Shown here: piece by piece, positions 1 to 62,260 of the stretch
Numbering within the stretch: position 1 is the stretch's first letter
Layout: each line of letters opens with the position of its first letter
NCBI GenBank assembly: GCA_963765205.1
Contig: CAVXVB010000012.1
Location: forward strand, 1 to 62,260
Source: an uncultured Verrucomicrobiae bacterium
GTDB lineage: Bacteria > Verrucomicrobiota > Verrucomicrobiia > Opitutales > JABDGR01
DNA length: 62,260 nt
Reading direction: 5' to 3'
Notes under the pieces: model-generated
Seen by the model: the letters and a program-made list of their open reading frames with translations, nothing else
Told to the model about the DNA's origin: nothing
Database searches by the model: none
Program-made: the position numbers and the translations under genes

Positions 1-1
1 C

Positions 2-3000
2 ACCACCGGCACCCCCGTTAATTTGAGCGCCGATTTGATTTTCACGGGCAGCAACGACCTGAACCTCGGCACCGGCGCGGTGTTGATCTCGAACCTCAAT
101 AATGGCGGCAGCGATGTGAACATCACGGTGTTGAACGGCAACCTGATTTTTGGCGGGCAGGTTTACGACGAAGGCAATAACAACGACTTGAACAAGCTTG
201 GCGCCGGCGCCCTCGTTTTGACCAATAGCAGCCCGGCCTACGGCGGCGGCACCAACGTTGAACAAGGCAGCCTCGTCCTTGCCGCCAATGAAAGCATTGC
301 CGACACGGATGTCAATTTGGGCGATGGCAATGGCAACAGTGGCGCCTTGGTGCTGGGCAACGCGACTTCGGGCGCGGTGACCCAAACCCTGCAAGGCATC
401 GCCATCAATTCCAACTCCGGCACGACGAACGCGATTGTCGGCGGCAACGCCAGCAACTCCTTGTTGCGGATTTTCGTTCCGGCGGGCACTCCCACCGAAT
501 ACGACGGCTATTTGGGCGCGGGCGCCGGCAATGCCGGCAACGTTCCCGCCAACGCGCTGACGCTGGAAGTTCGCACCGGGAACGGCAGCAATCTGTATCT
601 GACCGGCAACAACACTTATCTCGGCGGCACCAATCTCGACGTTGGCACCCTGCAAATCAGCCAGGCCACCAGCCTCGGCGCCGACACGGGCACGGCCGCG
701 ACGGAACTGTTGCTTGGTAACGGCACTGCTTCGGCGGCTATTCTCGAAGCCGTGGATTCAATCACCACCAACCGTTGGATCGTTCTTAATAGCACCAGCG
801 CGGGCAGTTCGATTGACGTGGACAGCGGCGAGACGCTGGTTTTGGGCGCGAACTCCGCCCTCTTGAATGGCGGCAACACTGCTTTTGCCCTGAACAAATC
901 CGGCGCCGGCCTGCTCCAACTCGCGGGCACAACCGCCAACTACACCTACTCGAACAGCACCTACGCGGCGGCCACGAACGTCCAGGCCGGCACCTTGCAG
1001 TTGGGCGCGAATGACCTCGTACCCATCACCTCGAATTTGAACGTCTCCACTGGAGCGACCTTTGACCTGAACGGCTTCCATGACCACATCGCCAACCTCT
1101 TCGGCGCGGGCAATGTGACGCTCGGCTCCAGCTTCCTCGCCACCGGCTTCGGCAACGTCTCGGCTACTTTCTCGGGCGTCGTCTCGGGCGCGGGCAACCT
1201 CAGCAAGTTCGGCACGGCCAGCTTTACTCTCGCTGGCGCCAATACCTTCACCGGCAACATGAACGTCAATTTCGGCACCTTGGTCGTGGCCAACAGCCTG
1301 GCCCTCCAAAACAGCACTGTGAACGACAACGCCAGTCTCAGTTTTAATTCCTCAATTTCGAACGCGACCTTTGGCGCGCTGGCTGGCGCATCCGACTTCG
1401 CGCTGCAGAACACGACCCCCGGCGCCGTTGCCCTGTCGGTGGGCAATAATGGATCAAACACCACCTATTCCGGCAATCTTTCCGGCCTCGGCTCCTTGAT
1501 CAAAATTGGCGCGGGCACGCAGACTCTGGCGGGCAATGCCACTTACACAGGGAACACGACGATCAGTGGCGGCACGCTTCTCTATACCGGCAGCCTCGCC
1601 GGTTACACCGGCAACATCGTGGACAATGCCGATCTCGGCTTCGAGCAGACTTTCGCCGACACCTACAGCGGCAATATTTCCGGCTCCGGCAACGTCACCC
1701 AAAGCGGCTCGTCCATCCTCACCCTCAATGGCACCAACACCTACATCGGTAACACCTCTATAGATGGCGGAACCTTGCTGCTCGACGGCGGCGTAATCTC
1801 TGCCACGGATGCCCTTCAGCTCGGATTGCTCGCGTGCAACACCGGCTCCCTCACCATCGACGACGGCGGGAGTCTCACCGCCAACACCGGCGATCTCGGC
1901 GTCGTTCATCATGCCGACGGCGACTTGACGGTGGACGACGCCACGGCCCTGTTCAACGACTACCTTACGGTCGGCGACAGCGGCAAGGGTTTCCTGACCA
2001 TTCAAAACGGCGGCAGTGTCAACGTCGCCGGCGCGAACGCGACCTCCGGCTTTGGCGCGACCATCGGCCTGAACAGCCATTCCTTTGGCGATGTGACTGT
2101 CACTGGCTTTGGTTCTGCCTTGACTCTCAACGCCACGGCCGGCGCGTTGGTGGTGGGCGACAGCGGCGCGGGCAAACTGAACATTTTCGGCGGCGGTCTC
2201 GTGAACGCCAACGGCACCGTCAATGATCCTAATGCCCCCGATGCCGATGGCGCCTACGCCGTCTATGTGGGCTACGATGCATTCGGCGAAATCAATGTCT
2301 CGGATCCAATCTCCTTGGCCTCGACCTTGAACGTCAACAATGGCGCGATGATCGTCGGCGACAACGACCACGGCGTGCTGAACATTTCCAACGGCGGCGT
2401 GGTCAACGTCAACGGCGTGGATTCTTATAACGACGCCCTCTTCCTTGGTCTTAATTCCGGGGCCAGCGGCAACGTCATGGTCTCCGACAGCAATTCGACG
2501 TTGAACATTGCCGGCAGCCTCTTTGTTGGCTGGCTTGGCAATGCCACCCTGACGATTGCCAACGGCGGCACCGTTAATTCCAACCCGGCGGCTGCGGGCG
2601 CGTCGCTCAGTTCCATTGGGGCGTTCGACACCGGCACGGTCACAGTGCAAGACTCGGGTTCGGCTTGGAACATCAATAACGGCTACCTGCAAGTTGGCGA
2701 TCTTGGCTCGGGCACACTGAACATTCTCAACGGCGGCGTGGTCAACAGCACCTTCAGCGATGGCGCCAATGCCGCCTACATCGGCTTCCAAGACGGCAGC
2801 AGCGGCAACGTGACCGTCTCCGGGGCGGGTTCCACCTGGAACATCAGCAACGGCGGCCTCGTCATTGGTGACAGCGGCACAGGCTGCCTGACCATTTCCA
2901 ACGGCGGCAATGTCACCAGCGGAACCGGCATTGTGGGCAACCAAACGACCGGCATGGGCACCGTGTTGCTGACCGACGTTAATTCGACGTGGAACCTTGG

Positions 3001-5470
3001 TGCGAGCGACCTTTACGTCGGCTACAACGGTGCGGGCAGCCTGACCATTGCCAATGGAGCTTATCTTCATGCCAACGGCAGCGATGGCAACGATGTCGGC
3101 GTCTATGTGGGCTACGGTGCGAACTCCACGGGCAATCTGACCGTCACGGATCCAGGCGCGCAATCGAATATGTTTGTGACGGAGGGCGTGCTGGCCGTGG
3201 GCTACAGTGGTGCGGGCAGCCTGACCATCGCCAACGGGGCTTATGTCAACACCGAGTTCTCGGACAACAATGGTGTCGGTGTTTATCTCGGTTACAACAC
3301 GAACTCCACGGGTAATCTGACGGTCACGGATGCCTATGCGGAAGATCAATCGCGTTTGACCGTGGCCAACGGCGCCCTCGTGGTGGGTTACAATGGCACG
3401 GGCAATGCGACCATCGCCAACGGGGGGCTGGTCTCGGCTTTGAGCAGCGACTCCAACGGCGTCGGAGTCTACCTCGGCTACAATGCGGGCGGCGTCGGCA
3501 ATTTGACCGTCACGGACGTTGAGCCCAATTCCGGCGACCAATCGGAATTGTATGCGAAAAATGCCCTCGTGGTCGGCGGTAATGGCACCGGCAGCCTGAC
3601 CATCGCCAACGGCGGTTATGTCAACGCCGCGGGTCTTGACGGCAACGGCCTGGGTCTTTATCTCGCCTCCGGCGTCGGTTCCATCGGCAATTTGACCGTT
3701 TCCGATGTCTATTCCTCCAACACTTACTGCAACCCAATCGAGTTGGCCTCGCAATTGTCGGTGCCCAACGGCGCGACGGCCGTGGGTTACAGTGGCACGG
3801 GCAGCCTGCTGATTGCCAATGGCGGCTACGCCAACCTTTCGGGCAATGACGGCCAGGGCAGCCCCAACGTCAACCTTTATATAGGCTACGTCGAGGGTGC
3901 CGTTGGCAATGTGACGGTTACCGGGGTGGAACCCAATTCCGGCGATCAATCTGAGCTGTATTCCTCGAACGGCGCGATTGTGGCCGGCTTTGAAGGCGTG
4001 GGCAGCCTGACCGTGGCCAATGGAGCCTATGTTAGCTCAACCGGCGTGGACGGCAGCAACATCGGCCTCTACATTGGCGAAAATCCCTCCGCCGCCGGCA
4101 GTTCCGTGCTGGTGACTGGTTACAACACGGGTGATGAAACCCCGTCCGAGTTCGATGTCACGGGTGGCGCGGTGCAGGTGGGCTATTTCGGCAATGGCAG
4201 CTTGAGCGTCGCCAATGGCGGGTATTTCAACTCGACCGGCAATGATGGCACCGGCGTGGGCATGTATGTCGGCAATGTCAACGGCGTGACGGGCACCGTC
4301 TCCGTGGACGGTTCCGCTTCGGGTTACGCGTCGAACCTGTCGGTATCCGGCGGCGCGATCATCGCGGGGGTGGATGGAACCGGCGTCATTACGGTCACCA
4401 ACGGGGGCTATTTGGATGCTTCCGGCGCTGATGGCAATGGCATCGGCCTTTATCTCGGCCTCAATGCCGACGGCACGGGCAGCCTGTCCGTGGATGGCAA
4501 TTCCAGCGAAGCCGATATCACTGGCGGGGCGCTCGCGGTTGGCTACTACGGCGCGGGCAATCTGAGCATCACCAACGGCGGCACCGTGTATGCCGAGAGC
4601 AGCAGCAATAACAATTTAGGCGCGGTGATTGGCTGGCACGGCACCTCCTCGGGCAACGCCCTGGTCTCCGATGAGGGGTCGCAACTCATCGTCAACGGCG
4701 GCGCGCTCGTCGTGGGCAATTGGGGTCCGGGCAATCTCACCTTGGCCAACGCGGGCAGCGTCACCGCCGGCGGCTACGATGACAACACGGGTGTGGGCCT
4801 CTATATTGGCCGCGGCGACAACGGCGTGGGCAATTTAACGGTGAAAGATATTTTTCTGGACGTGGTGAACTTTATCAATCCCACGCTCCTCCAGTCCTCG
4901 CTCACGGTTGATGACGGCTCGCTGGCGGTGGGCTACGACGGCACGGGCACCCTGTCCATTGCCAACGGCGGCAATGTTTCGGTCACCGGCACCGACTACA
5001 ATGACTTTGGGGCCGTCATCGGCTATGACTCCGGTTCCACCGGCACGGTGACCGTCAGTGATGTCCTTCCGGGCACTGGCATATCCGATGTTCCGTCGCA
5101 ATTGACGGTGGGCGACGGCGCGCTGGTCGTGGGTTACAACGGCAATGGCACGCTGTCGCTGGCCAACGGCGGCGGTGTGTCCGCCAACGGCACCGATGAC
5201 AACGGCGTCGGCCTCTATGTCGGCTACGGCGCGAATTCGACCGGCAGCGTGACGGTCACCGGCGTCGCTCCTGTTTTGGATTATGCCTCGGATTTGTTTG
5301 TGTTTGGCGGCTCCACGGCTGTGGGCTACAATGGCGCCGGAACCTTGACGCTCGCCAACGGCGGCCAGGCGTCTTTCTACGGCTACAAGGACCCCAACGG
5401 CATCAGCCTTTATATCGGCTCCGGCGCGAATTCAACCGGCACGGTGACGGTCACCGACGTTCGAGCCTAA
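2..5470 (+). CDS. Giant beta-repeat surface protein, N-terminal segment (5'-partial; autotransporter-associated beta-strand and T5SS/PEP-CTERM-associated repeats)
   Basis: Frame is open to the window edge. G/N/T/S/V-rich, with LxKxGxGTLxLxGxNTYxGxT and VGxxGxGxLTIxNGG repeats. Ends at a stop created by a +1 base near 5462. Confidence 0.85.
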   Translation, partial: TTGTPVNLSADLIFTGSNDLNLGTGAVLISNLNNGGSDVNITVLNGNLIFGGQVYDEGNNNDLNKLGAGALVLTNSSPAYGGGTNVEQGSLVLAANESIADTDVNLGDGNGNSGALVLGNATSGAVTQTLQGIAINSNSGTTNAIVGGNASNSLLRIFVPAGTPTEYDGYLGAGAGNAGNVPANALTLEVRTGNGSNLYLTGNNTYLGGTNLDVGTLQISQATSLGADTGTAATELLLGNGTASAAILEAVDSITTNRWIVLNSTSAGSSIDVDSGETLVLGANSALLNGGNTAFALNKSGAGLLQLAGTTANYTYSNSTYAAATNVQAGTLQLGANDLVPITSNLNVSTGATFDLNGFHDHIANLFGAGNVTLGSSFLATGFGNVSATFSGVVSGAGNLSKFGTASFTLAGANTFTGNMNVNFGTLVVANSLALQNSTVNDNASLSFNSSISNATFGALAGASDFALQNTTPGAVALSVGNNGSNTTYSGNLSGLGSLIKIGAGTQTLAGNATYTGNTTISGGTLLYTGSLAGYTGNIVDNADLGFEQTFADTYSGNISGSGNVTQSGSSILTLNGTNTYIGNTSIDGGTLLLDGGVISATDALQLGLLACNTGSLTIDDGGSLTANTGDLGVVHHADGDLTVDDATALFNDYLTVGDSGKGFLTIQNGGSVNVAGANATSGFGATIGLNSHSFGDVTVTGFGSALTLNATAGALVVGDSGAGKLNIFGGGLVNANGTVNDPNAPDADGAYAVYVGYDAFGEINVSDPISLASTLNVNNGAMIVGDNDHGVLNISNGGVVNVNGVDSYNDALFLGLNSGASGNVMVSDSNSTLNIAGSLFVGWLGNATLTIANGGTVNSNPAAAGASLSSIGAFDTGTVTVQDSGSAWNINNGYLQVGDLGSGTLNILNGGVVNSTFSDGANAAYIGFQDGSSGNVTVSGAGSTWNISNGGLVIGDSGTGCLTISNGGNVTSGTGIVGNQTTGMGTVLLTDVNSTWNLGASDLYVGYNGAGSLTIANGAYLHANGSDGNDVGVYVGYGANSTGNLTVTDPGAQSNMFVTEGVLAVGYSGAGSLTIANGAYVNTEFSDNNGVGVYLGYNTNSTGNLTVTDAYAEDQSRLTVANGALVVGYNGTGNATIANGGLVSALSSDSNGVGVYLGYNAGGVGNLTVTDVEPNSGDQSELYAKNALVVGGNGTGSLTIANGGYVNAAGLDGNGLGLYLASGVGSIGNLTVSDVYSSNTYCNPIELASQLSVPNGATAVGYSGTGSLLIANGGYANLSGNDGQGSPNVNLYIGYVEGAVGNVTVTGVEPNSGDQSELYSSNGAIVAGFEGVGSLTVANGAYVSSTGVDGSNIGLYIGENPSAAGSSVLVTGYNTGDETPSEFDVTGGAVQVGYFGNGSLSVANGGYFNSTGNDGTGVGMYVGNVNGVTGTVSVDGSASGYASNLSVSGGAIIAGVDGTGVITVTNGGYLDASGADGNGIGLYLGLNADGTGSLSVDGNSSEADITGGALAVGYYGAGNLSITNGGTVYAESSSNNNLGAVIGWHGTSSGNALVSDEGSQLIVNGGALVVGNWGPGNLTLANAGSVTAGGYDDNTGVGLYIGRGDNGVGNLTVKDIFLDVVNFINPTLLQSSLTVDDGSLAVGYDGTGTLSIANGGNVSVTGTDYNDFGAVIGYDSGSTGTVTVSDVLPGTGISDVPSQLTVGDGALVVGYNGNGTLSLANGGGVSANGTDDNGVGLYVGYGANSTGSVTVTGVAPVLDYASDLFVFGGSTAVGYNGAGTLTLANGGQASFYGYKDPNGISLYIGSGANSTGTVTVTDVRA

Positions 5471-8400
5471 TTCGGGTGATGGCTCTGAGTTGCATGTGTT
5501 TGACGATGCGACGGCCGTGGGCTACAACGGCAACGGCACGCTCACCATTGCCAACGGCGGCGAGGCGGAAATCGCCGGCCACGACGACAACGGCATCAGC
5601 CTCTATGTCGGCTACGGCGCGAACGCGACCGGCAACGTGACGGTGACGGACGTTGAGCCGAATTCGGGTGATGCGTCGCAGATGTTTGTATCCCACGGCG
5701 GCTTGGCGGTGGGCTACAACGGCGTCGGCGGTTTAACGATTGCCAATGGCGGTGAGGTAAATATCGAGGCCTACGACAACAACCACATCAGCCTTTATGA
5801 TGGTTATGGCGTCAATTCGACGGGCAACGTGTCGGTTACCGGAGTTGAGCCTGTTTCGGGTGACGCATCTGAGTTGAACGTGTTTTTCGGCGCCACGGTG
5901 GTCGGTTACAATGGCGCCGGCAATTTGAACGTCACCAACGGCGGCTCTGTTTACGCCGATGGCGAGAACAGCCGCGACGTGACCCTCTACGTGGGCCGCG
6001 AGAGCGACGGCGTCGGCAATGTCCTCATTGACGGCCTGGGTTCCAATTTGGATGTCGAGAACGGCACGGCGGTCATCGGCTCTTATGGCGCCGGCTACCT
6101 AACCCTTACCAACGGTGGCAGCCTGACCACCAACGGCACGGACGGCAGCGGCGTCACCGCCTATCTCGGCTACCACGGCGGCTCCCTCGGCTCGGCGAAC
6201 ATCAGCGGCACTTACGGAAACACTTCGACTTGGACCATCACCAACGGCTCCTTGGTCATCGGTGATCACGGCGAGGGTGACATTTCCGTCGGCTATGCGG
6301 GTTCGCTCCAGTCCTACGGCAACAACAGTGGCGACGGCCTGGTCATGGGCGAGCACGGCGGCGGCAACGGCACCCTCACGGTTGACGGCCAATACGCCAT
6401 CGCCAGTTTTGACAACACCGCGATTATCGGCAACTGGGGCACCGGCACGGTGAATATTGACGGCAGCGGCGACATCAATCTGTCTGGCAATGACGCCAAC
6501 AACGTCGCCGCGTATCTCGGCTATCAAAGATACGGCACCGGCACGCTCGACATTGTCGGCATCGGCGTCGGCGGCGAACCGGGCATCAACGACTCGGGCC
6601 TCAACGTCAACAACGGCGCGCTCGTGGTCGGCTACAACGGCACGGGCAACCTGACGGTTTCGAACGGCGGCAACCTCAGCGCGCTCGGCACCGACGGCAA
6701 CGTCGCCGTGTATTTTGGTTATAACTCGCATGGCTCGGGCACGGGCCTGATCACCGACCAGAATACGACCTTCATTGCCAACAACGGCTCGGTCGTCGTG
6801 GGCAATGCGGGCACGGGCAGCCTCACCATCGCGAATGGCGCCGTCTCCACCCTCTCAGGTTTTGACATTAATAATACCTCGCTCATCCTCGGCAATGAGC
6901 ACGGTGGCGGCGGCAATGTGACTGTCACCGGCGCCAACTCGACTTTGCTCGTCGGCGATGGCCCGCAAACCGGTGCCGGCCTGCTGGTCATCGGCAACTA
7001 CGGCAGCGGCACCTTGACTGTTTCCAACGGCGGCAATGTGACCCAAAGCGGCTCCGACGGCCTCGGCAATTTCTCCGTGGTGCTCGGTCAAAACTGGTGC
7101 TCCAACGGGACGCTGGCCATTGACGGCTCGACCAACGGCACCGCTTCTTCTTTTAATGTGTCTGACTACTGGGACGCCATCGCGGTCGGCGAAAACGGCA
7201 CGGGCGGCATTACGATTACGAACGGCGGCATTCTCACCAGCAACGGTGCCGACCAGACCTACTATGAAGGCCTGTATCTCGGCGTCAATGCCGGTGCCAC
7301 CGGCACCGTGTCGGTGGATGGCTCGGGCGGCTCCTCCTCCCTGACGCTGCTGAATGGCGGCCTGGCGGTCGGTTTCAGCGGCCACGGCACCCTGAACATC
7401 ACCAACGGCGGCCTCGTCAGCGTGCAGGCGCCCGATGTCAACGGCTTTGGCGTGACGCTCGGCTATAACACCGGCTCGAACGGCAATGTCACGGTGGACG
7501 GCAATGGCTCGGTGCTCGACATCGAAATCCCTGGCAGCAATACCACCACCCCGGGTCTGGGTACCTCGGCCGGCTTGCTCGTGATTGGTGAAAACGGCAC
7601 CGGCAGCCTGACCATCAGCGATGACGGTTTGGTCACGGCTTTGGACGGCGTGCTGTTGGCCGACCAAACCGGTTCCTCGGGCAACCTGAACATCATCAAC
7701 GGCGGCACGCTCGAAGTTGGCAATATCTTTAACGATGGCAACGGCAGCTACAGTGTGTATATGGCTGGCAGCACCATTCGCGTGGTGGGCAGCGATCTGC
7801 TGGCCGATGTAAATATCTGGACCGGCTACAGCCTCACCAGTTACATTGACACCAACGGTTTCAACGCCACCTTCTCCGGCAACATTACCGGTGACGATCA
7901 GTTGGTGAAACTGGGCCTCGGCACCCTGACCTTCACCGGCGCGGACACTGATGAGGGCACCACCGTTGACGCCGGCACCTTGGTCGTGGACAACGGCACC
8001 CTCACTCACTCGGATTACGACTTGGTGGTCGCCGGTCAGGCCAACTCCACCGCCAATCTGACCATTCAGGACGGTGGCGTGGTCACGGCCGATGATCTGC
8101 TCGTTGGCACGCATTACCAGAGCGACGGTACGGTGGTGGTGGACGGTGCCAATTCGACTCTCACTCTTAACGACAACATAACCCTCGGCGGCTACCGCAG
8201 CCAGGGCAGCCTGACCATTCAAAACGGCGGCACGGTCACGGCTAATGATCTGCTCGTTGGCACCCATTACCAGAGCAACGGCACCGTGGTGGTGGACGGT
8301 GCCAATTCGACTCTCACTCTCAACGACAACATCACCCTCGGTGGCTACCGTGGCCAGGGCAGCCTGACCATTCAAAACGGTGGCGCGGTCACGACTGACG

Positions 8401-11400
8401 ATCTGCTGGTCGGCAGCCATTACAAGAGCAACGGCACCGTCGTCGTGGACGGCAATGCATCGGCCTTGGGCATTTATGACACGGCGACCATCGGCGGCTA
8501 CCGCAGCCGCGCCAGCCTGACCATCCAGAATGGCGGCAATGTTACGGTAGCCGATGATATTAACAACCAATTCGAGGTCGTCGTGGACGCCAGAGGCCGT
8601 CATTCCAGTGCCGAGCTTGCCGTCACCGGTATGGACAGCGGAAACAATTCTTCGCAGTTGACGATTGAAAACGGTGGCGCCCTTGTGGTCGGCGATGAAG
8701 GCCATGGCCTGCTCACCATTTCCAACGGCGGTCTGGTGACCGCCGATGGCGAGGATTCTAATGGCATTGGCGTTTACCTCGGTTACGACGAGCATTCCTT
8801 TGGCAAGGCGATTGTCTCCGGGGCCGGCGCGGGGGTGGCATCGGAGTTGGATGAGACCTCCGGCGCGCTGGTGGTCGGTTACAACGGCACGGGCAGCCTG
8901 GCTATCTCCAATGGGGGCTTGGTCAATGTCAGCAGCCCCACGCCCAACAGCCTTGACGTGTTTCTCGGCTATAACACGGACTCGTATGGCAAGATGATCG
9001 TCACCGACGATAACGGCGGCAATCAATCCCAATTGAGTGTGACCAGTGGCGCGCTGGTGGTGGGCTATAACGGCACGGGCAACCTGAGCGTTGAAAATGG
9101 CGGCTTGGTTTCCCTCACCAGCGCGGACAGCAACAACAACACCCTGTATATCGGTGACAATTTCGGCTCGACCGGCACCGTGAACGTGGACGGGGTTTAC
9201 GACGGCGTGGAATCCAACATCAGCTCGGAACTTGACGTCAATGGCGGCGCGCTCGTGGTTGGTTACGACGGCAACGGCACGCTCAATGTCACCAACGGCG
9301 GCTTCGTTGACGCCGAAGGCGGCAACAACTGGTCGCGCGGCCTGCTCGTCGGCTACAGCTTCTGCTCCACCGGCTCTGTCACCGTGGATGGCTCGGACGC
9401 CGCCTCCGGGATTGATTCCCAACTCACCGTCTCGAACGGCTCTGCGGTCTTCGGCTACAAAGGCGCGGGCTACCTGACGGTGTCCAACGGCGGGTATGTT
9501 ATCGCCGGCGGCGCGGACGACAACGACATCGGCCTTTACCTCGGCTACCACGGCAGCGCCACCGGCGTCGCCAACGTCACCGGCTATGATGGCAACGGCA
9601 ATTCCTCTGAATTGGATGTGAGCAACGGCGCGCTCGCCATCGGCTACTACGGCTCCGGCAGCCTGAACGTCAGCAACGGCGGCTATGTGGACGCTTACGG
9701 CGTCGGCGATAACGGGGTGTCCGTTTATCTCGGCGACAAACGCAATAGCTCCGGCAATTTGTCCATTGATGGCAATTCTTCGGAGTTGGATGTTTACGAT
9801 GGCGCCCTGGCGGTGGGCTACCGCGGCACGGGCAACGTGAGCATCACCAACGGCGGCGACCTCTATACGGATGGCACGGACAAGAGCGGCATTTCCGCCT
9901 ACCTCGGCGACCATGGCAGCGCGACCGGCGCCGTCACGGTGGACGATTCGGAGTGGGATGTTTACCGCGGCGCGCTGGCGGTGGGCTACCACGGCACCGG
10001 CAACCTGACCATCCAAAACGGCGGCTATTTGTATACGGTCGGCGCGGACGACAACGGTATCTCTGCTTACCTGGGCTACCATGGCAGCGCGACCGGCACG
10101 GCGACCGTGGATAATTCGGAGTGGGATGTCGAGAACGGCGCGCTGGCGGTCGGCTACCACGGCACCGGCACCCTGACCATTCAAAACGGCGGCTACGTGG
10201 ATGCCTATGGCGGGGACGACAATGGCATCGCCGCCTACCTTGGCTACCATGGCAGTTCGACCGGCACCGTCACGGTGGATAATTCAGAATGGGATGTCGA
10301 GAACGGCGCGCTGGCGGTCGGCTTCTATGGCACCGGCAACCTGACCATCCAAGACGGCGGCTATCTGGACACCTATGGCAAAGACAGCAGCAACGTCACC
10401 GCCTACATCGGCTACCATGGCTCCTCGAACAGCAGCGTTACCGTCACCGGCTCCTACTCGGGCGAGGAAGAGTATGCCTCGGAATGGGACATCGAAAATG
10501 GCTCCCTGGTCGTCGGCTACAATGGCGCGGGCACCCTGGCGATCGCCAACGGCGGTAACGTCAGCGCCTACGGTGCGGATGAAAGCGGCTATTCGATCTT
10601 GCTCGGCGACAATTCCTGCGCCTCCATCGGTGCCATCACCGTGGACGGCAATGGCTCGGTTCTCGATGTGGGCCGGCCTAATACGACAATCCTTGGTGGC
10701 CCCATTATCCGGAACGGTGGTCTCGAGGTGGGCTACAACGGCACGGGCAGCCTCAGCATCACCAACGGCGGCGCGGTCAACCTTTATGGTGTGGATGACA
10801 ACGGCAATGCGATCACCCTGGGCTATAACACCAACGCGTTCGGCAATGTGTCGGTGGACGGCCATGGGTCGGTCCTGAATGTCGGGTATAACGGGCACCC
10901 CATCGTGACCATCTCCACCATCTACCCGGTGGGTGGGGCGCTCGATATTGGCGACAACGGCACCGGCAACCTCAGCATTACCAACGGCGGCACGGTCAAT
11001 GTCTTGGGCGCCAATTCGGATTTCTTCCCGGTGGATACTGGCGACTACGCCGGTCTGGCGGTTATTCTCGGCGACAACACCAGCGCCACGGGTAACCTGA
11101 CGGTGTCCGGCTGGGGATCGGTCTTGAATGTGGGGGAACACATCATCGCGCCCCTCGGACCCGGTATCGTGCCGGCCATCCCGTTCTCTCGCAGCGGCGG
11201 TCTTGTGGTGGGCAACAGCGGCAACGGCACGCTCACCATCAACCACCATGGCACGGTCAATGTGTTTGGCGTTGATGAGAACGGCAACGCGGTCACCCTC
11301 GGCTATCATGGCGGCGCGAATGGCAATCTGACCGTGGACGGCTGGCATTCGTCCTTGAACATCAACGGGACCATTGTTTCGGAGCCGACCATCAGCGTGG

Positions 11401-14400
11401 CTAACGGTCCGGACTCCCAAGGCGTTATCTCCAATCCCCCCGGCTTGTTGGTGGTGGGTTACGATGGCAGCGGCACGCTTGACATCACCAACGGCGCGCT
11501 CGTGAACGCCACCGGCGGCGTGGTGCTGGCGGAAAACTCCAGCCTTTCCACCGGCAACGTGACCATCAGCCATGGCGGCATCCTGGCCACCGGCGGCGAA
11601 GATGGCCTCGCCGCGGGCAATGGCAACTACTCCTTCCTCCTGGCCGGCGGCACTCTTCGCGTCGTCGCCGCCGACCTCACCTCCTCGCTCAACATCACCA
11701 CCAGTTGCTTCAGTTTGACCGACAATTTTGACACCAACGGCTGGAACGCGACCCTCTCGGGCGTCATCAGCGGCACCGACAACATCCAAAAAATTGGCGC
11801 GGGCAACCTGACCCTTGCCGCCGCCGAAACCTACACCGGCGAGACGACGGTGCGCGAGGGCACGCTCATTGTGGACGGCGGCCTCGGTGGCTCCCTCTTG
11901 GAGAGCGGGAATCTGATTGTCGGGGACCATCATGGCGACAATGCCGGCTTCCTCCTTGCCAACGGCGCGACCGTTACAGTCAGCAATCTCATCATCGGCA
12001 ACCACGGCCATTCTTCCGGCAATGTCACGGTGGACGATTCAATTCTGGATGCGGTCAACCTCACGGTCGGCAATTATGGCGAGGGCAGCCTGACCGTCAC
12101 CAATGGCGGTGGCGTGGCGGCAACCGGCACCGATAGCTTTGGTTACGGGCTTGATCTGGGCGCCCAAACCTGGGGCAACGGCAGCGTGACCATCACCGAC
12201 GGGGCGACTTTGACGACCAGCACTGACCTTGCGGTGGGCTTGTCCGGCCAGGGCAACCTGACCATCTCCAACGGCGGCAATCTGTCTGATGGCGGCAACC
12301 TGGACATCGGCGTCAATGCCGGCTCGCAAGGAACGGTCACCGTCACCGACAACAACACCGTCCTCGGCATGGATAACGGAACAATTTACGTCGGTGACTA
12401 CGGCCAGGGCAGTTTGACGATCGCCAATGGCGCCACCTTATACACCAACGCGACCGTCTTCGGGATCGCCGCCTACATTGGTTATGGCAACACCAGCAAT
12501 GGCACCGTGACGGTGGATGGCGCGAACTCGACTTGGAACCTCCCCAGCGGCGAACTCGTGGTGGGCGAATCCGGCAATGGCGCCCTGACGGTTTCCAACG
12601 GCGGCGCGGTGAATGCCAGCAATGGCTTCAATTCCGATTTCGCCTTGTTGATCGGCGACCAGGCCTCCGGCACGGGCAACGTGACGGTGACTGGTGCCAA
12701 CTCCACCCTGACCATCGGCAATGTGACTAGCGGCGACGGCGCCGCCGTCGTCGGTGGGATCGGCACGGGGTACCTGACCGTCTCGAATGGCGGCAAAGTG
12801 TATTTGGATGGCAGCATCTCGGAAGGCGCTTCCCTGGTGGGCGAGAGCCTCGTCATCGGCGATAACGTGGACTCGAACGGCACGGTGACTGTGGATGGCT
12901 GGCACTCGGCTCTTAATGCAATTGGCGGCGTCGTCGTCGGCAACGATGGCACCGGCAGCTTGACTGTCTCCAACGGCGGACGGGTCTCGCTGGGCGCGGA
13001 TGAAAATGGCGATGCCCTTTCCATCGGCGAGAGCGGAGGTGGCTCCGGCACGGTGACGCTCAGTGGTTGGGGCGCGAAAATTAGCGCCAGCGGCAATGTG
13101 AACGTGACTAACGGCACCCTGGACATCGAAGGCGGCCACCTGGGTATCGTTAATGGCGGTCTTTATGTGGCCGACGGCGCCGGCAATGTCACCGTCACGC
13201 AAAACGGCGGCCAAGTTTATGTTGGCGGAGCACTTGAGGTTGGGCCAACCGCAAATGTTACCGGCACTTATGACCTGTCCGGTGGCAAGCTTATCGCCGG
13301 TGGGAACATCTACCTCGGGATCAACGGCGGCACCGGCGTGTTCACGCAGACCGGCGGCAAGGTCTTCGTCACCGGCGGTAACGATGTCTATGTGGGCTAC
13401 ACGGGCGCCACGGGTGTGTTGAATGTCAACGGCGGCCTGTTCGATTCCGGCGATAATGACGTGGTGGTGACGGTGGATGGCGCCGGCGCCGGCACCGTCA
13501 ACCTCAACAGCGGCACCCTCGCCACGCTTGGCCTCCTCAATGAGGGTGAGCCGAATGGTTCGCTGGCGGCCATCAATTTCAATGGCGGCGTCTTGCGCGC
13601 TAATGGCGACAATAGCGACTTCCTCTCCAACTTTGACGACGGAGAAGCGGTCGTCCGCTCCGGTGGCGCGTTCATTGACTCGAATGGCTACAATGTCACC
13701 ATCAATACCGACCTCGCCGGCACCGGCATGCTGACCAAGCTGGGCAACGGCACCCTGACGCTGACCGGCACCGATACCTACAAAGGCACCAACGTCAGCG
13801 GCGGCACGCTGATCATGGACGGCGGCGACAGCGGCGAAATCGTCCATTCTTCCGCGAACACCACGGTCGGCGTCAACAGCGGCGACAACGCGTCCCTCAT
13901 CATTCAGAATGGCGGCGCGATTCTCGACAATGTTGGCTCCATCGCCAACGCCCTTTGCTCGACCGGGACGGTGCTCGTGACCGACCAAGGCTCGTTCTGG
14001 CATAGTGCCGGTGACCTCGACGTGGGCGTCTTGGGCGCTGGCAGTTTGAGCATCGCAAATGGCGGGTTCGTCAGTAACGCCAACGGCGCCATCAGCGAAC
14101 TTGCCGGCGGCACCGGCAGCAGTTCCGTCTCCGTGGACGGCGCGGGTTCGCAATGGAAAAACGGCGGCTTGCTCACCGTCGCCGAAAACTACGCCGGCAC
14201 GCTGACCATCACCAACGGCGGCCTCGTCAGCAGCGCCGCCGGTGATGTGGCCGCCAACTCCGGCGTCAATGGCAGCGTGACGGTGGACGGCGAAGGCTCG
14301 GAGTGGATTATCAATTCCACCCTTCTGGTGGGTGACGCGGGCAACGGCAACCTGACCCTTTCCAACGGCGGCGAAGTCAGTCAAAAGACGGGTGGCGGCG

Positions 14401-17400
14401 GCGCCATCATCGGCAACGCGACTGGCTCGACCGGCGCCGTGCTCGTCACGGACACGGACATCAACGGCGACCCCTCGACTTGGAATGTGGGCGGTAACTT
14501 GACGGTCGGCCTGGATGGCACCGCCAGCCTGACGATTGTCAATGGCGCGCTCGTCAAGGCGGGCTTGGTCGAACTGGCGGAGAATGGCGACGCCACCGCC
14601 ACGCTCGAACTGGACTCGCAAGGCGAACTGAGTGCGGATCAGCTGGTTTTGGGCGCGGGCAACCTCGCGAGCTTCACCTTTAATGGCGGCATTCTCCAGG
14701 CCCGCGAAAGCACCACGGACTTTATTTCCAACATCAGCGCCGTTACCCTCGGCGACTTGGGCGGGACGATTGACTCCCAAGGCTTCAATGTCACCGTCAA
14801 TTCCCTCTTGGCCGGCGATGGCAATCTGACCAAGGCGGGCACGGGCAACCTCACCCTGAGCGCGCCGAACACGTTCACAGGCCAAACCTTCATCAACGCA
14901 GGCACGCTGATTCTCACCAATTCGCTCGCCCTCCAAAACAGCACGCTCAACTACCTCCTTGGCGGCGGCCAGATCAACTTCAGCAACCTCACCAGCGCAA
15001 CCCTCGGCGGCTTGTCCGGCGACCGCGACCTCAATTTGTCCAACGCGGTTGGTGGCGCGCTCGCGCTCTCCGTGGGCAACAACAACGACGACACCACCTA
15101 CTCGGGCAACCTGACCGACACCACCCACCTCGGCGGCAACTTGACCAAAATCGGTTCGGGCTATCTCACGCTCAGTGGCGCCAGCACCTTCGCCGGCGGC
15201 ACCACCGTCGAGGACGGCTTCATCAACTTCGACTCCAATGCCTCCCTTGGCACGGGCAACATTTACCTCGCGGGCGGCGGCCTGCAATGGGCGACGAATA
15301 CCACGACGGATGTCTCGAACCGCCTCTTCCTCAATGAGGGCCGCGACTCCCTCGACACTAATGGCAACGACGTTTTGTTTGCGAACGGCCTGACTGGCAA
15401 TGGCAGCCTGGTCAAAACCGGCGCGGGCGACCTCGCCCTCAGTGGCAGTAACGTCTACACCGGCAACACGTATATCGAAGAAGGCCGACTGACGGTGGAC
15501 GGCGCGAACAACAATGCCACGCTGACCGGCAGCCCGAAGATCTTCGTCGGTTCGGGCGGCACGGACCCGACTCTCGCAGTCGTCAATGGCGGGTCCGTCT
15601 CGACTCATTTCCTTGATGTCGGTGCGAACGCCTTTGGCTTGGTGCTGGTGAATGGCACGAATTCGAGCCTGCTCACCGATGCGCTCGTCGTCGGCGAGGG
15701 CGCGTATGGCAAACTGGTGATTTCCGAGGGCGGCAATGTCTCCAGCGAGTATGGCGCCATCGGCCGGCATTCCAACGCCACGGTGGTTGTCGCCGGCGAA
15801 AATTCGACTTGGACCGATAGCGGGAAACTCGATGTGGGTCAGCACGGCAACGACGGCACCGTCATCGTGAAAGACAACGCCACGACCGACTTCAGCGGGC
15901 TGGTCGTCCTCGGCGACCACGGTCACAGCACCGGCACCTTGGACATCTCCTGCAATGCCACGGCCTCCGTCGGCGAGTTGGAGCTGGCGAACGGCTATTG
16001 CAGCAACGCCAGTGTCGGCATCAACAGCGGCGGCACGCTCGCGATCACCAACGGCGCCCTCTCCGCCGGCAACGGCGCCTACTGCTTCATGATCGGCAAC
16101 GGCACCCTTGAGGTTTCCGGCGTTGATCTCGAAACCAGCGTCAACTTCACGTTGAAAAGCAGCGACACCGCCATCGTGGACACCAACGGCGTGGACGCCA
16201 CCTTCGATGGCACCCTTTCCGGCGGTGGCCTGCTCCAGAAAACCGACAACGGCACTTTGAACCTGACCAACAACAACACCTACTCCGGCGGCACCAATGT
16301 CCTGGGCGGCACGCTGGCGGTGGACGGCGGCGCGATTAACCACGCCGGCGCCGACCTGTATGTCAACGCCGCCAACTTCACCGTGCAAAACGGCGGCTCG
16401 GCCACGGTCAACAACGCCACGTTCGATGGCGGCAACGCCTCCGGCCTTGTCACCGATGTCAACTCGACGCTCACTGCGCAGGTCCTGACCGTCGGCGGCA
16501 GCGGCGCCGCCAGCCTGACGATTGCCAACGGTGGCAATGTTTCCGTCACCGCCAGCGACACCAACGGCGTCGGCATGTATGTCGGTTACGGTGCAAACTC
16601 CACCGGCAATGTGACGGTCACTGATCCCGGTTCCTCGATGATCATTAATTCGCTCGTTCAATCGCAATTGAATGTGTCTCTCGGCGCGCTGGTGGTGGGC
16701 TACCAGGGTATGGGTAATTTGACGATTTCCAACGGCGGCTTGGCGAATCTCACGGGTGGCGACAACAATACGGTCGGCGCCTACATTGGCGACGACGCGT
16801 CCGGCCTCGCCGAAGTCACCGGCGCCGGCTCGAAACTCAGAGTCGAAAACACGCTGGTAATCGGCGAATCGGCCTTGGGCAACCTGACCGTGGACGGCGG
16901 CGGCACGGTTTCCAGCCATGGCACGGTGCTGGGCGACAGTGCGAATGGCACGGGCGACCTGCTCGTGACCGACAGCGGCTCGCACTTCGACGCCTACACG
17001 AACACGATGATCGTCGGCAACTCCGGCCTCGGCGCCCTGACCGTCACCAATGGCGGCGACCTCAAGAGCTTCGGCGCTGACAACTCGAGCATCTCCCTCT
17101 ATGTCGGTGACGGCGCGGGTTCCAACGGCACCGTGGATGTTTCCGGCGGCTACCTGCAACTCCGCGCCGGCGGCCTGGTGGTCGGCAATAGTGGCGCTGG
17201 CGCCCTCACGGTGGACGACGGCGGCTATGTGAGCATCGCGAGTGGCAATATCCTCGACCTGGCGGTCAATTCCAACTCCTCCGCCACGGTCAACCTCGAC
17301 AACGGCGGCACCCTCTCCGTCGGCGGCGTCAACGGCATCCAGGCTGGTGCCGGCGGCTATGCCTTCAACTTCGACGGCGGCACCCTCCAGGTGCGTGGCG

Positions 17401-18194
17401 CCGACTTGAGCACCAACGTCAATCTCTCGCTGGGGAACAGCACCACCTCAACCATCAATACCAATGGCTATAATGCCACCATCAACGGCACCGTGAGCGG
17501 CGCGGGCAATCTGGACAAGGCCGGCAACGGCACGCTCGCCCTCAACGCCAACAACACCTACACCGGTGCGACCAACGTCACCACCGGCAACTTGGTGGTC
17601 AATGGCCAGTCCGCTTCGAGCGTCAATGTGTTGAACGCCGGCGCGATCCTCGGCGGCAACGGCACCATCGGCGGCAACGTGGCGCTGACCAATGGTGGCG
17701 TCATTTCGCCCGGCATTGCCAACAGCGTCTCGGGCAACGTGGCCGGCGGCCTGGCCACTCTGACCGTCACCGGCAACGTGGCCTGGAATGTGACCGCGGG
17801 CACGATCCCCTGGCACCTGAGCGGCACGAACAACGCCGCCGACCTCTTGAATGTCCTCGGCAGCATCACCAACACGGGCTCGCCGACGGCCACCTTGTTG
17901 TTTGACTTCCAAGGCACCGGCTTCTTTGACGACCTTCCGGCCGACAGCACCTACACGCTCATCTCGGCCACCAACGACCTGGCCGACGCGGGCCTCAGCC
18001 TCGACCAGTTCGCGGCGACCAACGTTGCCGCGGGCACCTACGGCGCCACGGAACAGAGTTACTTCATCTGGGCCAACAACGGCACCGCGCTTGATTTCGT
18101 GGTCGTCCCCGAGCCGGGAACGTGGGGCCTCCTGGCGGGTGGCGCGATGCTCGCCCTGGCCGGCCTGCGCCGCCGGCGCAACGTCAAGGCCTGA
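5463..18194 (+). CDS. Giant beta-repeat surface protein, C-terminal segment with PEP-CTERM sorting signal
   Basis: Same repeats continue in the shifted frame from EPNSGDGSEL. C-terminus VVPEPGTWGLLAGGAMLALAGLRRRR = PEP motif, transmembrane helix, Arg cluster. Confidence 0.9.
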   Translation, partial: EPNSGDGSELHVFDDATAVGYNGNGTLTIANGGEAEIAGHDDNGISLYVGYGANATGNVTVTDVEPNSGDASQMFVSHGGLAVGYNGVGGLTIANGGEVNIEAYDNNHISLYDGYGVNSTGNVSVTGVEPVSGDASELNVFFGATVVGYNGAGNLNVTNGGSVYADGENSRDVTLYVGRESDGVGNVLIDGLGSNLDVENGTAVIGSYGAGYLTLTNGGSLTTNGTDGSGVTAYLGYHGGSLGSANISGTYGNTSTWTITNGSLVIGDHGEGDISVGYAGSLQSYGNNSGDGLVMGEHGGGNGTLTVDGQYAIASFDNTAIIGNWGTGTVNIDGSGDINLSGNDANNVAAYLGYQRYGTGTLDIVGIGVGGEPGINDSGLNVNNGALVVGYNGTGNLTVSNGGNLSALGTDGNVAVYFGYNSHGSGTGLITDQNTTFIANNGSVVVGNAGTGSLTIANGAVSTLSGFDINNTSLILGNEHGGGGNVTVTGANSTLLVGDGPQTGAGLLVIGNYGSGTLTVSNGGNVTQSGSDGLGNFSVVLGQNWCSNGTLAIDGSTNGTASSFNVSDYWDAIAVGENGTGGITITNGGILTSNGADQTYYEGLYLGVNAGATGTVSVDGSGGSSSLTLLNGGLAVGFSGHGTLNITNGGLVSVQAPDVNGFGVTLGYNTGSNGNVTVDGNGSVLDIEIPGSNTTTPGLGTSAGLLVIGENGTGSLTISDDGLVTALDGVLLADQTGSSGNLNIINGGTLEVGNIFNDGNGSYSVYMAGSTIRVVGSDLLADVNIWTGYSLTSYIDTNGFNATFSGNITGDDQLVKLGLGTLTFTGADTDEGTTVDAGTLVVDNGTLTHSDYDLVVAGQANSTANLTIQDGGVVTADDLLVGTHYQSDGTVVVDGANSTLTLNDNITLGGYRSQGSLTIQNGGTVTANDLLVGTHYQSNGTVVVDGANSTLTLNDNITLGGYRGQGSLTIQNGGAVTTDDLLVGSHYKSNGTVVVDGNASALGIYDTATIGGYRSRASLTIQNGGNVTVADDINNQFEVVVDARGRHSSAELAVTGMDSGNNSSQLTIENGGALVVGDEGHGLLTISNGGLVTADGEDSNGIGVYLGYDEHSFGKAIVSGAGAGVASELDETSGALVVGYNGTGSLAISNGGLVNVSSPTPNSLDVFLGYNTDSYGKMIVTDDNGGNQSQLSVTSGALVVGYNGTGNLSVENGGLVSLTSADSNNNTLYIGDNFGSTGTVNVDGVYDGVESNISSELDVNGGALVVGYDGNGTLNVTNGGFVDAEGGNNWSRGLLVGYSFCSTGSVTVDGSDAASGIDSQLTVSNGSAVFGYKGAGYLTVSNGGYVIAGGADDNDIGLYLGYHGSATGVANVTGYDGNGNSSELDVSNGALAIGYYGSGSLNVSNGGYVDAYGVGDNGVSVYLGDKRNSSGNLSIDGNSSELDVYDGALAVGYRGTGNVSITNGGDLYTDGTDKSGISAYLGDHGSATGAVTVDDSEWDVYRGALAVGYHGTGNLTIQNGGYLYTVGADDNGISAYLGYHGSATGTATVDNSEWDVENGALAVGYHGTGTLTIQNGGYVDAYGGDDNGIAAYLGYHGSSTGTVTVDNSEWDVENGALAVGFYGTGNLTIQDGGYLDTYGKDSSNVTAYIGYHGSSNSSVTVTGSYSGEEEYASEWDIENGSLVVGYNGAGTLAIANGGNVSAYGADESGYSILLGDNSCASIGAITVDGNGSVLDVGRPNTTILGGPIIRNGGLEVGYNGTGSLSITNGGAVNLYGVDDNGNAITLGYNTNAFGNVSVDGHGSVLNVGYNGHPIVTISTIYPVGGALDIGDNGTGNLSITNGGTVNVLGANSDFFPVDTGDYAGLAVILGDNTSATGNLTVSGWGSVLNVGEHIIAPLGPGIVPAIPFSRSGGLVVGNSGNGTLTINHHGTVNVFGVDENGNAVTLGYHGGANGNLTVDGWHSSLNINGTIVSEPTISVANGPDSQGVISNPPGLLVVGYDGSGTLDITNGALVNATGGVVLAENSSLSTGNVTISHGGILATGGEDGLAAGNGNYSFLLAGGTLRVVAADLTSSLNITTSCFSLTDNFDTNGWNATLSGVISGTDNIQKIGAGNLTLAAAETYTGETTVREGTLIVDGGLGGSLLESGNLIVGDHHGDNAGFLLANGATVTVSNLIIGNHGHSSGNVTVDDSILDAVNLTVGNYGEGSLTVTNGGGVAATGTDSFGYGLDLGAQTWGNGSVTITDGATLTTSTDLAVGLSGQGNLTISNGGNLSDGGNLDIGVNAGSQGTVTVTDNNTVLGMDNGTIYVGDYGQGSLTIANGATLYTNATVFGIAAYIGYGNTSNGTVTVDGANSTWNLPSGELVVGESGNGALTVSNGGAVNASNGFNSDFALLIGDQASGTGNVTVTGANSTLTIGNVTSGDGAAVVGGIGTGYLTVSNGGKVYLDGSISEGASLVGESLVIGDNVDSNGTVTVDGWHSALNAIGGVVVGNDGTGSLTVSNGGRVSLGADENGDALSIGESGGGSGTVTLSGWGAKISASGNVNVTNGTLDIEGGHLGIVNGGLYVADGAGNVTVTQNGGQVYVGGALEVGPTANVTGTYDLSGGKLIAGGNIYLGINGGTGVFTQTGGKVFVTGGNDVYVGYTGATGVLNVNGGLFDSGDNDVVVTVDGAGAGTVNLNSGTLATLGLLNEGEPNGSLAAINFNGGVLRANGDNSDFLSNFDDGEAVVRSGGAFIDSNGYNVTINTDLAGTGMLTKLGNGTLTLTGTDTYKGTNVSGGTLIMDGGDSGEIVHSSANTTVGVNSGDNASLIIQNGGAILDNVGSIANALCSTGTVLVTDQGSFWHSAGDLDVGVLGAGSLSIANGGFVSNANGAISELAGGTGSSSVSVDGAGSQWKNGGLLTVAENYAGTLTITNGGLVSSAAGDVAANSGVNGSVTVDGEGSEWIINSTLLVGDAGNGNLTLSNGGEVSQKTGGGGAIIGNATGSTGAVLVTDTDINGDPSTWNVGGNLTVGLDGTASLTIVNGALVKAGLVELAENGDATATLELDSQGELSADQLVLGAGNLASFTFNGGILQARESTTDFISNISAVTLGDLGGTIDSQGFNVTVNSLLAGDGNLTKAGTGNLTLSAPNTFTGQTFINAGTLILTNSLALQNSTLNYLLGGGQINFSNLTSATLGGLSGDRDLNLSNAVGGALALSVGNNNDDTTYSGNLTDTTHLGGNLTKIGSGYLTLSGASTFAGGTTVEDGFINFDSNASLGTGNIYLAGGGLQWATNTTTDVSNRLFLNEGRDSLDTNGNDVLFANGLTGNGSLVKTGAGDLALSGSNVYTGNTYIEEGRLTVDGANNNATLTGSPKIFVGSGGTDPTLAVVNGGSVSTHFLDVGANAFGLVLVNGTNSSLLTDALVVGEGAYGKLVISEGGNVSSEYGAIGRHSNATVVVAGENSTWTDSGKLDVGQHGNDGTVIVKDNATTDFSGLVVLGDHGHSTGTLDISCNATASVGELELANGYCSNASVGINSGGTLAITNGALSAGNGAYCFMIGNGTLEVSGVDLETSVNFTLKSSDTAIVDTNGVDATFDGTLSGGGLLQKTDNGTLNLTNNNTYSGGTNVLGGTLAVDGGAINHAGADLYVNAANFTVQNGGSATVNNATFDGGNASGLVTDVNSTLTAQVLTVGGSGAASLTIANGGNVSVTASDTNGVGMYVGYGANSTGNVTVTDPGSSMIINSLVQSQLNVSLGALVVGYQGMGNLTISNGGLANLTGGDNNTVGAYIGDDASGLAEVTGAGSKLRVENTLVIGESALGNLTVDGGGTVSSHGTVLGDSANGTGDLLVTDSGSHFDAYTNTMIVGNSGLGALTVTNGGDLKSFGADNSSISLYVGDGAGSNGTVDVSGGYLQLRAGGLVVGNSGAGALTVDDGGYVSIASGNILDLAVNSNSSATVNLDNGGTLSVGGVNGIQAGAGGYAFNFDGGTLQVRGADLSTNVNLSLGNSTTSTINTNGYNATINGTVSGAGNLDKAGNGTLALNANNTYTGATNVTTGNLVVNGQSASSVNVLNAGAILGGNGTIGGNVALTNGGVISPGIANSVSGNVAGGLATLTVTGNVAWNVTAGTIPWHLSGTNNAADLLNVLGSITNTGSPTATLLFDFQGTGFFDDLPADSTYTLISATNDLADAGLSLDQFAATNVAAGTYGATEQSYFIWANNGTALDFVVVPEPGTWGLLAGGAMLALAGLRRRRNVKA
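8058..8540 (+). repeat. Intragenic tandem repeat, 153-bp (51-aa) unit, about 3 copies
   Basis: CTGACCAT(T/C)CA recurs at 8058, 8211, 8364, 8517; peptide GTHYQSxGTVVVDGANSTLTLNDNITLGGYRxQGSLTIQNGG. Confidence 0.9.
9890..10430 (+). repeat. Intragenic tandem repeat, 168-bp (56-aa) unit, about 3 copies
   Basis: SEWDV codons at 9948, 10116, 10284; peptide YLGYHGSxTGTxTVDNSEWDVENGALAVGYHGTG. Confidence 0.85.
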
Positions 18195-18628
18195 GCGGGT
18201 CGGATGCGGCGTCCTGATTGCGGCGACTCCCACCCAGAGTGGACTGGGCGGCAATTTCCTTACGCCACCTTCTGGGCGATGGTCTCCTCCAGAATCTCGC
18301 CCACCGTCAATGGGATGATCACCTTCCCGCTCCGCTTGTGAAAGTGGCTGCATGCCCCTCGACAATTGCCCACACACTGCGTGGGTAACCGGGCCAATGC
18401 TGGCGCAATGAGCGCGGTAATTGTAGCAGAGCAAAATTCGCCAACGATATAGGCTTCTGCCATTAATGCTTCGATTTGTCTCTGCTTCATGCGCGTAGAT
18501 CGGGAATATAAGGACATGACCCTAGAGGAAATGAATTGCTAATCAAAGACTTTACATCGTGTCTATTAGCTCAATATTGGCGAATGCTTAAATAATTCGC
18601 ATGACTTGCAATTAACACTAATAAATCT

Positions 18629-21600
18629 ATGATAGCCCTCCATTCTTACCGGCCAATTTTAGCCGTTTTCGCCATTGGCATTTTTACTTTGACGGTACAG
18701 ACCGTGCGTGGGCAAGGGTATCGTGCAAATTCGAAGCCCAGTGCGGATAGTCAGTCCAGCAGCGTGGACTTGAGCCAAGACAAAGTTGGGGCGGTTTCTG
18801 TTTCAATGACCGCGATTCGGTGGGATGAGGTGGCGAGTCAGATGAAGGCAGACATTGTCCCGCTCACCCCCAAAGACGCCTTTCAACAGGTGCAGGGCCT
18901 CTCAGGTCTCTCATCAGCCTCCGAGATCAATATCTCCTCCCTTTTGGTTTCGCTAGGTTATAAGTTGGGGGTGGCTTCATCCACTTCTGGCAACAACACT
19001 GCGTCCACCAGTGGAAACCAGACGCCCGCTGGCCCGGTTGCGCTGCCCGAATTTACCGGGAATCTAACTATGGACCTGCGGTTAAACTACGAGGAGGCAA
19101 CAGCGCTAATGCAGTGGCTCACTGCCCTTAACCAGAGAATTCAGTATGCAAATGCAAACGGCTATAGCGCATACTTGGTTAATCTAAACCTGGACTTGGC
19201 CGTGTACAAATCCAATGCGCCAGTCAATGTGTTTACCACCTTAACTTTTTTCTCCTACGATGAAAACAACCCTAAGAAATTGAATGAAAAACAACCCATC
19301 GTAATTCCGATTCTCGCTACGGATGACTTGGAGGAATTTCGGGTTAATAATGTGGCCCAACAACTTCAAAATCGCGAGCTGGACCTGGCTGGAGCATTCC
19401 ATCTTTTCAATGGGGCAGTCAGCGCGTCAAATAGCAATAACGGATCTCGGAATTTTGCTGGTGATCAATTTAATTCACTGAATACATCGGCCCCTTTTGC
19501 ACAAAACGGTTACCTCATACGTTTTGGGGCTCGGCAGACCACTAATGGTCTCGGACTTGTGCCGCAATCCCAACTTGTGCCAATAGTGGTGCTGGTGCCT
19601 TCCCATGACAATTCGAGCAGTGAGAAAACGATGGTTCCTCCCGACATCCGATGGGTCAGTTACACTGTCATGCGGGACGCTTTTACAGGTACGGTATTAC
19701 CGCAATTAACTCGGGCGAATCGCCTCGACACTGTAAGTGTTGATTTGCGTGGATTTTATGATCCAGACAAATCGACAGATTCTCCAATCGAGAAGCTTGC
19801 TAAGGATATCGTCGACCAATTAGTTGCGCCTTTTACGCCTGAAACGCCCAGCGAAAATCCCAAATCCATAAAGAATACGCTACTGAATGATGTAAGAGAC
19901 ACGAACGTAACAGATTTCTATTCCGTATTGCGAAAGTTAGATGCGGAAAACGGGAATTTATCGATCACGGTCGAACGTGACGATCTCGGCAACGTCAAGT
20001 TTAGTGAAAACCACGGTGATAAGACTAATTATGCAGACCCCGAGGTCGCCCAGCGAATCTGGACTACACTTGCCGGAGATATTTTTGAAAATGCCAAGTT
20101 CAACAGTGGAAATCTGACAATATTGGAGGAGCCAACACCGGAGCTGCCAATTAAGCAAGCGTTGATTTTGACGGACGACGGCAAATCCACGACCACCACC
20201 ATCGCCGGGGGTGATTTTCTTTCCGCACATCGCTTGATGGCGAAATTGACATTGAATAATACACCGAAATTGACTCTTGATGGCCGTGGTGTTTTCCCCG
20301 CTACAAAGGACGAAAGCGAACACGATGGCGCCCCGGCCCCAGGCGCGAGTGTCCTTTCAGGCCTGCATCCGAAAATCGCTTCCGGCACGACTTGGACTTT
20401 GGATGGCCCCATTGAGTTAGATAACGTAACAGTAGCAATTCCACTTCAAGCTGGCGCAGGATTTTTTCTTGATAAAAGGATTCCACTTCCATTGACGTTA
20501 GGCAATGGGAATATAACGGTGACCGGCAATCTCACTCTAAATGTGGATAAAGATGCATCTGCTCAATACGCGAATGGTACTTACCCGTTAGAAAATGGCA
20601 CGTATCCATTATCCATCACTGGCAACTTTAAAATTACAGGAATGCAGGGCTTATCACCATTGTCCGGCCCGAATTCATCCGCGATAAATTTAGTCCCGCC
20701 AACAGATGCCATTGCGGTCAAGGGTGATATTGCAATAACCGTAAACAACGGCCAAGTATACGCCAAACAGGCCGAAATTCCAATAAAGGCAATTACGTTT
20801 GATTGGCATAATGCCACTACTGCTTCCGCTGACCAACCTCCGCCTGCGCCCGTTCAGCCTCCGCCTGCCGCTGCCCAGCCTGCTCCAGTAACACCTAAAC
20901 TAAGTCTGGATGGACAACTTAAATTGGACATAGCTGGTATGCTTCCTGCGACAGACAAGCCAACACCACCAAAGGACCTTACTGTGAATGCCACGCTTGC
21001 CTTGAACGCGGAAGCAACCTTTCCTATAAATGGCAACGATCAGGTTAAGAGTGATTACTACACTTTTCTGGCGCAGAGTGTCACAACTTCCGCTGATGGC
21101 CATAATGTAACTTTAACTTTCCCCTCATTGAAGAACCTCGGTATCGGCAAAGCGGGCGCGGCCCTAAGCTCAAAAACTGGTGCGGACGCATCAGGGGGCG
21201 CCGATGACGGTAGCACCATCGTACAACTTCCTTCGTCAGATTTGACACTCACCGACACCGAATTTTATGTCAGTACACTGACCCCGCCTGTTGGGCAGAA
21301 GGAAGAAAGCGAATACGGTCCATTGTTTCTTTCCACGCCGAGTGAAAAATCATTGCAACCCTCCCAAGGTAGCGAGGCGATTAAACTCAAGGTGAGCACG
21401 CCAATCATGCTGGTGAATTCAAGCGGCAACGGAACATTAAATGTTTGGGTTGCAATGAATGCGGCCACCTCGGCGAATCTGGCTTTTAATGCGACGCTGA
21501 ACCCGAAAAATACTTATTACCTGAATGTTGCAGGTGCAGATGTCGACCTGGCACCATCAAGTTCTAGCAACGTGACGGCGAATGGGGCGTTTAATACTGG

Positions 21601-21892
21601 CATAGCAAACGCCACGTTGGCTGCAAATGGCACCATTACGGCGAGCAGCACATCAACGGCAAACAGCGCGATTCTTGGTGCTGACGCTGTCGGCCTAAAT
21701 ATCAAGGCTCCCGGATTGGCGATCCTTAAAGTCCAAAATGCCACCCCGGCGAACGACATCGTCGTTTCGGTGCAGGACGGGTCTGGAACGACTGTTGGCA
21801 CGCCCGTTGCCGTCCATGTGCAGCTTCAATCCAACTCAGGCGGAACAAATTCAAAATCAATCAGTTCAAGTTCTGATGGCGAAAGCAAGTAA
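18629..21892 (+). CDS. Large hypothetical secreted protein (1087 aa)
   Basis: Long ORF in visibly more AT-rich DNA; N-terminal hydrophobic signal-like stretch; Pro/Gln/Ala linker; no family recognised. Confidence 0.75.
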   Translation: MIALHSYRPILAVFAIGIFTLTVQTVRGQGYRANSKPSADSQSSSVDLSQDKVGAVSVSMTAIRWDEVASQMKADIVPLTPKDAFQQVQGLSGLSSASEINISSLLVSLGYKLGVASSTSGNNTASTSGNQTPAGPVALPEFTGNLTMDLRLNYEEATALMQWLTALNQRIQYANANGYSAYLVNLNLDLAVYKSNAPVNVFTTLTFFSYDENNPKKLNEKQPIVIPILATDDLEEFRVNNVAQQLQNRELDLAGAFHLFNGAVSASNSNNGSRNFAGDQFNSLNTSAPFAQNGYLIRFGARQTTNGLGLVPQSQLVPIVVLVPSHDNSSSEKTMVPPDIRWVSYTVMRDAFTGTVLPQLTRANRLDTVSVDLRGFYDPDKSTDSPIEKLAKDIVDQLVAPFTPETPSENPKSIKNTLLNDVRDTNVTDFYSVLRKLDAENGNLSITVERDDLGNVKFSENHGDKTNYADPEVAQRIWTTLAGDIFENAKFNSGNLTILEEPTPELPIKQALILTDDGKSTTTTIAGGDFLSAHRLMAKLTLNNTPKLTLDGRGVFPATKDESEHDGAPAPGASVLSGLHPKIASGTTWTLDGPIELDNVTVAIPLQAGAGFFLDKRIPLPLTLGNGNITVTGNLTLNVDKDASAQYANGTYPLENGTYPLSITGNFKITGMQGLSPLSGPNSSAINLVPPTDAIAVKGDIAITVNNGQVYAKQAEIPIKAITFDWHNATTASADQPPPAPVQPPPAAAQPAPVTPKLSLDGQLKLDIAGMLPATDKPTPPKDLTVNATLALNAEATFPINGNDQVKSDYYTFLAQSVTTSADGHNVTLTFPSLKNLGIGKAGAALSSKTGADASGGADDGSTIVQLPSSDLTLTDTEFYVSTLTPPVGQKEESEYGPLFLSTPSEKSLQPSQGSEAIKLKVSTPIMLVNSSGNGTLNVWVAMNAATSANLAFNATLNPKNTYYLNVAGADVDLAPSSSSNVTANGAFNTGIANATLAANGTITASSTSTANSAILGADAVGLNIKAPGLAILKVQNATPANDIVVSVQDGSGTTVGTPVAVHVQLQSNSGGTNSKSISSSSDGESK

Positions 21893-22037
21893 GACCTGGA
21901 CCGTCGCCGAAATTTGATTGGGGTGTTCGACAACAAACCAGATTCCTTGTAGCTAACGGAATGCCATGCCACATAACATTTCCATAAGGGTCATTTATGG
22001 AATTGCAATAATCTCATTCGCAAGTAAAAGCAGGTTT

Positions 22038-22784
22038 ATGAACAAGCGACTCACGAGCCTTCTGTTGATCATTCTCTTGGGGGGATGTTGCTGCCCGGGG
22101 TTCAATGCCAATTTGGCGGCCCAACCGGCATCAAATTCAACCGCTTCCTCGACTGGCAATCTACCCGACCATACGGTCTATTTGACGGGAACGGAAAATG
22201 TCTGGAATACCTTTCCTAAATGTCCGGCCCTTGGCTCCGAAATTGACCAAAGCGACCTTTTGATAACGCTATCTATTCAAGCTTCGCGCACGATCGAGCA
22301 AAAGAAAGAGGCCTTTCAGGATAATGACTATTCCATCAAGCTGGTGACTGCACTCATCGACCCCGCGTTCGACGTAAAGTATCAGCATGTATTCCATGTG
22401 CTCAACAACGCCGATGGCGACGCTTATGTCATCACGGCGATAGTTAAAAAGGCCAACGGCCGATTGAGGCCATATGTTCAGCATCCAATTTTAGTTCAAC
22501 CACTCGTTACATCAGGCGATTTTAGCTACCCGAGCGGACATGCTTCCGGCATGGAGCTTCAAGCGCGAATCCTGGGAACTCTCTTTCCCAACCAAGCCGA
22601 CGCGTTGCTTAACCGTGCACGGCAAATTGCAGATAGTCGGGTCGTCGCCGGGGTTAATTACACCAGCGATACTGAAGCCGGGCTTACCTTAGGCGACCTG
22701 CTTTTTACTGAACTTGAGGCCAACGACAAATTCAAGAACGATCTATCTACGGCCGAAACGCTGGACAAAATTTCGACTAAATGA
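22038..22784 (+). CDS. PAP2-superfamily (class A acid phosphatase-like) protein, probable lipoprotein
   Basis: Motifs KKANGRLRP, SYPSGH and SRVVAGVNYTSD; lipobox-like LLGGC after MNKRL. Start placed at ATG 22038. Confidence 0.8.
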   Translation: MNKRLTSLLLIILLGGCCCPGFNANLAAQPASNSTASSTGNLPDHTVYLTGTENVWNTFPKCPALGSEIDQSDLLITLSIQASRTIEQKKEAFQDNDYSIKLVTALIDPAFDVKYQHVFHVLNNADGDAYVITAIVKKANGRLRPYVQHPILVQPLVTSGDFSYPSGHASGMELQARILGTLFPNQADALLNRARQIADSRVVAGVNYTSDTEAGLTLGDLLFTELEANDKFKNDLSTAETLDKISTK

Positions 22785-23214
22785 GTAAAATGCAGCTGTT
22801 AATGGCTTCAGGGCTGAGAGGGATATTTACTGCTACGGATTCAATGAAATGTCCGACTTGCGGCGCGGTCAAAAATCGGTTGAATTCGTAGTGTGTGTGT
22901 CCGCTATACCCTTTACAAGTCCGATGCGGCGCTGGCGGTAGCTTGGGATGCATGACCTTTTTCGTTTCGATTGTTCAGCAAATCCTTGCCGGGATGATTG
23001 AAGCAAGGCAAAGGTCATCAACAACGACCAAGTTGCAGAAATCCACCGCGCCCCAGGGGGCGGGCGTGAAGTGGCGACGCCGGGGGAAAAATAAGGGCCG
23101 TCCTCATCGGGATTGCCCAAGGATCGCGTAATTCGCGTAATTCGCGTTTTGCGCAAGGACGGGGGCGGGGCGTTTGCGGTAGGGTGGGCGCATGTTTTTA
23201 ACGATTCCTTCGCC

Positions 23215-23409
23215 ATGATCCCCCTCCGCTCCTCCGCCATCCGGGCGGCGGGTTACGACCCGCTTTCCCGGCGCCTGCTCATCCGGTTCACCCGTGGTGG
23301 TTCCTTCACCTTTTACCGGGTGCCGGAGTCCATCTTCCACGGTCTTGTGCGCGCCGGGTCGCCGGGCCGTTTCTATAACACCCATATCCGTGGCCGCTTC
23401 GGCCCCTAA
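23215..23409 (+). CDS. KTSC domain protein
   Basis: 64 aa: SSAIRAAGYD...LLIRF..G..F.FY.VP..IF..L..A.SPGRFYN.HIRG matches the KTSC pattern. Confidence 0.85.
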   Translation: MIPLRSSAIRAAGYDPLSRRLLIRFTRGGSFTFYRVPESIFHGLVRAGSPGRFYNTHIRGRFGP

Positions 23410-23413
23410 TTCC

Positions 23414-24322
23414 ATGACCACCAGAAAATCCAAAATCGCGCGGCTTCCGGTCGCGCTTCGCGACGAACTAAACCAGCGCCTGCTTGACGGGGCGGAGGGC
23501 GCGCAACTGGTTGTATGGCTAAACGACCTGCCCACGGTGCGGGAACTGTTGGCGAAGGATTTCGCCGGCCGGCCCATCACCGAGCAGAATCTGAGCGAAT
23601 GGAAACAAGGTGGCTACGAGGACTGGCTCCGTCATCAGGAGGCGCGGGACTGGGTGCGTGCGTGCCGCGTGGAAGCCGCGGAGTTGGGTGAGGATGCGGG
23701 CGCTTTCTCGGTGGCTGATTGTCTCTCTCCGGCGCTGGCCGTCGCGCTGGGCCGCTGGCTGCGCCATGCCGCCGCCCATGCGCCAAATGATCCGGCGCAG
23801 GCGAACGCTTTGTTGGTCGTGGCGGAGGCGGTGGACCGGGTTCGGCGCGGCGACCATCGCGCCCAATCGCTGCGCTTGGACCGCGAGCGCTTCGAAATGC
23901 AGTTTTGCGCCGGCTTCCTCAAATGGCGGAAAAACGAAAAGGCCAACGCCATCGCCGAGGACAAGACTTTCGACAATCGGGCTAAAATCGCGCTCCTGCG
24001 CAAACTCATGTTTGGAGACCGGCTCGAATCGGGTAAAGAAGAAATGCCTGAAATGCCTGCTCCGCAGGACGCCACGATGGGCGCCACCGGCTCCGCTGCC
24101 GTGAACGAAGCGCCTCATCCCGTGGCCGCTGAAGGGCCGAGTGCTGTGGCCGCCGCATCCGTCCACCTTGAGCCGGCCAATTTGCCTGCCGCTCCCAAGC
24201 AAACCAGCCTAATCCAACCAAATTCAAGCAAATCCAACCAAATACCGCCCATGGATCCAAACAGCCACAGAGAGTTGGTTGGATTAGGCCCTCCCGGCCC
24301 CCCATACACCCTCCTTTGCTGA
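23414..24322 (+). CDS. Hypothetical protein with DUF3486 (phage Mu gp27)-like N-terminus
   Basis: N-terminus RKSKIARLPVALRDELNQRL resembles DUF3486; low-complexity C-terminal tail. Confidence 0.55.
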   Translation: MTTRKSKIARLPVALRDELNQRLLDGAEGAQLVVWLNDLPTVRELLAKDFAGRPITEQNLSEWKQGGYEDWLRHQEARDWVRACRVEAAELGEDAGAFSVADCLSPALAVALGRWLRHAAAHAPNDPAQANALLVVAEAVDRVRRGDHRAQSLRLDRERFEMQFCAGFLKWRKNEKANAIAEDKTFDNRAKIALLRKLMFGDRLESGKEEMPEMPAPQDATMGATGSAAVNEAPHPVAAEGPSAVAAASVHLEPANLPAAPKQTSLIQPNSSKSNQIPPMDPNSHRELVGLGPPGPPYTLLC

Positions 24323-24442
24323 ATATTTAACAACCAGCACATTTCATGCCAATATCATTGATAGTCAACGGGTTGCGAAATCTGGAAAAGCGAACTAACT
24401 GCATGGCAACCAATCGGTTAGATTGGAATACCTAAATGTGGC

Positions 24443-24571
24443 TTAACACCGTTTTAACGGAAAGACCGCGCCTCTTCATTATGCAGCCGGGGAAGGATGC
24501 GATATTATGGCCCCATGATCAACGAGGTTTGCTCGAATTTGATCACCCGCCGCCTGGCGGGGCTTTTTTAA
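24443..24571 (+). promoter_or_regulatory. Putative kdpA1 promoter and attenuator-like leader
   Basis: TTAAC repeat at 11-bp period (24443, 24454); TATTAT at 24503; hairpin 24516-24545; GC hairpin CCCGCC-gcct-GGCGGG (24546-24561) followed by T6, ending 30 nt before the ATG. Confidence 0.5.
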
Positions 24572-24598
24572 ATCAGCCAAAATCATCTCCCGCTTACC

Positions 24599-26509
24599 AT
24601 GAATTCCAACGCTGTCATCGAAACTGTTTTATTCTTCGGGATTGGCATCGCGCTGACCCCGCCGCTGGGCAACTACATGGCGCGCGTGTTCAAGGGCGAG
24701 AAGACCTTTCTCCAGCGCTTCATCCTCCCGTTTGAGAAACTCATCTACCAGCTCAGCGGCGTGGACTCCGCCGAGGAGATGACCTGGCTGCGCTACTTGT
24801 GGGCGGTGGTGGTTATGGGTTTGGCGGGGGTGTTTGCACTCATGGTGATTTTCATGACCCAGCAATGGGAGCCGCATTTTCTCAACCCCCAGGGGCTGCC
24901 CAATGTCTCCTGGAACATGGCCTTTAACGAGGCCTGGAGTTTCACTTGCAACGCCGACTGGCAGGACTACTCGGGTGAGTCCACCTACAGTTATTTCTCC
25001 CAGGTCTGCGGCGTGATGGTGCACCAGTTCATCAGCGGCTCGACCGGGCTGGCGATTCTGGTGGCCTGCGGCCGGGCGCTCAAGCGCGCCTCGACCAAGA
25101 GCATCGGCAACTTCTGGGTGGATGTGACCCGCTGCCTGCTCTACATCACCCTTCCGCTCTCGGCCTTGTTCGGCCTTTTCCTCATGTCGCAGGGTGTTCC
25201 GCAGACGATGGGTGATTATCCGAACGCCACGGTGGTCGAGCCCTATAACAATCAAATTCCCAAGCTGGACGACAAGGGCAACCCCGTGACCACCAAAGTC
25301 GCGGTTACCGAATCCAAGCCCAAGCTCGATGCGTCCGGCCAGCCCGTCAACGGCCCCGATGGCAAGCCCGTGATGATGGACGTGCCCAAGCTGGACGACA
25401 AAGGCCAGCCGGTGATGACCGACCAGCCGGTGATGGTGGACAATCGTGTGGACTCGCAGACGATACCGATTGGCCTGGTGGCGTCCTTCGAGTCCATCAA
25501 GCAGCTCTTCACCAATGGCGGCGGCTGGTATGGCGTCAACAGCGCCCATCCTTTTGAAAATCCGACGCCATTCGCGGACTTCCTCGAATTGCTGGCCATC
25601 ATCATTGTGCCCATGGCGCAGGTCTATATGTTCGGCGTGCTCGTCGCCAACAAGCGCCACGCTTGGTGCCTCTTTGCGGTCATGCTGGTGTTGTATCTAT
25701 TCTCCTTCGGCGTGGGTTGGTGGGCGGAGTCGCAGCCCAACCCCGTGCTCGGCGCGCAATACCGCCCGTTGATGGAGGGCAAGGAAGTGCGTAATGGCGT
25801 TGAGAACAGCGTGCTCTGGGCCGTCTCTTGCACCGCCATTGACAACGGCTCGGTCAACTGCATGCACGACAGCCTGATGCCGCTGGCCGGCCTGATGCCA
25901 ATGTGGAACATCATGATCGGGGAAATGCTCTTCGGCGGCATCGGCTGCGGCATGTATTGCATGCTCTTCCATGTGCTCATCACCGTCTTCATCTGCGGGC
26001 TGATGATCGGGCGAACTCCCGAGTATCTCGGCAAAAAACTCGGGGCGTGGGAGGCGTCCTGGGCGGTTGTGGGCGTGCTGCTGCCCAACGCCGCCGCGCT
26101 CATCCCTGCCGCCTTTGCCTGCGTTACGGCCTGGGGCCAGGCGGGCCTGACCAATCACGGCCCGCACGGCTTGAGCGAAATTTTGTATGCCTACGCGGAG
26201 GCGGCCAATAACAACGGCAGCGCCTTCGCCGGCCTGACGGTCAACACTGTCCCTTATGACCTGACGCTGGGCCTCTCGATCATCATCGGCCGCTTCGCGC
26301 CGATTGTGGCCGCGCTCGCCATTGTCGGCAACCTGGCCAAGAAAAAGACGGTCGAGGCCTCCGCCGGCACCCTGCCGACGCACGGCTGGACTTTCGGCCT
26401 CAGCCTCACCGGCGTTATCGTCATTGTCGCGGCGCTGACCTTTTTCCCCGCCCTGCTGCTTGGGCCCTTCATCGAGCATGGCCTGATGCTGGCCGGGCGG
26501 GCATTCTAG
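24599..26509 (+). CDS. kdpA: K+-transporting ATPase subunit A, divergent copy 1
   Basis: YSGEST, TNGGG, NSAHPFENPTP, EGKEVR, GRTPEYLGKK, NxGPHGLSEILYA, NNNGSAFAG. Confidence 0.92.
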   Translation: MNSNAVIETVLFFGIGIALTPPLGNYMARVFKGEKTFLQRFILPFEKLIYQLSGVDSAEEMTWLRYLWAVVVMGLAGVFALMVIFMTQQWEPHFLNPQGLPNVSWNMAFNEAWSFTCNADWQDYSGESTYSYFSQVCGVMVHQFISGSTGLAILVACGRALKRASTKSIGNFWVDVTRCLLYITLPLSALFGLFLMSQGVPQTMGDYPNATVVEPYNNQIPKLDDKGNPVTTKVAVTESKPKLDASGQPVNGPDGKPVMMDVPKLDDKGQPVMTDQPVMVDNRVDSQTIPIGLVASFESIKQLFTNGGGWYGVNSAHPFENPTPFADFLELLAIIIVPMAQVYMFGVLVANKRHAWCLFAVMLVLYLFSFGVGWWAESQPNPVLGAQYRPLMEGKEVRNGVENSVLWAVSCTAIDNGSVNCMHDSLMPLAGLMPMWNIMIGEMLFGGIGCGMYCMLFHVLITVFICGLMIGRTPEYLGKKLGAWEASWAVVGVLLPNAAALIPAAFACVTAWGQAGLTNHGPHGLSEILYAYAEAANNNGSAFAGLTVNTVPYDLTLGLSIIIGRFAPIVAALAIVGNLAKKKTVEASAGTLPTHGWTFGLSLTGVIVIVAALTFFPALLLGPFIEHGLMLAGRAF

Positions 26510-26515
26510 CTGTGG

Positions 26516-26556
26516 CTCGATGGGGACATTCTCTCCTAAGAGAATCCCCTATCGAG
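26516..26556 (+). terminator. Imperfect stem-loop after kdpA1 (terminator or processing site)
   Basis: CTCGAT/ATCGAG, GGGGA/TCCCC and ATTCTCT/AGAGAAT arms; no U-tract. Confidence 0.4.
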
Positions 26557-26599
26557 ATATGGCACCGCTTGTCCGACCCGGACAAAGCTAATCAATGGA

Positions 26600-26616
26600 T
26601 TTATAACTCTTTTATA
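26600..26616 (+). promoter_or_regulatory. KdpE-box-like direct repeat upstream of kdpA2
   Basis: TTTATA-ACTCT-TTTATA, same geometry as the E. coli KdpE site TTTATA-CTTTT-TTTACA. Confidence 0.55.
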
Positions 26617-26720
26617 AGTAACGTTTAACGGGGAAAATATTTGCAACTCAATGTTTCCTTAACATCCCGACGCCCGATTTTAACTAGGTATTTCGAGCAA
26701 TAGCGCGTAGAATCGGCACC

Positions 26721-28625
26721 ATGAACTCCAACGAAATCATTCAGGTGGTGTTTTTCTTCGGTGCGGTGATTGGGCTGGCGCCCGTCCTCGGCCGCTTCAT
26801 GGCGCGCGTCTTCTCCGGGCAGCGGACCTTTCTGCATCCCGTCCTCCAGCCGGTCGAGAACGCCGTCTATAAGGTGAGCGGCATCAACCCGGCCGAGGAA
26901 ATGACCTGGCTGCGCTATTTCTGGGCGGTCTTAATCTTCAATGTCGTGGGGCTGCTCTCCCTCATGGCCATCCAGATGACGCAGGCCTGGTTGCCGCTCA
27001 ACCCGCAGAAGTTCGACAACGTCCCTTGGGCGCTGGCGCTAAATACGGCGGTCAGCTTCGTCACGAACACCAACTGGCAGGCGTATTCGGGCGAATCCAC
27101 CCTGAGTTACTTCACGCAAATGGCCGGGCTGGCCGTGCACAACTTCCTTAGTGCAGCGACGGGCATTGCCATTCTGCTGGCCCTGGCGCGCGGGCTGAAG
27201 CGCGCCTCGTCGAAGGTTCTTGGTTGCTTCTGGGTGGATATGACCCGTGCGACCCTTTATGTGCTGGCGCCGCTTTCCATTATCTTCGCCATGGGCTTGA
27301 TGAGCCAAGGGGTGGTGCAAAATTTTTCCAGCTATGCAAACGCCACCGTGATCGAGCCTTACAATAATCAAATTCCCAAGCTGGACGACAAGGGCAACCC
27401 GGTGACGACCAAAGTCGCGGTCACGGAATCGAAGCCCAAGCTCGATGCCGCGGGCAAACCCGTGAACGGTCCGGATGGCAAACCGGTGATGATGGACGTG
27501 GCCAAGCTGGACGACAAAGGCCAGCCGGTCATGACCGACCAGCCCGTGATGGTGGACAACCGCGTGGACTCCCAGACTATTCCCACCGGCCCGGCGGCCT
27601 CGCAAATTGCGATCAAGCAACTGGGCACCAATGGCGGCGGCTTCTTTGGCCAAAACAGCTCGCATCCCTTTGAAAATCCAACGCCGCTGAGCAATTTCAT
27701 CGAAGTGTTCGGCCTGATCATTATTGCGGCGAGCTTGGTCTATACCTTTGGGCTGCTGGTCGGTGATGCGCGCCAGGCGCGGGTTTTATTCGGCGTCATG
27801 CTGGCGCTGCTGGTGGGCGCTTTTGCGGTTGCCTGGTGGGCGGAATCCCAGCCCAACCCGGTCCTCGGTAACACCTACCAGCCTTTGCTGGAAGGCAAGG
27901 AGGTCCGCTTGGGAGTGATGAACAGCATCCTCTTCTCAGTGGCGACCACGGGCACCTCGTGCGGCGCGGTCAATGCCATGCACGACAGCTTCATGCCGCT
28001 GGCCGGCCTCGCGCCGCTGTGGAACTTGATGCTCGGCTGCATCGTGTTTGGCGGCGTCGGCGCGGGCTTGTATGGCATCATGCTGCACGTGCTCATCACC
28101 GTGTTTATCGCGGGGCTGCTGATTGGGCGCACGCCGGAATACCTCGGTAAAAAAATTCAGACCTGGGAGGCCACTTTTGCGGTGGCCGGCATTCTCATTC
28201 CCAACATGATCATTCTGCTCGGCTCGGCTGTCGCCAGCCAATCCGCCGACGCGCTTTCGAGCCTCGGCAACCATGGGCCGCATGGGCTGAGCGAACTTCT
28301 TTATGCCTTTGCGTCCAGCGCCAACAATAATGGCAGCGCGTTTGCGGGCCTGAACGCAAACACGAATTTTTACAACCTGATCCTGGCTGCGGCGATGTTT
28401 CTGGGCCGGTTTGGCGTTGCGTTCTGCGTGCTGGCGATTGCCGGCGGGCTGGCCGCGAAAAAGACCGTGCCCACCTCGGCCGGCACCCTGCCCACGCATG
28501 GCTGGACCTTCGGCCTGACGCTCACCGGCGTCATCGTCATCGTCGCGGCCCTGACTTTCTTCCCCGCGTTGCTGCTTGGGCCCTTTGTCGAACACGGCCT
28601 GATGCTGGCCGGCCGGTCCTTCTAA
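26721..28625 (+). CDS. kdpA: K+-transporting ATPase subunit A, copy 2
   Basis: Canonical filter motifs FVTNTNWQ, LGTNGGG, TSCGAV, NNNGSA. Confidence 0.96.
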   Translation: MNSNEIIQVVFFFGAVIGLAPVLGRFMARVFSGQRTFLHPVLQPVENAVYKVSGINPAEEMTWLRYFWAVLIFNVVGLLSLMAIQMTQAWLPLNPQKFDNVPWALALNTAVSFVTNTNWQAYSGESTLSYFTQMAGLAVHNFLSAATGIAILLALARGLKRASSKVLGCFWVDMTRATLYVLAPLSIIFAMGLMSQGVVQNFSSYANATVIEPYNNQIPKLDDKGNPVTTKVAVTESKPKLDAAGKPVNGPDGKPVMMDVAKLDDKGQPVMTDQPVMVDNRVDSQTIPTGPAASQIAIKQLGTNGGGFFGQNSSHPFENPTPLSNFIEVFGLIIIAASLVYTFGLLVGDARQARVLFGVMLALLVGAFAVAWWAESQPNPVLGNTYQPLLEGKEVRLGVMNSILFSVATTGTSCGAVNAMHDSFMPLAGLAPLWNLMLGCIVFGGVGAGLYGIMLHVLITVFIAGLLIGRTPEYLGKKIQTWEATFAVAGILIPNMIILLGSAVASQSADALSSLGNHGPHGLSELLYAFASSANNNGSAFAGLNANTNFYNLILAAAMFLGRFGVAFCVLAIAGGLAAKKTVPTSAGTLPTHGWTFGLTLTGVIVIVAALTFFPALLLGPFVEHGLMLAGRSF

Positions 28626-28661
28626 CCACCGCGGAAATTTTAACCACGGAGAATTATTACC

Positions 28662-30752
28662 ATGAGCACCAAAGTCGAATTCAACTATAGCCAACTCGTT
28701 CGCACCGCGATCATTGACTCGTTCAAGAAATTGAATCCGAGGGACGAGATCAAGAACCTGGTCATGTTTGTGGTCTGGGTCGGCTCGGTCATGACCACCA
28801 TCTTCCTGTTCCTGCCGCACCAGTTCAACCTGTTCAACACCCAGATTTGCTTCTGGCTGTGGTTCACCTGCATCTTCGCGAACTTCGCGGAGGCCATGGC
28901 CGAGGGCCGTGGCAAGGCTCACGCCGACGCCCTGCGCAAAATGCGCACCAAGACCATGGCGCGCAAGCTCGTCAACGGCAAGGAGACGGAAGTGGCGAGC
29001 AGCCAATTGAAAATCGGCGACCACTTTGTCGTCGAGGCCAACCAGCTCATCGCGACCGACGGCGAGGTCATTGACGGCATCGCCACGGTGGACGAATCCG
29101 CCATCACCGGGGAATCCGCGCCGGTCATCCGCGAAAGCGGCGGCGACCGCAGCGCCGTCACCGGCGGCACCCGCGTGCTGAGCGACCGCATCGTCGTGCG
29201 CGCCACGGCGGAAGAAGGCAACACCTTCCTCGACCGCATGATTTCCATGATCGAAGGCGCGCGCCGGCAGAAGACGCCGAACGAAATCGCGCTCAACATC
29301 GTGCTCGTCAGCCTCACGGCGCTGTTCATCGTCGTTGTGCTCACGCTGCCGCCCTACGCCCTCTATGACGAGATTGACGCAAAGCAGACGGATGTCGTGC
29401 TCGTTTCGCTGCCCGTGCTCTTGTCACTCATTGTCTGTCTGATTCCGACCACCATCGGCGGCCTGCTCAGCGCCATCGGCATCGCCGGCATTGACCGCCT
29501 CATGCGCCGCAACGTGCTCGCCACCAGCGGCCGCGCCGTCGAGGCTGCGGGCGACGTGGACGTGCTTCTGCTCGACAAAACCGGCACCATCACCATCGGC
29601 AACCGCATGGCGACCGATTTCCTCCCCGCGCCCAATGTGGCCGTGGCCAAACTCGCGGAGGCGGCGCAGCTTGCCTCCATGGCCGATGAAACACCGGAAG
29701 GCCGCAGCATCGTCGTCTTGGCCAAGGAAAAATATAATCTCCGCGGGCGCGAAGTCGGCGGCGCTGGGATGCCCGCGACGTTCATTCCCTTTACCGCACA
29801 AACCCGCATGAGCGGCGTGGACATCGAAGCCACGGGCAAGGATCCTATTCGCTGCATTCGCAAAGGCGCGGCCGAGAGCGTGCAGGCCTGGGTCGAAGGG
29901 CAGGGCGGCGTGTTTCCCTCCGAAGTCTCCGAAGGCGTGGATCGCATTGCCCGCGCGGGTGGCACGCCCCTCGTCGTGGCGGAAAACACGCATGTGCTCG
30001 GCGTCATTTACCTCAAGGACATTGTCAAGGGCGGCATCAAGGAACGCTTCGCCCAACTCCGCCAGATGGGCATCAAGACCATCATGGTCACGGGCGACAA
30101 TCCCCTGACTGCGGCCGCCATTGCGGCCGAAGCCGGCGTGGATGATTTCATCGCCCAGGCCAAGCCCGAGGACAAACTTGCCCGCATCCGCAAGGAGCAG
30201 GAAGGCGGCAAGCTCATCGCCATGATCGGCGACGGCACCAACGACGCCCCCGCGCTCGCGCAGGCCGACGTGGGCGTGGCCATGAACACCGGCACCCAGG
30301 CCGCGCGCGAGGCCGGCAACATGGTGGACCTCGACAGCAACCCCACCAAGCTCATTGACGTCGTCGAAATCGGCAAGCAACTGCTGATGACCCGCGGCGC
30401 GCTGACGACCTTCAGCATCGCCAACGACGTGTCGAAGTATTTCGCCATTCTGCCCGCCATGTTTGGCCTGCTGTATGCGACCAAGGCGGGCGGCAAAGGC
30501 CCCCTCGATGCTTATAACATCATGTATCTGCACTCGCCGCAGAGCGCGATCCTCAGCGCGGTGATTTTCAATGCGCTGATCATCGTCGCACTCGTTCCGC
30601 TGGCGCTCAAGGGCGTGAAATACCAACCCCTTGGCGCGGCGACTATCCTGCGCAAGAACATGCTCATCTACGGGGTCGGCGGCATTATCCTCCCGTTCAT
30701 CTTCATCAAGCTGATAGACGTCATCCTGGTCGCGGTCGGCCTGGCTCCTTGA
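28662..30752 (+). CDS. kdpB: K+-transporting P-type ATPase subunit B
   Basis: [46 protein letters not shown]. Confidence 0.98.
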
Positions 30753-30798
30753 ACTCCTTCTCCACCATCAACCAACTTCGCGCCGAGGCGCACCAACC

Positions 30799-31545
30799 AT
30801 GAAACTCATCATCCAATCCATCCTCCAGACCCTCCTCTGGACCATTCTCCTGGGCGTGTTGTATCCGCTCGTCATGACCGTGATTGCCCAAGTGGCCTTT
30901 CCCTACCAGGCCAATGGCAGTCTGATCAAGGACGACAAGGGCAACATCATCGGCTCGGAACTGATTGCCCAGCAATTCACGGGCGCCAAGTATTTCTGGC
31001 CGCGTCCGTCCGCCTCGGCCAATGCGCCCCAAATTTCGGCCTACGGCACCATGCCCGCCGGCGCCAGCAACCTGGGCCCGACTAGCTCGGCGCTGCAAAC
31101 CGCCGTGCAGACGAACGCCAAGGCCATGCGCGACGCGCACGCCAAGTGGATGAAGGACCCCGTCAACGACCCCATCCCTTCGGACCTCGTCTTTGCCTCT
31201 GCCAGCGGCGTTGACCCCGACATCACTCCCGAGGCGGCGCGATTCCAAATCGGCCGGGTCGCGGACGCCCGGGGATTGAAAACGGAAGAGGTCGGCGCGC
31301 TGGTGGACCAATTTGTCAAGGGGCCCCAGTTCGGCTTTCTTGGTGAGGCCCGCGTGAATGTGCTCAAACTGAACCTGGCCTTGGATGCCAAGTGGCCGGC
31401 CACGAAACCTGCCATCACCCCGCCGCCGGCTTCACTTGCAGCGCCGGCAGCGGCGGCCGGGACTGCGGCGCCGGCGTCGGCTTCCGGGACGGCTCCCGCC
31501 GCCACGACCGCCGCGGCAACCGCTCCCGCCCCGACCACTAATTGA
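30799..31545 (+). CDS. kdpC: K+-transporting ATPase subunit C with Ala/Pro/Thr-rich tail
   Basis: YPL..T..AQ..FP.QANGSL, YFWPRPS, ASNLGP, SASGVDP.I, RVNVL.LN.ALD. Confidence 0.96.
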   Translation: MKLIIQSILQTLLWTILLGVLYPLVMTVIAQVAFPYQANGSLIKDDKGNIIGSELIAQQFTGAKYFWPRPSASANAPQISAYGTMPAGASNLGPTSSALQTAVQTNAKAMRDAHAKWMKDPVNDPIPSDLVFASASGVDPDITPEAARFQIGRVADARGLKTEEVGALVDQFVKGPQFGFLGEARVNVLKLNLALDAKWPATKPAITPPPASLAAPAAAAGTAAPASASGTAPAATTAAATAPAPTTN

Positions 31546-31555
31546 GGAATGAGCC

Positions 31556-32074
31556 ATGAATGCGAAAAAAATCCTGGTCCCAGTGACTTTAGCCGAAGGC
31601 TCGGGTGCCGCGGTCGCGGTGGCCTATCGGCTCGCGGAGGATTTGTCCGCCACGCTCGTGCTCCTGCACGTCGTGCCCGAAGGCGGGGCGGCGGAGGTTG
31701 AGCAGGCGAAAGTCAAACTCCAGCAGTTGGCGGAAAGGACCCATTTAACTCTGCCAATTGAGTGTGTGGTATGCACCGGCCCGGTCGCGCAACAAATCGT
31801 GGCCAAGGCCGTCGAATTGCAAGCGGACACCATGGTCATGTGTACACATGGCTATCGCGGCTGGTTTGGGTGGTCGCACCGCAATACCGTGCGCGAGGTG
31901 CTCGGGCGCGTGCATTGCCCGGTCTGGCTGATTTCGCCCGGCCCGGTCGGCGACATGCCTACGTTGTCGGTTCTGTCCAAGGAGGAGGAGCGGCAGAATT
32001 TTCCCCGGGCCGGCCGCACGGCCAATCTGTTTCCGTTTCCCGCGTCGCTGCGAACCCTGCTTCCTTCCGGCTAA
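31556..32074 (+). CDS. Universal stress protein (USP domain)
   Basis: KKILVPV...LVLLHV...G.VA..I...A....AD..VMCTHG...VL....CPVW; GAGG RBS. Confidence 0.85.
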   Translation: MNAKKILVPVTLAEGSGAAVAVAYRLAEDLSATLVLLHVVPEGGAAEVEQAKVKLQQLAERTHLTLPIECVVCTGPVAQQIVAKAVELQADTMVMCTHGYRGWFGWSHRNTVREVLGRVHCPVWLISPGPVGDMPTLSVLSKEEERQNFPRAGRTANLFPFPASLRTLLPSG

Positions 32075-32083
32075 TTCGTGGCA

Positions 32084-32305
32084 ATGAATTCACTGACCGT
32101 TTTCGGTTTGTTCGCCGTGACGGCGATGCTCGTTTGTTACGCCTTGGAGTCGCGGAGCCCGTGGTTTATTTTCGCTTTTGCCGGCGCGTGCGTGCTGGGT
32201 TCGGTTTATGGATTTCTGCAAGGCGCCTGGCCGTTTGGGCTGGTCGAGGCCGTGTGGGCCGTCGTCGCCGCCCGGCGCTGGTGGCGGGCTGGAAAAGCAA
32301 AGTGA
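32084..32305 (+). CDS. Small membrane protein (73 aa, about 3 TM)
   Basis: Hydrophobic ORF inside the operon with YALE and YGFLQGAWPFGLVEAVW and a basic C-terminus. Confidence 0.75.
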   Translation: MNSLTVFGLFAVTAMLVCYALESRSPWFIFAFAGACVLGSVYGFLQGAWPFGLVEAVWAVVAARRWWRAGKAK

Positions 32306-32386
32306 TGGAGGCAATTGGCGTGTTCGGCATGGACAATGCGCCCTGCTTCCGATACACGCATCATGGCGCTTCGCTCATATCGCAAC

Positions 32387-35050
32387 ATGGATGCTGATTC
32401 TCACCGGCCCGATCCGGATGCCTTGCTCGCGCGCGTGCGCTTGGAAGAGTCGCGCGCCCAGCGCGGGCGCCTGAAAATTTTTCTCGGCATGTGCCCGGGC
32501 GTGGGCAAGACCTACTCGATGTTGCGCAACGCGCGCAAGGAAAAGAGCGACGGGGTTGACGTGCTCGTCGGGGTCGTCGAAACCCACGGCCGCGTCGAGA
32601 CCGAGGCGCTCCTTGACCAGTTGCCCGTCCAGCCGCGCAAGGAGTTGCCCTACCGCGACACGGTGCTCAAGGAAATGGATTTGGAGGGCATCCTCGCCAA
32701 GCGTCCGGCCTTGACGCTCGTGGATGAATTGGCGCACAGCAATGCGCCCGGCTCGCGCCACACCAAACGCTGGCAGGATGTTGTCGAACTGATCGAGGCG
32801 GGCCTCAACGTCTTTACCACCGTCAACATCCAGCACATTGAATCGCGGGCCGACGCCGTCCGCCAAATCACCGGCGCGCTTGTGCAGGAGACGGTGCCGG
32901 ATTCCATTTTTGATCTCGCCGACGAAATCGAATTGGTGGACTTGACGCCGGAGGCGCTGCGCGAGCGCCTGGCCGAGGGCAAGGTGTATCTCGGCGAGCG
33001 CGCCGCCACCGCGCAGGAGAATTTTTTCCAGGAAGCGCACCTGACGGGCCTGCGCGAACTGGCCTTGCGCTTCACCGCCGAGCGCGTGGACCGCCAGGTG
33101 CGCGAGCGGCGCACCGGGGACGGCAGCCGCGTGGTTTGGCACAGTGGCCAGCGTTTGCTCGTGGCCGTCGGCCCCAGCCCGTTTTCGACGCAGCTGGTGC
33201 GGCGCACGCGGCGCATGTCCGAAGCTGCCGGAGTGCCCTGGGTCGCCGTGCATGTCGAGTCCTCCCAACCGCTGCCGCCAGAAGGCCAGCGGCTGCTCGA
33301 CAAAAACCTCGCCTTGGCCCGCGAGCTGGGCGCGGAGGTTGTTATCACGCACGATGACGATGTGGCCGCCGCCCTCGTGCGCGTCGCGCTCGAATATAAC
33401 GCGACCCAAATTGTGGTGGGCAAGCCGCGTGGCAGCCGGTGGGAGGAGTTTTGGCGCGGCGGGTCGCTGGTGGATCGCCTGGCGCGCAAAGGCGGCGACA
33501 TAGATATCTGCATGGTGCCGGGCGAGCAGACCAAACGCGCGCGGCTGCGCCTCCTGCGGGGCCTGCGCTGGTCCAGCCCGCGCGAATATGCGCTGGCTCT
33601 GGCGGTGATTGCCGCCATAACGGTGGGCGGATTTTTGCTGAAGGATTTAATAACTTACCGCTCGATCGGCTTGCTCTATTTGCTCGCGGTCATCGGTCTG
33701 AGCCTGCGCATTGGCCGCTGGCCCAACCTGTTGGCCGGTTTCCTCGCGGCGATCGCCTGGGACTATTTTTTCATTCCCCCGATCTTTACGTTTACCATCG
33801 GTTCGTTGGAGGATAGAATGCTCTTTGTGGCGACCATCGCGGTGTCGCTGGTCGCCGGGCAGCTTACTTCCCGCATCCGCGCCCAGTCCCGCAATGAGCG
33901 CCTGCGCGAGGAGCGCGCCACCGCGCTCTTCCACCTGAGCCGCGCGCTCGGCGCCGCCAAAACACTCGACGATGCCGTCTTCGCCGCCCTGCGGCAGGTG
34001 GACGATTTATTCGGCGCGGAGAGCGCCTTGGCGTATGTGGATGAAAACAGCCACACGCTGGTGCCGCATTTTGCGAGTTCCTACCCGCTGGAAGGCAAGG
34101 AGCAGGGCGTGGCCGACTGGTCCTTCCACAACCGCCGCGCCGCCGGCCGCTTTACCGACACGCTGCCCGGCAGCGAGGGCTATTACGTGCCCTTGCTGAG
34201 TGAAGACAAGGCCGTCGGCGTGCTGGGCGTGCGGCCGAAGGAGCCACTCACGCTTGCCCAGCGCGATTTGTTGGAGGCCTTCGCGCGCCAACTCGCGCTC
34301 ATCATCGAACGTGATCATTTGCGCTCCGCGGGCGAGCGCGAGCGCATCCTTGTCGAATCCGAAAAATTGCACCACACGCTGCTCGAAAGCGTCTCCCACG
34401 AATTGCGCACGCCCCTGGCCGTTATCACCGGGGTGAGCGAAAACCTGCCCAAAGCCGACGTGGCGTTGCGCGAAAACCTCTTGGGCGAGTTGCGCACCGC
34501 GGTGCGCCGCCTCAACCGCCTGGTGGGCAATTTGCTTGACCAGACCCGCCTCGAAAGCGGCGCGCTCAAGCCGCTCCTGGATTGGTGCGACGTCCACGAC
34601 CTTGTTAATGCCGCGGTGGAGGCAACGCGCGACGCCCTCGCGGGCCACCCGCTCACCCTGGTGATTCCCGAAAACCAGCCGCCGGTGCGCGCCGACTTTG
34701 CGCTGACGGAGCAAGCCCTGGTGAACCTGCTGCTCAACGCCGCGCACCATACACCGGCTGGAACCAGCGTCTCCGTCAACGTGGGTCTGGAGTCGGACGG
34801 CCAGCAGGTATTCTTCGCGGTGGCGGATCGCGGGCCCGGATTTCCGCCATCAGCTCGCGAGCATTTCTTCAAGAAATTTGTGCGGGGCGAGAGTGCGCGT
34901 GCCGGTGGTCTGGGCCTGGGCTTGTCCATCGTGCAAGGCTTTATCGCCGCGCAAGGCGGCGAAGTAACCATTGGCGACAATCCCGGGGGCGGTGCGCGGA
35001 TAACGCTTCACTTGCCCCACGTTCCCCTCAAGACTCCTCCCCCAGAATGA
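32387..35050 (+). CDS. kdpD: Sensor histidine kinase KdpD
   Basis: RPDPDALL, GVGKTY, LVDELAHSN, USP region, 4 TM, SHELRTPL H-box, GLGLGL G-box. Confidence 0.97.
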   Translation: MDADSHRPDPDALLARVRLEESRAQRGRLKIFLGMCPGVGKTYSMLRNARKEKSDGVDVLVGVVETHGRVETEALLDQLPVQPRKELPYRDTVLKEMDLEGILAKRPALTLVDELAHSNAPGSRHTKRWQDVVELIEAGLNVFTTVNIQHIESRADAVRQITGALVQETVPDSIFDLADEIELVDLTPEALRERLAEGKVYLGERAATAQENFFQEAHLTGLRELALRFTAERVDRQVRERRTGDGSRVVWHSGQRLLVAVGPSPFSTQLVRRTRRMSEAAGVPWVAVHVESSQPLPPEGQRLLDKNLALARELGAEVVITHDDDVAAALVRVALEYNATQIVVGKPRGSRWEEFWRGGSLVDRLARKGGDIDICMVPGEQTKRARLRLLRGLRWSSPREYALALAVIAAITVGGFLLKDLITYRSIGLLYLLAVIGLSLRIGRWPNLLAGFLAAIAWDYFFIPPIFTFTIGSLEDRMLFVATIAVSLVAGQLTSRIRAQSRNERLREERATALFHLSRALGAAKTLDDAVFAALRQVDDLFGAESALAYVDENSHTLVPHFASSYPLEGKEQGVADWSFHNRRAAGRFTDTLPGSEGYYVPLLSEDKAVGVLGVRPKEPLTLAQRDLLEAFARQLALIIERDHLRSAGERERILVESEKLHHTLLESVSHELRTPLAVITGVSENLPKADVALRENLLGELRTAVRRLNRLVGNLLDQTRLESGALKPLLDWCDVHDLVNAAVEATRDALAGHPLTLVIPENQPPVRADFALTEQALVNLLLNAAHHTPAGTSVSVNVGLESDGQQVFFAVADRGPGFPPSAREHFFKKFVRGESARAGGLGLGLSIVQGFIAAQGGEVTIGDNPGGGARITLHLPHVPLKTPPPE

Positions 35051-35739
35051 CCACCCCCGCCAAACCGCGCCTCCTCATTATTGATGACGAAGTGCAAATC
35101 CGCCGCCTCCTCCAAGTCACCCTTGAAGAGGGTGGCTTCGACGTGCGCGAAGCCGACACCGGCCGCCTCGGCCTCAGCGAGGCGGCCGCACTCCAACCCG
35201 AGGCGATTATTCTGGACCTCGGCTTGCCGGACATGGACGGGCTCGACGTTCTGCGCCGTTTGCGTGAATGGTCGCAGACTCCCGTGCTCGTACTCACGGT
35301 GCGGGACCGCGAGCAGCAAAAAATTGCGGCTCTCGACGCCGGCGCGGACGACTACCTGACCAAACCCTTCGGTGGTGGTGAATTGCTTGCGCGCTTGCGC
35401 GCCATCATGCGGCGCGTGCGCGCGCCCAACGAGCCGGCCATTGTGCGCTTTGGGGAAATTGAAGTGGACCAGCCCGCGCGCCTTGTGCGCCGGGCCGGCC
35501 AGGAAGTCCACCTGACGGCGAAGGAATACGCGTTGCTGCGGCTCCTTGTGCAGCACCGCGGCAAAGTCGTCACGCACCGGCACATCCTGCGCGAACTCTG
35601 GGGCCCCAACGCCGAGGAAAATACCGGCTACCTGCGCGTGTATATGCTCCACTTGCGCCAGAAACTCGAAGCCGACCCGCAAAAACCCAAGCACCTCACG
35701 ACCGAGTCTGGCATCGGTTACCGGTTAGTCGAGGCCTAG
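35047..35739 (+). CDS. kdpE: Response regulator KdpE (OmpR family)
   Basis: IIDDE, LDLGLPD.DG, GADDYLTKPF, LRQKLE.DP..P, GIGYR; ATGA overlap with kdpD. Confidence 0.95.
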   Translation: MTTPAKPRLLIIDDEVQIRRLLQVTLEEGGFDVREADTGRLGLSEAAALQPEAIILDLGLPDMDGLDVLRRLREWSQTPVLVLTVRDREQQKIAALDAGADDYLTKPFGGGELLARLRAIMRRVRAPNEPAIVRFGEIEVDQPARLVRRAGQEVHLTAKEYALLRLLVQHRGKVVTHRHILRELWGPNAEENTGYLRVYMLHLRQKLEADPQKPKHLTTESGIGYRLVEA

Positions 35740-35765
35740 CCGGGGCAAATGGTGGAGGCGGGGCT

Positions 35766-35799
35766 TTGCTTGCGCAAAATGCAAATTTGCGCAAAGCAA
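35766..35799. terminator. Stem-loop between convergent kdpE and RND gene
   Basis: TTGCTTGCGCAAA / TTTGCGCAAAGCAA inverted repeat. Confidence 0.45.
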
Positions 35800-35809
35800 T
35801 GGGGCGCCC

Positions 35810-35847
35810 GTCCCCGTGATTCAATGGACAGAACAGCGGTCTTCTAA
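35810..35847 (+). pseudogene. tRNA-Arg 5' half (anticodon loop CTTCTAA, TCT)
   Basis: 32/38 identical to the first 38 nt of the tRNA at 45738; homology stops right after the anticodon loop; no 3' half follows. Confidence 0.75.
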
Positions 35848-35950
35848 TTAAAAATGATACCTGGTCATCTATAAAACGTACACGTTTGAGGCATGGCTCC
35901 AGCCCGGAGAATGGCACGGCGCCCTGACTTTGGGCTGGCAGTTTTAAGGA

Positions 35951-38900
35951 TTACTCCCTGGTGCGAGGTTTGAACCAAAGTCCGGCCAGGGTAGGCATGA
36001 CGAGGAGATTGAGCGAGGTCGAGGTGATGAGTCCGCCGAGGATGACGATGGCCATCGGGCCTTCGATTTCGCGCCCGGCTTCGCCGCTGCCCAGAGCGAG
36101 CGGCAACAGGCCGAGCGCCGTCACCAGCGCGGTCATCAAAATCGGGACCAGCCGCTCGCTGGCGCCGCGAATGACCGTCGCGGTGTTCCACGGTTCGCCA
36201 TCCACGGTGACGAGATGTTCGTAATGGGAAAGGAGCATGATGGTATTGCGTGTGGTAATGCCGAAGAGCGTCACAAAACCGACCCACGAGCCCATGGACA
36301 AGCCACTGAGACCACCGGCGTGCAGGAGTGTTTGCAATTTGACCAGCATGGCGTAGAGCGCATGCAGGTGGGTTTGGCTCACGTCGGGTTCGGCCAGCGT
36401 ACTTGTAAGGAAAGCCGCAAACACGCCGCCGACCAGCGCGAAAGGCAGATTGATGAGGACCAGCGCGACATTGCGCCAGTTACCCAGCACGACATAGAGG
36501 AGCATGAGGATGCCGACGAGCGCAATGCCGCCGTGGAGCATCAGCTCGTCAAACGCGGCGGCGGCGGCCTGTGCCGCGCCAGTGTATTCCAGGTAGACGC
36601 CTTTGGGCAGTGTGACTTTGGCGGCAATCGCCTTCTGGGCTTCGGCGACAAACGTCGCCACGTCGCGGCCATTCGGCGGCGAGCAAGTGACGATTTGCAG
36701 GCGGCGCGCGCCATTGTGCTGGATGTCGTCGCGTCCGCTGCCGAGGGCCACGTCGGCCACTTCGCGCAGCGGCACGAGCAGGCCGGCTGGGTTGCGCAGC
36801 ATGAGTGAGCCGACATCGGCCGGATTACGCCGGCTGGCCTCATCAAGAATCACCGCCACGTCGGACACCTGGCTGCCTGCGTAATCCTGCGCCACCACGG
36901 TGCCTTCATAGGCGCTTTGCACGGCCTCGAGTACTTCCACCGGGCGGAAGCCCAACTCTGTCAGCCGCGGCCCACGCAGGTGCACGTCAATCACGGGCGA
37001 ACCTGGCGGTGCCGACACCGAGGCATCATCGGAGCCGAGCTGGGTGAGCGCATTCACAATTTCGTTGGCCTTGATGTCCAGCTCGTCGAGATCATCGCCA
37101 TAGACGTTGATGACAACGGGTTGCGTCTCGCCTCCCATCGTTTCACCGATGCGGTCACCAAGGAAGGTTTTGACCTCGAAATTGATGCCGGGGATTTTCC
37201 CGAGCATGGTTTTGATGTCCTCCTCGACTTGGGCCTCATCCCTGGCGGGGATGGGGGGGTAATCTGGGGGGTGCTTAAGTTCGACGTGGAATTCGCACTG
37301 ATTCGGCCCCCAAGTGTCCTCGCCGCGTTCCGCGCGCCCGAGCTGTTGCTCGGCGGTGGCCACCAAGGGCATCTTGAGCAACCCTTGCGAAATCTGTTCG
37401 CCGATGCGCATCATCTCCGGCAGCGAAGTGCCAGGCGCGGTCTTGACGCCGATGACAAAATGGCCTTCGCGGAAGTCCGGCAGCAACTCGCCACCAAGGA
37501 AGGGCAACGGCGCGATGGCCGCAACGCACAGCAGCAGCATCGCCAGGGCGATCAAGCGCGGGTGCCGCGCCACCCGGGCCAGACCACTCGAGTAATGACG
37601 CCGCAAAAATGTTTGCAGCCACGGCGCGCTGGCCTGATCCACATGCTTCGAGAAAAACAGAAAGGTCATCGCGGGCGTGACGGTCACCGCGACAAAGAGC
37701 GAGGCCATGATAGCCAGGATATTGGCCAGCGCCAAGGGGCGGAAGAAACTGCCCTGGAGGCCCGAGAGCGTGAGCACCGGCACGAACACTAACGCGACGA
37801 TGAACGTGGCATAGACCACGGCGCTGCGCACTTCCAGCGCGGCGTCGAGGACAATTTCCCGCATCGGCGGCGGGTTGGGCCGCCCGGCGCTTTCGCGCAG
37901 GCGGCGCAGGATGTTCTCGACCACGATGATGGCGTCGTCCACGACCGAGCCGATGGCAATGGCCAGGCCGCCAAGCGTAATGGTGTTCAGGCCGATGCCG
38001 AAATAATCCATCGCGATGATCGCGGTGAGCAGCGAAAGAGGAATGGCCGTCAGCGAAACCAGGGCGGTGCGAAAATGCCCCAGGAATAAAATCAATACGA
38101 TGGAGACCAGGACGCCGCCCAGAATCAGCGAATGGCCGATGTTGGCCAGCGACACTTCGATGAACGTGGCCGGCCTGTGCAGTTTGCCAAACACGGTGAT
38201 ACCCTCGCGGTCGAACTCCGGCTTCATGTCATTGAGCGCCCGCTCCAAGTCGACAGTGACATCCCGGGTATTCGACCCGTATTGATTCGTCATGGTCAGC
38301 AGCACGCCCGGTTTGCCCTGAATGAGGGCGTCGCCGAATTTGGGCTCCGCGCCGATGGTGACGGTGGCGACTTCCTTCAGACGGACAGGGACGCCCTGTT
38401 CGTTGGTGGCGACCACGACATTTTCCAACTCTTCAGCCGTCAGCGTCGGCGCCTGGGTCTGTATTACGAGGCGCTGGTTGTCGTTTTCGACGAAGCCCGC
38501 GCCAAGCACACCGGTGGAGAGCCGCGCCGCCGCCAGCACGTCATCCAGGCCCACGCCATAGGCTGCGAGCAAATCGGGGTGGACCTGGATTTGCCACTGG
38601 CGTACTTCGCCGCCAAAAATTTTGCAGTCGGCCACACCCGACACCGCCAGGAGCCGCGGGCGGAGCGTCCAACTGGCGAACGTGCGTAGCTCCATTGGGC
38701 TGAGCTTATCGCTGAGCAGGCCGATTTTAAGCAAATCCATGGTCGGGGAAGTCAACGGCGACATCGTTGGCGCCTTCACCCCGGCCGGCAGCAAACTGAC
38801 CGCACCGTTCAATTTTTCCGCCAGCAATTGCCGGGCCGGCAAAATGGGCGTTCCTTCCTCGAATTCAATCGTGATGACGGACAGGCCCTGAATGGATTCA

Positions 38901-39151
38901 GAGCGCATGGACTTTTGCTTGCCGAGGCCATTGAGTTGGTTTTCAAGTGGGAGCGTAACCAAGGTCTCGACCTGCTCCGCCGACAAACCCGGTGCCTCGG
39001 CTTGCACAGTCACCTCGGGTGGCACAAAATCGGGAAAAACGTCCAGCTTCGATTGAAAGACCGAGTAAAGGCCATACCCCATGACCAAGTAGGCCAGGGC
39101 CACGACAATGCCGCGGAAGCGAAGGGACAGCTGGACGAGCGTTCTGAGCAT
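35951..39151 (-). CDS. RND efflux permease, CusA/CzcA/AcrB superfamily
   Basis: LDVFPDF.PP.VTVQ.EAPG, GSVVDDAIIVVENI, ERLVPILMTAL. An alternative TTG start at 39208 overlaps the upstream stop. Confidence 0.92.
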   Translation of the reverse strand: MLRTLVQLSLRFRGIVVALAYLVMGYGLYSVFQSKLDVFPDFVPPEVTVQAEAPGLSAEQVETLVTLPLENQLNGLGKQKSMRSESIQGLSVITIEFEEGTPILPARQLLAEKLNGAVSLLPAGVKAPTMSPLTSPTMDLLKIGLLSDKLSPMELRTFASWTLRPRLLAVSGVADCKIFGGEVRQWQIQVHPDLLAAYGVGLDDVLAAARLSTGVLGAGFVENDNQRLVIQTQAPTLTAEELENVVVATNEQGVPVRLKEVATVTIGAEPKFGDALIQGKPGVLLTMTNQYGSNTRDVTVDLERALNDMKPEFDREGITVFGKLHRPATFIEVSLANIGHSLILGGVLVSIVLILFLGHFRTALVSLTAIPLSLLTAIIAMDYFGIGLNTITLGGLAIAIGSVVDDAIIVVENILRRLRESAGRPNPPPMREIVLDAALEVRSAVVYATFIVALVFVPVLTLSGLQGSFFRPLALANILAIMASLFVAVTVTPAMTFLFFSKHVDQASAPWLQTFLRRHYSSGLARVARHPRLIALAMLLLCVAAIAPLPFLGGELLPDFREGHFVIGVKTAPGTSLPEMMRIGEQISQGLLKMPLVATAEQQLGRAERGEDTWGPNQCEFHVELKHPPDYPPIPARDEAQVEEDIKTMLGKIPGINFEVKTFLGDRIGETMGGETQPVVINVYGDDLDELDIKANEIVNALTQLGSDDASVSAPPGSPVIDVHLRGPRLTELGFRPVEVLEAVQSAYEGTVVAQDYAGSQVSDVAVILDEASRRNPADVGSLMLRNPAGLLVPLREVADVALGSGRDDIQHNGARRLQIVTCSPPNGRDVATFVAEAQKAIAAKVTLPKGVYLEYTGAAQAAAAAFDELMLHGGIALVGILMLLYVVLGNWRNVALVLINLPFALVGGVFAAFLTSTLAEPDVSQTHLHALYAMLVKLQTLLHAGGLSGLSMGSWVGFVTLFGITTRNTIMLLSHYEHLVTVDGEPWNTATVIRGASERLVPILMTALVTALGLLPLALGSGEAGREIEGPMAIVILGGLITSTSLNLLVMPTLAGLWFKPRTRE

Positions 39152-39204
39152 CGGCGGAAAAAATACGGAGAGAGGGGATGAACGGGGCGGGCTTTTCCGG
39201 TGAC

Positions 39205-40191
39205 TCAATCGGGGCCGCCGGTCGCGGCCTTGAGTTCCTCGGAGAGCAATTGCTGCGCGCCATTGATGACAATGCGGTCCTGCGCGGTCACGCCGCTGGT
39301 CAGGAACACGCTGTCGTCGCGGAGCGTCGCGCCGAGTTTCACACGCCAGCGCTTGAAGACCTCGCTGTCCACTTGCGCGTAAACAAACGTGTCGCCTTCG
39401 TAGCGAACGATGGCGGTGCCCGGCAGGCCAAAGCCTTTTTCACCCTCGCCGACATTGGTCATCAAGGCCACTAGTTGCGTACCGGGAGCGGGCGGCGATT
39501 GCTTGAGCAAAGCGAGAAAAGAGACGCCCTGAGCCTGCGGTTCGGCCGTGGGCGCAGGGCCAAGCACCTCGACCGCCACCGGGTCGCCGCCGCCCATGAT
39601 TGGCAGGACGTGAATTTCGCGCGGCTCCGCAGGCAAGGCTTCGCCGCCGAGCATGTCCACGCGCACGAGGGCGATGTCCTGCGCGAGCAAGGACTTAGCC
39701 AGATCCGGTAAATCAGGGCGAGAGGCCAGAACTTTGCCCCAATCGGTGATAATGTGCGCTTTGGCCGCAGTGACCTGCAAGTCATCGTGACGCATCGCCG
39801 CCTCTGCGGTTTCCAGGGCCTGGTCGGAGGCGTTGCCGGTGGCTTTCAGGGTTTGCAGCCGCTGATACTCATTGGCGGAAGCCTTGGCCATGGCCAGATC
39901 GGCATCAATTTCCGAAAGTTCGGCGATCAATGGAGCCGGATCGAGCACGCGGGCAAAGCCCTTGGCCTCGGGTTTATATTCGGCTGCCGTGGGTTGGGCG
40001 GTCTTAATGTCGGCTTGTTCCTGTTCCTCGGATTCCAGCTTGACGGTGCCCGGGGTCGGTTCGTCTGCTGGCGCAGCGTCGGCGGGTTTGGAGGCGGCCG
40101 CTTCCGAGGGCGGGGCGCCAGGGTTGAAAACCCACATTACACCCGCGCCGAGCACGAGTCCGAGGAAAACTCCCAAAAATATTTTTTTCAT
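39205..40191 (-). CDS. RND periplasmic adaptor (membrane fusion protein)
   Basis: N-terminal anchor, helical hairpin, LP..AIVRYEG..FVY, G.....RIV.NGAQQLLSEE; lies between OMF and permease genes. Confidence 0.85.
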   Translation of the reverse strand: MKKIFLGVFLGLVLGAGVMWVFNPGAPPSEAAASKPADAAPADEPTPGTVKLESEEQEQADIKTAQPTAAEYKPEAKGFARVLDPAPLIAELSEIDADLAMAKASANEYQRLQTLKATGNASDQALETAEAAMRHDDLQVTAAKAHIITDWGKVLASRPDLPDLAKSLLAQDIALVRVDMLGGEALPAEPREIHVLPIMGGGDPVAVEVLGPAPTAEPQAQGVSFLALLKQSPPAPGTQLVALMTNVGEGEKGFGLPGTAIVRYEGDTFVYAQVDSEVFKRWRVKLGATLRDDSVFLTSGVTAQDRIVINGAQQLLSEELKAATGGPD

Positions 40192-41621
40192 GGCTTGGTG
40201 GGGGTTAAAATGGGCGGGCGCGGGTCGTTTTGAACCGCAGGAAAATTGGCCAGGGGTATTTGCAAGGCGTCTTCCAACTGGCCGCTGGCGGCGGCGGCCT
40301 GGGCTTGGGCGTCAATGCGCGCGAGCTGGCTGGCACCGAGGTCAATCTGGGCTGTCAGAAGGTCGAGCTGGTCGCCGGCGCCGGCGCTCATTTGCGCGCC
40401 GACTTGGTCTAGATGCTTGTGTAGTTCGACATCCACGTTGCCCAAATCCTCCAGCAAGCCTGTGGCTGCTGTTGCTGCTGCTGAGGCGGCATCAATTTGC
40501 GCGATGATGTGGCTTTGCACGGCCAGGACTTGCGCGGCCGCCGTCGCGCGCGCGGCGGCCGCTTCCGCAATCGGGCCTTCATTATGGTTGAAAACCGGCA
40601 GGTCCACGCCGAGTGACAAACTCCACTTGTTTTCGCCCAGGTCGTATTCGTAGCCACTGCCGAGGTTGACGTCCGGATACTGCTTGGCGATTTCGAGCTG
40701 AAGCGCGGCTTGGCTGGCTTCGTAACTGGCCACGGCGGACATGACATCCGCGCGCGTCTGGAGCGAAACTGCGCGCGCGGCGGCCAAGTCGGCGGGAGTA
40801 AATGTTTTGGCCATCGTTACTTCGGTGGTGGCCAGTTCCACCCCGTCCAGCGCGCTCACCGGCACGCCCACCACTTCGGCGATATGCGCGCGCGCCACCC
40901 CCAGCCCGCGCGCGGCGTTGCCGGCGTCGGACTGCGCTTTGACCAGCGCTAGGCGGGCGGACGACATTTCCTCGGCCGCGAGCGCCCCGGCGTCCACGCG
41001 TTGCTGGAGTAAATCAAGCACGCGCTGTTGCGCGGCGACTTGCTGACGCGCGATGGCGGCGCGTTGTCCGGCGGCGTCCCAGTCAATGAGGGCCTGGCGC
41101 AAATCGGCGCGCACTTGCCACGCGGCGGTGAAAATATTTTGCCGGGTGGCTTCGGCCAGCCATTCCGCCTGTTTTATGCGCTTTTCGCGTTTGCCAGCGG
41201 TTTCGACCGGCGCGTCCACTGTTAGGCCTGGGAACCACGGCGACGACTCGCCTTGCAGGTTAAAAGAATAGCCCGGCGCGAGCGTGAGGGTCGGGTTGGG
41301 CCGTTCCGCGCCGGTGAGGATGGCGCCGCGCGCACCAGCCCACTGCAGGCGTGCGACTTGCAGCGACGGGTTGTAATAAAACGCCGCCCAATTCAGGGTC
41401 TCGAAGTCCCAGGACGGCAGCGGCCACTGGGGTAAATCATGGCCAAGGTTCTGCTGGAGAAAGGCCCGCAAGTCGGGACTGCCGAGCGAGCGTTCTAGCA
41501 ACTGGGAGGCGGTCTGGCTAGGGTTGAGCGGCTCATCCACATAATGCTGGCAGCTCCCCGCCAATGCCGCCAATACCAAGGCCCCAAAGGGAACCAATCG
41601 TTTAAGTCCAGGCGGGGGCAT
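40188..41621 (-). CDS. TolC-family outer membrane efflux lipoprotein
   Basis: Lipobox LAGSC, NP.L..AR, YPDVNLG.GY, LPVFN.NEGPIAEA. Confidence 0.9.
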   Translation of the reverse strand: MPPPGLKRLVPFGALVLAALAGSCQHYVDEPLNPSQTASQLLERSLGSPDLRAFLQQNLGHDLPQWPLPSWDFETLNWAAFYYNPSLQVARLQWAGARGAILTGAERPNPTLTLAPGYSFNLQGESSPWFPGLTVDAPVETAGKREKRIKQAEWLAEATRQNIFTAAWQVRADLRQALIDWDAAGQRAAIARQQVAAQQRVLDLLQQRVDAGALAAEEMSSARLALVKAQSDAGNAARGLGVARAHIAEVVGVPVSALDGVELATTEVTMAKTFTPADLAAARAVSLQTRADVMSAVASYEASQAALQLEIAKQYPDVNLGSGYEYDLGENKWSLSLGVDLPVFNHNEGPIAEAAAARATAAAQVLAVQSHIIAQIDAASAAATAATGLLEDLGNVDVELHKHLDQVGAQMSAGAGDQLDLLTAQIDLGASQLARIDAQAQAAAASGQLEDALQIPLANFPAVQNDPRPPILTPTKP

Positions 41622-41743
41622 TGTGGTAAACCGCTTAACTTAAGACATTGAAGATTACAAGAACATGACGGCTTCCCGACGCAGAAATTTTTTCGATTGG
41701 TCCGACCACCTGTGCCGGTTCAAATTGCCTTGGGCATCGTTGT

Positions 41744-42508
41744 TCAAAAGGTGAGTTGCAGAGCGAAGTAACTTTGAAATTGAGTCGGGCCGCGCAGGGA
41801 GCGCCCGGCGGAGAGCAGCAGGTGATAATGGTCGGATAAATCAATCGTCGTGCCCAGGTTGAACGCCGTATCGTCCCGCTGGCCGACTTGTTGGGAGGTC
41901 TGATTATAGATTTCCCCGCCGAGGGCAACATTATCGAGGATTTGGTATTGCGCCACCACCCCGGTAAAAATCCAGTCGCGGTAGCCGCCACCGGGATTGA
42001 TGCCGTAGCCGCCCCCGCCATAAATGGTCCACTTGCCAAAATCCTGCTGGGCCCACACGGGGAGGAAAATTTGCAAATGCCCCGTGCCCAGGCCTTCGCC
42101 GGCATCGCCGGTCGGGACTTCCAACAACGGGAAGATCGCCACTTGCGGAATGGTGTCCGAACCCTTGATGAAGCGGTATTTGACGCCCAATTCCGTATCG
42201 CCGTAACCATATTCATCAGGCCCCTGCGTGGGTGCGGAATACTCCAGCGGCGCAAGGATATGCAGTTGCATGTCCGGGATGACTCCGTAATTGAACTCGA
42301 AATGCGGAGCCGTCAGCGACCAGCCGCCCGCGGTTTTGGTGCTCATGGAGGCGGTGTAAAACTCCAGGTGCTGGTAATCCACCGGCTCGGGGTCGTCCGT
42401 GATAAACGGCGGCCCGGCGTGGGCCACCAGTGCCCATAGGCCGGGAATGGCCACGCCGCAGAAGCGCCGCAACGCAATCCGGCAAATGGAATTTGGGGTA
42501 AAGACCAT
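41744..42508 (-). CDS. Outer-membrane beta-barrel 'transporter' (MetA-pathway/phenol degradation-like family)
   Basis: Signal peptide, AGPPFITDDPEP, G.GD.ELGVKYRF, PTGD...GLGTG, terminal Phe. Confidence 0.7.
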   Translation of the reverse strand: MVFTPNSICRIALRRFCGVAIPGLWALVAHAGPPFITDDPEPVDYQHLEFYTASMSTKTAGGWSLTAPHFEFNYGVIPDMQLHILAPLEYSAPTQGPDEYGYGDTELGVKYRFIKGSDTIPQVAIFPLLEVPTGDAGEGLGTGHLQIFLPVWAQQDFGKWTIYGGGGYGINPGGGYRDWIFTGVVAQYQILDNVALGGEIYNQTSQQVGQRDDTAFNLGTTIDLSDHYHLLLSAGRSLRGPTQFQSYFALQLTF

Positions 42509-42546
42509 CGGAGGTTATTGCAAGTATCAAGAGGGCCGCCCTTGAC

Positions 42547-43953
42547 TCAATACTCAAAATGCAGACGGGCGCTAAACACCGACACGGGCCCGCGCGCCGT
42601 GTTGAAGGCTGGATTATTGATGAATTGGTAATCCAGCGTAAAATTGATCCCCTCCCGGATTTGGAAACTGTAATAGGTCTCAAAAGCTTCTTCGCCGCTG
42701 TAGGAAAGCGCGCCGTCCCCGGCCAGAATGCCCGTGCCTCCATCGGCCAGGAATTGCTGGTGTATTTTGGATATTCCGCTATAGACGCCGGCCAGGCCCA
42801 CCGTGTCGTCGGGCCGGCCCCAGGACGACCCCTTAATGCTCAGGCCCAGCGACGCCGCATAATCCACGTCGCTAAACATCCAGCTCTGGGTTTCCCCATT
42901 GCTCCAGCCCAGGCGCGAAAAGGCCCCGACATCCTTGGTCAACTCCTGCTCGAAGTTTAATCCGAAACCATATTTATAGTGGTATCCGGGCGATGCTGGA
43001 AAAACGGCGGGTTGAGTTCCACTGTCCACGGCCTCCTCGTAACTGCCCATTTGCGCCCGGTTGAGAAACGCCAGCAGGCGCACCGTGCCGGGATGCCCGC
43101 CGATCGTGTAGCGGCGTTCCAACTCACTGACCATGCCCCAACCTTTCAGCAAATCCTGGTCAGTGCCAACTCCGTTGGCCGACTGCGGCACCTGGAAGAA
43201 TCCGTACCGAATGGCCCAGGATGGTTGGTTGAGTTCGATGGTGGCGCCCGTGATGTAACCAAGCGAGTCCGCCGGATAGTCCCATGCTTCGTTGTTGATG
43301 AATGCCCAATTCAAAAACTGCGTGCGCGGATCATTCGCGTAGGCGTTGGTGTCAAAAATGTCCCCCACACTCATCCGCCCCACCGTAAATGTAATCCTCG
43401 ACACATCCTGCTTGCTCGCGAGGGTAAGCTGGCCGTCGGGAATTTCTTCCTGTTCGCCGCCCAGGCCGATGGTTTGCCGGAGGAACAGGCGCGCGAAGTT
43501 CACATTGGGAAGCTGCGTGCCCACCCGGTAGGCTTCGCCGTTGGGGAAGCCTTCCGCTCCTAGGGTATTGTTAAAACCATAACCCTGCCACAGCAGGCCA
43601 TCCACATGCGCCTCCGCCCCCGGCCACAAACGCAAGCCGCCAAACAAATCCAGCGAGACGGTTTCCTGAATCTGGCTGCCGTTGCCCAGGCTGTTGGCCC
43701 CAGAGTAATCCGCTGGAAACCCGGGATGGCCGTCCACAATGTCCGTGTTTTGCGCATGCCAGTTCCAGGTTTGCGCCTGGGCAGGGGCTGTTTGCTCAAT
43801 GGGCGGCGGTGGGGAGGGGTTGGCTGGCGTTTCTTGCGCAACCGCCAAGGAAGTTCCGGCGCAGGACACCAAGACGAGCGCGGCCAGCTTTTTGCAGAAA
43901 GGATGGAATTTGGTCATCGGCTTTTTCGCATCGGAAAAGTTTGAGGTGAGCAT
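42547..43953 (-). CDS. OprB-family (carbohydrate/metal) porin, copy 1
   Basis: Signal peptide, YSG.NSL, ARLFLRQTIG, DIFD.N.YA.DPRTQF.NW, AWDYPAD, NPAFN..RGPV, aromatic C-terminus. Confidence 0.88.
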   Translation of the reverse strand: MLTSNFSDAKKPMTKFHPFCKKLAALVLVSCAGTSLAVAQETPANPSPPPPIEQTAPAQAQTWNWHAQNTDIVDGHPGFPADYSGANSLGNGSQIQETVSLDLFGGLRLWPGAEAHVDGLLWQGYGFNNTLGAEGFPNGEAYRVGTQLPNVNFARLFLRQTIGLGGEQEEIPDGQLTLASKQDVSRITFTVGRMSVGDIFDTNAYANDPRTQFLNWAFINNEAWDYPADSLGYITGATIELNQPSWAIRYGFFQVPQSANGVGTDQDLLKGWGMVSELERRYTIGGHPGTVRLLAFLNRAQMGSYEEAVDSGTQPAVFPASPGYHYKYGFGLNFEQELTKDVGAFSRLGWSNGETQSWMFSDVDYAASLGLSIKGSSWGRPDDTVGLAGVYSGISKIHQQFLADGGTGILAGDGALSYSGEEAFETYYSFQIREGINFTLDYQFINNPAFNTARGPVSVFSARLHFEY

Positions 43954-44072
43954 AATCGCATCAACATGTCAAAATGCGAATGCCGTCGGTGTGTGACAAA
44001 AGACAAACGGACATTACAAACAGGTTACACGGACAGGCCGGGCCAGCCGGGAGCATCAACCAAGCCTCCGAC

Positions 44073-45503
44073 TCAAAACTCAAAATGCAAGCGCGCGCCG
44101 AACACTGACACTGGTCCGCGGTCCGTGTTGAAGGCCGGGTTATTGATGAATTGGTAATCCAGCGTGAAGCTTACGCCCTCCCGGATTTGGAAACTGTAAT
44201 AGGTCTCCAACGCTTCTTCGGGGCCGTAAGAAAGGGCGCCATCGCCGTCCAGAATGTCCGTGCCGCCGGCCTCCAGGAATTTTTGGTTGGCGCTCGAAGC
44301 GCCGCTCACCACGCCGGCCAGGCCGAAGGTGTCGTCGGGGCGGCCCCAAGACGAACCCTTGACACTCACGCCCAGGGACGCCGACCAATTGGCATCCGTA
44401 AACGTCCATGCTTCGTATTGGCCGTTGTTCCAGCCCACGCGCGAAAAGACGCCGACATCCTTGGCCAGCTCCTGTTCCCAATTCAGTCCAAAGCCGTATT
44501 TGTAATGATAGGCGCGCGCCGCCCCGATGTCCGCGTTCGGGTTGGCCAGCAAAAGAGCAGTCGCCGCCGAGTAGCTGACCATGTCCGCTTCATTGAGATA
44601 AGCCAGGGGCCGAATCGCTCCCGGGTGACCGTTGACGGTGTAGCGGTATTCCAATTCCGTCACCATGTCCCAGGAATGAAAAAGCGAGCCATCCGACGCC
44701 GAATCGTCCTGCGGCCATTTGAGCAACTGATCTTCCCCAGTGAAACCATTCTTGAACCCCGGTTCCTGGAAAAATCCGTAGCGCAAAGTCCAGTGCGGCT
44801 GATTCCATTCCACGGCCAGTCCGGTGGTGTAGCCCACCGTGTCCATGGGGTAATCCCACGCGGCATTGGCCATCAGCGCCCAATTCATAAACTGCGTGCG
44901 CGGGTCCCCCGCATAGGCGTTGGTGTCAAAAATGTCTGTGGCGCTGAATCTGCCCGCGGTGAACGTCAGCCGCGACACATCCTGTTTGCCCGCCAGGGTC
45001 AACTGGCCGTCGGGGATGTCTTCCTGTTCCCCGCCCAAACCAATGGTTTGCCGGATAAACAGCCGCGCCAGGATGCCGTTGGGAACGCCGGTGCCGACTT
45101 TGACGGCTTCGCCGTTGGGGAAGTCCTCCACGCCCTCCGTGCTGCTCAAGCCATAACCCTGCCACATCAAGCCGTCCACATGCCCCTCTGCTCCCGGCCA
45201 TAAATGCAGCCCGGCATATAAATCCAGCGAAACGGTTTCATCCATGCCCGCGTGGTTGTCCAGGCTGTCGGGACCCGAATAATCCGCCGGGAAGCCGGGA
45301 TGACCGTCCATGATGTCCGTGTTTTGCGCATGCCAGTTCCAGGTTTGCGCCTGGGTGTCGGCCGCTGGCGCCACTGGCGGGGTTGCGGCCGGCAGGCTGG
45401 GCGTGTCTTGAGCGACCGCCAAGGAGGTTCCGGCGCAGGCCAGGAGGGCGAGCACGGCCCATCGTTGGCAGGAGGGAAGGAGTTTGGTCGTGGGCTTAAA
45501 CAT
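44073..45503 (-). CDS. OprB-family porin, copy 2 (tandem paralog)
   Basis: Same motifs and long identical peptide blocks with copy 1; ends in Phe. Confidence 0.88.
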   Translation of the reverse strand: MFKPTTKLLPSCQRWAVLALLACAGTSLAVAQDTPSLPAATPPVAPAADTQAQTWNWHAQNTDIMDGHPGFPADYSGPDSLDNHAGMDETVSLDLYAGLHLWPGAEGHVDGLMWQGYGLSSTEGVEDFPNGEAVKVGTGVPNGILARLFIRQTIGLGGEQEDIPDGQLTLAGKQDVSRLTFTAGRFSATDIFDTNAYAGDPRTQFMNWALMANAAWDYPMDTVGYTTGLAVEWNQPHWTLRYGFFQEPGFKNGFTGEDQLLKWPQDDSASDGSLFHSWDMVTELEYRYTVNGHPGAIRPLAYLNEADMVSYSAATALLLANPNADIGAARAYHYKYGFGLNWEQELAKDVGVFSRVGWNNGQYEAWTFTDANWSASLGVSVKGSSWGRPDDTFGLAGVVSGASSANQKFLEAGGTDILDGDGALSYGPEEALETYYSFQIREGVSFTLDYQFINNPAFNTDRGPVSVFGARLHFEF

Positions 45504-45737
45504 GGAAAGAGATTCCAGGAACGATGAGCCAATTTTGAGTATACGTCAAACGTAATTTGAGCTTTCAAAATACCGCTCGAAGCGCAAGCCAAAAACAAGG
45601 GCGTCAACCGGTCAAAACCCGAATGCCGCCGGCCGGTGACAAAAGGCGGCGGATTTCCCCAAAGGCTTCCGCAGGGACCACCAGGCCATTTTTGCCGGCT
45701 TTTCTTTTCCCCATTCTTCAGTTATAAGGGATTATTC

Positions 45738-45809
45738 GTCCCCATAGTTCAATGGACAGAACGGCGGTTTCCTAAACCGTAAATCCGGGTTCAAGTCCCG
45801 GTGGGGGCA
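45738..45809 (+). tRNA. tRNA-Arg(CCT)
   Basis: Acceptor GTCCCCA/TGGGGGC, D arm GTTC..GAAC, anticodon arm GCGGT-TTCCTAA-ACCGT, T arm CCGGG-TTCAAGT-CCCGG; CCA not encoded. Confidence 0.95.
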
Positions 45810-45812
45810 CTT

Positions 45813-45847
45813 GGAAATTAAGAATTTAGAATTCGGAATTAGGAAGT
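45813..45847 (+). repeat. Degenerate heptamer tandem repeat
   Basis: GGAAATT AAGAATT TAGAATT CGGAATT AGGAAGT. Confidence 0.6.
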
Positions 45848-45953
45848 AAAACGCAGACAAGCCGCATGGATGGCAACAAACAGGCGGAGGAAAACGCAAG
45901 CGGTTAAGCAGGGCCTGCGCCTGATTTCAAACAGCGAAGTCGGGAATCGAAAT

Positions 45954-47891
45954 TTAATCCGATTCCAGCACGATGGTGTCATACATCAGGCCATTAATCA
46001 GGCCGTTGACCAGGCTATTGCCATTGCCGCCGTCGTTGGTGGTTGCATGCAAGGTAAGGGTGTTGTCGCCCACTTTCAGCAGGCTGGCGGGGAAGGTGAT
46101 TTCGTTGCGTGCGTAGCGGCCGCTGCGGTTGGCGGAACGGCGCACGCTCATGTCGTCGCCGTAGGCGAGGTTTCCGACCGGCTGATCATTGAGGGACAAA
46201 GCGACATTGCCCTGGCCGCCGGCGATGGCGATGGTCAGGTAGGCGTTGCCCGTGTAGGCTTTGGTGAGGTTGAAGTTCACCGTCCAGGTGCCGGAATGCT
46301 GCGCGAAATACCAATCGTCGGCTTCCTTGCTTTTGCCGATGGTGAAGGTGAGGTCGGCGGGGACTTGGTGCAGCAACATTGCGGCGCGCGGGCCGTTGCC
46401 GAACTTGAATTTGTCCGCCATGCGGTCGGCGTAGCCAATTTGCCACAGGAAGTTCGGGTGGTAGGGTGCATCCCATTCGATTTTGCCCAAGTCAAGGTTG
46501 TCGCCACTGACGACGATGCCGTCCTTGACGAATGATTGAGTGATGGAACCTTGCGTCTGCCAGGCGTAGAGGGTGTAGGTTCCGGGCCGGACGGTCGGGA
46601 GGGTGAATTTCCCGTCGGCGTCGGCCTTGACATAGAAAATATAGTCGCCGCTTTGGTTGGCGATGGCTGCGGCCTGATCCTCGACCGCGCCCGTATTCTG
46701 GCCCCCGCCACCACCGCCGCGGCCACCCCGTCCGCCACCGCCGCCTGCACCAGAGGGCTGGGCGAGGATAATATAGGCGTAGGCGGCGCTGCGGTTGTGC
46801 GTAATAGTCAACTGGCCGGTGACGCTGGTGCGCTTCGTCGGGTAGAGCGGTTCGTTCATCCATTGGTAGGGCCATTTTTTTTCTTCGGCGAGCGCGGTTT
46901 TCTTGGCGTCGGCGACGATGGCGTCCAGCGTGTCGCCGGTATTGAAGTAAACATACCACGGGCCGTGAATCTTGTCCGCGCCGTTGCGCCCACTGGCGTT
47001 GCCACCGCTGCTTAGGTGGCCCCCGCCGAGGTAATTCAAAATGAGGGCGTCCTGGTGGACGGACAGGTCCTGGCGCAGCGGGCCGCCGGCGTAGGACTCG
47101 GTGCTGACGGGGATGAACCACGCGCCGAAGCCGTGGCCCAAGTGGCCCCACATGGGTGCCTCGGAGTAATAGAGGCACCAGTCGTATTTGGAATAAACGG
47201 AACCTTCCGGCAGCCCAATGGGGTTGTTGGCGGGCAGGCGCCAGGTTTCATCGCCCACGTTGCCGGGGTTGGAAATGGACGTCAGGTAGCCGTAGGAAAT
47301 TTGCTGGTCCATCCGTTCGGGCGTCCAAGTATGATCGAGGATGTGCATGTCGAAGCGATACATGGTGCGCATCTCGCCGCCGAACTGGCTGCGGATAATG
47401 ACGTAGGGGTGGATGCCGCTTTCGCCCGGGAGCATGACATAGTGGTCTTCGAGGTAGGGGGAGCCGTTATCAATGATGGCGAAATGCACGCGATAGGGCT
47501 GGTTTTCAAAAATGCGGATGATGCGGGCGCGCAAGATGCCATTGCTGCCGCTATAGTCGTGGTAAAAGGTGCGCTGCGCGTTTTGGTCGCGCGGCATGAT
47601 GCCGTTGAGGTTGTGCGCCAGTTCCGTGCCTTTGACAATGACCGAGGTTGCGCTGAAATCGCCAATGGCGTCCTTGCCGAAGGTGATCTTAAGCAGGCCG
47701 TTGTCGAGGACGAGGCTGGGTATATCGGCGGGCGCGTAATCGCCGACCTTGATGGGCGCGCCATTGAGGGTCATCGTCACCGGGGGGACGGTGGCGGCAT
47801 CCGCGGCGCGGGCGGCCGGGGCGGCGAACACGAGTGAAAGCAGCAGGGCGAGAAACGCGGGCAAGGCGGATTTGACTGGGGTATTGCTCAT
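45954..47891 (-). CDS. Secreted rhamnogalacturonan lyase-like protein (polysaccharide lyase family 4)
   Basis: Signal peptide, YSKYDW, GGPL.QDL, GP..VYFN, WPY.W, PGTYTLYA, WQIG..DR, MYD.I.LE. Confidence 0.8.
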   Translation of the reverse strand: MSNTPVKSALPAFLALLLSLVFAAPAARAADAATVPPVTMTLNGAPIKVGDYAPADIPSLVLDNGLLKITFGKDAIGDFSATSVIVKGTELAHNLNGIMPRDQNAQRTFYHDYSGSNGILRARIIRIFENQPYRVHFAIIDNGSPYLEDHYVMLPGESGIHPYVIIRSQFGGEMRTMYRFDMHILDHTWTPERMDQQISYGYLTSISNPGNVGDETWRLPANNPIGLPEGSVYSKYDWCLYYSEAPMWGHLGHGFGAWFIPVSTESYAGGPLRQDLSVHQDALILNYLGGGHLSSGGNASGRNGADKIHGPWYVYFNTGDTLDAIVADAKKTALAEEKKWPYQWMNEPLYPTKRTSVTGQLTITHNRSAAYAYIILAQPSGAGGGGGRGGRGGGGGGQNTGAVEDQAAAIANQSGDYIFYVKADADGKFTLPTVRPGTYTLYAWQTQGSITQSFVKDGIVVSGDNLDLGKIEWDAPYHPNFLWQIGYADRMADKFKFGNGPRAAMLLHQVPADLTFTIGKSKEADDWYFAQHSGTWTVNFNLTKAYTGNAYLTIAIAGGQGNVALSLNDQPVGNLAYGDDMSVRRSANRSGRYARNEITFPASLLKVGDNTLTLHATTNDGGNGNSLVNGLINGLMYDTIVLESD

Positions 47892-48020
47892 GGGAGGAGG
47901 GGAGCAATCATTCTCGCCTTCCGGGCAAAAGCATTCAAGCCCATAACGCGTTCCTCAAAAAACCGCCACGCGCCTCATTACTCTCCACGCGGAGCGGCAC
48001 GATGGTGCCGATAATCAGGG

Positions 48021-50036
48021 TCAGCACACGGCGGTGGCGTTGGCCGGGGCGTTTTCAACGCGCATCGGGACGATGGCGCAGGGCAGGCCGTAGAGGAAGA
48101 GCCGGCGTTGGAGGGCAAAGGCCGTATAATTGTGCAGCAGGCGCGTGATGAGGGTCTCTTTCTCGAAGACCAACTGGCCGCTGAAGAACACCGCGTTGGG
48201 ATATTTTTCCGTCAGGCTGGGCAGGATTTTTTCGACCTCATCGAGCACGTCGTGGCCCAGGGAGGTGAAGGTCTTGGCATGGCCGCCGCGCGCGGTGATG
48301 AAGTCCACGTAGCGCTGGCCTTCGGCGGTCAGGTGGGCGCGCAGGCGTTCGATTTCGTCCACCCCTTTGAAGTTGCCGGCGTCCACCACGCCGATGGAGA
48401 CGAAAATAATCTGCTTGAAGCCGCCGCCGAACAAGCGCGCCGCGCCAAAGAGGGTGTGCAGGCCCAGGCCGTTGAAGCCATTGACGAGGAAGACGGCCGT
48501 GCGATTGGACGTGGGCGCAAAATCTTTCGAGCCGGGCGGGGGTGGGATGAGCGCAGCCTCGAGGATGAAGTCCATGCGCTTGAGCTGGCGGCGCACTTCG
48601 TCGTAGTGTCGGCGCACGCCGAAGGCCACGCCGACGAGCGCGCCGGTCATCAGGATCGTCACCCAGCCGCCTTGCGTGAATTTCTGGACGACCATGGTCA
48701 CCAGAATCGAACTGGTGAGGAGCAGGCCGACGGCGTTGATGAGCAGGCGGTGCCGCCAGCCGGTTTCCGTTTTGCGCACCTGCCACCAATGGCGCACCAT
48801 GCCGAGCTGCGAGAGGCTGAAGGTGATGAAGACATTGATACTATAAAGCAGCACCAGCAGATCCACCGACCCGCGGGTGAACAGCAAAAACACAAATGCC
48901 AGGCCGCCCATGATGACCACGCCGTTGATGGTGACGTAGCGGTCGCTCAGCGCGGCAAAGCGATTCGGCATCCAGCGGTCCAGCGCCATGCTGGCCAGCA
49001 CGCGCGGGCCGTCAATAAAGCCGGCTTGCGCGGCGATGAAGAGCAGCGCCGCCGAGCTGATGAGCGCGATCCGCACAAAGCCGTAGCCCAGCGCATGGGG
49101 CCAGGTGGCGGTCAGGTTTTCAAAGAGGACCGCGTTGAGGGTCTTGACGCCGCCCGCCGTTTGAGTGACGTCCACATGGACCAGCAAATACGCCACGAGC
49201 AGCCCCGCGACCATCCCGCCCAGCGAGAGGGCCATGAGCGTCATCGTGCGTCGGGCGGTGCGCACGCGCGGTTCGCGCAGGATGGACAGGCCGTTGCTGA
49301 CGGCCTCGATGCCCGTATAAGTGCCCGCGCCCATGCTGTAGGCGCGCAACAGGAGGGCCAGAATGGCGAAAAGTCCAATGCTGGCCGAAGCAGTATGGAC
49401 GGTTGCGGCCGTGCTGGCGGGCAGCGCGGTCAGCGCGCCGGCGTGGGTGGCGAACGCATAGAGCACCGCGAAAGTATGGGTAAGCAGGAAAACCAAAAAG
49501 ACTGGCAGCATGACCATCACCGACTCACGCACGCCGCGCAGGTTGAGCACGGTCATAAAGATGACGCCGCCGACCTCGATCAGGAGTTTCCAATGGATCC
49601 AAGAGTCCGGCAGTTCGCTGAAGAGGGCGTCATCGGCCGCCGCCACCGAAGTCGTGATGGTCAGCACATAGTCAATCAGCAACGCCGAGCCGGAAACGAC
49701 GCCGAGGGTTGGGCTGAGCAGGTGGCTGGCCACCACGTAGCCGCCGCCGCCGGTGGGAAATAGCGCAATGATCTGTGAATAACTGACGCACAGCAGCACC
49801 ACGGTGGTGATGGACATGAGCGCAATAAACACCGCCAGCGGGGCGTATTGGCCGAGGGCCTTGTAGGCCTCTTCCGGGCCGTAGCAGGAGGAGGACAAAC
49901 CGTCGGCCCCCAGCCCGACCCAAGCCAGCAGGGTGACGAGGGAGAGTTTGTGGAAAAGCCCGCTCTCGGTCAGTTGGCGTTCTTTGCCAATGACGGCTTC
50001 TTTGACGAACTTCGTCAGGGAATTGCGCTGAGTCAT
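48021..50036 (-). CDS. APC-superfamily transporter, KimA/YdaO-like K+ importer
   Basis: DGLSSSCYGPEE, SYSQII..FP.GGGGY, LIDYVLT, NLRGVRES, TGIEAVSNG, FSLSQ.GM, C-terminal cytoplasmic domain. Start placed at ATG 50036. Confidence 0.85.
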   Translation of the reverse strand: MTQRNSLTKFVKEAVIGKERQLTESGLFHKLSLVTLLAWVGLGADGLSSSCYGPEEAYKALGQYAPLAVFIALMSITTVVLLCVSYSQIIALFPTGGGGYVVASHLLSPTLGVVSGSALLIDYVLTITTSVAAADDALFSELPDSWIHWKLLIEVGGVIFMTVLNLRGVRESVMVMLPVFLVFLLTHTFAVLYAFATHAGALTALPASTAATVHTASASIGLFAILALLLRAYSMGAGTYTGIEAVSNGLSILREPRVRTARRTMTLMALSLGGMVAGLLVAYLLVHVDVTQTAGGVKTLNAVLFENLTATWPHALGYGFVRIALISSAALLFIAAQAGFIDGPRVLASMALDRWMPNRFAALSDRYVTINGVVIMGGLAFVFLLFTRGSVDLLVLLYSINVFITFSLSQLGMVRHWWQVRKTETGWRHRLLINAVGLLLTSSILVTMVVQKFTQGGWVTILMTGALVGVAFGVRRHYDEVRRQLKRMDFILEAALIPPPPGSKDFAPTSNRTAVFLVNGFNGLGLHTLFGAARLFGGGFKQIIFVSIGVVDAGNFKGVDEIERLRAHLTAEGQRYVDFITARGGHAKTFTSLGHDVLDEVEKILPSLTEKYPNAVFFSGQLVFEKETLITRLLHNYTAFALQRRLFLYGLPCAIVPMRVENAPANATAVC

Positions 50037-50129
50037 AAGTAGTTGCCCGACAAGGAGACCGCCACCTGACAGTGCGGTGGCAGCCATTGGTCGGGCAACC
50101 GTGGTGGCGCGGATGCGCTCCCCCAATCA

Positions 50130-50290
50130 CCCTTCCCACCGCCGGCGAGGTTAGCTGACGGGCTGGGTCTGAGAAGTGACCTGGGCCGCGGTTCTCCGCG
50201 ACCCTGCGCCCCGGCCGCGGCGCTTGCGCGCAACGGCGAAATGGTTCCCCCGCGCCATCCGGCGAAAACGCCAGATGGCTTAGGCTGCGT
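50130..50290 (-). ncRNA. c-di-AMP riboswitch (ydaO/yuaA leader)
   Basis: Minus strand reads CGGGGGAACC...GGGGCG...CCCGTCAGCTAACCTCGCCGGC...GGGAAGGG, in the consensus order and directly upstream of a ydaO-like gene. Confidence 0.82.
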
Positions 50291-50470
50291 TTCTGTCGGG
50301 TGGATTTGTAGCAGGGGCCGGGCCAGTTTGTCAAACGGAACTGCGTGGGGCCATGTAAGCCGATGAGGCGTCGGCGACTGCGGCGCTTACGGCTGGCGAA
50401 TTCAATTTTTCAGGGTTGCGATGACTTGGCGTTAGCTGCGAAAATTGAAGCCCAGCCCCACTGTCCCACG

Positions 50471-51307
50471 ATGCACTCACTCCCCCGCCACCCATTTTTA
50501 CTCGCCCTGTTCGCCGCCTTTGTGGCGCAACCGTCGCTCGTCCACGCCGCGCCGCTCTCTGCGGCGACCGAAGTTTGGACGCCGGTGCCGCCCGTCGTCA
50601 GCGCGCCTGCGAATGGCGTCCCGTCGGATGCCATTGTGTTGTTCGACGGCACCAACCTCGATGCCTGGGAGCCAGCCCGGCCCGACGGCCACCCGTGGAA
50701 AATTGAGGACGGCGTGATGGTCGTCGTCCCGACCTTGAAAGGTCCGACCTGCGACCAGCGCACCAAGCGGGTGTTTGGCGACGTGCAGCTTCACCTCGAG
50801 TTCCGCGAACCGGCGGAGGTCAAGGGCGACGGACAGGACCGCGGCAACAGTGGGGTGTTTTTCATGAGCCTCTACGAGTTGCAAATTCTCGACTCGGTGA
50901 ACAACCCCACCTACGTCAACGGCCAGAATGCCGCCGTTTACAAGGAGCACGCGCCGCTGGTCAACGCCTCGCGCCCGCCGGGCGAATGGCAAACCTACGA
51001 TGTCGTGTTCATCGCGCCCCGCTTTGCGCCGGATGGCAAGCTGCTCAGCCCCGCGCGGATGACGGTGTTCCACGATGGCGTGCTGGTGCAGTATGATGTC
51101 GCGCTCACCGGCCCCACGCCGAACGGCCCGACTTTCAACCGGGCCACGCTCCCGGCCTACCAGGCGCACGCGGACAAGTTGCCACTGCTCCTACAGGACC
51201 ACCGCAGCCCGGTCGCCTTCCGCAACATCTGGGTCCGCGAATTGACGCTGCCCGCGCCCACGCCCGCCGCCACGCCTGCCGTCACGCCTGCCGCCGCCAC
51301 GCCGTGA
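50471..51307 (+). CDS. DUF1080 / 3-keto-disaccharide hydrolase family secreted protein
   Basis: PSDAIVLFDG, FGDVQLHLEF, GNSGVF, YELQILDS, GEWQTYD, LQDH..PV.FRNIW. Confidence 0.9.
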   Translation: MHSLPRHPFLLALFAAFVAQPSLVHAAPLSAATEVWTPVPPVVSAPANGVPSDAIVLFDGTNLDAWEPARPDGHPWKIEDGVMVVVPTLKGPTCDQRTKRVFGDVQLHLEFREPAEVKGDGQDRGNSGVFFMSLYELQILDSVNNPTYVNGQNAAVYKEHAPLVNASRPPGEWQTYDVVFIAPRFAPDGKLLSPARMTVFHDGVLVQYDVALTGPTPNGPTFNRATLPAYQAHADKLPLLLQDHRSPVAFRNIWVRELTLPAPTPAATPAVTPAAATP

Positions 51308-51334
51308 TTGCTGCGGAAGTGCGGAAATCTTCCT

Positions 51335-51388
51335 AATCTCAAATCTCAAATTTCGAAGCTGAAATCCCACCGCTGAAATTTGAAATTT
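51335..51388. repeat. Inverted heptamer repeats
   Basis: AATCTCA AATCTCA AATTTCG ... TGAAATT TGAAATT. Confidence 0.5.
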
Positions 51389-51516
51389 ATTCCCTCTCTC
51401 TGCGCCTTGGCGATTCCGCGCGAGTTACTGATCGGCAATCGCTATTTGGAGATTGCCCTTCCCGCGGCGCGGCCCATCTTCATGAAAATCAATTCCCCAC
51501 CGATCAGCAATTCAGC

Positions 51517-51924
51517 ATGACCGAAATCCCCATAAAAAAGCGTGATCCACGGCGCACTTGCCTCGGCTGTTTGATGTTACTGGCCCTCGGCGGCATGATT
51601 TTCATTACGGCGGCCGGTGGAGTTGACAGCCACTATTCCGATGGCTCGCGCGTCGGCATTGTCACCAAGCTGAGCGAAAAGGGCGTGTTCTGGAAGAGCT
51701 GGGAAGGGGAAATGCTGATGGCGCTGCCGGCTTCGCAGGCGGGCACAACCGAGCCGGAAAAATTTGAATTCAACGTCGCACCCGAAGCGGTTGAAAAAGT
51801 ACAGGCCGCCTTGGTCAGCGGCAAGCGGGTGGAACTGGTTTACCGGCAATGGCTGGTGGCTCCCGTTTCTATTGATAATGACCATGTCATCATTGATGTA
51901 AAACCCACCATTCCGGTAAACTGA
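51517..51924 (+). CDS. Hypothetical membrane-anchored protein
   Basis: N-terminal TM, YSDG.R.G...K.S.KG...KSWEGE motif. Confidence 0.75.
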   Translation: MTEIPIKKRDPRRTCLGCLMLLALGGMIFITAAGGVDSHYSDGSRVGIVTKLSEKGVFWKSWEGEMLMALPASQAGTTEPEKFEFNVAPEAVEKVQAALVSGKRVELVYRQWLVAPVSIDNDHVIIDVKPTIPVN

Positions 51925-52111
51925 CCGCCTTATTGCTGGCAGGCGTGGCGTGGCATTATCATGGTCTTGATCAGGCGCTGCCCGGTCTTGCCGACTTTGA
52001 TCATATCGGTGACATCAACGAAATGATCCATCCCCCGCTGGCCGCAACAGAAACTATATCCCACCACCTTTATCCTCGTGTCCGGGCGGCAAAATTCTAT
52101 CTTTTACTTGC

Positions 52112-52921
52112 ATGGCAGACCCGAACAACGCCGGCCCGCCGCCGCCGCCCGCCGTGGCCGGTTCCCGCCGGGCTTCCGGGGGTGGATTTTTCCGGAATTT
52201 GGCGTGGCCGCTGGCCGTCATGGTCGTGGCCGCGTGCGGGGTGATGGTCGTCGCGCTGCAACAATGCAGCCCCGGTGCGCAGGCGCAAAAATTCACCGCC
52301 GCGGGCGGCAACGTCGTCAAACAGATGGAGCGGTTGGTGGACGCCATCGCCGAAAACAAGGTGACGGAGACGTTTGTGGACGCGGAAGAGTCGCAGCACC
52401 CGGACTTGAACAATCCACTGATCGTGGCGACTGACCAGCGCACCGAGCAGTTCGACGACGAGGAGTCCTCACTGCTCGGCGGCACGGCCTCCGCCGAAAT
52501 TCGCACGCATGTGACCTACTATTATTACGTGGCGCTGACCGACCCGTGGCAGGTCAACGTGCAGGTGACGCCCGCCGGCGTCGTCGGCGAGGTGCTCGCG
52601 CCCGCGCTGCACCCGCTCGACCCCGTGCTCGACACGACGAGCCTGGAAATGAAAAGCTCGAACGGCTGGGCCAATTGGAACGGCCAGAAGCTTCAGGACG
52701 GTTTGCTCAAGGACCTGACCGTGAAGCTGAAGGTCAAAGCCCAGGAAAATCTGCCGAACGTCTTCGCCTCGAGCCATGAAGGCGTGGAGAAATTCGTGCG
52801 TGACTGGATTCTCAAGCAATACGCGCTGCCCCCCGGCACACCGGTTTACCTGCATGTGTCTTTCCGCAATGAACCCGGCGCGCCGGCGCCGCTCGTCCCG
52901 GTGGCAACGCCGAAAGGGTAG
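52112..52921 (+). CDS. Hypothetical membrane-anchored protein (DUF4230-like)
   Basis: Single TM followed by a soluble domain with V.Y.Y.V.L and P...P pattern; host-like codon usage. Confidence 0.65.
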   Translation: MADPNNAGPPPPPAVAGSRRASGGGFFRNLAWPLAVMVVAACGVMVVALQQCSPGAQAQKFTAAGGNVVKQMERLVDAIAENKVTETFVDAEESQHPDLNNPLIVATDQRTEQFDDEESSLLGGTASAEIRTHVTYYYYVALTDPWQVNVQVTPAGVVGEVLAPALHPLDPVLDTTSLEMKSSNGWANWNGQKLQDGLLKDLTVKLKVKAQENLPNVFASSHEGVEKFVRDWILKQYALPPGTPVYLHVSFRNEPGAPAPLVPVATPKG

Positions 52922-52924
52922 CAG

Positions 52925-52966
52925 TCAACATCGAACATCGAACTTCCAACGCTCAACATCCAATGA
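52925..52966 (+). repeat. Heptamer tandem repeat (about 6 units)
   Basis: TCAACAT CGAACAT CGAACTT CCAACGC TCAACAT CCAATGA. Confidence 0.7.
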
Positions 52967-52987
52967 AGGCAGCGTGCGGAGGAATTG

Positions 52988-53060
52988 ACCACGGAGGGCA
53001 CGGATAGCCACGGATGTAGAACGGGCCACAAACATCCGTGTTATCCGTGCCATCCGTGGT
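52988..53060. repeat. Intergenic palindrome built of 9-bp CACGGA units
   Basis: ACCACGGAGGGCACGGATAGCCACGGATG ... CATCCGTGTTATCCGTGCCATCCGTGGT. Confidence 0.8.
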
Positions 53061-53131
53061 AAAAAATGGTTCCGGTGGGGCGGGCACATTTGCAACTTGT
53101 TTTCCGACAACGGGAGATTAAACTACTCACC

Positions 53132-53338
53132 ATGCTGGCCATTCGACTTGATAAGAAAACCGAGGGGCGTCTGACGCGCTTGTCGCGCCGGTCGGGCCGC
53201 ACGTCGGCCGCCCTTGTCCGGGAGGCGATTCTCGAGCACCTGGATGATTTGGAAGATGCCCGCCTGGCCCTCGCGCGGCTCGCCCGCCCCGCGCGGATTT
53301 ATTCAGCCGCCGAGGTGAAACGTGCTTTGGAGCTATAG
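53132..53338 (+). CDS. Type II TA antitoxin (RelB/CopG ribbon-helix-helix)
   Basis: MLAIRL...E.RL..L...GRT....REAI...LDDLED; overlaps the toxin gene. Confidence 0.88.
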   Translation: MLAIRLDKKTEGRLTRLSRRSGRTSAALVREAILEHLDDLEDARLALARLARPARIYSAAEVKRALEL

Positions 53339-53588
53339 TTTTGACGAACGCGCCTTGCGTGAACTGCAAAAGTTGGACCAGCAGGCCCAGCGCGACATTG
53401 TCGCCTATCTTGACCAGCGCATCGCGGGGCCGGATAACCCGCGGCGCTTTGGCAAGCCGTTGCGCGCCGGACTGGCCGGCCTCTGGCGTTACCGGGTGCG
53501 TGACTACCGCCTCATCTGCCAAATCAAGGATCAAGTGCTGCTGGTTTTGGTGGTGTCGGTAGGACACCGCAAAAACGTTTACGATTAG
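53322..53588 (+). CDS. Type II TA toxin, RelE/StbE family
   Basis: A.RELQKLD, NPR.FGKPL, LWRYRV.DYRLIC, VGHRK.VY. Confidence 0.92.
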   Translation: MLWSYSFDERALRELQKLDQQAQRDIVAYLDQRIAGPDNPRRFGKPLRAGLAGLWRYRVRDYRLICQIKDQVLLVLVVSVGHRKNVYD

Positions 53589-53645
53589 GCGCTCCCCGAA
53601 ATCAGGTAGTCGGAGGCCGTCTCGGGCGACACCCCCACAAAATCA

Positions 53646-53680
53646 AACGCCCAATCCCGCGTTTGGCAGAATTGGGCGTT
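53646..53680 (-). terminator. Probable terminator between convergent TA pair and rpsA
   Basis: AACGCCCAAT / ATTGGGCGTT arms with a T-rich tail on the minus strand. Confidence 0.5.
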
Positions 53681-53753
53681 GAATGTTGTCCCTCGCGGTG
53701 CTCGGGATCACACCCGGCGCTTTGCGCCTGGGTGAAGCGTTCGAGGTTGGATG

Positions 53754-55412
<1,659 letters not shown>

Positions 55413-55687
55413 AATGAATGCTAACCTGTTCCTGCGCGCAACCGCGACGGCCGCACTGAGGGGTTGGAGGTTATTTGATGGTTGAGGAAGGATGCCCCGC
55501 GCCGCTGGCAAACCGGCGGAAAAGAAGCCCAGAGTGGGCCTCCCGCAAGACAAGGAAGTTCAATCCTGCCCGAACCCCCGCCCCCGCGCAAGGGGAAAAT
55601 GGGGGTGCAGATTTGATTACCACGGCATGGCTAAAAGTGTGCCTACCCATTCGATGCTCGCGTTCTCGTAGTATCCTAAATTGAAGG

Positions 55688-56455
55688 TCAGGTTTTTACG
55701 ACTGGATTTTCGCCGATCTCCTGACTGGATAACTTCGTCAGCTTGTCCCATTGAATCAGGTTGTTTTTATCGCAAAACTGTTCCCTGAATGAGTTCGTAA
55801 AACTGTCCAACACCAACTCATATTGGGCGTTGAACGCGTCGTTGCGCTCTTTGGCTTGATGCCCAATCGGCTCAATAATCTTGATGTAAAATTCGGAGTC
55901 GCCAGAGATGAACTCCCAAAATCTCTGCCCGCAAAGCTTGGTATATTGGCCCTTTTGCTCGTTTTGGCGCTTCTGTTTCCCATAGCAGCAGCCATTGATG
56001 AACTCGACCGGCAAAGCATCCCGGCCCTGGTTATAAACTTTCCGCGCCGCCTGAAAAGCCAAACACATATTTTCGATTTGACTGCTATTGCCCCAGGCCG
56101 GCCCGGACTTGATCGCCACGAAATATCGTCGTCCGTCTTTGTCGAGTTCAAGATCTATGCCTGTTGCACTCGATTTGCCGTGGGCGCCATAAGCCTTGCT
56201 GGCAGTGAATATCGCCAAACCCTCAAGGAATCCGCCAAGGATTGTTTCCTCTTGGGATGAAAGAAAAGCATCTAAAACCGCCTTTACTAGATCACGCGGC
56301 GTGGCGAGTCCCTTGGCCTTAAGCAAATAAGGATTCTTGCGTGACAAGAGCCTTATCAAGGACTGCTTTTTTAGACTTTCTATCTTCGACTCGTGAAAAG
56401 ATGGGATGTGCTTCTCCACGTATCGCGTTATTTCTTTTTGGCTTACCGTTGGCAC
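55688..56455 (-). CDS. Type II restriction endonuclease (PmeII-like, PD-(D/E)xK)
   Basis: RKNPYL, SS.ET..G.F.E, GIDLE, IKSGP.WGNS.Q, G.CYG, GQ.FWEFISGD; adjacent to a DNA methyltransferase. Confidence 0.8.
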   Translation of the reverse strand: MPTVSQKEITRYVEKHIPSFHESKIESLKKQSLIRLLSRKNPYLLKAKGLATPRDLVKAVLDAFLSSQEETILGGFLEGLAIFTASKAYGAHGKSSATGIDLELDKDGRRYFVAIKSGPAWGNSSQIENMCLAFQAARKVYNQGRDALPVEFINGCCYGKQKRQNEQKGQYTKLCGQRFWEFISGDSEFYIKIIEPIGHQAKERNDAFNAQYELVLDSFTNSFREQFCDKNNLIQWDKLTKLSSQEIGENPVVKT

Positions 56456-57263
56456 TGGGGAAAATAAGGGTTTGTTTGGCTAAATTGACGTACTCGCTCA
56501 CGGTGTCAATTCCAACCGAGTTGCGCCCAAGGTCACGGGCGACATGATTTGTGGTCCCCGATCCGGCAAAGGGGTCAAGCACCCAGTCGCCGGGCTCTGT
56601 AAATAACTTAATGAACCATTCCGGCAACGCCCTTGGGAAGGTGGCTGAGTGGTGCTTATTCGAGCACTCCGTGGCAAAATGAAGAACGTTGGATGGATAG
56701 GCCTTCTCGCGGCCAATCCAATTGGAGATGTTTTTTCCAAATCCGCTCGAAACTTGCGAATCAAACCGCAATATGTCATTTTTACCAAGGTGTTTCAGGC
56801 GGGTTTTGGCCCAATCGCCCATCGGTACCATGACTTCCTTCTGACGCATTTTGAAATGTCTTGATTTGTTGAACTGCAAACAACGCTCCCATGAGTCCCG
56901 AAAGCGATTGGGCCACTTGCCAGGATGGCAGTTTCGCTTATGCCAGATGTATTCCTCGGTCCAGAGCCATCCTTGTTTTCTCAAGGCAATGATAAGTTCG
57001 AGCACATAAATATGCCGCTCGCCCTTCTCCACCTTCTCCTTGATGTTGAGGATGAAGGTCCCCGTGGGCTTTAGCACCCGGAGAAATTGCTCACTACGCG
57101 CAAGAAACCACGGCACATAGTCATCCGGTTTGATGCCTCCATAAGTCTTGTTGCGTTGGTCGGCATAGGGCGGCGACGTGACAATGAGATCAAACTTGTT
57201 GCTCTCGATCGGGCGCAACGCGTCGAGGCAATCGCCGTGGATAATGTCTGTCGTCACTAACAT
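56319..57263 (-). CDS. Beta-class amino DNA methyltransferase (probably m4C)
   Basis: TSPPY (motif IV) near the N-terminus, H.A.FP..L, VLDPFAGSGTT (motif I) near the C-terminus. Confidence 0.93.
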   Translation of the reverse strand: MLVTTDIIHGDCLDALRPIESNKFDLIVTSPPYADQRNKTYGGIKPDDYVPWFLARSEQFLRVLKPTGTFILNIKEKVEKGERHIYVLELIIALRKQGWLWTEEYIWHKRNCHPGKWPNRFRDSWERCLQFNKSRHFKMRQKEVMVPMGDWAKTRLKHLGKNDILRFDSQVSSGFGKNISNWIGREKAYPSNVLHFATECSNKHHSATFPRALPEWFIKLFTEPGDWVLDPFAGSGTTNHVARDLGRNSVGIDTVSEYVNLAKQTLIFPSANGKPKRNNAIRGEAHPIFSRVEDRKSKKAVLDKALVTQESLFA

Positions 57264-57430
57264 TTCTGACAGGCTTAAAGCGGCATCCGAAATGGGGCAA
57301 CCTCAAAAGGAACGGAATGTGCAACCGGGTTGTTTGCGGAAGGTAGCTCGCTCAACGCCTGCCCCCCTTTTCCCCTCGCCATTGGCGCAGGATTTGCTAA
57401 ACCGGAGGGCCGCTCCCAAGCATTAACAAG

Positions 57431-58771
57431 ATGCCCCGCTCTTCCACCAAACGTGGCTTGCCGGCCCCAGTCCTGGCCAAATCCTCAGCGAAGGCCGTTG
57501 AACCGCCCGCGCCCGTCGCGCCACCCGCCCCCGCGGTTCGCCTGGTGACAACGGTTTCACCTCCGCCGGTCGCCCTGCCTCCGCCCCGCACCACGCCTCC
57601 TGTGCAAGACTTGGAAATCAAGGACGCCCCGCTGATTTTCCAGTCGGTCTGGTCGGAATTGGAGGCGGAATTTGGGCGCGAGCACATGCGCTTCCCAAAG
57701 GAGATTTTCTGGCTCAACGGCGCGCCGGGCGCGGGCAAGGGCACGCACACGCGCTTCATTTTGAAGCACCGCGGCTATGCGCACCAGCCCGTCATCGTCA
57801 GCGAATTGCTGCAAAGCCCCGCCGCGCGCCAGCGCATCAACGCCGGCCTGCTCGTCGGCGACCGCGAGGTGACGGCCCTCGTTCTGCGCGCCCTTCTCAA
57901 CCCGGAATACGACATCGGCACCGTGGTGGACGGCTACCCGCGCACCGGCGTGCAGGTCGAGTGCCTCAAGCTATTTTATCAAAAGCTCGTCGCCCTGCGC
58001 AACGAGTTCCGCGACACTGGCCTTGCGCAGGTCTTCCCCAAGCCGCGCTTCCACATCCTCGTGCTCTACATTGACGAGGCCGAGAGCGTGCGCCGCCAGG
58101 TGCTCCGCGGGCGTGAAGCCATCGCGCACAATGAACATGTGCGTGAAGCCGGCGAAGGCGAACTCTTTGAAGTGCGCCCCACCGACCTGACCGAGGAGGC
58201 CGCGCGCAACCGCTACCGCGTGTTCAAGGAGCGCACCTACGATTCCCTCCGCGCCCTGCGCGAGGTCTTCTATTACCATTTCATCAACGGCACCGGCACC
58301 ATTGAGGAGGTGCAGCAGCGCGTGCTCGGGGAACTCCAATACCAGAGCTCGCTCGAACTCGAGGAGGAGACCTACGATTTCATTTCCGGCATCCCCGTCG
58401 CCGCCGAAATCATCCAGCATGCCCGCCAGGACCTCGTCACGCGGCTCGATGATTACGCCCAGAAGCGGCCCGACCTGTTCAAGCGCGTGGCGGAGCTGGT
58501 GCGCGTCAAATTCATGCCCATCGTGCTGCGCCACGCCATTTCCGGCGAGGCTTGCATCAACACCGAGGATTCGGTGTTCGAGGACGCCGAGTCGCTGGGT
58601 ATGTTGATTGACATTTTTTCCGAGCGCGGCTTCCACGCCGTCGTGGACTTGCACCGGCTCGAAATTCCCGACAGCCTCGACCCGAAGACCTACAAAATCA
58701 AAACCCGCTGGAAAAAAGTCTTTCGCGTCCACATCCGCTTCGCCGGCTCGGAAATCCGCCGCGGCGACTAG
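57431..58771 (+). CDS. Adenylate kinase-like NMP kinase with N- and C-terminal extensions
   Basis: [10 protein letters not shown]-loop, [13 protein letters not shown]. Confidence 0.8.
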
Positions 58772-58795
58772 CACGAGCCACTTTCCCCTTTTTTC

Positions 58796-59911
58796 ATGGA
58801 CCTCCGCTTTGACCAACTGGCCGCCGTCCTGGCCGGCCACTCCACCGAACTGCGCGCGGGCGACCGCGTCCTCATCGAGGCGTTCGACGCCCCCGCCGCC
58901 ATGGTGGTCGCGCTCGTCCGCGCCGCCCGCGCGAAGGGCGCGATGCCGTTTGTGCAATTGCACGCCGCGCGCGTCACGCGCGAGCTGCTGCGCGAGGCCG
59001 CGCCCGCGCAATTCGACACGCTGGGCGCCATTGAGCTGCACCGCATCAAGCGCATGGACGCCTACATCGCCGTGCGCGGGGGCAACAACATGTTCGAGCG
59101 CTCGGACGTGCCGGCGGCCAACCTCAAGATGGCGATGGCCAAGCTGCGCCCCGCGCTCAACTGGCGCGTCAACAAAACGCGCTGGGTCGTCCTGCGCTGG
59201 CCCTCCGAGGGCATGGCCCAGCAGGCCGGCCAGAGCACCGAGGCGTTCGAGGACTTTTTCTTCCGTGTCTGCACGCTCGACTACGCGCGCATGAAGCCCG
59301 GCATGGCCGCGCTCAAGGCCCTCATGGAGCGCACCGACCGCGTTCACCTTGAAGGCCCCGGCGTGGATTTGCAGTTTTCCATCAAGGGCATTCCCGCGAT
59401 CCCCTGCGGCGGCGAACGCAACATCCCGGACGGCGAAGTTTTCACTGCGCCGGTGAAAAATTCCGTCGAGGGCGAAATCACCTACAACGCGCCGACGGCC
59501 TACCAGGATGTGCCCTTCGAACGCGTGAAGCTGGTGTTCAAGGGCGGCAAAATCGTTGAATGCAGCGCGGCGGCGAACAGCGAGCGCCTGCAAAAGATTT
59601 TCGACAGCGACGCGGGCGCGCGCTTCGTCGGCGAATTCGCCCTCGGCTTCAACCCGCACATCCGCGAGCCGATGCGCGACATTTTGTTCGACGAAAAAAT
59701 CGCCGGTTCCTTCCACTTCACCCCCGGCCAGGCCTACGAGGAGGCCGACAACGGCAACCGCTCGCAAGTGCATTGGGACTTGGTGAGCATCCAGCGCCCC
59801 GAATACGGCGGCGGCGTGGTGCGCTTCGACGGCCAGGTCATCCGCCGCGACGGCCTGTTCCTCCCCCCCGCTCTGCAAAAATTGAACCCGGATTATTTGC
59901 TGGGGAAGTAA
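58796..59911 (+). CDS. Aminopeptidase, M29 (AmpS/AmpT) family
   Basis: [35 protein letters not shown]. Confidence 0.92.
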
Positions 59912-59912
59912 A

Positions 59913-59987
59913 TTTAACCACGGAGAGCACGGAGGACAAAGGGGAAAGAAAAAACCCTCCGTGTCCTCCGTGCTTCCCGTGGTTAAA
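59913..59987. repeat. Second copy of the CACGGA-unit intergenic palindrome
   Basis: TTTAACCACGGAGAGCACGGAGGAC ... CTCCGTGTCCTCCGTGCTTCCCGTGGTTAAA. Confidence 0.75.
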
Positions 59988-60017
59988 AAGTATTAGCTGC
60001 TCCACTCCCCTTGCCCC

Positions 60018-60632
60018 ATGAATATCCCCTTCCATCGCCAAGTCGCCGGAAGTCTCCTCGCCATTTGCCTGAGTTTAATATCCGGCTGTGCCTCATTGGG
60101 CACGCGGCCCTCAGCGGTCGGCCCGCAACCTGGCCAGCCGTGGAGCTTGCCGCTAGAAGCCAATGTATCCGCCGATTTGGCGTGGATTCCGCCGGGGTCG
60201 TTTACGATGGGCAGTCCCGCGAATGAAGCGGGACGCAACCGCAATGGGGACGAAGGCCCGCAGACGCAGGTGACGCTCTCGAAGGGTTTTTGGCTCGAAA
60301 AAACTTTCGTCACCATTGGCCAGTGGAAAAGTGTCACCGGCCGCGGCGTGCGCGAGCAGTTGATCCAGGGCATCAATGACGAAACGGTTTACGACTTCGG
60401 CAATGCGACCACCCCCAACAAGAAGCTTTTGCGCGATTATATGGGCTGGCGCAAAGACGTGGACCCTTCCACCCACCTCGCCAACGACGACGACAATTTG
60501 CCGATGTATTATGTGAGTTGGAACGACGCGATGGAGTTTTGCCGGCAACTCACCGTGCGCCGCGCCAGCAACCCGCCGTCCGAGGGAAGCGCCTACCGCG
60601 GCTTCCGCCTCGCGCTCGCGCCCGCGCCATGA
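60018..60632 (+). pseudogene. FGE/SUMF1-domain lipoprotein with in-frame internal deletion
   Basis: Lipobox ISGC, IPPG.F.MGS, E.P...V, P...VSW.DA..FC and terminal GFRL are present; RLPTEAEWE, GLYDM.GNV.EW and RGGSW are missing. Confidence 0.65.
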
Positions 60633-61606
60633 AACCGCCGCGCGTAAAAATCATCGTGCCCGCGGCGTCCGCCGGCGAGCGCGCGGACAAGCTGCTCGCG
60701 CGCCAGTTGCCCGAGACAAGCCGCGTCCGCGTGCAGGAGGCTTTTGCGCAGGAAAAAGTCTGGCTCAATGATGCGCTGATTGCACAATCGCACCGGGTCG
60801 CAAAGGGCGACGTGCTGTTTATCGAATTGCCTGAGCCGCCGCCTTCGACCATCGAAGCCGTGGCGGGAAATTTGACGGTGATTTTCGAGGACGACGATCT
60901 GCTCGTGCTCAACAAAGGCGCGGGCCTGGTCATGCACCCCGGTGCGGGCACGGGCGACGACACGCTGGCGCATTTCGCGCTGCACCACACCGGAGGCCAC
61001 CTCAGCCGCCTCGGCGGCGAGCGCCGGCCGGGCATTGTCCACCGCCTCGACAAGGAAACTTCCGGCGCGCTCGTCCTCGCGAAAAGCGACCGCGCCTACC
61101 TCGCGCTGACCAAATTATTTTCCGAGCGGGAAATCGCGAAGGAATATCTCGCGCTCGCGCAAGGCGTGCCGGAATTGCGTTCCGGGAGCATTCGCGAACC
61201 CATCGGGCGCAATCCCGTCGTGCGGGTAAAGATGGCCGTTGCCAAAGGCAACCGCGGCAAACCCGCGCACACGGATTGGTCGGTTGAGGAAGTTTTTGGA
61301 AAAAAGGCCGCGCTCATCCGCTGCTGGCTGCACACGGGCCGTACGCACCAAATCCGCGTCCACCTCGCGCACCTCGGGCATCCGCTGCTCGGTGATGTGG
61401 TTTACGGCTGGAAGCCGCACGGCGGCGCGGCGGGATCGGCGGCGCGCGTCATGCTCCACGCCACGGTGCTCGCGTTCCCGCATCCGGCGGACGGGCGGCC
61501 GCTCGAATTCCGCGTGCAGCCGCCCGAGGATTTTTTAACCCTCGCCGCGCAACTGCGCGAAGAAGCGCGCCGCGACGCCAAACCGCAGATTGTGAAACGA
61601 GTGTGA
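60629..61606 (+). CDS. RluA/RluD-family pseudouridine synthase
   Basis: S4-like N-terminus, NK..G...HP, GIVHRLDKETSG, TGRTHQIRVH, GD..YG, LHA. Confidence 0.93.
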   Translation: MKPPRVKIIVPAASAGERADKLLARQLPETSRVRVQEAFAQEKVWLNDALIAQSHRVAKGDVLFIELPEPPPSTIEAVAGNLTVIFEDDDLLVLNKGAGLVMHPGAGTGDDTLAHFALHHTGGHLSRLGGERRPGIVHRLDKETSGALVLAKSDRAYLALTKLFSEREIAKEYLALAQGVPELRSGSIREPIGRNPVVRVKMAVAKGNRGKPAHTDWSVEEVFGKKAALIRCWLHTGRTHQIRVHLAHLGHPLLGDVVYGWKPHGGAAGSAARVMLHATVLAFPHPADGRPLEFRVQPPEDFLTLAAQLREEARRDAKPQIVKRV

Positions 61607-61789
61607 CACGCGCGGCGCTTGGGCAAGATCGAGCAGGGTGACAATCGTGGTGAGCGCCGCCGGCATGATGTCCGCCCGCTCGGGGGTGAGCTTCGGGATG
61701 CGCGCGCGCGCGGCGGCGTCCAGCGGTGCGATCTCATCGAGCAGCGCGGCCAGCTCCATGCGCGTCATTTCCGCGGGCCACGTTCTCCG
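61535..61789 (-). pseudogene. C-terminal fragment of Ppx/GppA-family phosphatase
   Basis: R..IP.L..ERADI..AA and S...LR.G pattern; the frame is closed upstream by a stop at 61790-61792, at the apparent junction. Confidence 0.6.
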
Positions 61790-62253
61790 CTAATGCCGGG
61801 CTCGACGACAAGGTCATCAAGCGCCAGGTCGCGGTGATCAATTCGATGACGCGAGGTGAGCGCAGGAATCCCCGATATCCTGAAAGCCAGCCGCAAGAAG
61901 CGCATTGCCGCAGGGTCGGGCGTCAAGGTCGAGGACGTCAACAAGCTGCTCAAGATGCACCGCAACATGGCTGACATGATGAAATCCATGGGATCGGGCA
62001 AGCGCGGGCCGATGGCCGGCATCGCCCAGGCGATGGGCTTCGGCGGCGGCATGCCCTCCCCCAGAACAGATCAAGGCGCTGGCGGAAAAGATGCCGGGCG
62101 CAGCAGGCCCTGGCGGCATGCCGGCGTTGCCCAAGGATCTCCCGGCAGGCTTGCGGCAGGGATTGCCCAATCTTCCGGGCCTGACAGGTCTCAGCGGCAA
62201 GCCACCCCTGCCCGGCCTCGGCGGCTTCCCCGGCCTCGGGGAAGAAAAAATGA
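61789..62253 (+). pseudogene. ffh: Signal recognition particle protein Ffh, M-domain fragment with three +1 frameshifts (probably chimeric)
   Basis: INSMT..ER.NP/DILKASRKKRIAAGSG..V.DVNKLLKMH..M...MK, then a Gly/Pro/Met-rich tail ending GKKK*. Extra bases fall in C/G homopolymers near 61871, 62060 and 62240. Confidence 0.85.
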
Positions 62254-62260
62254 TCGACCC

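Follow-up and report, generated by a model that had tools for sequence, protein, structure and literature searches.

A KdpA paralogue of Verrucomicrobiota with a rebuilt ion filter, apparently from a conserved, undescribed branch

The first of two tandem kdpA genes in an uncultured soil bacterium of the Verrucomicrobiae apparently encodes a member of a conserved, undescribed branch of KdpA whose ion filter has been rebuilt. Our literature search did not find any published description of variant-filter KdpA paralogues. We lean, without great confidence, toward the explanation that KdpA1 is the ion-entry subunit of a conserved Verrucomicrobiota subtype of Kdp, that the rebuilt filter likely alters the affinity for K+ (or for a monovalent cation resembling K+), the pH dependence, or the fine selectivity, and that KdpA1 likely shares KdpB and KdpC with KdpA2 here.

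The kdp locus and the filter of KdpA1

The kdp genes of the window (the whole stretch of DNA that we analyzed, 62,260 nucleotides) are all on the + strand: kdpA1 (24599..26509), kdpA2 (26721..28625), kdpB (28662..30752, the P-type ATPase gene), kdpC (30799..31545), a stand-alone universal stress protein gene identified by a domain match (usp, 31556..32074), kdpD (32315..35050), and kdpE (35047..35739). kdpB and kdpC adjoin the kdpA pair, and KdpB has D307, P264, D583, and K586. By domain matches, a sensor kinase (KdpD, with KdpD, Usp, DUF4118, GAF, HisKA, and HATPase_c domains) and an OmpR-type response regulator (KdpE) are encoded directly downstream and are linked to the structural genes. 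The order kdpA-kdpB-kdpC-kdpD-kdpE and the fold of KdpA are shared with the KdpFABC system of E. coli (PDB 5MRW, 6HRA, 7NNP). Usually there is one kdpA per kdpBC, but the initial annotation described two tandem kdpA for a single kdpBC, and a search of the whole assembly (4.0 Mb, 12 contigs, 92% complete) bears this out, with two copies of kdpA and one copy each of kdpB and kdpC.

KdpA1 (636 amino acids) and KdpA2 (634 amino acids) are both encoded by intact reading frames and are 64% identical (409/636 residues). Both match the KdpA family of Pfam (PF03814; E = 6e-206 and 685.3 bits for KdpA1, E = 5.7e-223 and 741.5 bits for KdpA2, against a curated cut-off of 22.6). An AF2 model of KdpA1 (pLDDT 90.2, pTM 0.86) has the four-repeat channel-like fold: Foldseek aligned it to E. 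coli KdpA (7nnp_A, 6hra_A, and 5mrw_A) with a target-normalized TM of 0.96, an rmsd of 2.5–2.8 Å, and 38% identity. Both kdpA genes are under purifying selection, with dN/dS of 0.118 for KdpA1 (the window versus the same-genus orthologue L026) and 0.064 for KdpA2 (the window versus L090). KdpA1 is intact, as the initial annotation had stated, and shows no relaxed selection, which would have counted against the pump with exchangeable subunits proposed there.

KdpA1 reads CNADWQ at residues 117–122 (nt 24947–24964), LFTNGGG at residues 303–309, and IDNGS at residues 414–418 (the codon for Asp415 begins at 25841), and NNNGS is also present. KdpA2 reads TNTNWQ, LGTNGGG, TSCGA, and NNNGS, and has a Cys at the position of E. 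coli E370. On re-reading, the motifs and positions in the initial annotation are correct for both proteins. The canonical side chains (TNT[ND]WQ, a Gly before TNGGG, and Ser, Ala, Gly, or Thr at S343) are found in KdpA2 but not in KdpA1.

The variant filter marks a conserved clade, which the initial annotation had raised as a possibility. CNADWQ, FTNGGG, and IDNGS are exact in 120/120 of the best matches to KdpA1 (67–90% identity; the best 120 of 7999 scored) and in 60/60 full-length relatives from species genomes, and across more than 180 sequences, reaching down to 66% identity, the motif set does not vary. At 19 positions, the residue is specific to the KdpA1 clade (at least 95% fixed within it and at most 5% elsewhere), and these positions cluster on all four pore loops. 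In E. coli numbering, the clade-specific changes include T111C, T113A, G229F, F235W, T339C, A342I, S343D, S462E, and M489I. N114D, S378C, and V496P are present in 61/61 members of the clade. Trp, Phe, and Asp are new around the filter (V107W, G229F, F235W, S343D).

According to the part of a preprint that was available to us, ion site S3 is formed by carbonyls of N112, T113, T230, S343, C344, N466, and N467, and site S4 by A342, S343, G374, S378, and N466 (bioRxiv 10.1101/2025.03.04.641403). S343D falls at S4. The filter glycines G232, G345, and G468 and the vestibule residue R493 are kept in 61/61 clade members (as G307, G417, G540, and R565 in KdpA1), and N112, T230, N466, N467, and E370 are likewise conserved in KdpA1. 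If we count acidic residues at the positions of N114, S343, E370, and S462, then KdpA1 has four, KdpA2 has none, and E. coli KdpA has one.

To see how unusual these states are, we used 150 representatives of KdpA diversity as background. Phe at the G229 position occurs in 0/143, and Asp at the S343 position occurs only in fragments that belong to the clade itself. At the C344 position, most representatives have Asn (61), and at the N114 position, Asp is seen in 26/136 readable representatives. The initial annotation had emphasized that two filter positions became Asp. Both Asp are present, and S343D is indeed special, but N114D is a frequent state of ordinary KdpA, so the emphasis was in part unwarranted.

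KdpA1 and KdpA2 types together form one clade (FastTree support 1.0, UFBoot 100), in which the KdpA1 clade is the sister of the KdpA2-type clade. KdpA2-type proteins retain the canonical filter but have E370C. The stem branch of A1 is about four times as long as that of A2 (0.35 versus 0.08), and with converted regions removed, support for the monophyly of A1 is modest (FastTree 0.59, UFBoot 64). Unlike E. coli KdpA, KdpA1 has an insert of ~87 amino acids after residue ~205 (residues 205–291, 25211..25471), which splits the Pfam match at profile position ~203–210, where E. coli has 18 residues. The insert is predicted to be beta-rich, with strands at residues 209–288 (pLDDT 88–91 in the AF2 model). 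Judging by sequence identity, the inserts of KdpA1 and KdpA2 evolve in concert: they are 72–91% identical within one genome versus 49–66% between most orthologues. For the filter-bearing core, the identity of A1 to A2 within a genome is 58–64% versus 76–95% among A1 orthologues. As the insert is homogenized while the core is divergent within genomes, the cores have been kept apart despite exchange.

Operons, genomes, and partner subunits

The variant kdpA is directly 5' of kdpB in 57/60 loci, and its operon usually lacks a second kdpA. Two kdpA with one kdpBC is a minority arrangement, seen in about 6 loci (the window, L027, L031, L052, L055, and L090), and in genome G001 an A2 gene is the sole kdpA directly before kdpBC. 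So, the proposal of a Kdp pump with exchangeable subunits in the initial annotation holds in that two kdpA accompany one kdpBC here, but not as a general description, as the variant normally heads its own kdpBC. It is plausible that KdpA1 and KdpA2 both assemble with one KdpB because each is found elsewhere as the sole kdpA before such a kdpB. At least one separate lineage with two kdpA was seen, at G066:C3, where the filters read TNTNLQ/VTCGA and TNTDLQ/VTDGA and the proteins are only 32–33% identical to KdpA1 and KdpA2, so KdpA paralogues with altered filters probably comprise several independent subfamilies.

In a check that the initial annotation had proposed, genomes with A1 nearly always also have a canonical kdpA. 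By a hand tally among the matches listed, 45/50 A1-bearing genomes have a further kdpA. We fetched 20 of these further genes, and the filter is canonical in 18 of the 18 that are readable. In many cases, no more than 10 kb separates the canonical operon from the variant one (L028, L029, L030, L035, L038, L050, L060, L061, L076, and L082). This co-resident kdpFABC of Verrucomicrobiota ("A3" type) encodes a KdpA with TNTNWQ, GTNGGG, ASCGA, and E370, which is from a distant clade and is 44–48% identical to KdpA1, and it includes a kdpF whose product ends in PEKF. Among the matches listed, the other 5/50 genomes (MAGs) have no second kdpA, so A1 is perhaps sufficient as the only Kdp channel, which may be as compatible with ordinary K+ uptake as with a special role.

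The KdpB of the window is of the type found after variant kdpA elsewhere (75–92% identity, versus 65–68% to KdpB from canonical operons). Across 52 KdpB that adjoin A1 or A2, there is no variation at S162, F232, P264, T265, T266, D307, N582, D583, or K586, and 51/52 have Asn at N624, with one gap. By these alignments, the examined ion-site and catalytic residues of KdpB, which are shared with E. coli, are unchanged in the variant-associated pumps. (For subtype-specific residues of KdpB, the comparison set was 6 sequences only.) In contrast to E. coli KdpFABC, kdpF was not found: neither kdpA of the window is preceded by a small hydrophobic ORF. More broadly, a narrow regular expression, which a divergent KdpF could escape, detected a PEKF-type kdpF before 6 canonical kdpA but before no kdpA of the A1/A2 type.

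What the rebuilt filter might do

KdpFABC is a model for the coupling of a channel-like filter to a P-type pump, and to date, only laboratory mutants have been used to probe its selectivity. In the portion of that work that we could consult (PMC12629597), single changes to a loop or to the vestibule charge of E. coli KdpA (Q116R, G232D, E370Q/K) shift the Km or the selectivity, and KdpB pumps the ion that is admitted. In particular, neutralization of E370 raises the Km about 30-fold, G232D lets KdpFABC pump Rb+ and NH4+ (KdpB is termed "relatively promiscuous"), and E370 is variable in nature. Those mutants were made in the laboratory at other positions, and KdpA1 retains both Q116 and G232. 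KdpA1 instead shows natural, multi-site remodeling that is fixed in its clade; relative to E. coli KdpA it has T111C, T113A, N114D, G229F, F235W, A342I, S343D, S378C, S462E, and V496P.

In our preferred explanation of altered affinity, pH dependence, or fine selectivity, the S3 carbonyl cage of KdpA1 would still hold an ion, because KdpA1 retains G232, G345, G468, and the backbone positions. At S4, by alignment to the E. coli residues, the pair of Ser hydroxyls (S343, S378) would be replaced by Asp and Cys. One ATPase could then have two electrostatically different entry paths, via KdpA1 or KdpA2, because the acidic positions number four in KdpA1 and none in KdpA2. The ratio of kdpA1 to kdpA2 could also be regulated, as a promoter-like region probably precedes each gene.

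It is possible, but we consider it unlikely, that KdpA1 makes Kdp pump another monovalent cation, most plausibly NH4+ (or Rb+, Cs+, or Na+), while KdpA2 or a separate canonical operon supplies K+. The changes do strike S3 and S4 residues and the surrounding scaffold (V107W, G229F, F235W, S343D), the lone change G232D suffices to open the E. coli pump, whose KdpB is described as promiscuous, to NH4+ and Rb+ (PMC12629597, in the part available), and the variant is nearly always beside a canonical KdpA, as expected of a non-redundant function. However, KdpA1 keeps the filter glycines and S3 backbone positions, the residues of the KdpB site do not differ from those of canonical pumps, kdpD and kdpE are within the operon, the variant is the only kdpA in the 5/50 genomes mentioned above, and we found nitrogen-metabolism genes in 0/55 neighboring ORFs scanned across 10 loci. 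A bolder version, which we regard as doubtful, is that one ATPase motor alternates between two filters and two ions: K+ would be loaded by KdpA2, and NH4+ or another non-K+ cation by KdpA1, which has an Asp/Cys S4 and an aromatic-lined scaffold. If true, this would be the first natural ATP-driven pump for such an ion on a Kdp chassis and the first natural P-type pump with exchangeable selectivity.

At the other extreme, KdpA1 and KdpA2 could be equivalent K+ isoforms, so that the filter changes are compensated, historically frozen, and kinetically silent, and the duplication adds only dosage or regulatory flexibility. N114D and C344N are widespread in ordinary KdpA, E370 is naturally variable (PMC12629597, again as far as that source was available), and both genes are in one kdpDE-linked operon. 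This seems improbable given that G229F and S343D are absent from the background representatives (save for clade fragments), that the motif is invariant down to 66% identity, that the A1 stem is ~4 times the A2 stem, that the cores are distinct although the insert is homogenized, and that the variant is retained beside a canonical kdpA in about 45/50 genomes. It is very unlikely that KdpA1 admits a divalent cation or is a non-conducting regulatory or sensor subunit. The extra acidic residues in and behind its filter (D120, D415, E534) may be akin to the acidic rings found in Ca2+-selective pores, but R493 and E370 are retained, and the canonical site of KdpB (the D583/K586 pair, P264, and N624) is unchanged and also serves the canonical KdpA2 here. 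Furthermore, most operons with KdpA1 encode no other KdpA, which means that the pumped ion must pass through KdpA1.

In the strictly conserved KdpA1 clade, nature has rebuilt S3/S4-site residues and the filter scaffold (S343D, S378C, T113A, G229F, and S462E) with the KdpB site untouched, which makes it a ready-made experiment on the determinants of affinity and selectivity. As the variant and its canonical sister would draw on a single KdpB and a single KdpC in this genome, what the filter contributes could be separated with native partners. If the variant shifts the ion or pH range, it would explain why soil and peat Verrucomicrobiota have two Kdp entry subunits. A partial parallel is TrkG and TrkH of E. 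coli, paralogues whose ion transport activities are reported to be distinct (PMC9898762, of which a part was available). Like KdpA1 and KdpA2, these are two paralogous channel-like subunits from a common superfamily in one organism, but they are Trk systems and not P-type pumps, and they are not tandem genes on one ATPase.

Potential regulatory elements

A direct-repeat box upstream of kdpA1, TTAACACCGTTTTAACG (24443..24459, + strand, 11-bp period), is likely an operator of the OmpR/KdpE type. The box is conserved across three species in the genus, and a loose regular expression for it matched 29/61 kdpA1 upstream regions (versus 0.29 on average, and at most 3, for shuffled sequences). The kdpA1 leader also contains a GC-rich hairpin followed by a T-run (24546..24571, + strand, 28 nt 5' of the start codon), which looks like a terminator or attenuator. 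It had no match in Rfam; L026 and L094 have a hairpin and T-run at the equivalent place, and the stem letters differ.

The 211-bp spacer between kdpA1 and kdpA2 (26510..26720, + strand) has no terminator-like site that we could find. A regular expression for the E. coli-type KdpE box matched this spacer but not the spacer of L090, from the same genus. The two spacers are 79% identical, with conserved TTAAC-containing elements (26657–26688) and a conserved TAGAAT (26708–26713), and from this conservation the spacer likely includes a second promoter.

Two kdpA genes and a single kdpBC

The kdp operon of the window runs on the forward strand and begins with two kdpA genes, kdpA1 (24599-26509, 636 aa) and kdpA2 (26721-28625, 634 aa), with a spacer of 211 bp between them. 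Both proteins match Pfam family PF03814 with scores far over the cut-off, and they are 64% identical to each other. Downstream are kdpB (28662-30752), kdpC (30799-31545), a Usp gene (31556-32074), kdpD (32315-35050), and kdpE (35047-35739). The assembly as a whole (4.02 Mb, 12 contigs, 92% complete) has no kdpA beyond these two and a single copy each of kdpB and kdpC. The ORFs and this assembly-wide count confirm the initial annotation of two kdpA genes for one kdpBC, together with its motifs and coordinates. A full-text search of the literature outside the subscription journals found no description of tandem kdpA genes on one kdpBC, or of a natural KdpA subfamily with the CNADWQ/FTNGGG/IDNGS filter of KdpA1. 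Around 18629-22999 the GC content of the window changes: it is 0.49 until about 22.5 kb and 0.59-0.66 from about 23 kb across the kdp operon. The low-GC part includes a 1087-aa ORF (18629-21892) without a Pfam match.

The initial annotation had called for a test of whether the unusual filter marks a clade, and a conserved clade was found. In a collection of 5.8 billion proteins, the motifs C-N-A-D-W-Q, F-T-N-G-G-G, and I-D-N-G-S were present in all of the 120 best of 7999 scored matches (67-90% identity to KdpA1). When species were scanned with one genome each, 69 variant kdpA loci were obtained, and the 60 full-length proteins that they encode share this identical motif set without exception. 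Within the clade, pairwise identity falls to as little as 66%. Most loci (64/69) are labelled as Verrucomicrobiota (Opitutaceae/Opitutales, Limisphaerales, or Verrucomicrobiia). The other five, whose contigs are 67-78% identical to KdpA1, carry labels of other groups and are likely binning errors. The variant clade is niche-restricted and not a trait of the phylum: a CNADWQ-coding pattern was found in just 3 of 401 evenly drawn genomes of the phylum, including the window's own. Of the 69 loci, 15 have isolate labels that name a bog, fen, palsa, or SPRUCE.

The initial annotation also proposed an exchangeable-subunit pump. A shared kdpBC is indeed found in the window and at five other loci, in the order A1-A2-B (the window, L027, and L090), A2-A1-B-C (L031 and L052), or A1-B-C-A2 (L055), but at 57 of 60 variant loci the variant kdpA directly precedes kdpB and kdpC. 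(At the remaining three, the contig ends in two cases and kdpA2 intervenes in one, L027, as in the window.) The layout is fluid even within the window's genus: genome G003 has A1-A2-B; G006 has A1-B-C-usp-kdpD, with kdpA2 on a separate contig and no kdpB downstream of it; and G001 has A2-B-C only. The KdpB of the window is 75-92% identical to KdpBs that follow a variant kdpA, versus 65-68% for KdpBs of canonical operons.

To describe the other kdpA genes of variant-bearing genomes, we searched 50 of them (of 64 handles) with PF03814 and tallied by hand the matches listed. Among these matches, at least 45 of the 50 genomes had at least one further kdpA; in five (G076, G081, G084, G091, and G101) the variant was the sole kdpA among the matches listed. 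We retrieved 20 of the extra genes; all 18 that were readable are canonical (TNTNWQ/GTNGGG/TDASCGA, with E370), as are six more kdpA genes in the flanks of variant loci. The kdpA content was read for six genomes with a KdpA2-type gene, by a search of its own assembly for the window's genome and among the matches listed for the others, and there was no third kdpA in the window's genome or in four of the other five (the exception is G066). Thus, the variant normally has exactly one kind of canonical partner: KdpA2, with which it shares kdpBC, or else a complete kdpFABC operon.

In phylogenetic trees, the variant and KdpA2-type proteins form one clade (FastTree support 1.0, UFBoot 100). The KdpA2-type proteins are monophyletic (UFBoot 98); monophyly of the variant is recovered, with support of only 0.97 with all columns and modest support (0.59 with FastTree and 64 with UFBoot) without the insert and C-terminus. 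The stem of the variant is about four times longer than that of KdpA2 (0.35 vs. 0.08). The canonical KdpAs of the separate kdpFABC operons in these genomes are a distant clade (44-48% identical to KdpA1). Neither kdpA1 nor kdpA2 is decaying: the dN/dS comparison proposed in the initial annotation, done by the Nei-Gojobori method, gave 0.118 between the KdpA1 genes of the window and L026, and 0.064 between the KdpA2 genes of the window and L090.

A second, unrelated dual-kdpA operon is present in G066 (L097:3375-7698, on G066:C3), which also has an A2-A1 pair. Its tandem KdpAs are 32-33% identical to KdpA1/A2, with filters TNTNLQ/VTCGA and TNTDLQ/VTDGA and a GGKG vestibule motif, and are followed by kdpB, kdpC, and a response regulator. 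This separate lineage suggests that the dual-kdpA arrangement had several independent origins. Locus L033 (G068:C10:432172-433634) has KdpA2-like pieces with three in-frame TGA codons upstream of the variant kdpA, which may be an assembly error rather than a pseudogene because kdpB at this locus is in pieces as well. At L046 (8996-10327), the variant kdpA is separated from kdpB by a small ORF and by a gene on the opposite strand for an HNH endonuclease that has homing-endonuclease repeats. Genes for Hanks-type Ser/Thr protein kinases adjoin the variant kdpA-B-C operon at 6 of 10 loci scanned (L039, L046, L049, L058, L074, and L078, where the kinase carries a fused PP2C phosphatase domain); none was found in the flanks of the window.

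Changes in the filter of KdpA1

We compared KdpA1 to 150 representatives of 50%-identity clusters that cover all KdpA, with E. coli numbering taken from alignments to PDB chain 6hra_A and the K-12 gene. T111C, T113A, G229F, A342I, and S343D are unique or almost so to the variant clade (G229F, 0/143 elsewhere). As for the two filter positions that the initial annotation reported as having become Asp, S343D is a hallmark of the clade, but Asp at N114 is common (26 of 136 readable representatives). At C344, the majority residue among the representatives is Asn. We also compared 113 sequences column by column (61 from the clade, 7 of KdpA2 type, and 45 others). At 19 positions the residue is fixed in the clade (≥95%) and rare elsewhere (≤5%): L16G, V107W, T111C, T113A, A141G, F188P, G229F, F235W, T264M, L266Q, E272L, T339C, A342I, S343D, G382C, L385F, S462E, M489I, and A514E. 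N114D, S378C, and V496P are each present in 61/61 clade members.

According to a structural description, the main K+ site S3 is formed by carbonyls of N112, T113, T230, S343, C344, N466, and N467, and S4 by A342, S343, G374, S378, and N466 (bioRxiv 10.1101/2025.03.04.641403). With this composition, the clade-specific changes sit on S3/S4 residues and the scaffold of these, and each of the four pore loops is affected. N112, T230, N466, N467, E370, and R493 are unchanged, as are the filter glycines. KdpA1 has acidic residues near the filter or vestibule at four positions (N114, S343, E370, and S462), whereas E. coli KdpA has one of the four (E370) and KdpA2 has none, because Cys replaces E370 in 9/9 KdpA2-type proteins. 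(In the window's KdpA2, this Cys is residue 440.) In a study of E. coli KdpA, neutralizing E370 raises the Km from 0.023 to 0.5-0.8 mM (PMC12629597).

Possible roles of KdpA1

We propose that KdpA1 would be a working ion-entry subunit that feeds an unchanged KdpB site via the usual tunnel. In KdpBs that adjoin A1 or A2, S162, F232, P264, T265, T266, D307, N582, D583, and K586 are invariant (52/52), and N624 is Asn in 51/52, with one gap. The S3 cage of KdpA1 is likely intact, while S4 and the filter scaffold appear to be rebuilt and more acidic, which would likely shift the affinity for K+, the pH dependence, or the discrimination between monovalent cations that resemble K+. On the single KdpBC of the window's genome, KdpA1 would likely alternate with KdpA2, which is canonical and poor in charge. 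We lean slightly towards this combined reading.

A different ion for KdpA1, such as NH4+, is possible but rather unlikely. The G232D substitution in E. coli KdpA lets in Rb+ and NH4+, both of which KdpB then pumps (PMC12629597). Against a different ion, no nitrogen-linked genes were found in the flanks of 10 loci (55 ORFs) or in those of the window. A divalent-cation or non-transport role seems very improbable. That KdpA1 and KdpA2 are equivalent isoforms is unlikely in our view.

The two proteins share an insert (25211-25471 in kdpA1, 27327-27587 in kdpA2). It is about 87 aa, rich in Pro, Lys, and Asp with PKLDDKG-type repeats, at a site with 18 residues in E. coli KdpA, and AF2 predicts it as an ordered domain rich in beta structure (pLDDT 88-91). 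Across relatives it has size classes of 47, 67, and 86-87 aa, and paralogues of one genome share a class. The inserts of A1 and A2 from one genome are 72-91% identical, versus 49-66% for A1 between genomes (in all pairs except the close L031/L052 pair). For the filter-bearing core, the values are 58-64% within a genome and 76-95% between genomes for A1. This pattern shows concerted evolution of the insert. Recent gene conversion is unproven, as synonymous divergence (pS) is only moderately lower in the insert (0.46 vs. 0.59-0.60), so we take the likeness to reflect exchange that is old or recurrent, or else co-adaptation to the partners that both proteins have in common. In either case the filter cores have stayed apart, which argues for selection on the difference and against equivalence.

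Upstream elements and KdpF

TTAAC-type half-sites at 11-bp spacing form a direct repeat upstream of kdpA1 (24443-24459). A loose regular expression for this box matched 29/61 regions upstream of variant kdpA (shuffle mean, 0.29), and at L031, L052, and L027 the box precedes both tandem kdpA genes. The A1-A2 spacers of the window and L090 have conserved TTAAC-containing blocks and TAGAAT in common, and there is no terminator-like site in the window's spacer. The kdpA1 leader does have a terminator-like hairpin and T-run (24546-24571), 28 nt before the start; it is in the same place, with different stem letters, in the congeners L026 and L094, matches no Rfam family, and may be a leader attenuator. 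We infer a regulatory role for these putative elements. The KdpE box of E. coli is TTTATA-N5-TTTAYA. As a candidate operator we prefer the TTAAC-type repeat to this box, which matched once in the window's spacer but not in that of L090, and in 1/61 regions upstream of A1. Neither a riboswitch nor another known RNA was found ahead of kdpA1 or within the spacer (Rfam, E ≤ 1, 23800-27000), and there was no match at the gathering score in nine related loci.

No kdpF was found for the A1/A2 operons. A KdpF-like peptide with PEKF at its end precedes canonical kdpA at L029, L035, L038, L059, L061, and L076, with another small hydrophobic ORF ahead of it at three of these loci (L038, L061, and L076); none was found ahead of a variant or KdpA2-type kdpA.
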